A stretch of 32,192 bases of DNA from contig JAEYZV010000208.1 in the NCBI GenBank assembly GCA_023427865.1, positions 1 to 32,192 of the forward strand, written 5' to 3'. Below the pieces are notes generated by a model. The model saw only the letters and a list, made by a program, of their open reading frames with translations, had not been told where the DNA came from and searched no databases. This document shows, piece by piece, positions 1 to 32,192 of this stretch. Position 1 is the first letter of the stretch. Each line of letters opens with the position of its first letter. Source of the stretch: Acidobacteriota bacterium. GTDB taxonomy: Bacteria > Acidobacteriota > Vicinamibacteria > Vicinamibacterales > Vicinamibacteraceae. The translations under genes and the position numbers were made by a program.

Positions 1-39
1 GTGCTCCTGCTCACGATCTGGACCGCCTGGAGCCAGTGA
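1..39 (+). CDS. 3' end of a truncated gene, probably a membrane protein
   Basis: Frame 1 reads VLLLTIWTAWSQ* (hydrophobic, TGA at 37-39), convergent with the MTase. Very little sequence is visible. Confidence 0.35.
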   Translation: MLLLTIWTAWSQ

Positions 40-99
40 GCCGGGACGCAGGGACCGGGGGAACGCGCGCCCTTGTGGCCCGGTCGGCGCGGCCCGGGC

Positions 100-3000
100 C
101 TACGAACTGCAAGGGCCGCCGGGCGGCGACGAATCGTACGGCGCCCGGCCCGGCAGCAACCGCGCACGCACGCGCTCGGGCAGCCGTGGGAAGTCACCGA
201 GGACCACCGCCATCTGCGTGGCGTCTAGGCCGTACAGGGAGGCCGCCGTCGCATGCAGGTCAGCGGCGGCCGCCTCATCGCCCGGACAGCGCATCAGACG
301 CAGCGTGAGCCTCACGACGCGCCTTCGCCGCAGATCGCCCGCGTCGACGCGAGGCACGGGCAGGGTGGCCATCAGCTTCGTGGTCACGTGCGCGCCAAGG
401 TAACGGCGCACGAACCAGTCGGCGACCACGCTGTTCAGCATGCCGCACAGATACAGCTGCGTCGCGAGTCCGGTGCGCGTGCGCAGGCAGAACAGCGTGT
501 GGGTCGACACGCACGCTGGCGGCAGCAGTGCGGCGATCAACGAGCGTGTGTTGGTCGGCGAGGAGACGTCGCGGTACGCAAGGCGCCAGCGCCGCCACGA
601 TCCCTCAGAGAGCAGGGACGCGGCGTCGGCCTCGTCGATCCACGGGCCGTCGTCATCCGGGCGGACGCTGAACGGCTGCACGTGCTTGCCATCCACGACG
701 ACGATCGGGATCGCGCCGGGCGCACGACGCAGCCGCCCGCGGTCGTCCGTGGCGTTCAGCTCTCGGCCGAACCGCAGATCCCAACCGCCGGGCCCGAGTC
801 GCGGCCACGCGATGAGCCGCTCGAGCAGCGCGAGCTCTTCGCCATTGCGCAGGTGCGGCACGGCTTCCGTCTCGCCTCCTGCCTGTTGGAGCAGTCTTCG
901 CGCCAGCAACCGCGGCGGCGAGGCCGGCGTGTGCCGCCTCAGGCGCAGGTGCGGTGCGTCGTCCACGAGCAGGTGGTCCGTCGATGCGCCCGTGGCCCCG
1001 CTCAGCGCAACGATCCGCATCGAGCGATGGATGGGGAACAGCCCTTCGCGGTTGTCCACGACCGAGACCCGGTCCACCAAGACCTGATCGAACACGAGGC
1101 GACGCAGGCCGGCGGCGCCGTGATCCGCGAGTACGCTGCCCGGCAGCAGGCAGCCGATGCGGCCGCCGTGACGCGCCAGCTGCAGCAGCCGTTCCACGAA
1201 CAACTGGTAGCTGTTCACGTGCCCGCTCGAGGCGCGGTACAGCCCGCTCTCGCGCACGAAACGCTGGAGCGGTCGTATGTCGTCGCGCCGCGTGGCGCGA
1301 TCGTCGTCGCTGCCGAGATCGCCGCGCAGCATCTCCCACGGCGGGTTCGCCACGACCGCGTCGAAGCCGCCATGACCGCCATCGAACACATCCGGGAACT
1401 CGAGACCCCAGTGCAGGCAGGCCTGCGCACGCGCCAGTTCCACCCATCGTCGTCGACAGGCTTCGACGTGGCTGGTGGTGTTCGTGCCTGTCCGTATCGC
1501 CTCGTCCACGCTGCGCCACACCGGCGCCGGCTCACGCGCCGCGTCCATGGCTGCCCCGCACCACGCGTCGGCACGCGTGCGCCAGGTGGCGAGCACGATG
1601 TCGTCGCGCAGGGACGCATGTTGCCGTGACTTCTCGCGCACATCGCCAGCCGTCTCGGTCGGTCGTGCCGCGAGCGCGGCGAGCAGCGGGCCCACACGCG
1701 CCGCCTCGTGGTGCCACTGCTGGAGATCGAACAACGGGAGTTGACCAACCGTTGGCCGCCGCCCGCCACGCTCGCGGACCGGAGCGCGAGCCAGCAGCGC
1801 AGCAGGCGAGACGCCGATCAGGCTGTTCCCGCAGCGCAGGTGCGCATCCAGCCACGTGAGCGGACGGTCCGGCGCGAGCGAGAGCAGCCACATCGAGAGC
1901 CGCGCCACCTGCACAGCACGCGGGTCGACATCCACGCCGAAGAGACACTGCTCGGCGATGCGCCGCGGCAGGGCGTCGCGCTCCCGCCGCGGCACGTCGA
2001 GCGGCCCCCCACGCCCCTCCCGCACCCAGGCGGCTTCCACGGCACCCACGAGGTACCGCAGCGCGCTGGCGAGCAGCGCGCCACTGCCCATGGCCGGATC
2101 GAGTACGCGCAACGACAGGATCCGCTCCGCCGAGGCGTCGCGCACGAGCGGCTCGAGGACCCGGTGCACGATCAGGTCGGCGAGTGCGGTCGGCGTGTAG
2201 TACGCCCCCGTTCCCTTCCGCAGCAGGCTTGCGCCAGCCGACGATGCCGACATCAGGTGCTCGTAGATCGACCCGAGGTGCTCCACACCGAGTTCGGCCA
2301 TGTCGATCGGTTCGCCGGCACCCGTGCCGCGGCCGGTCAGGCAAGCCAGCAGGCCCGCCACGGCGGCGTCAGGCAGGCGGGCTCCGCCTCGCGTGGCGAG
2401 CGCCGCGTCGAACAGCGGACCGTTCAGGGCGTTGACGCGCAGATTGCCGAGTCGCCCGCCCTGCCGACCGAGGCGACCCACCGCAACGAGGCTCTCGTGC
2501 AGCCCCACGGACGGCCCGCCGGGGCGCCGCTCCTCCTGCGAAAGCCCCGTGACGGAGTAGCTGCGTCGGTACGCCTCGTGCCACGTCGGGACCAGCTGCC
2601 GCGACTCGGCGAACAGGAGGAACAGCCACTGGAAGACGAGGGCGACGTGCGCGTTGCGATCTCCAGGCGCGCGGTTCTGCAGCGTGGTGAGCACCTCGGC
2701 GACGCCCTCGCGCAGCGCAGCGGCGGCCACCGCCGTCGATGATGCACTCGACGAGACGAGCCGCGTGAGCCAGGACGCGCGGCCGTGGCCGGCGCGTGCA
2801 GGGGGCGCCTGCCCGAGCAGCCACAGCACCTGCCAGACGCGCGCATCCATCGACGCGGCGGTCAGGTCGAGCGCCAGGTGTTCACGCGCATACGGCCGCG
2901 TAGCGTCGTACCACCGCCACGAGACGCCATTGCACACGCTCACCCATGACGCGCCGCGTTCGGCGCCCGCGCGCGTACACGCTCGTTGCAGGCCGTCCTG

Positions 3001-3333
3001 CGTGGTTCCCCACGGAAGCGCCATGAGAACCACCGCCGCTGCGCCGAGCTGCGCAGACGCCACGCGCAGCGGGATGCCCGCCAACCGCGCCACTTCCGGG
3101 GCGCCGGGAACCCAGCCGAGCGCCTCTGCGCACGGGCGAACGAGGTGCGACCACACCGCGGTGGCACCGGATGCCGGCCCGAGCACCTCGCCCGCGGAGT
3201 GCCAGACGCGAACGCATCGGTGCATCGCGTCCGTAGCAGCCGTCTCGTGGAAGTCCTGCAGGAGCAGGGTCGAGAGCTGACGCTCCAGCACGCGCGCAGC
3301 GATGCGTCCACCGGATATCCACGGCGCGCTCAC
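100..3333 (-). CDS. Type IIG/Eco57I-like (DrmMI-like) N6-adenine DNA methyltransferase with TRD; N-terminal nuclease-like domain looks degenerate
   Basis: Motifs RKGTGAYYTP, VLDPAMGSGALL (motif I), LFGVDVDPRAVQVARLSMWL and GFDAVVANPPW (motif IV). TRD-like WRLAYRDVSSPTNTRSLIAALLP. Start overlaps the helicase stop. Confidence 0.85.
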   Translation of the reverse strand: MSAPWISGGRIAARVLERQLSTLLLQDFHETAATDAMHRCVRVWHSAGEVLGPASGATAVWSHLVRPCAEALGWVPGAPEVARLAGIPLRVASAQLGAAAVVLMALPWGTTQDGLQRACTRAGAERGASWVSVCNGVSWRWYDATRPYAREHLALDLTAASMDARVWQVLWLLGQAPPARAGHGRASWLTRLVSSSASSTAVAAAALREGVAEVLTTLQNRAPGDRNAHVALVFQWLFLLFAESRQLVPTWHEAYRRSYSVTGLSQEERRPGGPSVGLHESLVAVGRLGRQGGRLGNLRVNALNGPLFDAALATRGGARLPDAAVAGLLACLTGRGTGAGEPIDMAELGVEHLGSIYEHLMSASSAGASLLRKGTGAYYTPTALADLIVHRVLEPLVRDASAERILSLRVLDPAMGSGALLASALRYLVGAVEAAWVREGRGGPLDVPRRERDALPRRIAEQCLFGVDVDPRAVQVARLSMWLLSLAPDRPLTWLDAHLRCGNSLIGVSPAALLARAPVRERGGRRPTVGQLPLFDLQQWHHEAARVGPLLAALAARPTETAGDVREKSRQHASLRDDIVLATWRTRADAWCGAAMDAAREPAPVWRSVDEAIRTGTNTTSHVEACRRRWVELARAQACLHWGLEFPDVFDGGHGGFDAVVANPPWEMLRGDLGSDDDRATRRDDIRPLQRFVRESGLYRASSGHVNSYQLFVERLLQLARHGGRIGCLLPGSVLADHGAAGLRRLVFDQVLVDRVSVVDNREGLFPIHRSMRIVALSGATGASTDHLLVDDAPHLRLRRHTPASPPRLLARRLLQQAGGETEAVPHLRNGEELALLERLIAWPRLGPGGWDLRFGRELNATDDRGRLRRAPGAIPIVVVDGKHVQPFSVRPDDDGPWIDEADAASLLSEGSWRRWRLAYRDVSSPTNTRSLIAALLPPACVSTHTLFCLRTRTGLATQLYLCGMLNSVVADWFVRRYLGAHVTTKLMATLPVPRVDAGDLRRRRVVRLTLRLMRCPGDEAAAADLHATAASLYGLDATQMAVVLGDFPRLPERVRARLLPGRAPYDSSPPGGPCSS

Positions 3334-5600
3334 GGGACGTTCCCCGGCGGCGCGTCAGCGGCCAGCCAATCGGCCGCTGCCGTGAATCCGCGTCGGGTGA
3401 TGAGCGCGTCCGTGCGGACGTGCGTCCAGCTCGTCATGCGACGCGCTTCCAGGACGGAAGGCTGCTCTTCCACGCGGAAGAGATCGCGGTCCTGCGAACG
3501 CTCGCGACTGGCGGCGACCGACGCGGCGCGGGCCCACGTGTGCATGCGGTGTGCCAGGCGTGTGGCGCGCGCCACCGGAGCGGAGAACAACCGGCAAAGC
3601 GACTCTGCGGAATCGACCGGGCCGATCTCTCGCACGGCGAGCGTGGCGTGAAGACGAGACGTTGACAGCGGCGCGTCGGAGGTGATCGCGATCGTTCCTG
3701 CCCACACCCCTCGCGCGCCCGGGGGCAGCTGCCAACGCTCGGACAGTCGCCGCCAGCGGCCAGGCGCGACTACGCATCGCGCGACCACGATGCCGGGCGC
3801 TCTCGCTGCGGCACGCCGGGTCATGGGCGGTGGCGTGACGTCTCGCGCGGCCAGGATGCGTGACGCCAGCGCCGACCTGCGACAGGTGCCTCTCGTGTGG
3901 CCAGGCCACCCGGCATCGTCCTGCGCACGCCGGGCGATGCGTGCGAGCGCGTCGCGGTCCTCGACCGTGTCGCTCGCCATCACCATCGCGTGAACGCGGC
4001 GTGGCTGTCCGTAGCGGTCGACACGCCCGATCCGCTGCTCGAGGACGCGGGCCGAGGGGGGCACCTCGGCGTGCACGACGAGGCGGCACCGCGCATGAAG
4101 GTTCAGGCCTTCGGCAGACGCGTCGGTCGTGACGAGGACGTCGGCGTCTCCCTGCGTGAACGCCGCGATCGCATCGGCGCGCAAGGCATCCGGCTGGCTG
4201 CCGTGCACGACGACCACCCGTCGCCCGTGCAGCGCGGCGCGCAGCGCGCGCAGGGTGTCCACGTACGCGGTGAAGACGACGGCCGGTTCGTTCACACGGC
4301 GGAGGAGTCGGGCCACGGCCTCGATCTTGCGTCCGGCTGCAGCAAGACGCTGAGCATGCGCGAGCAGCGCCGCGAGCTCGGCGCGCTCGGACCGCTCGTC
4401 CTCCCAGGCCGGCATCCGCATCATTTCCGCATCGTCATCGTCCTGATCGCAGGCGACGTCGAAGAGACCGGGACCGCGATCGGATCGTGTGCTTCCCGCC
4501 GTGCCGAGGACCTCCAGGCGCCGTTCGAGCGAGCGAACGACCGCCGCCGGACACGAGGCCGCGCGGCGTCGCAGCACCAGGGCCGGCAGCAATCCCGCGG
4601 GGCCGATCTCGTGCCTGGCGCGATGCGCGAATCGATCGAGCCTGGCGCAAAGGGCGGCATGCGCCAGGTCGAGGCGGACCTGCAGCACGTGCGTGCGGCG
4701 CGGCATCCGCTCCAGCCACGCGGCTGGCCGGCGAAGCACTGCCATCGGGTGTTCACCGGCACGCTGGCCGATCGCGCGCAACGAGGTGACGCCCTGGAGA
4801 CCACCCGCGGTCGGTGTGGCGGTGAGGAGCAGCAGGCGCATGCTTGCCATCGCCACGCGCCGCACGGCTGCCAGGCGGGCGGTCCCCGGCGCAGCCAGGT
4901 GCGCCTCGTCGACGACGAGCAGGGTCCATGGCGTGCGCGCCAGCAGCGAGACGACGTCCGGTTGGCGAAGCATGTCCATCGACACGAGCCAGCAGCCGCC
5001 GGCGCGTGACGCGTCCAGCTCGCGCCACGGCCGTGAGGCTTCGCGACGCAACGCCGTCGCGTCGAGCACGGCGGCGTCGATCCGCGCTTTCGCGAGCAGC
5101 TCGTGGCGCCACTGCACGAGCAGGCCAGCGGGGACGACCACTAGCGTCGACGCCGTGACGTCACGGGCATGCACCTCGTGCAGGAGCACGGCGGCCTGTA
5201 CCGTCTTGCCCATGCCCACCTCGTCGGCGATCAGCAGCCGTCGATGGTGACCGGACAGCACGAGCATCGACGGGACCAACTGCCACGCCACGGCGGTGAT
5301 GGGCAGGCGCCCGGCACGAGACGGCCACCAGGCCGGTGTGCACTCGCGTGCCCACGCGACGACGTGCCGAGCCCAGGCACGCCGGGAGACCGCCTGCGTG
5401 CGTGCCGGCAGCGGCTGGACGTGATCCGGAGGCGAGGCGACGAGGCGCGGTGTGTCGCTGTCGCGCAGCAGGTGCCACGTCGTGACCTCGGCGTTGCTGC
5501 GCACGTCGAGCACGTCCCACACCCTGGCGCGACAGCGCACGCGTGTGTGCAACATCTGCCACTCCCTTGCTGACGCACGTGGCAGCGAGTGCCACGTCAC
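3330..5600 (-). CDS. SNF2-family helicase/translocase (RapA/DrmD-like)
   Basis: LLIADEVGMGKT (Walker A), VVDEAH (Walker B), LTAT (III), TDASAEGLNL (V), EQRIGRVDRYGQ (VI). Confidence 0.85.
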   Translation of the reverse strand: MTWHSLPRASAREWQMLHTRVRCRARVWDVLDVRSNAEVTTWHLLRDSDTPRLVASPPDHVQPLPARTQAVSRRAWARHVVAWARECTPAWWPSRAGRLPITAVAWQLVPSMLVLSGHHRRLLIADEVGMGKTVQAAVLLHEVHARDVTASTLVVVPAGLLVQWRHELLAKARIDAAVLDATALRREASRPWRELDASRAGGCWLVSMDMLRQPDVVSLLARTPWTLLVVDEAHLAAPGTARLAAVRRVAMASMRLLLLTATPTAGGLQGVTSLRAIGQRAGEHPMAVLRRPAAWLERMPRRTHVLQVRLDLAHAALCARLDRFAHRARHEIGPAGLLPALVLRRRAASCPAAVVRSLERRLEVLGTAGSTRSDRGPGLFDVACDQDDDDAEMMRMPAWEDERSERAELAALLAHAQRLAAAGRKIEAVARLLRRVNEPAVVFTAYVDTLRALRAALHGRRVVVVHGSQPDALRADAIAAFTQGDADVLVTTDASAEGLNLHARCRLVVHAEVPPSARVLEQRIGRVDRYGQPRRVHAMVMASDTVEDRDALARIARRAQDDAGWPGHTRGTCRRSALASRILAARDVTPPPMTRRAAARAPGIVVARCVVAPGRWRRLSERWQLPPGARGVWAGTIAITSDAPLSTSRLHATLAVREIGPVDSAESLCRLFSAPVARATRLAHRMHTWARAASVAASRERSQDRDLFRVEEQPSVLEARRMTSWTHVRTDALITRRGFTAAADWLAADAPPGNVP

Positions 5601-5663
5601 GGCTCGCGATCGAAGAAATTCCCGGGAATGTCGCGCGATCCACGTCGCGACACCATGGGGAAC

Positions 5664-5679
5664 AGCAAGAGGGATGCCG
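5664..5679 (-). promoter_or_regulatory. putative sigma54 (-24/-12) promoter for the helicase-MTase pair
   Basis: Minus strand CGGCAT-CCCTC-TTGCT against consensus TGGCAC-N5-TTGCW. GG-N10-GC spacing is exact and the site is intergenic. Confidence 0.55.
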
Positions 5680-5688
5680 ACCGGCGCG

Positions 5689-5946
5689 TCAGGGGCGCAG
5701 CGTCACGAGCGTCGCGCCGAGATGGCTGCGCGGGTCATCGCCGAACGACAGGACGAGGGGGTGCGTGCGCAACACCTGCTGCACGCGTGCGCGTTGCACG
5801 CCGATGCCGCGACCGTGCACGAGACGCACCTCGCGGTACCCGCGCGCGTGTGCTTCCTCGAGGTATGCGTCGACGACATCGGGGATGTCGCGCGGCGCGA
5901 ACGGGTGCAGGTCGAACTCGGGTCCGATCGGGACGACGTGGGTCAT
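5689..5946 (-). CDS. stand-alone Smr/MutS2 C-terminal domain protein
   Basis: DLHPF...VDAYLEEA...VRLVHGRGIG...GATLVTL matches the Smr pattern (DLH, HGxG, GAT). Confidence 0.85.
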   Translation of the reverse strand: MTHVVPIGPEFDLHPFAPRDIPDVVDAYLEEAHARGYREVRLVHGRGIGVQRARVQQVLRTHPLVLSFGDDPRSHLGATLVTLRP

Positions 5947-5956
5947 GGGGAATGAC

Positions 5957-6050
5957 GAATCGCGAACCTTGAATCCCGAGTCCCGAATCCGAACCCCGAA
6001 TCCCGAACTCCGATCCCCGATTCCCGAATCCCGAGTCCCGAGTCCCGAAT
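5957..6050. repeat. degenerate heptamer tandem repeat (GAATCCC/GAGTCCC, about 13-14 units)
   Basis: Directly visible between the Smr start and the queF stop. Confidence 0.9.
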
Positions 6051-6395
6051 CTACTTCTCGTATGTCGCGGTCACCGTCGTCTTGATGCCGCCGCGCGGGG
6101 TGAAATCACCGACCACGGTCATCTTCACGGGAGCGCAGGCGGCGACCAGGTCGTCGAGGATCTGGTTGGTGAGCGCCTCATAGAACACGCCCTTGCTGCG
6201 GAAGTCGAGCAGGTAGTACTTGAGCGACTTCAGTTCGATGCACGTCGCGTCGGGCACGTAGGTGATGCGGATCTCGCCGAAATCGGGCAAGCCGGTCTTG
6301 GGACACATCGACGTGAACTCGGGGCAGCGCGTGTCGATCTCGTAAGGGCGACCGGGGCGGGGGTTGGGGAACGTCTCGATGCCGGGACCAGCCAT
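6051..6395 (-). CDS. queF: 7-cyano-7-deazaguanine (preQ0) reductase QueF, type I
   Basis: [16 protein letters not shown] (catalytic Cys and Asp), [11 protein letters not shown]ueF motif, PRGGI. Start placed at ATG 6395. Confidence 0.93.
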
Positions 6396-6436
6396 GCTTG
6401 GAGTGTACATCCGCGAAAGTGACGTTTTTTGGCCGA

Positions 6437-6465
6437 TTGACACGTGTTTCGCTTGTCGCTAGCAT
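6437..6465 (+). promoter_or_regulatory. sigma70-type promoter of HU
   Basis: TTGACA (6437-6442), 17-bp spacer, TAGCAT (6460-6465). Confidence 0.7.
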
Positions 6466-6564
6466 ACAACGCCATTGCGTTCCTGCCCGAAATCGTGACA
6501 CGCGCGCCACGAAATCGAGGCCCGCTTCAGCAACTCGCGCGCGTGCATTGGGGGAGACAAGCGG

Positions 6565-6864
6565 ATGGCCCAGGCCCAGAAGATGACCAAGTCGGCGCTC
6601 TTTGCGTACTTCGCTGACAAGTTCGAGGTGAAGCGCACGGAGGTGCGTGACTGGTTCGACGAACTCGCGGCGCTCGCCGAGAAGGAACTGAAGCGCTCGG
6701 GCGAGTTCACGCTCCCCGGTGTGGTCAAGCTGTCGGTGCGCAAGAGCAAGGCGCGCATGGGCCGCAACCCGGCGACCGGCGAGCCCATCAAGATCCCGGC
6801 CAAGACGCGCGTGAAGGCGACCGTGGTGAAGGCCATGAAGGACGCCGTCATGCCGCGCAAGTAG
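6565..6864 (+). CDS. hup: HU-family DNA-binding protein
   Basis: ARMGRNPATGEPIKIPAK signature; GGGAG RBS upstream. Confidence 0.93.
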   Translation: MAQAQKMTKSALFAYFADKFEVKRTEVRDWFDELAALAEKELKRSGEFTLPGVVKLSVRKSKARMGRNPATGEPIKIPAKTRVKATVVKAMKDAVMPRK

Positions 6865-6885
6865 CTTCGTCACGGCAGGAACACG

Positions 6886-6925
6886 AAGGCCCCGCAGGAC
6901 ACCGTCCCGCGGGGCCTTTCCTTTT
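6886..6925 (+). terminator. intrinsic terminator between convergent HU and histidine kinase
   Basis: AAGGCCCCGC...GCGGGGCCTT stem followed by TCCTTTT. Confidence 0.75.
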
Positions 6926-8646
6926 CAGCTGGTCGTGATCCGCGTCAGCCGCGGGAACGTCAGCGTGAAGCGGCTGCCCTCGCCGACCGTGCTCTCCACG
7001 TCGATGGAGCCGCCGAGCTGCTCGACGATCTTGCGCGAGATGGCGAGCCCGAGCCCCAGCCCGCGACGCTTGGTCGTCACGAAGTCCTCGAAGATCGCCT
7101 GCATGCGATCGGCGGGGATGCCGCAGCCCGTGTCGCACACGCGGACGTGTACCTGCGAGGCGCTGCCGCCGACCTCGATCCACACCCGTCCGCCAGGCGG
7201 CGTGGCCTGCAGCGCGTTGAGCACCAGGTTGCGCAGCACGCGTCCGAGCGCGAACAGGTCGCCCTCGATGTACAGCGGCTGGGGCGGTGCCGTCCCGGAG
7301 TCCACCGTCACTCCGGCCACCGAACCCTGCGCCTGCATGCGCTCGACGACGTCGAGCATCAGCTTGCCGGCGTCGATCGGGAACTTCTCGAGCGGGATGG
7401 GACGCGCGAGGTTGCGGAGGTCCTCGAACGTCCGCTGGATGGTCGAGAACTCCCTCTTCACCAGGCGCGCGAAGGTCGCGCGGTACTCGGGGTCATCGTG
7501 CATCTGCAGCACGAGCTTGCAGTTGTTGTTGATGTTCTGGATGGGATGCGACAGGTCGTGCACGAGGCCCGCCGCGATGCGTCCGAACATCGCCTGACGC
7601 TCCTGGCGGATCGCCGCCTGCTGCAGCTCGCCGAGCTTGTCGGCCGTGGCGTTGAACGCGTCGCCGAGCATCCTGAACTCGTCGTCGCGCGTGATGTGTA
7701 CGCGTCGGTCGAGGCGCCCTTCCCCGATCGCCTGGATTGCCGACAGCAGGTCCTCTATCGGCTTCAGCAGGGATCGACCGAAGGCGATGCCGATGCCGAT
7801 GTTTGCCAGCAGCGCCAGCGTCGCGAACAGCAGCAGCTGACGCTCGAGTCGACGCGCCGGCGCGAACGCGTCCTCCACCGGCTGCTCGATGATCAGCCGC
7901 CACCGGTCGGGCGTCACCGGCGCGCTCGACACCCCCAGCACCGCCTCGCCGTTCTCGTTCACGTACACGTCGTCCGACGGTGTCACGCTGTGCGCCAGCG
8001 GATGGGCGTCGGCAAGGTGCTGCCGTTGCGCGATCCGTCTCTTCCCGCCGCCGCGACCGTCCGCGATGATGCGGCCGGCCTCGTCGACGAGATACGCGCG
8101 GCCGTTCGTGCCCACCCGGACGCCATCGACGAGATGCCACAGCTGCTCGAGGCGCAACTCCGCGACCAGGAACGTCGCGAGCCGCTCGCCCAGCGGCACC
8201 CTCATCCGCGCGCGCGGCAGCTGGTCCTCGTCGAGGTCGACAGGCAGGAGGATCGGCTGCGCCGGCGAGGAGCACGGCGCGGGTAGTGGCGGCGGCATGG
8301 CGCCGAGATCGCTCGTGGCGACGGGTGTGCAGTTGGCGTCGAACAGCGTGATCGACTTGATCTCCTGCATCAGGTGCAGGTGATTGCGGAGCACCTGGTT
8401 CTGCTGCGCGCGAGACAATCCGACGGCCTCCAGGTCTGCGCCGGCCGATGTCACGAGCCTGTAGCTCGCGTCGACGTACAGCTCGATGGCGCTTGCGGCC
8501 CTGGCGGCAATGGCCCGGTGGTTCTCGACCACGGAGTCGCGAGTCGAACGGCTCAGGGTGCGGCCCGCGACGAGGCCGAAGACGAGGAGGGGCGCGAGGG
8601 CTGCGGTGGTGACCAGGAGCGCCATGCGCCGCGTGATCGGGATCAT
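6925..8646 (-). CDS. sensor histidine kinase (TM, Cache-like periplasmic domain, TM, HAMP, HisKA, HATPase; NtrB/NtrY-like)
   Basis: H-box LVHDLSHPI, N-box LRNLVLNALQA, DTGCGI, FVTTK, GLGLGL, and two TM segments. ATG 8646 overlaps the upstream TGA (ATGA) and has a GGAGAGG RBS. Confidence 0.92.
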   Translation of the reverse strand: MIPITRRMALLVTTAALAPLLVFGLVAGRTLSRSTRDSVVENHRAIAARAASAIELYVDASYRLVTSAGADLEAVGLSRAQQNQVLRNHLHLMQEIKSITLFDANCTPVATSDLGAMPPPLPAPCSSPAQPILLPVDLDEDQLPRARMRVPLGERLATFLVAELRLEQLWHLVDGVRVGTNGRAYLVDEAGRIIADGRGGGKRRIAQRQHLADAHPLAHSVTPSDDVYVNENGEAVLGVSSAPVTPDRWRLIIEQPVEDAFAPARRLERQLLLFATLALLANIGIGIAFGRSLLKPIEDLLSAIQAIGEGRLDRRVHITRDDEFRMLGDAFNATADKLGELQQAAIRQERQAMFGRIAAGLVHDLSHPIQNINNNCKLVLQMHDDPEYRATFARLVKREFSTIQRTFEDLRNLARPIPLEKFPIDAGKLMLDVVERMQAQGSVAGVTVDSGTAPPQPLYIEGDLFALGRVLRNLVLNALQATPPGGRVWIEVGGSASQVHVRVCDTGCGIPADRMQAIFEDFVTTKRRGLGLGLAISRKIVEQLGGSIDVESTVGEGSRFTLTFPRLTRITTS

Positions 8647-10112
8647 CGATCCTCTCCGACCACCTTCCACCGCGGCAGCGACCCGAGCACGTCGGACTCC
8701 GCGTCGTCGGGCACCTGCACGCGCTTGCCTACCGCACGGCTCGTGCGCTGCCAGTACAGGTGAACGGCCGGCGGATCGTCCAGGAGCACGTGATGCAGGT
8801 CGGCCACCGCTGCGACGAGATCGTCGTCGCCGGTCGCGACGCGAATGCGCTCGGCGGCGACCGCGGCCGAGCGGTACCCGAGGTCGATCATGCGCGGACG
8901 ATCGTGCGCGCCGAAGTACAGGTACGGCACGCCAAGGCCGTACCCGCTGACGATCGGCGACAGGAAGGTTTCGAAGTCGCCCCTCGCCAGGCGCGCCGGG
9001 AGGTCCCGGAGTTGCACGGGCGCCAACTCGAGGGCGATGCCAGCGTCCGCGTAGGATCGCTGCAATCGTCGAGCCACACGAATCATCGTCGGGTCGTCGA
9101 GCACGAGGCAGGTGACGCGGAACCGCGGGCGCATGGCTCCGTTGGGCGTGCGATGCACCGGCAGCCCTTCGGCGTCGAGCAGCGCGCCGGCGCGGCCACG
9201 ATCGACGCGAAGCCACTCGGCGTCGGCCGTGTGCGGCTGTGACCAGTGCTGCGGCCAGATGACGTCGGCAGCCGGCTCACCACCGCCAGCTTCCTGCACG
9301 AGGGCGGCACGGTCGACGAGCGCATTCATGGCGAGGCGTACGCGTCGCCGCGCGAGGATCGGATGCCGATGGTTCAGCCCGAGCGTGACCACGTAGGGTT
9401 TCACGTGAGGGTAGATCCGAGCTCCGGCCGCCGCGAGCAACTCTCGTGACTCGTTGGGCACCTCGTAGAGCACGTCCACCTCCTCGCGAAGGAGCGCGGC
9501 GACGGCAGCACGAGGGGTGTCGTAGCGTCGCAGCGCCACCGTCCGGATGTCGGGCGCAGGTGCCGCAGGCGCGTCGGTTCCTGCCGCTTCGAGGGACCGC
9601 ACGTCCGCGCCCGGATTCGGCGCCCGATACGGACCGGCAGGGAGCGCGCCGACGATCGAGAGGCTCTCGAGCAACAGGCTGGTGGACTCGCGCAGCGTGA
9701 GTCGCACCTCATGGGGCCCGGCGAGTTCCACCGCGGTCACCGGCCACAACCCGGGGCCGCTCTCGGCCGCCGCGACGGCCTCGCGCAGCACCGATACGAC
9801 GTCGGCCGCCGTCACCTCGCCGCCGTCCTGTAGACGCACGCCCTCGCGCACGTGGAGGATCCACGTCCGGCCATCCGGCGAGACGTCCCAGCGATCGACG
9901 AGGTCGGGCCGCGGGTGGCCGGCCTGGTCCATGCGGAGCAGGCGCGTGCGGGTCAGGCTGTAAACGAGGGGCGTCAGCGGCGCATCGGCACTCGGGATGC
10001 CGATGGCGATACGGGAGCCGCGAGTCGAGACCGGCGCCGGCTCGGGAGCCCGACGGCAGGCGGCCGGATACGCGAGCAGCGCGCCGGCGAGGCAGACGCC
10101 CACCCAGCGCAC
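8643..10112 (-). CDS. family 5 (OppA/DppA-like) extracellular solute-binding protein, possible lipoprotein; start uncertain (10112-10223)
   Basis: PDLVDRWDVSPDGRTWILHVREGVRLQDG...VTAADV is the SBP-5 N-terminal signature; LGLN..HP.L...RVRLAM; hydrophobic signal ending AAC. Confidence 0.8.
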   Translation of the reverse strand: MRWVGVCLAGALLAYPAACRRAPEPAPVSTRGSRIAIGIPSADAPLTPLVYSLTRTRLLRMDQAGHPRPDLVDRWDVSPDGRTWILHVREGVRLQDGGEVTAADVVSVLREAVAAAESGPGLWPVTAVELAGPHEVRLTLRESTSLLLESLSIVGALPAGPYRAPNPGADVRSLEAAGTDAPAAPAPDIRTVALRRYDTPRAAVAALLREEVDVLYEVPNESRELLAAAGARIYPHVKPYVVTLGLNHRHPILARRRVRLAMNALVDRAALVQEAGGGEPAADVIWPQHWSQPHTADAEWLRVDRGRAGALLDAEGLPVHRTPNGAMRPRFRVTCLVLDDPTMIRVARRLQRSYADAGIALELAPVQLRDLPARLARGDFETFLSPIVSGYGLGVPYLYFGAHDRPRMIDLGYRSAAVAAERIRVATGDDDLVAAVADLHHVLLDDPPAVHLYWQRTSRAVGKRVQVPDDAESDVLGSLPRWKVVGEDR

Positions 10113-10268
10113 CGCGGGGTACGACGCCAGTCGCTTGGCGGGAGGGCAGGCAGCGGGGACGGTCACGCAGCGTTCGGCGGGCGCGCCTGGTGCACGCATG
10201 CCCGCCGAGGCTGCTTGTATCACGAGTCGCGGACCGGCGCGGGAGCCGGGCGCGACATTCGCGGTGAC

Positions 10269-10376
10269 CTACTTGCCTTCCGGCCGGACCTCCGGCTGCT
10301 CGTACGGGTAGTCGATGAGCAGCGGGCAGAAGGGGCGGTCCTTGGATGCGCCCCGCTTCACGATGCGAATGGTCAT
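10269..10376 (-). CDS. putative RiPP precursor peptide, 35 aa: MTIRIVKRGASKDRPFCPLLIDYPYEQPEVRPEGK
   Basis: Not in the ORF track. AAGGAGA RBS 4 nt before the ATG, GC3-rich codons, 46 nt downstream of the rSAM/SPASM stop and on the same strand. Confidence 0.8.
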   Translation of the reverse strand: MTIRIVKRGASKDRPFCPLLIDYPYEQPEVRPEGK

Positions 10377-10422
10377 GGGATCTCCTTGACGATTGCGGGC
10401 CGCGGCGACATGCCGCGACGCG

Positions 10423-11865
10423 TCATGCGGGGACACCTGCTGCCGCCGCCGCGATCTCGTCGAGCGCGGCGAGCATGCTCGGGCGATGACAGCTCGGCTT
10501 GCCGAGGTCGCCCTGCTCGTTGTGTGCGGCGGCCGAGCACCCTCCGCCGCAGACCGGCACGAGCGCGCAATCGCCGCACGCCCGCCAGGGCGCGTGCGCG
10601 TCGAACCGGGCCCGCGTCGCCTCGTGCGTCGCGTTCATCGCGGGCAGCACGTGCCCGATCCGGAGAGCCGGTTCTCCCGTGAACCCCGGGCAGGGATACA
10701 GCGAGCCCTCGGGCCCGATGGTGTACGAGTGCCTGCGGTGCAGCTCGCAGGGACCCATGTGCAGTCCGTCCACCGTGTCGAACCCGCGTGCCCGGGTCTC
10801 CGCCCGGAGCCACGACATGCGCTCGTCGACGACCTGGCAGGTGTCACACGGCGACGATCCCCCGCCGTTGCCGGCGGCCGTCATGCACGTCCCCCCGAGC
10901 GGTACGTCCGCCTCACCCACGTGCGTCAGTGGGATCAGCCGACGGCCGTCCGGGGCCACCTGCAGCGGCGACCGACCGGGCGATCCTGTATTCGGCCCGC
11001 TAATGATGGGCTTGAACGCGACCTTCGCGATCCGGCCCGCAAATGGCTGCTGCCGCAGGAAATCGAGCAATTCGGGGAAGCTGGCGGCGCTCTCGATGTC
11101 GAAGTTGCCGCCGATGCTGAGGCGCACCTTCGGCGCCACCTTCGTCATGTTCGCGACGATGCGGTCGAAGGTGCCCTGGCCGCCGCGCAGCGGACGGAGC
11201 CGGTCGTGGGTGGCGCGATCGCCGTCGAGGGTGATCTTCACGCCGGCCAGTCCGTACGGCAGGAGGCGGTCGACGACGGCTTCCGTGAGGAGCAGGCCGT
11301 TGGTGATGATGTTGATGCGCATCTCGACGCCACGGCGCGTGCACGCCTCCCACATCCGCTCGGCCAGCGCATAGACGACCGGCAGGTTCAGGAGCGGCTC
11401 GCCGCCGAAGAACGTGAGCGTGAACCGGGGGGAGCCGAGGGCGTCCAGGCGCGATTGCATCCAGTCGGCAACGCGCGCTGCCGTCTCGAGCGACATCTTC
11501 GCGGCCGTGGCGTTGTAGCCCGCGTGGTCGCCCTGGATGCAGTAGTCGCAGGCGAAGTTGCACTGCAGGGTCGTGAGCAGCGTCACCCGCAGCTGGCTTG
11601 CGTCCTCACGCAGGTCACGGAAGAACGCCTCGAGATCCCGATCCTCGGCCTCGCGGCTCTCCACGAGGAAGCCGAGCTCGGCGAGTTGGCCGATGGCCGC
11701 CCGCGCCGTCGCATCAGCCTTTGTGACCTCGCCCCTGTCGACCTGGCCGATCAGTTCGACGACATCGCTCGAGACGACGATCTGGGCGTCGGTCAGCGAG
11801 TTGAACAGGAAGGTCTCGGACGTCCCCGGGACCGGGGTAGCGACGATGAACCTCGATGCGCGCAT
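10423..11865 (-). CDS. radical SAM/SPASM peptide maturase with N-terminal RRE/PqqD-like domain
   Basis: CNFACDYC (CX3CX2C), FFGGEPLLN, ITNG, ITLDG; SPASM CX13GX4C...CX2CX5CX3CX15C; N-terminal FLFNSLT...LAELGFLV. Confidence 0.92.
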   Translation of the reverse strand: MRASRFIVATPVPGTSETFLFNSLTDAQIVVSSDVVELIGQVDRGEVTKADATARAAIGQLAELGFLVESREAEDRDLEAFFRDLREDASQLRVTLLTTLQCNFACDYCIQGDHAGYNATAAKMSLETAARVADWMQSRLDALGSPRFTLTFFGGEPLLNLPVVYALAERMWEACTRRGVEMRINIITNGLLLTEAVVDRLLPYGLAGVKITLDGDRATHDRLRPLRGGQGTFDRIVANMTKVAPKVRLSIGGNFDIESAASFPELLDFLRQQPFAGRIAKVAFKPIISGPNTGSPGRSPLQVAPDGRRLIPLTHVGEADVPLGGTCMTAAGNGGGSSPCDTCQVVDERMSWLRAETRARGFDTVDGLHMGPCELHRRHSYTIGPEGSLYPCPGFTGEPALRIGHVLPAMNATHEATRARFDAHAPWRACGDCALVPVCGGGCSAAAHNEQGDLGKPSCHRPSMLAALDEIAAAAAGVPA

Positions 11866-11879
11866 GGCGGCCGCGGTAG

Positions 11880-11895
11880 TGCCAGACGGGTGCCA
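11880..11895 (-). promoter_or_regulatory. putative sigma54 (-24/-12) promoter of the rSAM operon
   Basis: Minus strand TGGCAC-CCGTC-TGGCA, one mismatch to TGGCAC-N5-TTGCW, 14 nt before the rSAM ATG and next to a GAFTGA activator gene. Confidence 0.7.
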
Positions 11896-11984
11896 TCCGG
11901 GACGCGATGGCGCGCGAAATCGGTAAGCGTCTCGTTATGAGGAAGTTACGGTAAGGCCAGCGAGAGCACGGAGCCCGCAGAACA

Positions 11985-12032
11985 TCGCAGGAACTGCGCT
12001 TCCATCGGGACTTGTGTGTCGCAGAATCTGCC
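11985..12032. promoter_or_regulatory. candidate upstream activator sites (twin GCAG-N3-CTGC palindromes)
   Basis: CGCAG-GAA-CTGCG (11986-11998) and GCAG-AAT-CTGC (12021-12031); centres 34 bp apart, about 100-130 bp upstream of the -24 box. Confidence 0.45.
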
Positions 12033-12057
12033 CACATGACGGCAGCGCGACACAAGA

Positions 12058-12100
12058 GAAGGACGAAGGAGGAAGGACGGAGGAGGAAGGACGGAGGAGG
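12058..12100. repeat. purine-rich heptamer repeat (GAAGGAC/GGAGGAG, 6 units)
   Basis: Directly visible just downstream of the response regulator stop. Confidence 0.8.
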
Positions 12101-12107
12101 CCCGCCA

Positions 12108-13496
12108 TCACGAATCGCGCAACCGTCGCGTGACCTCGTTCAGGCCCAGGCGGGCCATACGGTGCTTCAGGGTGCTGAGGGGGAGGCGCAGCTGGCGGGC
12201 CGTCCCGGCGACGTTCCAGTCCTCCTTCTCCAGTGCCTTGAGCAGGTAGCTGCGCTCGAAGGCGGCCACGGCCTGATCGAGGAGGCTGTCGGCGGGGTCG
12301 GCCTCGCGCGCGTCGAGTGCGGCGAGCTGCACTTCGAGCGGCAGGTCGGCCTCGGTGATCTCCGTCTTGTCGCAGACGGCGACCATGCGCTCGGCGAGGT
12401 TCTGCAGTTCGCGGATGTTGCCGGGCCACTTGTACCGGTGGAGCACCGTCAGGGCCGCCGGCTCGATGCCGCGGACGGCCTTGCGGAAGCGGAGCGCGTA
12501 GCGGCCGATGAACACCTCGAGGAGCTGCGCGAGGTCCTCCATGCGGTCGCGAAGCGGCGGCAGCCGCACCGGGATGACGTTGATCCGGTAGAACAGGTCC
12601 TCGCGGAACCGGCCACTCCGCACCGCCTGCGTGAGGTCGGCGTTGGTGGCGACCACGAGACGGAAGTCGACGCGGATCGGGTGGCGCCCGCCGACCCGCT
12701 CGATCTCGTTCTCCTGGATGGCCCGCAGCAGCTTGGCCTGCAGGTCGAGCCGCAGGTCGCCGATCTCGTCGAGGAACAGCGTGCCGGCGTTGGCGAGCTC
12801 GAACTTGCCGAGCTGCTGGCGCACGGCACCCGTGAACGCACCGCGCTCGTGCCCGAACAGCGTGCTCTCCACGAGATCGCCGGGGATCGCGGCGAGGTTG
12901 ACGGCGATGAACGGGCCCTTGCGCCGATCGGACTCGGCATGGATGCGGCGGGCCAGCATCTCCTTGCCGGTGCCGCTCTCGCCGGTGATCAGCACCGTCG
13001 TGTCCAGGGGCGCCACCTTCTGGACGAGGGCGACCACGGCCCGCATCGGCGCGCTCGTGCCAGTGACGAACTCCTCGTCCTGCGCCTCGACCTGCGCCGT
13101 CAGCGACTCGACACGGTTCTTGAGGTCCTGCCGCTCGCTTGCGTTGCGCACGAGGGCACGCAGCGCGTCGTAGTCGAACTCCTTGGTGATGTAGTGGTAG
13201 GCGCCGAGCTTCATCGCCTGCACTGCGGTCTCGACGTCGGTGATCGCCGAGATCATGATCACCTCGATTTCCCCCCGCAGCTCACGTACCTGCTTGAGCA
13301 TCTCGAGCCCGCCGATGCCGGGCAGCCGCACGTCGAGCAGCATCAGGTCCACGCGCGCCTGCCGCAGGCGCGACAGCCCGTCCTCGGCCGAGGAGGCGGT
13401 CATCACCCTGTAGTCGCGCTTCAGGATGGCCGTCAGCGTGTCGCGCATCCCCTCATCGTCGTCGACGATGAGGATGGTCTTCTGGGGGGAGGGCAT
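12108..13496 (-). CDS. sigma54-dependent response regulator (NtrC family: REC, AAA+, HTH)
   Basis: ILIVDDD...LLD receiver; GESGTGKE, GAFTGA, LFLDEIG, REDLFYRI, WPGNIRELQN; Fis-type HTH. Alternative start at 13511. Confidence 0.95.
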   Translation of the reverse strand: MPSPQKTILIVDDDEGMRDTLTAILKRDYRVMTASSAEDGLSRLRQARVDLMLLDVRLPGIGGLEMLKQVRELRGEIEVIMISAITDVETAVQAMKLGAYHYITKEFDYDALRALVRNASERQDLKNRVESLTAQVEAQDEEFVTGTSAPMRAVVALVQKVAPLDTTVLITGESGTGKEMLARRIHAESDRRKGPFIAVNLAAIPGDLVESTLFGHERGAFTGAVRQQLGKFELANAGTLFLDEIGDLRLDLQAKLLRAIQENEIERVGGRHPIRVDFRLVVATNADLTQAVRSGRFREDLFYRINVIPVRLPPLRDRMEDLAQLLEVFIGRYALRFRKAVRGIEPAALTVLHRYKWPGNIRELQNLAERMVAVCDKTEITEADLPLEVQLAALDAREADPADSLLDQAVAAFERSYLLKALEKEDWNVAGTARQLRLPLSTLKHRMARLGLNEVTRRLRDS

Positions 13497-13664
13497 CGGT
13501 GGCGCCTGCATCTTACCGAAGAGCCCGCGCCGGTCGCGTGACGATCCATAATTGGGAGTTTTCCCGGATCGGGGTCGGCGTTATCGACCACCGACCGTCG
13601 GAGCACGGATTTCCCGGGTGGACGTGCCGCCAAGGCACGCGCCCTCACTGGCAAGGAGCAGGGG

Positions 13665-15092
13665 TTGGCGAGCGCATTCGATGTCGTGGTGATCGGCGCG
13701 GGCACCGGCGGGTACGTGGCAGCCATTCGGGCCGCCCAACTCGGGCTGAAGACGGCCGTCGTGGAGCGAGAGAGCGTGCTCGGCGGCACCTGTCTGAACT
13801 GGGGCTGCATCCCGACCAAGGCCCTGCTGGAGCACGCGCACGCGTTCAAGGTGGCCCGCGCGGCCAGGGAGTGGGGCATCACGCTCGGCGAGGCGGCGGT
13901 CGGCCTCGACATGAACGTGGTGCAGGACCGCAAGGACAAGATCGTCAAGGGACTCACCGGCGGCATCGGCCTGCTGTTCAAGAAGAACAAGATCGAGTGG
14001 ATCAAGGGCACCGCCCGCCTGCTCGGCAAGGGCGAACTGGAGGTCACCGATGCCTCCGGCACCGCGACGAAGCTGAGCGCCGGCAAGGAGATCATCGTCG
14101 CCACCGGATCCTCGCCGCGCAGCGTCCCGGGCATCGCGTTCGATTACAAGCGGATCATCACGAGCACCGAGGCGATGAACCTGCGTGAGGTTCCGAAATC
14201 GATCATCGTGATGGGCAGTGGCGCCGTCGGAGTCGAGTTCGCGTCGATCTTCAACAGCTTCGGTACGGCCGACGTCACCGTCATCGAACTGCTGCCACGC
14301 ATCGTGCCCAACGAGGACGCCGCGGTGTCGGATGCCCTCGGAAAGAGCTTCCGGAAGAAGAAGATCCGCGTGCTGACGGGCACGAAGGTCACACAGGCCG
14401 TCAACAAGGGCGACTCGGTGGAGGTGACGGCGGAACTCCCGGACGGCAAGACCGAGACGCTGTCGGCCGAGTACCTGCTCGTGGCGACCGGGCGTGGGCC
14501 GGTCACCGACGGACTTGGCGCCGAGGACGTCGGGCTCGTCATGGAGCGCGGGTACATCAAGGTGGACGAGTTGATGCGCACGAGCGTGCCTGGCATCTCC
14601 GCGGTGGGCGACGTCGTCACGCTCGGCACGGGCGCGCACAAGCAGTTGGCGCACCTGTCTTCGGCCGAGGGCATCCTCGCCGCCGAGCGCATCGCCGGGC
14701 ACCAGGTGCGGCCGATCACGTACGACCACGTGCCGGCCTGCACGTACTGCGACCCGGAGATCGGCAGCGTCGGACTCACCGAGGAGCAGGCAAAGGAGCG
14801 CGGCTACGACGTGCGGGTCGGCTCGTTCCCCTTCGGGGTCCTCGGGCGCGCCAAGATCGCCAACGAGACCGAGGGTTTCGTGAAGATCGTCGCCGAGAAG
14901 AAGTACGACGAGATCCTCGGGGTCCACATGATCGGCCTGCGCTCGACCGAGCTCGTCGCCCAGGCGACGCTCGCCCTCCGTCTCGAGTGCACGGTCGAGG
15001 AGCTGATCCGCACGATCCAGGCACACCCCACGATGTCGGAGGCCGTGGGCGAGGCGGCGCACGCGACGCACGGGGCGCCGATTCACATGTAG
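13665..15092 (+). CDS. lpdA: dihydrolipoyl dehydrogenase (E3)
   Basis: GAGTGG, GGTCLNWGCIPTK redox disulfide, HPTMSE; TTG start with AAGGAG RBS. Confidence 0.96.
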   Translation: MASAFDVVVIGAGTGGYVAAIRAAQLGLKTAVVERESVLGGTCLNWGCIPTKALLEHAHAFKVARAAREWGITLGEAAVGLDMNVVQDRKDKIVKGLTGGIGLLFKKNKIEWIKGTARLLGKGELEVTDASGTATKLSAGKEIIVATGSSPRSVPGIAFDYKRIITSTEAMNLREVPKSIIVMGSGAVGVEFASIFNSFGTADVTVIELLPRIVPNEDAAVSDALGKSFRKKKIRVLTGTKVTQAVNKGDSVEVTAELPDGKTETLSAEYLLVATGRGPVTDGLGAEDVGLVMERGYIKVDELMRTSVPGISAVGDVVTLGTGAHKQLAHLSSAEGILAAERIAGHQVRPITYDHVPACTYCDPEIGSVGLTEEQAKERGYDVRVGSFPFGVLGRAKIANETEGFVKIVAEKKYDEILGVHMIGLRSTELVAQATLALRLECTVEELIRTIQAHPTMSEAVGEAAHATHGAPIHM

Positions 15093-15096
15093 CCGG

Positions 15097-15154
15097 CAGC
15101 CTGCCCTGCGGCCTGCCCGACTCGGGTAGGCTGTAGGCCGCAGGCCGCAGGCTG
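15097..15154 (+). repeat. intergenic hairpin built from inverted heptamers (CCTGCGG / YAGGCYG)
   Basis: CCTGCGGCCTGCCCG-ACT-CGGGTAGGCTGTAGG pairs using G-U; four YAGGCYG units. Confidence 0.6.
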
Positions 15155-15161
15155 AGGTGCT

Positions 15162-16505
15162 ATGCCGACAAACGTGGTGATGCCCCAGATGGGCGAATCG
15201 GTCGCCGAGGGCACCGTCGTCCGTTGGATCAAGAAGGTCGGCGACAGTGTCGACCGTGACGAGCCGTTGTTCGAGATCTCCACCGACAAGGTGGACGCGG
15301 AGATCCCGGCGCCGGCGGCCGGCGTCGTGCTCGAGATCCGCGTACACGAGGGCGACACCGTGCCCATCGACACGGTCGTGGCCGTGCTTGGCGCACCGGG
15401 TGACGGGCCGGGCGCGGCGGCCCCCAGCGGTGGCCCTGAGGCGGCCGTGGCGGCAACGCCCCAACCCGACGGGACCGCTTTCGGCCCGGAGACGTCGGCA
15501 CAGGCTCCCGACACGCGCGGCGTCGATGTGGCGGGCCAGCCGGCCCGGCGTGACGTGCCGGCTCGCGCTGGCGACGGCGTCAGCCCGTCGGGGGAACTGT
15601 CGGCAGACGAGGCGACCGACGCACGGCGCCGGCAGAAGTCGTCGCCGCTCGTGCGCCGCATTGCGGCCGAGCACCACGTGGACATCGCGGAGCTGCAGGG
15701 GTCGGGCATCAGCGGCCGCGTCACCAAGCGCGACATCCTCGAGTACATCGACGATCGCGGGCGCATGGCGCCGGCCTCCGGACGGGGACACGCGGGCGGG
15801 CTGCACATCCCGGCGTATCAGCCGGGGGAGCCGGTGGACGTGCAGCCGATGTCGGTGATGCGCCGGAAGATCGCCGAGCACATGATCTACAGCCGGCAGA
15901 CGTCGGCGCACGTGCACTCGGTGTTCGAGGTGGACTTCACCCGCGTGGCCGCCGCGCGCGAGGCTGCGAAGGCCGAATTCGAGCGCGCTGGCGTCAAGCT
16001 CACGTACCTGGCGTTCATCTCGGAAGCGATCGCCGACGCGTTGCGCGAGGTGCCGTTGCTCAACGCCGCAATCGACGGGGACAAGGTCGTCTACAAGAAG
16101 GACGTCAACCTCGGCTTCGCCGTGGCGCTCGACTGGGGGCTCGTGGTGCCGGTCGTGCACAAGGCCGACGAGAAGAGCCTGCTCGGCATGGCCAGGGCGA
16201 TTGCCGACGTCGCGGCCCGGGCGCGCGCCAAACAGCTCAAGCCCGAGGACGTGCAGGGCGGCACGTTCACGATCACCAACCCGGGCTCGTTCGGCACGCT
16301 CTTCGGCATGCCCATCATCAACCAGCCGCAGGTCGCGATCCTCGCCGTCGGCACCATCGAGAAGCGGGTCGTCGTCGTGGACGACATGATCGCGATCCGG
16401 CAGCGTGGCTATCTCACGCTCGGGTACGACCACCGGCTCGTGGACGGCGCGGTGGCCGACGAGTTCATGAGCAAGGTCAAGGCCGCGCTCGAGCACTGGG
16501 CCTGA
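15162..16505 (+). CDS. sucB: 2-oxoacid dehydrogenase E2 (dihydrolipoamide acyl/succinyltransferase), single lipoyl domain
   Basis: MPQMGESVAEG, STDKVDAE lipoyl-Lys, SPLVRRIA E3-binding domain, DHRLVDG. Substrate specificity is uncertain. Confidence 0.85.
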   Translation: MPTNVVMPQMGESVAEGTVVRWIKKVGDSVDRDEPLFEISTDKVDAEIPAPAAGVVLEIRVHEGDTVPIDTVVAVLGAPGDGPGAAAPSGGPEAAVAATPQPDGTAFGPETSAQAPDTRGVDVAGQPARRDVPARAGDGVSPSGELSADEATDARRRQKSSPLVRRIAAEHHVDIAELQGSGISGRVTKRDILEYIDDRGRMAPASGRGHAGGLHIPAYQPGEPVDVQPMSVMRRKIAEHMIYSRQTSAHVHSVFEVDFTRVAAAREAAKAEFERAGVKLTYLAFISEAIADALREVPLLNAAIDGDKVVYKKDVNLGFAVALDWGLVVPVVHKADEKSLLGMARAIADVAARARAKQLKPEDVQGGTFTITNPGSFGTLFGMPIINQPQVAILAVGTIEKRVVVVDDMIAIRQRGYLTLGYDHRLVDGAVADEFMSKVKAALEHWA

Positions 16506-17158
16506 TGCCCCCGCTCCGGGTGCAGCGCGCCGGTCTCGTGCCCTACGAGACCGGCCTGGCGCTGCAGGCCGACCTCGTCGCCGCGCGCAAGGCCGGCGAG
16601 ATCCCCGACACGCTGGTCCTCCTGCAGCATCCGCCCGTCATCACCCTTGGCGTGAAGGTGCGGCAGTCTCGGACGCACGTGCTCGCCACAGATGCCGAGT
16701 TGCGGGCCCGGGGCGTCGCGCTGTTCGAGTCGGGCCGCGGCGGCGACGTGACCTACCACGGCCCCGGGCAACTCGTCGGGTACCCGATCCTCGACCTGAA
16801 GCCGGACCGCATGGACGCGCACCGGTACGTCCGCGACCTCGAAGACGTGCTCATCGGCGTGTGCGGCGCCTACGGACTGGCGGCGGGCCGGAAACCGGGA
16901 CTGACCGGCGTCTGGGTGGGCGACGAGAAGGTGGCCGCCATCGGCGTGCGGCTGTCGCGGTGGGTCACGAGCCACGGCTTCGCGCTCAACGTGACCACCG
17001 ATCTCGGTGACTTCGGCCTGATCGTGCCCTGCGGGATCGTGGACTACGGAGTGACGTCGCTCGCGCGCCTGCTTGGCGCCGCACCGCCCATGTCGGAGGT
17101 CGAGGACCACGTGATCTCGAACATGTGCCGCGTGTTCGGCCGCACACTCGAAGGATAG
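16505..17158 (+). CDS. lipB: lipoyl(octanoyl) transferase LipB
   Basis: QHPPVITLG, RGGDVTYHGPGQLVGYP, KVAAIG, HGFALN, IVPCG. Confidence 0.95.
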   Translation: MPPLRVQRAGLVPYETGLALQADLVAARKAGEIPDTLVLLQHPPVITLGVKVRQSRTHVLATDAELRARGVALFESGRGGDVTYHGPGQLVGYPILDLKPDRMDAHRYVRDLEDVLIGVCGAYGLAAGRKPGLTGVWVGDEKVAAIGVRLSRWVTSHGFALNVTTDLGDFGLIVPCGIVDYGVTSLARLLGAAPPMSEVEDHVISNMCRVFGRTLEG

Positions 17159-17300
17159 GGCCGGCTGTCCCAGCCGGGCCCGCCATGGGCTTGAACGGTA
17201 GGGCCGGCTGTCCCAGCCGGACCGGCGATGGGCTCGAACGGTAGGGCCGGCTGTCCCAGCCGGGCCGGCCATGGGCCACGCTCGGGGAGCGAACCCTACC
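17155..17300. repeat. GTAG-type REP cluster: three 43-bp tandem units plus one inverted REP
   Basis: TAGGGCCGGCTG-TCC-CAGCCGG at 17156, 17199 and 17242; inverted GTAGGGTTCGCTC-CCC-GAGCG ending at 17299. Confidence 0.85.
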
Positions 17301-18631
17301 TACCGACTGCCTGCCGTCGACGGCGCTTCGTCCGCGGGCGGCGTCTCGAGCGCCGCGATGCACTCCTTCACGCCGCGTCCCTCGACTTCGACGACCTCGA
17401 ACCGCACGTGGTCGTACGTGACGACGTCGCCGACGCGCGGTTGACGGCCGAGGAGCGTCAGGATCAACCCGCTGACGCTGTCCACCTCGTCGTGTTCGAG
17501 CGCCACGCCCAGCGCTTCGCCCGCTTCCTCGACGCGCGACGTGCCGCTGACGTGGAGCACCCCGCCCGCGTCGCGGTAGATGCTCGTGTGCTCGCTCGCG
17601 CCCTCGGCCACCTCGCCGATCACCTCGTCGAACAGGTCCTCGTGCGTGATCACGCCGGCCGTCCCACCGTGCTCGTCGATGACCACGGCCATCTGCGCTC
17701 GCGCATCACGAAGCTCCTCGAGGACGACGTCCAGTGTGGCCGTCTCGGGGACGGCGGGAATCGGACGCACGATATCGGCCGAAAGCGCCGCGCCGCGTGT
17801 CTGGAGCAGCAGCAGGTCCTTGACGTTCACCATGCCCGTCAGCTGGTCGATGTCGCCCTCGTACACGGGATAGCGCGTGTAGGGCCGTTCGTGCACGAGG
17901 GTCGTCACCGTTGCAGCGTCCGCCCCGAGCGGCAGGGCCGCCAGGCGCACGCGCGGCGTCATCACCTCGCGCGCGGTGAGCTCGCCGAACTCGAACAGCT
18001 CGCGCAGGATCCGGCCAGCCTCCTCACGCAGCATCCCGCCGGCCTGGCTCTCGCGCACGATGAGGGCCAGTTCCTCCGGCGAATACACGTGCTCATGCGA
18101 GGTCTGGTGCCGCCGCACTCCGATGAGGCGGAGCAGGAAGTTCCCCAGCGCGTTCAGCGCCAGCACCAGCGGGTAGCAGATCGCCTGGATGACCAGCATC
18201 ACGGGCGTGATCCACAGCACCGTCCGCTCGGCGCGCTGCAGCGCGATCGACTTGGGCACCATCTCGCCGAACACGATGTGCACGTAGGTGAGCGCCGCCA
18301 CCGCGAGGATGCTCGCCAGCGTGTGCGAGGCGACGTACTTGGCCGCGCCCAGACCTTCGAGCCAGGGCACGAGACGCACGGCGACCTCGTGTTCGCCGTA
18401 CATGCCGAGTCCGAGGCTCGCCAGCGTGATCCCGAGCTGCGCCGTGGCGATGAAGCGATCCTGCCGGCGGGGATCGTCGAGGATCGCGTGGGCGCGCCCG
18501 GCGACAATGCTGCCCCCGGCCGCGCGCTTCTCGATCGCCACGCGCGGCGTTCCGACGATGGCGAACTCCGCCGCGACGAACAGGCCGTTGAGCAGCACCA
18601 GCACCGCGACGATGACGAGGAGCGTGATCAT
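17300..18631 (-). CDS. hemolysin/CNNM family protein (DUF21, CBS pair, CorC_HlyC)
   Basis: LNGLFVAAEFAIV, QLGITLASLGLG, GEMVPKSIAL, VMTPR, VIDEHGGTAGVITHEDL, C-terminal CorC domain. Confidence 0.92.
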   Translation of the reverse strand: MITLLVIVAVLVLLNGLFVAAEFAIVGTPRVAIEKRAAGGSIVAGRAHAILDDPRRQDRFIATAQLGITLASLGLGMYGEHEVAVRLVPWLEGLGAAKYVASHTLASILAVAALTYVHIVFGEMVPKSIALQRAERTVLWITPVMLVIQAICYPLVLALNALGNFLLRLIGVRRHQTSHEHVYSPEELALIVRESQAGGMLREEAGRILRELFEFGELTAREVMTPRVRLAALPLGADAATVTTLVHERPYTRYPVYEGDIDQLTGMVNVKDLLLLQTRGAALSADIVRPIPAVPETATLDVVLEELRDARAQMAVVIDEHGGTAGVITHEDLFDEVIGEVAEGASEHTSIYRDAGGVLHVSGTSRVEEAGEALGVALEHDEVDSVSGLILTLLGRQPRVGDVVTYDHVRFEVVEVEGRGVKECIAALETPPADEAPSTAGSR

Positions 18632-19716
18632 GCTCGCGACCTCGTGGCGCGAGGTGCATTGCTGCGCAGCGTGGACTGGGTGAACTCGTCGGGTGTCGGG
18701 CCGAGCAGCGACGAGAGGATGTCGTCGAGCGTGACCATGCCGACGACTGCCTTCCGTTCATCGACGACGATCGCCTGGTGCGTGCGGCGGCGCCGCAGCT
18801 CCGCGAGGAGGCGGTCGCCCGTCATGGTCTCGGCGACGACGGTGGCGGGCTGCAGCACCTCACGCAGCGTCCGCACCGGGCGCCCCTCGACATGCCTCAC
18901 GAGCAGGCGCTTGGTGTTGAGGAAGCCTTCCACGCGATCCAGCGTGCCGCGGTAGACGGGCACGTGCGCCTGTGCCGAGTCGAGTGCGAGTGCCAGCACG
19001 TCCTCCATCGGCGTGGACACCTCGATGGCCTGCATGCGGTCGCGCGTCGTCATCAACTGCGCGGCCGTGCGAAGACTGAAGCGGAGCGCGCGCTGCAGCC
19101 TGCGAACTTCGTCCGGCTCCAGGAGCCCGCCGTCGTGGCTCTCGGCGATCAGCAGTTCGATCTCCTCCGGCGAGTGCACGTGGCGGTGGGCGCCGTGACT
19201 GCTGCCGAGCATACGGAGGATGAGCGTGCCCGAGCCGTTGAGGAACCAGATGAAGGGACCGAGCGCCCAGAGCGAGAAGCGCATCGGCCAATAGGTGTAG
19301 AGCGACAGCTCGGTGGGGTACTGAAGTGCGAGCGACTTGGGCGCGAGCTCGCCTGTGACCATCTGTCCGACGGTCAGCAACACGAGGATGGCGAGCGCTG
19401 CCGTCGAGGCGGACGCGACCGCGTCCATCCCGAACCTGTCCTCCAACAGCTGCGACAGCGGCTGGCCGAACGCCACCTGGCCATAGGCGCCGAGCACGAG
19501 ACTCGACAGCGTGATGCCGATCTGGCACGCGGCGATGTAGCGGTCGAGTTCCACGGGGGACTCGAGCACCGGCGACAGCCGTGCCGCCACCGACGAGCCA
19601 TCCTCGGCAAGCTGCCGGATACGGCTGCGCCGCACCGACACCGCGGCGAACTCGGCTGCGACGTAGAGCGCGTTGACGCCGACGAGGAAGACGACGACGA
19701 GGAACGCGGTGAGCAC
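18628..19716 (-). CDS. hemolysin/CNNM family paralogue (DUF21, CBS pair; lacks the CorC domain)
   Basis: VNALYVAAEFAAV, QIGITLSSLVLG, GELAPKSLAL, VGMVTLDDIL; GTG start 1 nt after the upstream stop. Confidence 0.88.
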   Translation of the reverse strand: MLTAFLVVVFLVGVNALYVAAEFAAVSVRRSRIRQLAEDGSSVAARLSPVLESPVELDRYIAACQIGITLSSLVLGAYGQVAFGQPLSQLLEDRFGMDAVASASTAALAILVLLTVGQMVTGELAPKSLALQYPTELSLYTYWPMRFSLWALGPFIWFLNGSGTLILRMLGSSHGAHRHVHSPEEIELLIAESHDGGLLEPDEVRRLQRALRFSLRTAAQLMTTRDRMQAIEVSTPMEDVLALALDSAQAHVPVYRGTLDRVEGFLNTKRLLVRHVEGRPVRTLREVLQPATVVAETMTGDRLLAELRRRRTHQAIVVDERKAVVGMVTLDDILSSLLGPTPDEFTQSTLRSNAPRATRSRA

Positions 19717-19717
19717 G

Positions 19718-20533
19718 TCAGCGGCCCGCGCGGGCGGCCACGAGGGCTGCACCGGCAGCACCGGAGGCGGATACCGCCGTTGCCCGTCCGCCCGCGGCGA
19801 AGCGGACCTTGTGGACACCGGGTGCGCCCGCGCCGCCGTCGGTGACCCACCAGCAGGGGAGGGCGCGACGCGTGCCGAACCACGCCGCCTCGGCCACGCG
19901 AGCACCCGCGGCCGCCAGGGTGAGGGGGCCCGGCGGCCAGAGGGCTGCCATGCGTTCGTCCATTCGCGCTCGGCGCTCCCGACGCAGGCTGGCCTCGGCC
20001 GGCTCTCCGTCGAACGTGGTCGTCGTCCAGTCGATCCGGCAGGGGCCGAACCCGTCGTCCGAGGCGACGCCGACGTGGACCGCAGCCGGGCTCGTGTCCA
20101 ACTCGAGCGCCAGCAGTGCGCGTGCCGCGCCCGCCGCGGCAGCCGGGGCCGACCCGATGAGCTTGTCCGGCGGGACGGCACCTGTCGCAACGGCGCGGGC
20201 GAGCACGAGCTGGTGCGCGGCATCGGCGCAGACGATGGTTGCGCCCGGGGAGCGCCGGTGCAGTTCCTTCAGGTGCGCGAGTGGCTCCGGCTGGACGGGA
20301 TCGGCAAGCACGATGACCCACGCCCCCTGCGCTGCGTCAAGCGAGGCATGGCCGGTGACCGACGTGCTGTAGCCATCCACCGGACCCGACTGCAGGATGT
20401 CGAGTGCCTTGCCGGCGGCAATGGTCTTGTCGGGATCCACCAGGCGCACCTCGTCGAACCGGGCACGGTTCGCCAGCGCGTACGCGAGAGCGCCGCCGAG
20501 CGGGCCGGCTCCGAGGATGGCGACGAAGGGCAT
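19718..20533 (-). CDS. malate/lactate dehydrogenase-like protein with degenerate active site
   Basis: VAILGAGPLGGALA Rossmann motif and GKALDI, but no Arg-rich substrate loop, NP motif, LD..R or GxHG. Confidence 0.7.
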   Translation of the reverse strand: MPFVAILGAGPLGGALAYALANRARFDEVRLVDPDKTIAAGKALDILQSGPVDGYSTSVTGHASLDAAQGAWVIVLADPVQPEPLAHLKELHRRSPGATIVCADAAHQLVLARAVATGAVPPDKLIGSAPAAAAGAARALLALELDTSPAAVHVGVASDDGFGPCRIDWTTTTFDGEPAEASLRRERRARMDERMAALWPPGPLTLAAAGARVAEAAWFGTRRALPCWWVTDGGAGAPGVHKVRFAAGGRATAVSASGAAGAALVAARAGR

Positions 20534-20579
20534 GAGGGAAGGCGTGGCAGTCGCCGCGCGACCCGGGTAGTGTAAGGGC

Positions 20580-21398
20580 ATGACTTCCTCGCCTCAACTC
20601 GACCGACACGTCGCCATCGTCACGGGGGGCACACGCGGCATCGGCCTGGCCATCGTGCGGGGCTACGTCGCGCGTGGCGCGCGCGTCGTCGTCTCGGGAC
20701 GATCGCAGGACCATCTGGACGCCGTGGTATCGGGGCTCGGCGATGCCGTGGCGCCGGTGCGCGGCGACGTGGCGGATCCGCAGGTGGCCGACGTGCTCGT
20801 CCGGACGGCGGTCGAGCGCTTCGGCGGTCTCGACTCGCTCGTGAACAACGCCGGCGTCGGCAAGTTCGTCAACGTGGCCGACATGAAGGTGGAGGAGTGG
20901 CAGCGGCTCATCGCCACCAACCTCACCGGGGTATTCCTGTGCTCCAAGGCGGCAATTCCGGCGCTGAAGCAGCGGGGCGGCGGCTGGATCATCAACATCA
21001 GCAGCCTTGCGGGGCGCAACTCCTTCATGGGCGGCGCGGCCTACTGCGCGTCCAAGGCGGGGCTGAACGCCTTCGCGGAGTCGCTGATGCTCGAGGTGCG
21101 CCAGGACGACATCCGCGTTTCCACGATCATGCCGGGATCGGTGCAGACGGCGTTCTCTGCCGGGGGTGACTCGGCCGAGCACGACTGGAAGCTCTCGGCA
21201 GACGATGTCGCAGAGGTGGTGTTCGATCTGCTCGGGCACTCGGCACGAAGCCTGCCGAGCCGCGTCGAGATCCGTCCGAGCAAGCCCAGGTGGGCGAGCT
21301 CCCCGAGCGCGCCGCGCGCCTGGTGGCCGTCGCCTTTCAGGTCGTCGGACTCGAGATCACGCGGGCGAACGTGGCCGCGTCGATGTTGGCGCCGGTGA
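20580..21398 (+). CDS. short-chain dehydrogenase/reductase; C-terminus probably extended past about 21290
   Basis: TGGTRGIG, NNAG, NISS, YCASK (YxxxK). Confidence 0.92.
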   Translation: MTSSPQLDRHVAIVTGGTRGIGLAIVRGYVARGARVVVSGRSQDHLDAVVSGLGDAVAPVRGDVADPQVADVLVRTAVERFGGLDSLVNNAGVGKFVNVADMKVEEWQRLIATNLTGVFLCSKAAIPALKQRGGGWIINISSLAGRNSFMGGAAYCASKAGLNAFAESLMLEVRQDDIRVSTIMPGSVQTAFSAGGDSAEHDWKLSADDVAEVVFDLLGHSARSLPSRVEIRPSKPRWASSPSAPRAWWPSPFRSSDSRSRGRTWPRRCWRR

Positions 21399-22299
21399 CG
21401 ATCAGGACGTTCGGGTCAGGCAGGTACGCGATCGTGCCTTCGAGAAGGGCGGCGAGGCCAATCGCCCCCGCCCCCTCGGTCACGAGTCTTTCATGGTCGA
21501 ACAGCGCGCGAACGGCGTTGTGGACGTATGCCTCCGCGGCGAGGTGCACGGGGACGCCGAGCGCTCGCACGAGGTCGAACGTGAGCGCGCCGGGCTCCAG
21601 GTTCCCGAGCAACCCATCGGCAAGCGAGTGGCCCGCGACTATGTGCGTCGTGCGGCCAGCGCGCAGCGCCTCGGTGAACGCCGGGTTCACGGCCGGCTCG
21701 ATGCCGACGACGGGCACCCGGCCGTCGCACCCGAGCGCCACGCCCGACAACAGTCCGCCGCCCCCGGTCGGCACGATGAGGGCGCCGGCATTTGGCAGGT
21801 CCTCGAGCACCTCGAGCGCGATCGTGCCCGCACCTGCGATCACGTCGGGGTTGTTGTAGGCCGAGATGAAGACGCCTGCCCCGCCGGCCGCCGCAGCCAG
21901 CGCGCGCGCTTCGGCGTCGTCGTAGTCGCTGCACTCGGCGACAATCGTCACGCCCGGGCCGACGAGCCGATCGAGCTTGGCGCGAGGGGCGTCGCCGGGG
22001 ACGTAGATCGTCAGCGCGGCGCCGAGCTCCTGCGCGACGCTCGAAAGCGCCACACCATGGTTGCCCGCCGACGCGGTGATCACCGGCGGCAGCCGCGGTT
22101 CGCGCTCGGCAAGGGCCAGCAGCGCATTGCAGGCGCCGCGCCGCTTGAAGGCCCGCGTGTACTGCAGGGTTTCGAGCTTCAGCCAGACGTCACGCCCGGT
22201 TGCCTGCGAGAGCCCGTCGGCACGCAGGAGCGGCGTACGCCGCACGTGGCCCGCGATGCGGCGTGCCGCTGCCCGAATGTGTGCGAGTGAGACCGTCAT
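21337..22299 (-). CDS. PLP-dependent threonine/serine dehydratase family protein (catalytic domain only)
   Basis: RRTPL, LKLETLQYTRAFKRRGA (PLP Lys), SAGNHG, PTGGGGL, TGAN. Confidence 0.9.
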   Translation of the reverse strand: MTVSLAHIRAAARRIAGHVRRTPLLRADGLSQATGRDVWLKLETLQYTRAFKRRGACNALLALAEREPRLPPVITASAGNHGVALSSVAQELGAALTIYVPGDAPRAKLDRLVGPGVTIVAECSDYDDAEARALAAAAGGAGVFISAYNNPDVIAGAGTIALEVLEDLPNAGALIVPTGGGGLLSGVALGCDGRVPVVGIEPAVNPAFTEALRAGRTTHIVAGHSLADGLLGNLEPGALTFDLVRALGVPVHLAAEAYVHNAVRALFDHERLVTEGAGAIGLAALLEGTIAYLPDPNVLIVTGANIDAATFARVISSPTT

Positions 22300-22951
22300 G
22301 CTGATCGAGTCGTTTGCCGTGCCGCCGTTTGCCAAGAACGGCTACGTGGTCGCCTGCCCTGAGACAGGGGAGGCGATCGTGATCGATCCCGGCGACGAGG
22401 TCGGCGAGCTCATCACCGCCGTCCGCCGGATCGGCGCCGCCGTGCGCTACATCATGTTGACGCACTCGCACCTCGATCACATCTCGGGGTGCAACGCCGC
22501 CAAGCGGGAATGGGACGTGCCGCTCGTGCTGCACCGCGACGACCTGTTCCTCTACGAACGCGCCGTGCAGCAGGGGATTGCGTTCGGCATCCGCATGGAG
22601 CCGCAGCCGCCAATCGACGCATGGTTCGACGAGCAGCCGACGTGGTCCTTCGGCCGCTACGCCGTACGGGCGCACCACACGCCGGGGCACAGTCCGGGCC
22701 AGGTTTGCCTGCAGGTCGGGCCGGAAGGCGCGCCGGGCGAGCACCTGTTCGTCGGCGACACGCTCTTTGCGGGCTCGGTCGGCCGCACGGACCTGCCTGG
22801 CGGCGACTACGAGACGTTGCTGCGCTCGGTGCGCGACGTCCTGTTTCCGCTTGGTGACGCCTGCATCGTGTATCCCGGACACGGTCCGAAGACGACGATC
22901 GGCGAGGAGCGGCGGACGAACCCGTTCCTGCGGGAGATTGCGGAAATTTGA
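22298..22951 (+). CDS. MBL-fold metallo-hydrolase (glyoxalase II/YcbL-like)
   Basis: THSHLDH, HTPGHSPG, GDTLFAGSVGRTDLPGG, YPGHG, ERRTNPFL. Confidence 0.93.
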   Translation: MLIESFAVPPFAKNGYVVACPETGEAIVIDPGDEVGELITAVRRIGAAVRYIMLTHSHLDHISGCNAAKREWDVPLVLHRDDLFLYERAVQQGIAFGIRMEPQPPIDAWFDEQPTWSFGRYAVRAHHTPGHSPGQVCLQVGPEGAPGEHLFVGDTLFAGSVGRTDLPGGDYETLLRSVRDVLFPLGDACIVYPGHGPKTTIGEERRTNPFLREIAEI

Positions 22952-23181
22952 AATTTGGAATTGGAAATGCGCAATAAGTCGGAAATGCTCGACGTCGTCG
23001 AACATTTCCCATTTCCCATTCCCGATTTCTCATCCGCCCCGGGCAGGGCTACGCGCGGTGAGCGCCGGGGGCGGGCGGAAATTCTGAAATTCTGAAATTC
23101 GAAATTGGAATGCGCAATGAGTCGGAGATGCTCGACGTCGTCGAACATTTCCCATTTCCCATTTCCAATTTCTCAGCCGCC
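22940..23181. repeat. direct duplication of an about 100-bp AT-richer element (heptamer arms around a hairpin core)
   Basis: The core TGCGCAATRAGTCGGARATGCTCGACGTCGTCGAACATTTCCCATTTCCCATT occurs at about 22968 and 23111. Confidence 0.88.
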
Positions 23182-23505
23182 GGCCTCGAGGGTCGTGTCC
23201 ACCTGGTTCAGGGGCGCGTGGACGAGCACGAGGTCGACGCGGCCGACGCGCAGCGTGTCACCGGGCAGCAACGTCGCCTTGTGGACGCGCCGACCGTTCA
23301 CGTAGGTGCCGTTGGTGCTCTGCAGGTCCTCGACCTCGAGCTGGCCCGTTGGCTGTGCGGTGAGGCGGCAGTGCAGGCGCGAGACCATCGCCGCGTCGAC
23401 GATGAAGTCGGCGCGCACGGCGCGGCCGAGCGTCTTGATGGTGCCCGGCATCAACCGAAACGTCAGCACGGGCTCGTGGCCCTGGACCGTCCTCAGAATC
23501 CACAT
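23173..23505 (-). CDS. FHA domain protein
   Basis: TLGR, VSRLHC and DLQSTNGTYVNG FHA motifs. Confidence 0.9.
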   Translation of the reverse strand: MWILRTVQGHEPVLTFRLMPGTIKTLGRAVRADFIVDAAMVSRLHCRLTAQPTGQLEVEDLQSTNGTYVNGRRVHKATLLPGDTLRVGRVDLVLVHAPLNQVDTTLEAGG

Positions 23506-23518
23506 GTCGTACGACCGC

Positions 23519-24709
23519 TCACGCCGGTGCGGTGGCAGCGGCCGGGGCTGCAAGCGGCGGCAGGCCGAGCAGTTCGCGCAGCCGAGGCGCGACGACCTCG
23601 CCGCGATGGGTGACCAGGACCTCTCGCGTGATCTCGTCGTCGGGATCGATGGCGAGCGCCCCGGCTTTGTCGCGCAGGTGCGCGAGCAGCGTGGTCAGGT
23701 TCTTCGCATACAGCTGGCTCGCGTGGAAGGGCACCGTGGCGGCAAGGTTCGTCGGTCCGTGGATCGTCACGCCGTGGGCGACGATCGACTGATCGGCCAC
23801 CGTCAGCTCGCAGTTGCCGCCGCGCTCGGCCGCGAGGTCGACGATGACCGAGCCTGGCGGCATCGACGCGACCATGTCGCCGGTGATGAGCACGGGTGAC
23901 TTCTTCCCGGGGATGGCCGCGGTCGTGATCACGACGTCGCTGTGGGCCACCACGCGGGCCATCGTCTCGCGCTGGCGCCGGTAGAAGGACTCGTCCTGTG
24001 CGGCGGCGTAGCCGCCCTGCCCCTCGGCGGCCGCGGTGTCGAGCGGGAGTTCGACGAACTTGGCGCCCAGGCTCTCGATCTGCTCCTTCACGGCGGGTCG
24101 GACGTCGTAGGCCTCGATTCTGGCGCCCAGGCGCTTTGCCGTGGCGATGGACTGGAGGCCGGCCACCCCGGCGCCGATCACGAACACGCGCGCCGGGGAG
24201 ATGGTGCCGGCCGCCGTCATCATCATCGGGAACAGCCGCGGCAGCGTCGCGGCTGCCAGCAGGACGGCCTTGTAGCCGGCGACGTTTGCCATCGACGAGA
24301 GGGCGTCCATGCTCTGGGCGCGGGTGATCCGCGGCACGAGCTCCATCGCGATGGTGGTGGCGCCACGGGCCGCGAGCGCACCCGCTGCCTCCGGCGCGCC
24401 GAGCGGATCGGCAAAGCCGATGACCGTGTGTTTCGGGCCCAGCCGCTCCAAATCCGCGGTGCCATGCACCCCGGCCGCCCCTGGCGTCCGTACCTGCAGG
24501 AGGACGTCGGCCTGCCCGAAGACCTCGTCGCGCGAGCCGAGTCGTGCCCCGGCTGCCGTGTAGGCGTCGTCCGGGAACCCCGCGCGGCTGCCCGCGCCCC
24601 GCTCGACCACGACCTCGGCCCCGGACTTCACGAGAGGCGGGATGCTGGCGGGAACGAGGGCGACGCGGTCTTCGCCGGGCTGAAGTTCTCGGGGGATCCC
24701 GATGACCAT
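23519..24709 (-). CDS. pntA: NAD(P) transhydrogenase subunit alpha, soluble domain I (PntAA)
   Basis: GIPRE...EDRVALVP, RITRAQSMDALSS, GAGVAGLQ, GGYA mobile loop, DLAAERGGNC; no TM helices. Confidence 0.92.
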   Translation of the reverse strand: MVIGIPRELQPGEDRVALVPASIPPLVKSGAEVVVERGAGSRAGFPDDAYTAAGARLGSRDEVFGQADVLLQVRTPGAAGVHGTADLERLGPKHTVIGFADPLGAPEAAGALAARGATTIAMELVPRITRAQSMDALSSMANVAGYKAVLLAAATLPRLFPMMMTAAGTISPARVFVIGAGVAGLQSIATAKRLGARIEAYDVRPAVKEQIESLGAKFVELPLDTAAAEGQGGYAAAQDESFYRRQRETMARVVAHSDVVITTAAIPGKKSPVLITGDMVASMPPGSVIVDLAAERGGNCELTVADQSIVAHGVTIHGPTNLAATVPFHASQLYAKNLTTLLAHLRDKAGALAIDPDDEITREVLVTHRGEVVAPRLRELLGLPPLAAPAAATAPA

Positions 24710-24805
24710 GGCGGCTGATTGTACGCCGAGATGAACCCACCGGCTGACCGTTCCGTCAAATGTCAGCGTTCGGGAAATCGGCCGTTCGCGGCCCCGGAGT
24801 TGCCG

Positions 24806-26005
24806 ATGATGACCAAGATGAACAAGCGCCTGGGGATGGCGACGGTCGGTGCCGTGCTCGTTGGCGGCGGCCTCTACGCCTGGTCGAGCATGACGCCGGC
24901 CAAGGCGACGTTCGAGCCCTCGAGGCTCGCCACCGTCGAGCAGGACACGATGGTGCGGTCGGTCGTCGCGACCGGCAAGGTGGAGCCAATCACGAAGGTC
25001 GAGATCAAGTCGAAGGCCAACGGCATCATCGAGCGCCTCCGCGTCGATGTCGGCGACGTGGTCAAGGCTGGCGACGTCCTCGCCGAGCTCGACAAGGAGA
25101 ACCTCCTGGCTCGCGTTCGCGAAGCGAGTGCCAACGTGCAGGCCGCCGAAGCGGCGCTGAAGGCGGCCAGAGCCCAGCTCGAGAAGAACCGTATCGAGGC
25201 CGAGGGGCCCGACGTCGAGTTCGCCCGCCGGGCTGCGCGTCGCGCGCAGGATCTCGCGGCGCAGAAACTCATGCCGCAGTCGGAGCTCGATACGGCGCAG
25301 AGCGAGTACGAGCTTGCCGTGAACCGGCAGAAGGCCGCGCGCGGCCAGCTGGTGGTGTCGCAGGCGAAGGTCTCGGAGGCCGGTGCGCAGGTGGCCCAGG
25401 CGCGGGCGGCGCTCGAGCGCGCCGAGGAGGAACTGCGCAACGCGACGATCCGTGCGCCGATCGCCGGCATGGTGCTCACGCGCGACGTCGAGGTGGGCAG
25501 CCCCGTCTCGTCGATCCTCAACCTCGGCGCCAACGCCACGCTCGTGATGACGCTCGGCGACATCGAGGAAGTGTTCGTGCGCGGCAAGGTGGACGAGGCC
25601 GACATCGGTCACGTGCGGTACGAGCAGCCGGCGCGCATCAGCGTCGAGACCTTCAAGGACCGCAAGTTCGCCGGGCGGGTGACGCTGATCTCGCCGATGG
25701 GCACCGAGAAGGACAACGTCACGACGTTCGAGGTGAAGGTCTCGATCGACAACCCGGGCAACGAGCTGAAGGCCAACATGACGGCCAACGCGGAGATCAT
25801 CCTCGAGGAGCGGCCCGACTCGCTGATCGTGCCGGAAGCTGCGCTCAGCTACGACGCGAGCCGGCAGGCCTTCGTCGATCTCTTCGACCCGAACGAACCG
25901 ACGGGGCGCCGCAAGGTGCCGGTGAAGGTCGGCATCAGCAACGGCACGCGCGCCCAGCTGCTCGACGGCGTGAAGAAGGGCGACAGGGTCATCCTGCCGT
26001 CGTAG
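24806..26005 (+). CDS. MacA-like efflux periplasmic adaptor subunit
   Basis: N-terminal anchor, VATGKVEP...VDVGDVVKAGDVLA, coiled coil, IRAPIAG, VDEADIG; GGAG RBS. Confidence 0.92.
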   Translation: MMTKMNKRLGMATVGAVLVGGGLYAWSSMTPAKATFEPSRLATVEQDTMVRSVVATGKVEPITKVEIKSKANGIIERLRVDVGDVVKAGDVLAELDKENLLARVREASANVQAAEAALKAARAQLEKNRIEAEGPDVEFARRAARRAQDLAAQKLMPQSELDTAQSEYELAVNRQKAARGQLVVSQAKVSEAGAQVAQARAALERAEEELRNATIRAPIAGMVLTRDVEVGSPVSSILNLGANATLVMTLGDIEEVFVRGKVDEADIGHVRYEQPARISVETFKDRKFAGRVTLISPMGTEKDNVTTFEVKVSIDNPGNELKANMTANAEIILEERPDSLIVPEAALSYDASRQAFVDLFDPNEPTGRRKVPVKVGISNGTRAQLLDGVKKGDRVILPS

Positions 26006-26088
26006 TGGCCGGCGGGCGCGTTCGGGTAACCCGCGGCGCGGCGCCAGGCCGCACGTCGGCGGATCTTCCACGCGCCATAGCTTCTCGA

Positions 26089-26116
26089 GGGTAGGGGCAG
26101 CTCCCCGAGCTGCCCG
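26089..26116 (+). repeat. single GTAG-type REP hairpin
   Basis: GGTAG-GGGCAGCTC-CCC-GAGCTGCCC. Confidence 0.7.
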
Positions 26117-26130
26117 ACGGTGAACCTCCC

Positions 26131-27426
26131 ATGCGCGAATCGTTCTTCCAGGCGATCGACAACCTCCGGGCCAACAAGCTCCGGAGCTTCCTCACCATGT
26201 TCGGCATCATGTGGGGGATCGTGTCGATCGTGGTGCTGTCGGCGCTCGGCGAAGGGTTCCGCCGCGGCAACGACGCCGTTCTGCGCGAGTTCGGCCGCAA
26301 CATGAGCATCGTCTGGGGCTCGCGGACGACGATGCAGGCGGGCGGTGAGCGTGCCGGCCGCCTGATCACGCTGACGGTGGACGACGCCCGGGCGGTGAAG
26401 GCGCAGGGGCGGCTCGTGAACATGGTGAGCCCCGAGATCCAGCGCGGCACGAAGGTCAAGAGCGCCTACAACGAGGCGTCGGTCACCATCCACGGGGTGG
26501 AACCGCCCTACATGTTCATGCGGACGATCGAGGTGGACCTCGGCCGGCAGTTGAACTGGAGCGACGAGCAGAACGAGAGCCAGGTGGCCGTGATCGGCTG
26601 GGAGATGTCCAAGCAGCTGTTCGGCGATCGCGACCCGGTCGGCGAGCCGCTGCTCGTCAACGGCACGCCGTACACCGTGGTCGGCCGCATCCGGCGCAAG
26701 GACCAGGACAGCAGCTACAGCGGCCCCGACAACAACAAGATCTTCGTGCCGTTCGCGGTGATGCAGAAGCACCTGCCGCGCCCGGACGCGGCGCCCGGCA
26801 GCATCAACCAGATGCTCGTGATGCCGCACCAGGAGGTCATCGACAACCTGACGACCGTGCTCAACGCGCGCACGGGTCGTGTCGAGGACGTCGACTGGCC
26901 GCTCGAGCAGGAGATCCGCGGGATCCTCGCCAGGCGCAAGGCCTTCAATCCCGACGATCGCGACGCGATCAACGTCTGGGACACGTCGCTGCAGACGATG
27001 TTCTTCGACAGGATGATCTCGGGCATGGCGAGCTTCTTCCGGGTCGTCGGGCTCGTCACGCTCGCACTCGGCGGCATCGGCGTGATGAACATCATGCTGA
27101 TCGCCGTGAAAGACCGCACGCGCGAGATCGGCGTGCGCAAGGCGCTCGGGGCGACGACGCGGACGATCCAGCGGCAGTTCTTCCTCGAGGGGTTCTTCCT
27201 CACGTTGATCAGCGGCGGCATCGGCATGCTGATCGGCGTCGGGTTGTGTACGCTCGTCAACACGGCAGCGACGCTGCCGATCCGCTTTGCCGGAATGATC
27301 ATCACCTGGCCGAACGCGCTGCTCGCGCTCGGCGCGCTGGTGCTCATCGGCATCGTCTCGTCGACGCTGCCGGCCCGCCGCGCCGCGCAGTTGCCGCCGA
27401 CCGAAGCGCTCCGATACGAGATGTAG
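26131..27426 (+). CDS. MacB/FtsX-family ABC permease
   Basis: NKLRSFLTMFGIMWGI, GGIGVMNIML...RTREIGVRKALGA, P.EALRYE. Confidence 0.93.
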   Translation: MRESFFQAIDNLRANKLRSFLTMFGIMWGIVSIVVLSALGEGFRRGNDAVLREFGRNMSIVWGSRTTMQAGGERAGRLITLTVDDARAVKAQGRLVNMVSPEIQRGTKVKSAYNEASVTIHGVEPPYMFMRTIEVDLGRQLNWSDEQNESQVAVIGWEMSKQLFGDRDPVGEPLLVNGTPYTVVGRIRRKDQDSSYSGPDNNKIFVPFAVMQKHLPRPDAAPGSINQMLVMPHQEVIDNLTTVLNARTGRVEDVDWPLEQEIRGILARRKAFNPDDRDAINVWDTSLQTMFFDRMISGMASFFRVVGLVTLALGGIGVMNIMLIAVKDRTREIGVRKALGATTRTIQRQFFLEGFFLTLISGGIGMLIGVGLCTLVNTAATLPIRFAGMIITWPNALLALGALVLIGIVSSTLPARRAAQLPPTEALRYEM

Positions 27427-27431
27427 AACAC

Positions 27432-27520
27432 GGCAATTGGAAATGCGGAATGAGATGCGCGCCGACGTCTGGCGCCGGCGCGTAGCTCCTGAATTTCCAA
27501 TCTCCAGTTTCCAATTCCAG
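27432..27520. repeat. element related to the 22.9-kb repeats (heptamer arm, GC hairpin, inverted heptamer arm)
   Basis: CAATTGG AAATGCG GAATGAG ... GAATTTC CAATCTC CAGTTTC CAATTCC. Confidence 0.6.
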
Positions 27521-27535
27521 ATGCGAGCGTCTCCG

Positions 27536-28882
27536 ATGACTCCTCCTGAACTCGCCACCCTCGACAACGCGATTCCGATGGCACCGGTGCGTCGCGTGCG
27601 TGGCGCGGCGCGTACCCTGCAGCTGCTCAAGGAGGTCGTGCGCGAGGCGGCGTACGGCGTGTCGCGCAACCGGCTGCGTGCCGGCCTTTCGATGCTCGGC
27701 ATCTCGTGGGGCATCGTGTCGGTGGTGATGCTGCTCGCCTACGGCAACGGCTTCCAGGAGGCGATCATGGTCGGCTTCCGGAACGCGTTCGGCGAGGGCG
27801 TCGCGGTGATGTTCCCCGGCCAGACGAGCATGCAGGCCGGCGGCCAGCGCGCCGGCAGGCGCATACGGCTGAAGCCCGAGGACGTCGCGGCCGTCGCCGA
27901 GTTGCCGGCGATACGGATGGCGAGCCCCGAGTACGTCAACCGGCTGCCCATCACCTACGGCGACCGGTCCTCGACGTTTGCCGTGCGTGGGGTGGCCGTC
28001 CCGTACGGCTCGATGCGTGGCGAGCGTCCCGCGAAGGGCCAGGGGCGCTGGCTGTCGGACGAAGACGTGGCCGACCGCCGGCGCGTGGTGTTCCTCGGCT
28101 ACGAGGTCGCGCGGAAGCTGTTCGGCGCGCAGCACGCGGTGGGCCAGACGGTGCGCATCGGCAACCGGCCGTTCGAGGTGGTCGGCGTGATGGAGGACAA
28201 GGTCCAGATGTCCTCGTACTTCGCGCCCGACAAGTACTGCGCGTTCATTCCGTACACGACGATGGGTGAGCTGCAGGACACGACATACGTGAGCACCATC
28301 GTGCTGCAGACCGTCAACCCGCTGCAGCAGCAGCGCGCGCTGCGCCAGGTGCGTGAGGTGCTCGCCCGCAAGTACCGATTCGAGGCCACCGACGAGCGCG
28401 CGGTCAACATCAACGACTCGGTCGAGAACGTCGCGATGATCAACGGCATCATCAGCGGCCTGAAGTACGTGCTCACGTTCATCGGCGTGCTGACGCTCGC
28501 CATTGGCGGGGTCGGCATCATGAACATCATGTTCGTGTCGGTCACGGAACGGACGCGCGAGATCGGCATCCGGAAGGCGCTCGGGGCTCGCCGGCGCGAG
28601 ATCCTCCTGCAGTTCCTCGTCGAGGCGTTCATCATCACGTTCCTCGGCGGCGCGGCCGGCGTCGCCGCCTCGTGGGCCATGGTCTGGGCCTTCAGCCCGC
28701 GGCCGTTCCTCGCCGAGCTGCTCGACGACCTGTCGCGGCAGACCGACATCCACCTGGTGTTGTCGATGGAGCTGCTCGGCGTGTGCACGGCGATCCTGAT
28801 GATCGTCGGCATCATCGCGGGCCTGCTGCCCGCGCTCCGTGCCTCACGACTCGACCCGATCGAACCCCTTCGCTACGAGTGA
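27536..28882 (+). CDS. second MacB/FtsX-family ABC permease; start uncertain (27536 or 27578)
   Basis: NRLRAGLSMLGISWGI, GGVGIMNIMF..VTERTREIGIRKALGA, DPIEPLRYE. Confidence 0.92.
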   Translation: MTPPELATLDNAIPMAPVRRVRGAARTLQLLKEVVREAAYGVSRNRLRAGLSMLGISWGIVSVVMLLAYGNGFQEAIMVGFRNAFGEGVAVMFPGQTSMQAGGQRAGRRIRLKPEDVAAVAELPAIRMASPEYVNRLPITYGDRSSTFAVRGVAVPYGSMRGERPAKGQGRWLSDEDVADRRRVVFLGYEVARKLFGAQHAVGQTVRIGNRPFEVVGVMEDKVQMSSYFAPDKYCAFIPYTTMGELQDTTYVSTIVLQTVNPLQQQRALRQVREVLARKYRFEATDERAVNINDSVENVAMINGIISGLKYVLTFIGVLTLAIGGVGIMNIMFVSVTERTREIGIRKALGARRREILLQFLVEAFIITFLGGAAGVAASWAMVWAFSPRPFLAELLDDLSRQTDIHLVLSMELLGVCTAILMIVGIIAGLLPALRASRLDPIEPLRYE

Positions 28883-29009
28883 GGTAGGGCCCGCTGGCCC
28901 AGCGGGCCTTCTCCCCGCAGCAGACGCGCATGCAGCCGGGCGGCTGACAGCCGGGGACGGCCAGGCTGGGACAGCCGGGGACGGCCAGGCTGGGACAGCC
29001 GGCCCTACC
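28883..29009. repeat. inverted pair/cluster of GTAG-type REPs between convergent genes
   Basis: GGTAGGGCCCGCTG-GCC-CAGCGGGCC on +; GGTAGGGCCGGCTGTCCCAGCC on - with 24-bp tandem repeats; same family as the 17.2-kb units. Confidence 0.8.
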
Positions 29010-30693
29010 GGGCCCGAAGCTGCGATAGCCAGTCGACGATCGCCTTGGCGACCTCCGGGCTGACGCGTGCATCCGAGAGGTTGGGGTACTCGGAGATCTC
29101 GCCGGTCGTCGCCGGCACGAGCAGGTGATTGACCCCCGGCACCAGCACGAGGGTGGCAGTGCCCTTCTTGCGCTGCGTCGCGAGGCCGTTCAGCAGTTCC
29201 GCGTTCGCGATCGGCACCTGCTTGTCGAGCTCGCCGTGGACGATGAGCAACGGCTGCTCGATCCGCTTCATGACGGGCGCGGGATCGAAGGCCAGCAGGC
29301 TGCGGAACCACGGCGTCTCGGCCTGTTTGCGCAGCGCCTCGGGCACGCCGTCCCACCCCTCGCCGGTCAGCACGGCATTCTGGATCTGCTTCTGCAACGC
29401 CACGCGCTTCTGCTTCTCTTCGTCGCTGATCTTCAGCGTCTCGAGCGCGCGACGCTGTTGCTCGAGCACGAGCTCGCTGCCCTTCATGCCGGGCGCGGCG
29501 ATCGTCACCACGGCCTTGATGTCCTTCGTGCGCGCGGCAGCGAGCATCGCCACCGCGCCGCCCTCGCTGTGTCCGACGACGTACACGCGCTTGTCGTCGA
29601 CGTCCTTCTGCTTGCGCAGCCACTTGACCACCGAGCGCAGGTCCTCGGCGTAGTCGGCAAGCGTCGCCGATTCTGCGCGGCCGCCGCTCTGGCCGACGCC
29701 GCGCTTGTCGTAGCGCACCACGAGGTAGCCGGCGTCGGCGAGCAGGCCGGCCAGCTGCCCCATCACCGGGATGCCGTACGCCACCGACTCGCGATCGATG
29801 TTGCCGGAGCCGCCGACCAGGACGATGGCCGGCAACTCCTCGACGTTCCTGTCCTTCCTGCCCGGCGCAACCCTGCCCGCCGGGCGCGAGATCGTGGCGC
29901 CGAGGTTGAATCCGAACGCCGGGATCTGCACCGTCTGGTCGTTCTCGCGGAACTCCTTGACCTCGCGCGTGAACACGCTGGTGAGGTCCTCGCGCACCAC
30001 GTCCACGCCCGCGGCGGCGATCGAGTACCGGATCAGGCGTCCCGTCTTCGTTTCCGCCCACAGGACGACCGCGAGCGGCTGGCCCGGATTGGCGATGTCG
30101 ACGACATGGCGTCGCACCTCGTACATGCCGTCAGCGGTCTGCATCCGCTCGGTGCCGACGGCCGACAGCGTGGCTTGCACCTGCGCCTGCGGCGCGACGT
30201 AGAGCGGCAGCGTCGCCCCGGGCTCCAGCCGGAGCAGCCGGTACGCGAGGCCCTGGGCGGCGGAGAAGACGTTGTTGGGCAGGAGCACCGCGTCCGGCGC
30301 GACGTCGTGCGTCACCTCGCGCGTCGACTCGCCCTGGGTCACGTTGCTCGTCGCCTTGCCGCCGGTCACCACGGTATCGATGAGCAGCGGCTGCTCCTTC
30401 AGCCGTGCGTCGATGCGCAGGCGCAGCGGCGCGCCATCGGGCCCGTACGCGATCTCCGCGCTGCGGAGCACGTACCCGCCGCCGGCAATGCCGCCCGACG
30501 ATCGCAGCGTCAGCCCCGAGGCGTCGCGCGAGACCGTGACCTGCTCGGAGCCGACGTTCCGACCCTGCACGAGGATGCGGAAGGTGGCGTCCCACTGCTC
30601 GTCGGCCGCCTGCTGCGCATGCGCCGGCATGGCGCCGATGCCAAGGATCGCGAGCACGAGGAGCCACGTACAATAGCGGAGCACTGCAGGCAT
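29005..30693 (-). CDS. secreted alpha/beta hydrolase with an N-terminal beta-rich domain
   Basis: Signal peptide ending AHA-QQ; RYDKRGVG, GHSEGG nucleophile, HGELD, GVNH. Confidence 0.9.
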   Translation of the reverse strand: MPAVLRYCTWLLVLAILGIGAMPAHAQQAADEQWDATFRILVQGRNVGSEQVTVSRDASGLTLRSSGGIAGGGYVLRSAEIAYGPDGAPLRLRIDARLKEQPLLIDTVVTGGKATSNVTQGESTREVTHDVAPDAVLLPNNVFSAAQGLAYRLLRLEPGATLPLYVAPQAQVQATLSAVGTERMQTADGMYEVRRHVVDIANPGQPLAVVLWAETKTGRLIRYSIAAAGVDVVREDLTSVFTREVKEFRENDQTVQIPAFGFNLGATISRPAGRVAPGRKDRNVEELPAIVLVGGSGNIDRESVAYGIPVMGQLAGLLADAGYLVVRYDKRGVGQSGGRAESATLADYAEDLRSVVKWLRKQKDVDDKRVYVVGHSEGGAVAMLAAARTKDIKAVVTIAAPGMKGSELVLEQQRRALETLKISDEEKQKRVALQKQIQNAVLTGEGWDGVPEALRKQAETPWFRSLLAFDPAPVMKRIEQPLLIVHGELDKQVPIANAELLNGLATQRKKGTATLVLVPGVNHLLVPATTGEISEYPNLSDARVSPEVAKAIVDWLSQLRAR

Positions 30694-30717
30694 TTGCACA
30701 GGATAACAGCCCGGAAA

Positions 30718-31707
30718 ATGACGGCGACCTTCGACGACGAGTACCGCAACCTGCACGACGACGCCGTGTGGATCGACCGCACGACGCGCGACGCGCGGCT
30801 CGAGGTACGCGGCCCTGACGCCACCGAGTGGCTGCACGGGTTGTTGACCCAGGACGTCAGGTCGCTGCAGCCGGGGCAGGGCGCCGCTGCCGCCTATCTG
30901 ACGCCGCAGGGCCGCCTCGTGGCGGACCTGCGCGTCTTCCACCGGGGTGAGACCTACCTGCTCGAGACCCCTGTGGCCGCACGGGTCCATCTCCTCAGCC
31001 GGCTCGATCAGTTCGTGATCATGGAGGACGTCGTCGTCACCGACGTCACGGAGGCGATCGGCTGCCTCACCGTGCTCGGCCCTCGGGCCGTCGCGGCGGT
31101 GTCGGCGTGCACGGGCCTGTCGGTCGAGGCGCTCGAGACGCTTACCGAGCACGGCCAGGCCAGCCTCCACGGGACGGGCGCGTTCGTGGCGCAGACCAGG
31201 GAGTTCGGCGTTCCTGGCTTCGACATGTTCGCGCCGGTGCAGGAACTCGCGGCCTGGCGCGCAGTACTGCAGGCGCGGGGACCGGCCGCAAGCGAACGGC
31301 TGGTGGAGACGGCCCGCATCGAGGCCGGCCGACCCCGGTTCGGCGTCGACATGCACGAGGACACGATTCCGCTCGAGGCCGGTATCGAGTCGCGCGCGAT
31401 CAGCTTCGACAAGGGCTGCTACGTCGGTCAGGAGGTCGTGATCCGGATCCTGCATCGTGGGCAGGGCCGCGTGGCGAGACGCCTCGTGTGGGTGGAGCAC
31501 GCCCCTGACGGGAGGGACGCGGCGGTCTGGAGCGCCGGCGAGCGAGTGTGGCTCGGCGACAAGGATGCCGGCGTGGTGACGAGCGCCTGCTGGTCACCGG
31601 CGCGCGGCGGGCTGCTCGGCATCGCCATGCTGCACCGCGACGCCACCGACCCCGGCACCGTCGTCCGCATCGGTGGGCACGAGGCCACCGTGCAGCGCCT
31701 TCCCTGA
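30718..31707 (+). CDS. ygfZ: YgfZ/GcvT-family folate-binding protein
   Basis: KGCYVGQE signature; GPDATEWLHGLLTQD; RIEAGRP. Confidence 0.92.
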   Translation: MTATFDDEYRNLHDDAVWIDRTTRDARLEVRGPDATEWLHGLLTQDVRSLQPGQGAAAAYLTPQGRLVADLRVFHRGETYLLETPVAARVHLLSRLDQFVIMEDVVVTDVTEAIGCLTVLGPRAVAAVSACTGLSVEALETLTEHGQASLHGTGAFVAQTREFGVPGFDMFAPVQELAAWRAVLQARGPAASERLVETARIEAGRPRFGVDMHEDTIPLEAGIESRAISFDKGCYVGQEVVIRILHRGQGRVARRLVWVEHAPDGRDAAVWSAGERVWLGDKDAGVVTSACWSPARGGLLGIAMLHRDATDPGTVVRIGGHEATVQRLP

Positions 31708-32099
31708 TGCGCGCCATCGTGGTCAGCGCGGCGGTGATCGAGCGGGGCGGCGCGTTCCTGCTGACGCGCCGCGCCGAGGCGGCACACCTCGGCGGGCTGT
31801 GGGAGTTCCCGGGAGGCAAGGTCGAGCACGACGAGAGCATCGAGGACGCGCTCGTGCGCGAGATTCGCGAGGAACTCGGGTGCGACGTGCAGGTCGGCGT
31901 GCCGGTGCTCACGACGCGCCACACGTACCCGGACCTGCACGTGGAACTGCATTTCTTCGAGGCCGCGCTCACCGGCGATCCCACACCGCAGCTCGGCCAG
32001 GAGATGCGCTGGGTGCGCCGGGAGGACCTGGCGTCGCTGGAGTTGCCGGAAGCGGATGCCGATCTCGTGGCGCTGCTCACGGGTGGCGCCGGTACCTGA
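31707..32099 (+). CDS. NUDIX hydrolase (MutT/NudG-like)
   Basis: WEFPGGKVEHDESIEDALVREIREELG Nudix box; TGATG coupling to ygfZ. Confidence 0.92.
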   Translation: MRAIVVSAAVIERGGAFLLTRRAEAAHLGGLWEFPGGKVEHDESIEDALVREIREELGCDVQVGVPVLTTRHTYPDLHVELHFFEAALTGDPTPQLGQEMRWVRREDLASLELPEADADLVALLTGGAGT

Positions 32100-32106
32100 G
32101 CGGACC

Positions 32107-32192
32107 AATCCCGAGTCCGAGTCCCGCGTCGAGCCCCGACCCGAATCCCGACTCCCGACTCCCGAATCCCCAATCCCCAATCCCCAATCCCC
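32107..32192. repeat. heptamer tandem repeat (GAATCCC/GACTCCC grading into CCCCAAT), running off the window end
   Basis: Directly visible; same family as 5957-6050. Confidence 0.9.

Follow-up and report, generated by a model that had tools for sequence, protein, structure and literature searches.

A putative self-sensing radical SAM peptide operon in a Luteitalea-like acidobacterium

We analysed a stretch of DNA of 32,192 nucleotides (the window) from a Luteitalea-like host (Vicinamibacterales, Acidobacteriota). The genes of interest, five with the short peptide gene included, lie co-oriented on the minus strand. As the initial annotation had described, a two-component pair, formed by a response regulator and a histidine kinase, is split around a radical SAM (rSAM) maturase, its precursor peptide and a binding protein (SBP). 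The cluster is flanked by Lpd, E2 and LipB genes on one side and by an HU-like gene and QueF on the other, in agreement with the earlier observation that no exporter or protease lies beside it; no exporter, leader protease or signal sequence was found in the module in the window or in 68 loci. On the operon strand we found no sigma-70-like promoter and no terminator-like site within the operon, and the spacer between the peptide and SBP genes was not predicted to fold better as RNA than shuffled sequences (z -0.26). The only promoter-like site and the only terminator-like site detected are on the plus strand.

The first gene in the direction of transcription (12108..13511, minus strand) is predicted to encode an NtrC-type response regulator, that is, a sigma-54 enhancer-binding protein. 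Pfam and NCBIfam domain matches comprise REC (Response_reg, 98 bits), Sigma54_activat (232 bits) and HTH_8 (30 bits), with a Walker A motif at residue 177 and GAFTGA at residue 224. A REC domain, an AAA+ domain with GAFTGA and a C-terminal Fis-type HTH are the hallmarks of the NtrC family, and all are present; no NCBIfam equivalog attains its cut-off for this protein. The gene itself had been recognised before, with its end placed at 13496. That position is the second in-frame ATG and an alternative start, and the gene is now called from 13511 to 12108.

Directly before the maturase gene lies a predicted sigma-54 type -24/-12 promoter, TGGCACCCGTCTGGCA (11880..11895, minus strand), which confirms an earlier proposal by motif match and conservation. 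The element ends 14 nt before the ATG of the rSAM gene, so the predicted 5'UTR is only about 4 nt long. No other site in the window matches TGGCAYN5TKGCW, for which 0.05 matches are expected and which turned up in 5 of 100 shuffled sequences; the near-identical pattern TGGCA[CT]-N5-T[TG]GC[AT] has 11 matches in the 4.5-Mb assembly, this site among them. A loose sigma-54 motif lies ahead of the maturase gene in 78 of the 85 distinct loci compared (0.0066 expected per 300 nt) and a strict one in 56 of the 85 (0.0005 expected per 300 nt). The genome contains rpoN (453 bits, cut-off 277). Thus, the predicted promoter combines GG-N10-GC spacing, hexamers like TGGCAC and TTGCW, conservation and a host with rpoN, as expected of sigma-54 promoters. 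About 125 nt upstream of the -24 element is an inverted repeat, TGTGTCGC-N24-GCGACACA (12015..12054, minus strand), that contains the conserved element CTGCGACA and is a candidate upstream activator site at which we infer that the regulator binds. Of 15 loci from the window's family, 11 carry the element CTGC(C)GACA, placed at -157 to -219 relative to the start of the rSAM gene (background 0.0136 per 300 nt). A second dyad of the form GCAG-N3-CTGC, GCGCAGTTCCTGCGATG (11983..11999, minus strand), may be a second activator site, and by eye this dyad was seen in several relatives. Of 84 upstream regions, 44 carry the palindrome GCCAA-N4-TTGGC at a distance of 112-259 nt upstream of the -24 element; elsewhere it occurred once in 1.17 Mb. 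A genome-wide search with the window's upstream dyads to define the regulon was uninformative because such short motifs are too common in coding DNA.

Domain matches, motifs and structure matches identify the next gene (10423..11865, minus strand) as one predicted to encode an rSAM/SPASM peptide maturase with a putative N-terminal RRE-like domain. The protein matches Radical_SAM with 58 bits (cut-off 29.5) and contains C102-x3-C106-x2-C109 (CxxxCxxC), whose three cysteines are invariant in nine orthologues. The SPASM model TIGR04085 matches residues 373-457 with 49.3 bits (cut-off 27), and the seven SPASM cysteines (C373-x13-G-x4-C392, C430-x2-C-x5-C-x3-C443 and C459) are all invariant. The best NCBIfam match is TIGR04280, 'geopeptide radical SAM maturase', at 249.1 bits against a cut-off of 400 (192 + 55 bits in the genome search). 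This is also the best-scoring named family for 30 of 30 distant representatives, at 222-345 bits and so below the same cut-off of 400. Judged by these scores, the maturase is a relative, not a member, of TIGR04280. PapB (NF047865; 131 bits, cut-off 340) and SCIFF (108 bits, cut-off 425) also scored below their cut-offs. One database record of an orthologue carries the name geopeptide radical SAM maturase; in full-text literature searches the term 'geopeptide' matched only unrelated gageopeptides, and no mention of the family was found. The closest solved structures were 5why/5wgg, a thioether-forming RiPP maturase that we take to be CteB, the SCIFF/ranthipeptide enzyme, followed by TigE and SuiB. 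The alignments to 5why, TigE and SuiB, all of which presumably carry an RRE, span 493-517 columns, gaps included. In the model of the maturase, residues 1-100 (block pLDDT 71-90) form strands at 7-11, 17-22 and 27-32 and then helices at 33-43, 52-64 and 71-86. No PqqD or other Pfam match was found in the first 95 residues of seven maturase homologues. The PDB title of 5why/5wgg refers to 'thioether bond formation in the biosynthesis of sactipeptides'.

The precursor, a conserved ORF of 35 aa preceded by AAGGAG, MTIRIVKRGASKDRPFCPLLIDYPYEQPEVRPEGK (10269..10376, minus strand), starts 46 nt downstream of the rSAM stop codon. It consists of a basic beta-strand leader and a core with an invariant Cys in a C-x4-D motif. 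Alignment A4 (35 sequences) shows Cys17 without exception and Asp22 conserved to at least 90%. Among 93 distinct precursors, chosen by leader plus Cys, C-x4-[DE] occurs in 92 and a single core Cys in 89. An NCBIfam scan of seven precursors, at E values up to 10, gave no real match; a 9-bit match of one precursor leader to a methanobactin model was rejected as noise. The putative RRE-like domain of the maturase would bind the conserved basic leader, M-K-I-K-V-V-K-K, and the enzyme would install an intramolecular cross-link at the invariant Cys. By analogy with ranthipeptide/sactipeptide enzymes, the product in Vicinamibacterales is most likely a Cys-to-Asp thioether across C-x4-D, which the invariant Cys, the C-x4-[DE] motif and the similarity to thioether-forming enzymes support indirectly. 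This chemistry is uncertain because some tandem precursor copies have Ser or Trp at the Cys position, and because peptides of distant lineages, which have the same leader and end 5-6 residues after the Cys, have no Asp.

Downstream of the peptide is a gene (8643..10199, minus strand) predicted to encode an orphan lipoprotein of family SBP_bac_5 (127 bits; OppA/NikA/DppA fold). The N-terminus is lipobox-like in 18 of 20 homologues, and no ABC permease or ATPase partner was found in the conserved module. The best NCBIfam matches are NikA-type at only 55 bits, and the top Foldseek matches of the model (pLDDT 85.8) are AgaA, NikZ, YliB, AppA, AapF and NikA. The fold does not name the ligand because nickel, opine and peptide binders match equally well. 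A complex prediction of the SBP (residues 58-518) with the unmodified 35-aa precursor, in a run without controls, scored 0.02 against a mark of 0.32 and so speaks neither for nor against binding. The ATG of the last gene (6925..8646, minus strand) overlaps the SBP stop codon (ATGA). This gene is predicted to encode a sensor histidine kinase comprised of a transmembrane segment, a periplasmic Cache-like domain, a second transmembrane segment, HAMP (53 bits), HisKA and HATPase (HATPase_c, 99 bits); dCache_1 matches with 34 bits, below the Pfam cut-off of 45. A periplasmic SBP without a cognate ABC transporter, encoded together with a kinase, is the gene content of an SBP-dependent sensor.

Conserved co-occurrence of these genes, a check that the initial annotation had suggested, was borne out both within the order and by recurrence in distant relatives. 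By our own thresholds, 58 of 68 distinct loci preserve the order of the four large genes, and the 10 exceptions have explanations. The module was present in 25/25 searched genomes of the window's family and at 344 places in a collection with one genome per species. Among 20 loci from across the order, the SBP and kinase follow the rSAM gene in 19 (the contig of the 20th ends there) and the regulator precedes it in 15; regulator orthologues share 57-91% identity and lie next to the other genes in most loci. We also searched 19 genomes of the order that are rSAM-negative. Only one of them, 87% complete, showed the kinase sensor domain, at a contig end, and no SBP match was better than 1.8e-23; in the positive controls both genes adjoin the rSAM gene (4/4). 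In two complete rSAM-negative genomes, Lpd is followed by the regulator and the regulator by HU-QueF; the genes for rSAM, peptide, SBP and kinase are cleanly absent. Judged by gene content, these four genes come and go as a unit. The genomes compared belong to one order and are not independent; the losses may go back to a single event or a few. The regulator is by its distribution the most loosely tied part of the module because it survives in these two genomes without the other four genes, frameshifted in one. Since it is kept without the cassette there and lies 48-62 kb away in two genera, it may have other inputs or outputs.

Synteny within the order alone proves little because the housekeeping flanks Lpd, E2, HU and QueF are conserved equally well. 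This would fit a historical accident, in which an rSAM/peptide pair landed in an unrelated SBP/two-component operon and was carried along by vertical descent. Such an accident is already disfavoured, and we regard it as extremely improbable: the four genes are missing as one block, the sigma-54 promoter precedes the rSAM gene, so that the SBP and kinase genes are predicted to be transcribed with it, and the same gene set recurs far outside the order. The distant rSAM proteins are 29-36% identical and come from metagenome loci with a GC content of 0.37-0.63 and flanks without Lpd or HU. These loci repeat the maturase-peptide-SBP-kinase arrangement, which in some of them is joined by a sigma-54 regulator, a TonB-dependent receptor, an ABC exporter or a protein of HD-GYP type (HD_5). 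Locus L175 contains, in this order, a TonB receptor, sigma-54 regulator, promoter, rSAM, peptide, SBP_bac_5, dCache kinase and REC-HTH-HD_5, and L117 and L119 are arranged similarly. Also in order, L118 and L135 have the promoter, rSAM, peptide and SBP, and L128 has the SBP, peptide, rSAM and an ABC exporter. At still more distant rSAM loci, which served as controls, SBP_bac_5, a sigma-54 activator and a dCache kinase were found in 0/12.

We compared the divergence of the peptide core with that of the other proteins in 26 loci by Mantel tests, which on related sequences overstate significance. Core and SBP distances were correlated with either Lpd (r 0.35, p 0.002) or E2 (r 0.40, p 0.002) controlled. 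The correlation with the kinase was weak (r 0.08-0.16; p 0.23 with the Lpd control and 0.034 with the E2 control), and under the same controls there was none with rSAM, regulator or QueF. When the regulator was used as the control, the unrelated Lpd and E2 were also correlated with the peptide core. Measured in this way, peptide-core divergence tracks SBP divergence beyond phylogeny.

Taken together, the locus is very probably a sigma-54-dependent, two-component-controlled RiPP operon with an SBP/kinase, and it resembles a self-sensing peptide circuit, of a kind for which we found no description, in a Gram-negative host. One sigma-54 promoter would drive maturase, peptide, SBP and kinase, the same transcript thereby encoding a signal and its periplasmic receptor pair. 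The mature peptide would reach the periplasm or the outside, and the membrane-anchored SBP would bind it and turn the kinase on. The phosphorylated regulator would then activate the sigma-54 promoter, so that signal and receptor both increase in a positive feedback. Whether the ligand sensed by the SBP/kinase is the operon's own peptide is, from sequence comparisons, evenly balanced. Autoinduction is plausible on the strength of the conserved gene order, the promoter, the block absence, the distant recurrence and the co-divergence of peptide and SBP. The absence of an exporter, leader protease or signal sequence from the module and the looser tie of the regulator weigh against it. Export, removal of the leader, cross-linking and capture by the SBP are predicted steps, and we give autoinduction an even chance.

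The SBP, kinase and regulator may instead sense an outside ligand such as an oligopeptide, an opine-like compound or a metal chelate, with the RiPP only an output (an antibiotic, a protective peptide or a cofactor). Nutrient-sensing SBP-dependent kinases such as ChiS/CBP and TorT/TorS are well known, the closest sequence and fold relatives of the SBP bind nickel-histidine, opines, glutathione and peptides, the module has no peptide exporter, and the regulator outlives the cassette in two genomes. A generic nutrient sensor, however, is not expected to co-vary or be lost with one small peptide. Within the order we did not see the SBP and kinase together without rSAM and peptide; in distant lineages they recur beside related rSAM/peptide pairs, and the divergence of the peptide core follows the SBP and not the maturase. 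We consider an outside ligand rather unlikely.

A further alternative, which we judge highly unlikely, is that the peptide is a secreted metal or nutrient scavenger of the methanobactin type, recaptured via a TonB-dependent receptor and the SBP, with the kinase sensing the loaded form like a siderophore sensor. According to excerpts of PMC7558416, methanobactin is taken up via the TonB-dependent MbnT and MbnE, an OppA-like protein of the periplasm. The NikA-type matches of the SBP would fit such a role, as would the TonB-dependent receptor found beside the regulator in two of three fully covered distant loci (L117, L175). Against this, the core offers little to bind metal besides its one Cys, and use of the Cys for a thioether would leave no thiol. 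The Vicinamibacterales module has no TonB receptor, and a search of four genomes of the order with the L175 receptor turned up generic plug-domain similarity (E 1e-29 to 1e-33) but no clear orthologue. Nor was a metal-responsive regulator seen.

The maturase is most similar in sequence and fold to thioether-forming rSAM/SPASM enzymes (5why/5wgg, PapB), with which it shares CxxxCxxC, the seven-Cys SPASM domain, a short Cys-bearing precursor encoded next door and possibly an RRE-like N-terminus. The C-x4-D motif resembles the Cys-x3-Asp sites modified by PapB. Unlike in those systems, there is one Cys and one predicted ring, not six, family scores are below cut-off, no protease or exporter is encoded, and a sigma-54-driven operon adds an SBP and a kinase. 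TIGR04280 is the nearest named family, but its cut-off is not reached and the precursors match no NCBIfam model. The sensor side resembles the SBP-dependent kinases LuxP-LuxQ (AI-2), CBP-ChiS (with a family-5 SBP), TorT-TorS and AioX-AioS-AioR (SBP, kinase and sigma-54 activator), in which a periplasmic SBP without a transporter is encoded next to a kinase that has a periplasmic domain of PAS/Cache type. The Aio system, like the circuit proposed here, acts through an NtrC-type activator on a sigma-54 promoter; in none of these systems, however, is a ligand peptide known to be encoded and matured in the same operon. In agr-type circuits of Firmicutes, precursor, maturation enzyme, kinase and regulator share one locus, and the regulator drives the promoter for signal and receptor. 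The module has the same one-locus composition and a short hydrophobic peptide with a predicted Cys-anchored ring, but an rSAM enzyme replaces AgrB, an SBP is added, sigma-54 and an enhancer-binding protein take the place of an AgrA-type regulator, the host is a diderm, and no processing or export protein is encoded. Methanobactin (MbnA) loci are regulated by a sigma/anti-sigma pair and not by a two-component system. They also differ in maturase chemistry, and the window's module has no sign of a metal-binding core and no TonB receptor. The likeness, as far as the excerpted account of methanobactin extends, is a RiPP locus with an OppA-family periplasmic binder and, in L117 and L175, a TonB-dependent receptor. 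Streptococcal streptide and other RaS-RiPPs are rSAM-cyclised short peptides linked to quorum sensing under SHP/Rgg, according to excerpts of PMC9389541 and PMC13361665. In those systems the RiPP is the output of a separate SHP signal that is sensed in the cytoplasm after Opp import, whereas here the receptor genes are within the RiPP operon and are predicted to face the periplasm.

More broadly, the module may belong to a widespread, undescribed class of diderm peptide pheromones, an idea that we entertain tentatively and hold to be somewhat doubtful. An rSAM-cyclised peptide of roughly 10-20 residues would be released and, in some lineages, re-imported by the TonB-dependent receptor. The lipoprotein family-5 SBP would capture it in the periplasm and switch the Cache kinase, which would amplify signal and receptor via the sigma-54 enhancer-binding regulator. 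Some lineages would also feed c-di-GMP turnover via HD-GYP-type (HD_5) proteins, and peptide core and SBP would co-diversify into lineage-specific 'pherotypes'. The initial annotation knew of no characterised rSAM-peptide/sigma-54 loop of this architecture in a diderm, and full-text literature searches likewise gave no account of the module; supplementary BGC tables of soil-metagenome papers (e.g. PMC8692599), which lie outside that coverage, may list the cluster without comment.

The module offers a small, defined candidate circuit that can be tested and a putative new family of rSAM substrates, each predicted to carry just one minimal ring. It also suggests that OppA-type proteins may have a new role, as co-receptors for a RiPP. 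Autoinduction by peptides is textbook knowledge for Gram-positive bacteria but rarely met among Gram-negative species. Subdivision 6 Acidobacteria belong to the most abundant bacteria of soils, and to our knowledge almost nothing is known of their signalling. The promoter and regulator could provide a handle for inducible expression in such hard-to-study soil bacteria. Database records of orthologues name Luteitalea pratensis and Luteitalea sp. TBR-22, and because these cultured relatives exist, bench tests are feasible.

Positions 6925-13511 on the minus strand of the window, whose G+C content is about 70%, hold five genes, all in the same orientation, and one short ORF. A regulator (13511-12108, minus) containing a receiver domain, a sigma-54 interaction domain with the GAFTGA motif, and a Fis-type helix-turn-helix is followed by a radical SAM/SPASM enzyme (rSAM; 11865-10423, minus) with the sequence C102-x3-C-x2-C and a complete seven-cysteine SPASM motif. 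A precursor ORF of 35 codons with a good ribosome-binding site (10376-10269, minus) lies 46 nt past the rSAM stop codon. Downstream of it are genes for a family-5 solute-binding protein (SBP; 10199-8643, minus) and a kinase (8646-6925, minus) that overlaps the SBP stop codon in an ATGA. The kinase contains two membrane segments, a Cache-like periplasmic domain that scores 34 bits against dCache_1, under the Pfam cut-off of 45, a HAMP domain, and a catalytic core. In databases the rSAM is named 'radical SAM protein', 'anaerobic sulfatase-maturating enzyme', and once 'geopeptide radical SAM maturase'. The initial annotation had described five co-oriented genes with a split two-component pair, which is right in all items, and the absence of an adjacent exporter or protease, which the domain content of the window genes bears out.

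The initial annotation had also placed a -24/-12 promoter directly before the maturase gene. This site, TGGCACCCGTCTGGCA (11895-11880, minus), is present as the sole match in the window, where 0.05 are expected, and is one of 11 in the 4.5-Mb assembly, which also encodes sigma-54. It is widely kept: within 300 nt upstream of rSAM, a loose pattern occurs in 78 of 85 distinct loci and a strict pattern in 56, compared with backgrounds of 0.0066 and 0.0005 matches per 300 nt, respectively, in the rest of the same loci. Among the seven loci without the motif, one group (L019/L020) has TGGA-type variants farther upstream as judged by eye. The palindrome GCCAA-N4-TTGGC occurs 112-259 nt before the -24 element in 44 of 84 upstream regions, with two copies in 8, and only once elsewhere in 1.17 Mb. 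The window's own family has a different element, CTGC(C)GACA, at a fixed distance in 11 of 15 loci, and the window's copy is part of an inverted repeat (12054-12015). Judged by sequence, these candidate upstream sites and the -24/-12 element have the classical layout of an enhancer-dependent promoter, and we infer that the neighboring regulator binds the upstream sites.

In all 11 loci from the genus Luteitalea, the -24/-12 element begins 30 or 31 nt before the rSAM start codon (the 16-mer plus 14-15 nt; window 11866-11895, minus), so that the sigma-54 transcript is predicted to be nearly leaderless, with a 5'UTR of only about 4 nt. In loci from other families, rSAM is preceded by 40-290 nt and a GGAG site. 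The spacer between the regulator and rSAM contains variable short tandem repeats, which are CT-rich 13-mers in the window (12058-12097, minus) and about 20 ACCCGT-type heptamers in the related locus L014.

The precursor ORF is conserved throughout the order Vicinamibacterales. Alignment of 35 sequences showed that the Cys is invariant and that Met1, Ile3, and an Asp located at Cys plus five residues are at least 90% conserved. We chose 93 distinct precursors by the presence of the leader and one Cys, which leaves out Cys-less copies; these are 29-39 residues long, 89 have a single Cys, 92 contain C-x4-[DE], and 72 contain C-x4-D. At their N-terminus the precursors have an M-K-I-K-V-V-K-K-like stretch that resembles a leader for a RiPP recognition element. 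A structural model of the rSAM has an N-terminal domain with three strands and three helices in which Pfam detected no PqqD domain. The best alignments of the whole model are with the thioether-forming maturase 5why/5wgg, followed by TigE, SuiB, and SkfB, and sequence comparison agrees on 5why/5wgg, TigE, and SuiB as the nearest structures. Our best guess, and only a guess, is that the product would carry a single Cys-to-Asp thioether ring. In one genus, the region between rSAM and SBP (L019:6003-7077, L020:8431-9726) holds a tandem array of four to six precursor genes, which fall into two or three sequence types; at the position that is Cys in all single-copy precursors, some members of the array have Ser (…KVSPWLVDVP…) or Trp (…AYLWPFLVDYP…).

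Orthologues of the rSAM (E <1e-100) were found in 33 of the 41 relatives searched, comprising every one of the 25 genomes from the window's family and 8 of the 16 that belong to other families of the order. Across the phylum, nine of 301 evenly sampled genomes contained one and every one of these is inside the order. A species-level genome collection contained 344 places encoding an rSAM relative. In 20 loci across the order, E2 and Lpd genes are followed by divergent regulator, rSAM, peptide, SBP, and kinase genes and then by HU and QueF. The synteny check proposed at the outset was positive, with the four large genes in order, by our own thresholds, in 58 of 68 distinct loci with enough flanking sequence. 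Of the ten misses, four (from two genera) have the regulator elsewhere; in three of the four genomes of these genera its orthologue shares the contig at a distance of 48-62 kb, and in the fourth it is on another contig. In two others the adjacent regulator is split into two matches, and the remaining four are long-read assemblies with weak SBP matches only; L066, the one of these that was inspected, has a fragmented SBP reading frame. The housekeeping flanks are equally kept, so synteny within the order is by itself weak evidence against the alternative that the arrangement arose by accident.

Two tests on rSAM-negative genomes carry more weight. Among 19 such genomes of the order, the kinase sensor domain was found in one only, at a contig end in an 87%-complete genome, and the best SBP match was no better than 1.8e-23. 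All four positive controls contained the kinase sensor domain and SBP beside rSAM. In two complete genomes from an rSAM-negative family, the locus consists of Lpd, regulator, HU, and QueF; the four genes that elsewhere lie past the promoter (rSAM, peptide, SBP, and kinase) are cleanly missing and the regulator is retained. In one of these genomes (L198, G249:C3:30000-35000) the regulator gives two matches, divided at residues 357/358, which points to a frameshift or to early decay. The unit of inheritance is therefore rSAM-peptide-SBP-kinase. Because the rSAM-negative genomes are related to one another, the losses may amount to only a few events. The initial annotation would have been contradicted by a lack of co-occurrence between the rSAM/peptide genes and the kinase, regulator, and SBP genes in other genomes; within the order, rSAM, peptide, SBP, and kinase are present and absent together.

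Scanning metagenomes with rSAMs that share about 40% identity with the window's enzyme yielded largely further Vicinamibacterales loci, together with ten loci where the rSAM is 29-36% identical, the GC content is 0.37-0.63, and the Lpd/HU/QueF flanks are absent. One of these, L175, encodes a TonB-dependent receptor, a sigma-54 regulator, the promoter TGGCACAGCCATTGCT, rSAM, peptide, SBP_bac_5 (297 bits), a dCache/HAMP kinase, and a REC-HTH-HD_5 protein. L117 has a regulator, TonB receptor, promoter, rSAM, peptide, HD_5, SBP, and kinase, and L119 has rSAM, peptide, methyltransferase, SBP, and kinase with more kinase and receiver genes. L118 and L135 have promoter, rSAM, peptide, and SBP before the contig ends; L128 has SBP, peptide, rSAM, and an ABC exporter; and L161 has rSAM followed by a dCache kinase. 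The peptides at the distant loci retain the leader and Cys, as in MKLQVVKKGSRDKKVLWCWWMIYK (L175), lack the Asp, and terminate five or six mostly aromatic residues past the Cys. None of 12 control loci with rSAMs 22-27% identical contained SBP_bac_5, a sigma-54 activator, or a dCache kinase; among their genes are ABC exporters, an AgrB, OmpR-type regulators, and peptidases. The association, which recurs in the distant loci and is missing from the controls, is thus a specific feature of this clade that predates the order, which speaks against an accidental arrangement. Near-consensus -24/-12 sites also occur before the regulator gene (L175:4835), the REC-HTH-HD_5 gene (L175:11996), and a small ORF (L119:13422), a hint that sigma-54 controls a small regulon to which an HD-GYP-type (HD_5) c-di-GMP protein belongs. 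In an unrelated agr-like locus (L183:1255-9730), a GHKL kinase gene, an ABC exporter gene, two rSAM/SPASM genes, and a gene for an AgrB homologue lie next to each other.

In 18 of 20 SBP homologues a hydrophobic segment runs up to a Cys, which makes it probable that the SBP is a lipoprotein exposed to the periplasm. The SBP was modeled with confidence (pLDDT 85.8) and shows the complete two-lobe fold shared by AgaA, NikZ, YliB, AppA, AapF, NikA, DppA, and OppA, a predicted fold that does not identify the ligand. A less likely rival reading is that the ligand comes from outside, with the RiPP being output only. Divergence of the SBP bears on this rival. The SBP is the fastest-evolving protein of the set (mean distance 0.64, compared with 0.48 for kinase, 0.38 for rSAM, and 0.29 for regulator), and across 26 loci its distances correlate with those of the peptide core. 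With the regulator as phylogenetic control, the unrelated Lpd and E2 correlate too, so this control is inadequate. With Lpd or E2 as controls for the same loci, the correlation between SBP and peptide core persisted (r 0.35 and 0.40, respectively; p 0.002), the kinase correlated weakly (r 0.08, p 0.23 with Lpd; r 0.16, p 0.034 with E2), and rSAM, regulator, and QueF gave nothing. This co-divergence is a hint, not proof, that the SBP sees the peptide; Mantel tests on kin are liberal.

Taken together, the module is very probably a sigma-54-driven RiPP operon with its own SBP-kinase sensor. The most economical reading of the sequences is that the sensor's ligand would be the operon's own product, which is favored by block inheritance, distant recurrence, co-divergence, and the exporter and TonB-receptor genes in relatives. 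An unlikely rival reading of the product is a methanobactin-like scavenger. Because the export route is missing and the peptide chemistry guessed, we give the operon's own product about an even chance of being the ligand. Every single part of the module is of a known kind. We found no description of an rSAM precursor/maturase pair inside an SBP/kinase/sigma-54 operon in the full-text literature, supplementary tables aside, and file the module as a variant of peptide/two-component signaling not described in the literature searched. What makes it highly interesting is that it is abundant and compact and can be tested in soil Acidobacteria that are in culture.

Convergent with the kinase gene is an HU/IHF-like gene (6565-6864, plus; Bac_DNA_binding 75 bits; IHF-alpha 43 bits, under the cut-off) that is kept at this place in 66 of 68 loci and is not in the distant loci. 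That its product might bend the sigma-54 promoter is only a thought. At 100-5600 (minus), a 1077-aa Eco57I/MmeI-type N6-adenine methyltransferase adjoins a 756-aa SNF2 helicase that scores 182 bits, under the cut-off, against the DISARM DrmD model; the pair is defence-like. The SNF2 gene stays beside QueF in many relatives (35-62% identity). Elsewhere, the window contains two adjacent CNNM/CorC-type paralogues (17300-20223, minus); at a distance of 14 kb from the cluster it also encodes an HlyD-type adaptor and two MacB-like permeases (24719-28882, plus).

What the first reader, a model, noticed from the sequence alone, without database searches (positions are those of the whole stretch)
10269..10387. 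Unannotated 35-aa precursor peptide with a single Cys (F-C-P-L-L-I-D-Y-P-Y)
Seen: AAGGAGA-N4-ATG followed by MTIRIVKRGASKDRPFCPLLIDYPYEQPEVRPEGK*. It has a basic, beta-strand-like N-terminus (IRIVKRG), a hydrophobic CX4D/YPY centre and a charged tail. Known: RRE domains bind short leader strands; ranthipeptide synthases such as PapB form Cys-Asp thioethers in CX3D; other SPASM enzymes form aromatic C-C links. Inference: one macrocycle (Cys17 to Asp22, or involving Phe/Tyr) flanked by leader and follower. This resembles the tripartite layout of AgrD but with radical chemistry, and may be a new RiPP family.
Basis: partly seen in the sequence, partly recalled or inferred. Interest (0 to 1): 0.82.

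Follow-up and report, generated by a model that had tools for sequence, protein, structure and literature searches.

The report
Conserved radical-SAM peptide precursor in Acidobacteria
The 35-codon reading frame is a real, conserved gene for a small peptide that a neighbouring radical-SAM enzyme most likely ties into a ring, and it sits in an operon with its own sensor system, so it may be a bacterial signal peptide of a kind not yet described.

Summary
The ORF exists as described, on the minus strand (ATG 10376, stop 10271-10269, AAGGAGA 10387-10381). It is not a chance frame. Of 80 loci holding rSAM homologues, 76 have enough downstream DNA, and 74 of those carry an intact small ORF of the same family just after the rSAM gene. 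In 81 distinct sequences the Cys is invariant and Asp/Glu always sits five residues later. The family has 408 clusters at 50% identity, and no Pfam or NCBIfam model reaches its cut-off on it. A fold of enzyme plus peptide scored 0.90 against 0.01 for the best control. It places the N-terminal strand on the enzyme's N-terminal domain and Cys17 next to conserved SPASM cysteines.

Most likely reading: a one-ring, ranthipeptide-like Cys-to-Asp/Glu thioether RiPP. The chemistry is not shown. The operon is sigma-54 promoter, rSAM, peptide, solute-binding protein and histidine kinase, beside a sigma-54 response regulator. This layout is conserved across Vicinamibacterales, which suggests, but does not show, a self-sensed signal.

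Verdict: a new variant of a known kind.

The parts
10269..10376 (-). Precursor peptide gene, 35 codons plus TAG. Cys17 codon 10328..10326; Asp22 codon 10313..10311.
   Evidence: Searches give the sequence. Searches show conservation and position next to the rSAM gene. One search shows the codon-position pattern. One search is the fold with the enzyme.
10381..10387 (-). Shine-Dalgarno sequence AAGGAGA, 4 nt before the ATG.
   Evidence: SD-like 5-mers lie upstream of 74 of 89 homologous peptide genes, against a 5.5% background.
10423..11865 (-). Radical SAM/SPASM peptide maturase, 480 aa. It has CxxxCxxC at C102/C106/C109 and a SPASM domain at residues 373-457. Residues 17-64 of its N-terminal domain contact the peptide in the model.
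   Evidence: Pfam PF04055 and PF13353. NCBIfam: best hit TIGR04280 at 249.1 bits (cut-off 400), and SPASM TIGR04085 at 49.3 bits (cut-off 27). Invariant cysteines. Closest solved structure is CteB 5wgg, E 1.7e-20. Interface.
11881..11895 (-). Sigma-54-type promoter-like element TGGCACccgtcTGGC(A). It starts about 30 nt before the rSAM ATG.
   Evidence: The same element with a variable spacer occurs at -31 in L001, L003, L005, L006, L007 and L008. A GG-N10-GC element lies within 250 nt upstream of the rSAM gene in 72 of 77 loci, against a background of 0.018 per 250 nt. The pattern was refined after looking at the data.
12108..13511 (-). NtrC-type response regulator with receiver, sigma-54 interaction AAA+ and Fis-type HTH domains.
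   Evidence: Present upstream on the same strand in 70 of 71 testable loci.
8643..10223 (-). Family-5 (peptide/nickel type) solute-binding protein with no transporter genes beside it. The true start is probably the GTG at 10112, which is followed by a hydrophobic signal-like stretch.
   Evidence: Pfam PF00496. Translation. Present downstream in 64 of 65 testable loci. Only weak matches to solved AapF, AgaA, OppA, NikA and PrgZ.
6925..8646 (-). Membrane histidine kinase (dCache, HAMP, HisKA, HATPase). Its ATG at 8646 overlaps the stop of the binding-protein gene by 4 nt (ATGA).
   Evidence: Present in 61 of 61 testable loci. The 4-nt overlap occurs in 47 of 65 loci.
12015..12054 (.). Inverted repeat TGTGTCGC-N24-GCGACACA upstream of the promoter-like element. 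It is a candidate activator binding site and was not tested.
   Evidence: pair I5. Its conservation in other loci was not examined.

Best explanation
The ORF encodes the precursor of a ribosomally made, post-translationally modified peptide. This peptide family is found throughout Vicinamibacterales (Acidobacteriota).

Steps in order:
1. (Shown by comparison) The gene is translated from its own ribosome-binding site, in an operon that starts at a sigma-54-type promoter and runs rSAM enzyme, peptide, solute-binding protein, histidine kinase.
2. (Model only) The N-terminal strand M-T-I-R-I-V pairs with a strand of the enzyme's N-terminal recognition domain. This holds the rest of the peptide in the active site, with Cys17 at an auxiliary iron-sulfur cluster and Asp22/Tyr23 over the SAM-binding barrel.
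3. [quoted passage not shown] This gives one six-residue thioether ring (C-P-L-L-I-D), as PapB and QhpD do with Cys and Asp/Glu.
4. (Inferred; about 0.35) The trimmed product leaves the cytoplasm by an unknown route. It is bound by the orphan solute-binding protein, which signals through the translationally coupled kinase to the sigma-54 regulator. The regulator turns the same operon on, making a self-sensing circuit.

My probability that the ORF is a genuine substrate of the neighbouring enzyme is about 0.85-0.9.
For: Co-location:
- 74 of 76 testable loci have an intact family member within 800 nt downstream of the rSAM gene on the same strand.
- There are 1-4 tandem copies per locus.
- Some precursors have one leader and two repeated cores (L059; P0143, P0147, P0150, P0234 and P0286).

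Conservation:
- In 81 distinct sequences the Cys is invariant and Asp/Glu is always at +5. The residues between and after them vary.
- TGC/TGT and GAC/GAT/GAG/GAA are all used at these codons.

Enzyme kinship:
- It is rSAM/SPASM. The best NCBIfam hits are all peptide maturases, including the thioether formers PapB, QhpD and the SCIFF maturase.
- The closest solved structure is the thioether former CteB.

Fold of enzyme plus peptide with SAM and three 4Fe-4S clusters riding along:
- ipSAE was 0.88, 0.90 and 0.91. The best of 3 controls was 0.01.
- In calibration the mark was reached by 58 of 80 solved complexes and 2 of 110 mismatched pairs. These counts hold only roughly here, because my own alignments and small molecules were used.
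- The runs share at least 83% of contacts, and partner pLDDT is at least 71.
- Lowest-error contacts: peptide 3-6 with enzyme 28-32; Phe16/Cys17/Pro18 with C373, E374 and C392; Tyr23 with T151 and I187.

Known chemistry:
- PapB makes Cys-Asp/Glu thioethers and accepts Cys-Xn-Asp with n = 0-6 (abstract of PMC9413430).
- The substrate Cys/SeCys binds an auxiliary-cluster iron (abstract of PMC10177961).
- QhpD makes C-beta-S and C-gamma-S bonds (passage of PMC10114670).

Circuit:
- Regulator in 70 of 71, binding protein in 64 of 65 and kinase in 61 of 61 testable loci.
- Promoter-like element in 72 of 77 loci against a background of 0.018.
- Binding-protein stop and kinase start overlap by 4 nt in 47 of 65 loci.
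- No transporter genes lie beside the binding protein.
- In 20 nearest-neighbour pairs the outward-facing parts diverge fastest: mean distance 0.475 for the binding protein and 0.359 for the kinase sensor half, against 0.108 for the regulator and 0.169 for the kinase cytoplasmic half.
Against: No chemistry was or could be tested. The ring is inferred from two conserved residues.

Against a Cys-dependent link: 35 of 80 loci also carry a second small ORF (..G-T-L-R-P-W-L-V-D-V..) that shares P-W-x-V-D but has Arg where the Cys would be. If it is a substrate of the same enzyme, a Cys-dependent link cannot be the whole story.

On the fold: the pass may reflect memory of the solved CteB-peptide complex. 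The small molecules are not scored, so distances to SAM or to the clusters are unknown.

Against the signal reading:
- No peptidase or exporter is in the operon.
- The whole neighbourhood, including E2/Lpd on one side and HU/QueF on the other, is syntenic across the order. Conserved adjacency therefore partly reflects descent rather than function.
- Co-variation of peptide core and receptor is not established. A partial Mantel test gave r 0.52 for core against binding protein given regulator (p 0.0005, 40 loci), but this test is inflated by relatedness.
- In 20 independent pairs the residual correlation with the binding protein was rho 0.36, p 0.11. It was no stronger for the kinase's sensor half (0.39, p 0.09) than for its cytoplasmic half (0.49, p 0.03).
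- The window-wide count of the sigma-54 pattern is not above chance: 37 matches against 31.4 expected.

The enzyme is below the cut-off of every named maturase family.
Confidence: 0.55

Rival explanations
1. Same precursor and same enzyme, but the product is not a self-signal. The binding protein and kinase sense an outside cue (a foreign peptide, a metal or an opine-like compound). They switch on production of a modified peptide with another job, such as an antimicrobial, a metal binder or a periplasmic or cytoplasmic effector.
For: Family-5 binding proteins bind many ligands. The nearest solved ones are nickel, opine and oligopeptide binders, all at weak E-values of 6e-8 or worse. No exporter or leader peptidase is in the operon. 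The independent-pair test did not show receptor-specific co-variation with the peptide core.
Against: The sensor genes lie inside the operon they would control, downstream of the peptide gene, in nearly all loci. The locus is a fixed, vertically inherited part of the chromosome across an order, which is unlike strain-variable antibiotic clusters. The binding protein diverges far faster than its neighbours even between close relatives, for example 0.417 against a reference of 0.065 for L030/L055.
Confidence: 0.3
2. It is a substrate of the enzyme, but the chemistry is different. Possibilities are a Cys sulfur to alpha-carbon (sactionine) link, a carbon-carbon link using the residue at +2 (Trp/Phe/Tyr in most members), epimerisation, or an AgrD-like thiolactone after cleavage behind residue +4.
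For: The Cys-less second peptide type keeps R-P-W-L-V-D-V. A radical SAM enzyme that links Trp to Arg is in print (title and abstract start of PMC11851443 seen in search listings). The C-x4-[DE]-x-P layout resembles AgrD: 2 of 63 members hit TIGR04223, best E 0.0042 at 17.2 bits against a cut-off of 19, and 1 of 63 hits Pfam AgrD at E 0.079. rSAM/SPASM enzymes of one clade can differ in chemistry (established knowledge).
Against: The +2 residue is Leu in the window's own peptide and its closest relatives, so an aromatic link cannot be general. Only the Cys and the acidic residue are invariant. No AgrB-like domain was found among the 26 window ORFs scanned. The model puts Cys17 at the SPASM cysteines and residue 23 at the SAM barrel, the geometry expected for a Cys-to-residue-22 link.
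Confidence: 0.2
3. It is not a modified peptide at all. It is a regulatory upstream ORF or leader peptide for the binding-protein and kinase genes, or a small structural protein.
For: It lies directly upstream of the binding-protein gene, with a gap of about 45-155 nt depending on that gene's true start. No family model or structure is known for it.
Against: The amino-acid sequence rather than the RNA is conserved, with third-position changes dominating. There are tandem gene copies and doubled cores. It is tied to the rSAM gene in 74 of 76 loci. The fold with the enzyme passes against controls. There was no Rfam match and no terminator-like site in the region.
Confidence: 0.03

Closest known systems
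Ranthipeptides made by PapB (freyrasin, PapA/PapB)
   Same: An rSAM/SPASM maturase sits next to a short precursor. A Cys is followed a few residues later by Asp or Glu. PapB accepts both Asp and Glu and spacings of n = 0-6 (abstract of PMC9413430).
   Different: [quoted passage not shown] The precursors are 29-38 aa. The enzyme scores 130.8 bits against the PapB cut-off of 340. The host is Acidobacteriota. The operon includes a binding protein, a kinase and a sigma-54 regulator.
SCIFF peptides and CteB (thermocellin maturase)
   Same: CteB is the closest solved structure: 5wgg, E 1.7e-20 over residues 96-246. It is a thioether-forming rSAM/SPASM enzyme with an N-terminal peptide-recognition domain (the domain is recalled from the CteB literature; no call showed it).
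   Different: SCIFF precursors have six Cys in about 45 residues, whereas this peptide has one. The enzyme scores 107.6 bits against the SCIFF maturase cut-off of 425.
Geopeptide radical SAM maturase (NCBIfam TIGR04280, a 'hypothetical equivalog')
   Same: It is the best-scoring named family for the enzyme, at 249.1 bits and E 8e-74. Five homologues score 242-272 bits.
   Different: All scores are well below the cut-off of 400, and the best matched stretch covers only the first ~290 residues. No NCBIfam peptide model matched the window peptide or its relatives. The word 'geopeptide' occurs in 0 papers of the library. I could not inspect what true geopeptides look like.
QhpD/QhpC (quinohemoprotein amine dehydrogenase maturation)
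   Same: An rSAM/SPASM enzyme that makes Cys-to-Asp (C-beta) and Cys-to-Glu (C-gamma) thioethers (passage of PMC10114670).
   Different: QhpC is an enzyme subunit with several links, not a 30-aa free peptide. The enzyme here scores 114.1 bits against a cut-off of 453.
AgrD/AgrB/AgrC/AgrA peptide quorum sensing of Firmicutes
   Same: A three-part precursor: a short N-terminal segment, a Cys followed by four residues, then an acidic, proline-containing tail. It is encoded beside a kinase and regulator that could drive its own operon.
   Different: There is no AgrB. The ring would be made by radical chemistry, as a thioether to the acidic residue and not a thiolactone. The receptor would be a binding protein plus a Cache-type kinase. 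The regulator is sigma-54 dependent. Model matches are below cut-off in 2 of 63 (NCBIfam) and 1 of 63 (Pfam) members.
Three-component sensing systems: periplasmic binding protein + histidine kinase + sigma-54 regulator, e.g. AioX/AioS/AioR; also LuxP/LuxQ and TorT/TorS (recalled, not from a call)
   Same: An orphan binding protein is encoded with, and translationally coupled to, a kinase. The output goes through a sigma-54 activator.
   Different: Those systems sense small molecules from outside. Here the controlled operon itself encodes a modified peptide that could be the ligand.

Membership tests
RiPP precursor of an rSAM/SPASM maturase (general class) | Short ORF encoded next to the maturase gene across relatives | tested here: met
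   74 of 76 testable loci. 1-4 copies per locus.
RiPP precursor of an rSAM/SPASM maturase (general class) | Leader segment bound by the enzyme's recognition domain | tested here: inconclusive
   Model only. ipSAE 0.90 against 0.01 for the best control. Peptide residues 3-6 lie against enzyme residues 28-32. Pfam found no PqqD/RRE domain at E <= 0.01.
RiPP precursor of an rSAM/SPASM maturase (general class) | Enzyme-dependent covalent modification of the peptide | not testable with these tools
   Needs mass spectrometry of co-expressed or in vitro treated peptide.
Ranthipeptide (PapB type) | Cys followed by an Asp/Glu acceptor at a conserved spacing | tested here: met
   Cys invariant and Asp/Glu at +5 in 81 distinct sequences.
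Ranthipeptide (PapB type) | Maturase reaches the NF047865 (PapB) cut-off of 340 bits | tested here: not met
   130.8 bits.
Ranthipeptide (PapB type) | Thioether from Cys sulfur to a non-alpha carbon | not testable with these tools
   Needs MS/MS and NMR.
SCIFF / thermocellin | Six Cys in about 45 residues; maturase TIGR03974 at 425 bits or more | tested here: not met
   One Cys in 35 residues. 107.6 bits.
Geopeptide system (TIGR04280) | Maturase at 400 bits or more | tested here: not met
   249.1 bits for the window enzyme. 242.5-271.6 bits for five homologues.
Geopeptide system (TIGR04280) | Peptide matches the partner peptide model | tested here: inconclusive
   No NCBIfam family at E <= 10 for the window peptide, and none named geopeptide for 35 + 63 relatives. 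I could not confirm that such a peptide model is in the library.
AgrD autoinducer precursors | TIGR04223 at 19 bits or more, or Pfam PF05931 | tested here: not met
   Window peptide: no hit. 2 of 63 relatives hit TIGR04223 (best 17.2 bits, E 0.0042). 1 of 63 hits PF05931 at E 0.079.
AgrD autoinducer precursors | AgrB-type processing protease encoded alongside | tested here: not met
   No AgrB domain among the 26 window ORFs scanned with Pfam.

The most novel reading that the evidence does not exclude
Vicinamibacterales carry, at a fixed chromosomal site, a peptide-pheromone circuit of a new type. A radical-SAM enzyme closes a six-residue Cys-to-Asp/Glu thioether ring in a ~30-aa precursor. The product is read in the periplasm by an orphan family-5 binding protein coupled to a Cache-type kinase, and a sigma-54 activator feeds back on the same operon. 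The peptide core, the binding protein and the kinase sensor domain diversify together into 'pherotypes'. This would be peptide quorum sensing in a diderm soil phylum where none is known to me (my knowledge; no search here addressed this), with chemistry unlike Agr, Com or RRNPP signals. The Cys-less R-P-W-L-V-D-V peptides of many loci could be a second signal or an antagonist.
Probability: 0.3. Interest if true: 0.85.

Novelty: new variant of a known kind. Interest (0 to 1): 0.62.

Why it matters
Vicinamibacteria are abundant soil bacteria with few cultured members, and I know of no cell-cell signals in them. This locus is one of the few features conserved across the whole order that links a modified peptide to a dedicated sensor.

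If the product is a self-signal, it gives a testable entry into communication in Acidobacteria, and a new pairing of radical-SAM chemistry with a three-component sigma-54 circuit.

Even if it is not a signal, the family is useful:
- It has at least 408 clusters at 50% identity and a single minimal Cys-X4-Asp/Glu motif.
- It is a compact natural substrate/enzyme pair for one-ring thioether peptides, of interest for peptide stapling work such as that done with PapB.
- Genome annotation would gain from a model for these ~30-aa genes, which no Pfam or NCBIfam model now reaches its cut-off on.

Tried and rejected
- A strict motif taken from the window peptide (C-x4-D-[YFW]-P-[YFW]) found only 4 of 80 loci. 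It was too narrow and was replaced by listing all small ORFs.
- The first tblastn for the kinase used an out-of-frame query, so its kinase column is void. It was redone.
- Pfam, NCBIfam and the ESM Atlas gave nothing for the window peptide.
- Rfam gave 0 matches in the window. The sigma-70 promoter and terminator scan of 9950-12150 gave 0.
- The window-wide sigma-54 pattern count is not above chance. Only position and conservation argue for the site.
- Literature found nothing on this system. Searches: 'geopeptide' gave 0 papers. radical SAM + RiPP + Acidobacteria + thioether gave 5 papers. Vicinamibacter / radical SAM / RiPP gave 351 papers with at least 2 terms, 15 listed. SPASM / precursor peptide / sigma-54 / histidine kinase gave 9 papers with at least 3 terms. 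Judgement was from titles and abstract starts. In PMC8692599 I read only the matching passages, and they concern other clusters.
- Co-variation of peptide core with receptor: the partial Mantel test was positive, but the independent-pair analysis was not decisive. I do not count it as support.
Only the best 80 of 350 related genome loci were seen, all from Acidobacteriota or Vicinamibacterales by record title except L005, titled only 'uncultured bacterium'. Spread outside that order is therefore unknown.
Full report
**1. Observation**

On the minus strand the window reads AAGGAGA (10387..10381), then TCCC, then ATG (10376). Thirty-five codons follow, MTIRIVKRGASKDRPFCPLLIDYPYEQPEVRPEGK, ending in TAG (10271..10269). 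The DNA is about 70% G+C, so open frames of this size are common. The frame alone proves nothing, and the question is conservation.

**2. Setting**

I picked reading frames by codon-position G+C and scanned them against Pfam and NCBIfam. This gives a minus-strand row of genes:
- an NtrC-type sigma-54 response regulator (13511..12108);
- a 242-nt gap;
- a radical SAM/SPASM enzyme (11865..10423);
- the small ORF;
- a family-5 solute-binding protein (about 10223 or 10112..8643);
- a dCache-HAMP histidine kinase whose ATG (8646) overlaps the preceding stop by 4 nt.

No transporter genes adjoin the binding protein. Lipoamide dehydrogenase and E2 genes lie upstream on the other strand. HU and QueF genes lie downstream.

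Names attached to homologues of the enzyme place the organism near Luteitalea, in Vicinamibacterales, Acidobacteriota.

**3. The ORF is a conserved gene tied to the enzyme**

A search with the peptide, lengthened by five upstream codons to reach the tool's minimum length, found 19 proteins of 31-57 aa (E 3.9e-14 to 1.3e-5). Their alignment shows M1-I5, R8, F16-C17-P18 and I21-Y25 invariant.

I then used the enzyme, not the peptide, to fetch loci from one genome per species. 350 stretches encode a relative, and the best 80 were kept. By record title all are Acidobacteriota or Vicinamibacterales MAGs, except L005, titled only 'uncultured bacterium'.

Listing every small ORF after the enzyme gene revealed a family much broader than the window's own motif. 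Its pattern is M-[KT]-I-x-[IV]-[IV]-K-[KR]-[GAS], then 6-12 variable residues, then C-[PAGQST]-[WFYL]-x-[VILMY]-[DE], then a short proline-rich and acidic tail that usually ends in Lys or Arg.

Counts over the 80 loci:
- Four loci end less than 110 nt after the enzyme gene and cannot be tested.
- Of the other 76, 71 match a regular expression.
- L023 has the gene with a GTG start.
- L033 has an altered tail and L059 a doubled core.
- L038 and L067 have disrupted copies.

An alignment of 81 distinct sequences has the Cys invariant and Asp or Glu always five residues later.

Further signs of a real gene:
- Both Cys codons and all four Asp/Glu codons are used. Among 11 close relatives, differences fall 260/206/503 on codon positions 1/2/3.
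- A Shine-Dalgarno-like 5-mer precedes 74 of 89 of these genes, against 5.5% of random windows.
- Loci carry one to four tandem copies.
- Some precursors have one N-terminal segment followed by two repeats of the Cys-containing unit (L059). This is typical of modified-peptide precursors.

A profile of the family finds 408 clusters at 50% identity with E <= 0.001 among 1.84 billion representatives. It finds 679 clusters at 90% identity with E <= 0.01. Among the best 120 of those, the only name any source gives is 'hypothetical protein'.

**4. Enzyme and likely chemistry**

The enzyme has the CxxxCxxC motif (C102/C106/C109), ten further invariant cysteines and a SPASM domain at residues 373-457. 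It is below the cut-off of every named family:

| NCBIfam family | Bits | Cut-off |
|---|---|---|
| Geopeptide maturase TIGR04280 | 249.1 | 400 |
| CefB | 171.7 | 600 |
| TIGR04463 | 165 | 525 |
| PapB | 130.8 | 340 |
| QhpD | 114.1 | 453 |
| SCIFF maturase | 107.6 | 425 |

Five homologues behave alike. The closest solved structure is the thioether-forming CteB (5wgg, E 1.7e-20).

What is known of related enzymes:
- PapB links Cys to Asp or Glu and accepts Cys-Xn-Asp with n = 0-6 (abstract).
- The carbon joined is the one next to the side-chain carboxylate (abstract).
- The substrate Cys binds an auxiliary-cluster iron (abstract).
- QhpD makes the same kinds of bond (passage).

An invariant Cys with an invariant carboxylate residue at fixed spacing, in an otherwise variable core, is therefore best read as donor and acceptor of one thioether. 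In the window peptide this would give the ring C17-P-L-L-I-D22.

I folded the enzyme (alignment of 24) with the peptide (alignment of 63), with SAM and three 4Fe-4S clusters riding along. Results:
- ipSAE was 0.88, 0.90 and 0.91. The best of three controls was 0.01.
- The mark was reached by 58 of 80 solved complexes and 2 of 110 mismatched pairs in calibration. This holds only roughly here, because my own alignments and small molecules were used.
- The runs share at least 83% of contacts, and partner pLDDT is at least 71.
- The surest contacts put peptide residues 3-6 against enzyme residues 28-32.
- They put Phe16-Cys17-Pro18 against C373, E374 and C392.
- They put Tyr23 against T151 and I187. 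By my reading of the invariant GGEP (154-157) and TNG (188-190) motifs, those residues lie at the SAM-binding barrel.

This is the geometry expected for a Cys17-to-residue-22 link. It is a model, it may draw on the solved CteB-peptide complex, and the ligands are not scored.

**5. What argues against a simple story**

Thirty-five of the 80 loci also carry, between the enzyme gene and the Cys peptide gene, a second small ORF. It has a Lys-rich start and then G-T-L-R-P-W-L-V-D-V-x-V-[ED]-H-L-R. An SD-like site precedes 19 of 21 of these. It shares P-W-x-V-D with the main family but has Arg in place of Cys.

The window has none. Its role is unknown. If it is a substrate, the enzyme must do something that does not need Cys.

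The aromatic residue at +2 cannot be essential in general, because the window's clade has Leu there.

**6. Regulation and possible function**

*Promoter.* A sigma-54-type element (GG-N10-GC in extended form) lies within 250 nt upstream of the enzyme gene in 72 of 77 loci, against 0.018 expected per 250 nt from the rest of the same loci. I tuned the pattern after seeing the sequences, but it is the canonical -24/-12 form. In most clades it is GGAAT/C-N5-TTGC about 90-120 nt upstream. In the window's clade it is TGGCAC-N5-TGGCA at -31, with a variable spacer. That position would leave almost no leader on the mRNA.

*Neighbours.* The regulator is present in 70 of 71 testable loci, the binding protein in 64 of 65 and the kinase in 61 of 61 (domains confirmed in L029 and L025). 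The binding-protein stop and the kinase start overlap by 4 nt in 47 of 65 loci. In two loci they share one open frame, though those are MAGs and an indel error is possible.

*Reading.* An orphan peptide-type binding protein, translationally coupled to a kinase, sits in an operon behind a modified-peptide gene and under a promoter served by the adjacent activator. That suggests a self-sensing loop.

*Rates of divergence.* In 20 nearest-neighbour pairs, mean distances were as follows:

| Component | Mean distance |
|---|---|
| Regulator | 0.108 |
| Kinase, cytoplasmic half | 0.169 |
| rSAM enzyme | 0.225 |
| Kinase, sensor half | 0.359 |
| Binding protein | 0.475 |

*Caveats.*
- A direct test of co-variation with the peptide core was positive by partial Mantel (r 0.52, p 0.0005, 40 loci). 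It was not decisive in independent pairs: residual rho was 0.36 (p 0.11) for the binding protein, and no stronger for the sensor half of the kinase than for the cytoplasmic half.
- The whole neighbourhood is syntenic across the order, so adjacency partly reflects descent.
- No exporter or peptidase is in the operon.
- The nearest solved binding proteins (AapF, AgaA, OppA, NikA, PrgZ) match only weakly.

I put the signal reading at about one in three.

**7. Comparison with what is known**

It works most like a ranthipeptide of the PapB or QhpD kind. It is not a member of the PapB, SCIFF, QhpD or geopeptide-maturase families by their curated cut-offs.

One homologue nearly reaches the AgrD model, at 17.2 bits against a cut-off of 19. 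Overall 2 of 63 members hit the NCBIfam model and 1 of 63 the Pfam model. The window peptide does not hit, there is no AgrB, and an rSAM enzyme is always present.

The sensing arrangement resembles binding-protein/kinase/sigma-54 systems such as AioXSR (recalled, not from a call).

I found no paper on this system. Those searches cover open-access text only, and I judged by titles, abstract starts and a few passages.

**8. Verdict**

The interpretation as an rSAM precursor peptide of an unnamed family is supported. The Cys-Asp thioether is the best but untested chemistry. A role as a self-sensed signal is the most interesting reading that the evidence allows.

Rating: a new variant of a known kind; interest 0.62.

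Noticed in passing
L015:7468-7551, L018:7494-7574, L029:7459-7542 and 32 other loci (between the rSAM gene and the Cys peptide gene); none in the window: A second family of small ORFs (25-30 aa): a Lys-rich start followed by G-T-L-R-P-W-L-V-D-V-x-V-[ED]-H-L-R. It shares P-W-x-V-D with the main family but has Arg where the Cys is. It occurs in 35 of 80 loci, and an SD-like site precedes 19 of 21. No NCBIfam match.
   Followed up: partly
L059 (48-aa ORF starting 41 nt after the rSAM stop at 7434); proteins P0143, P0147, P0150, P0234, P0286: Precursors with one N-terminal M-K-I-Q-I-V-K segment followed by two near-identical repeats of the Cys-containing unit.
   Followed up: partly
L034 and L046, downstream of the peptide genes: The solute-binding protein and the histidine kinase lie in one open frame of 1169 and 1115 codons. 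This is either a natural fusion or an indel error in the MAGs.
   Followed up: no
window 11866-11895 (-) and the same place in L001, L003, L005-L008: In the window's clade the sigma-54-like element sits only about 30 nt before the rSAM ATG, and no Shine-Dalgarno sequence is evident. This implies a nearly leaderless message. Other clades have the element 90-120 nt upstream, with a GGAG before the ATG.
   Followed up: partly
window 12058-12100: Three tandem copies of a 14-nt purine-rich unit (GAAGGACGGAGGAGG on the plus strand) lie just after the regulator gene's stop. Purpose unknown.
   Followed up: no
window 100-5702 (-): A 1084-aa Eco57I/MmeI-type N6 DNA methylase and an SNF2-family helicase. 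The helicase's best NCBIfam hit is the DISARM helicase DrmD, at 182 bits against a cut-off of 610. This is a possible anti-phage defence pair next to the locus.
   Followed up: no
pairs L030/L055 and L021/L022 (binding-protein genes): The binding proteins differ at 42% and 59% of sites between genomes whose regulator and rSAM proteins differ by only 6.5% and 10%. This points to very fast divergence or replacement of this one gene.
   Followed up: partly
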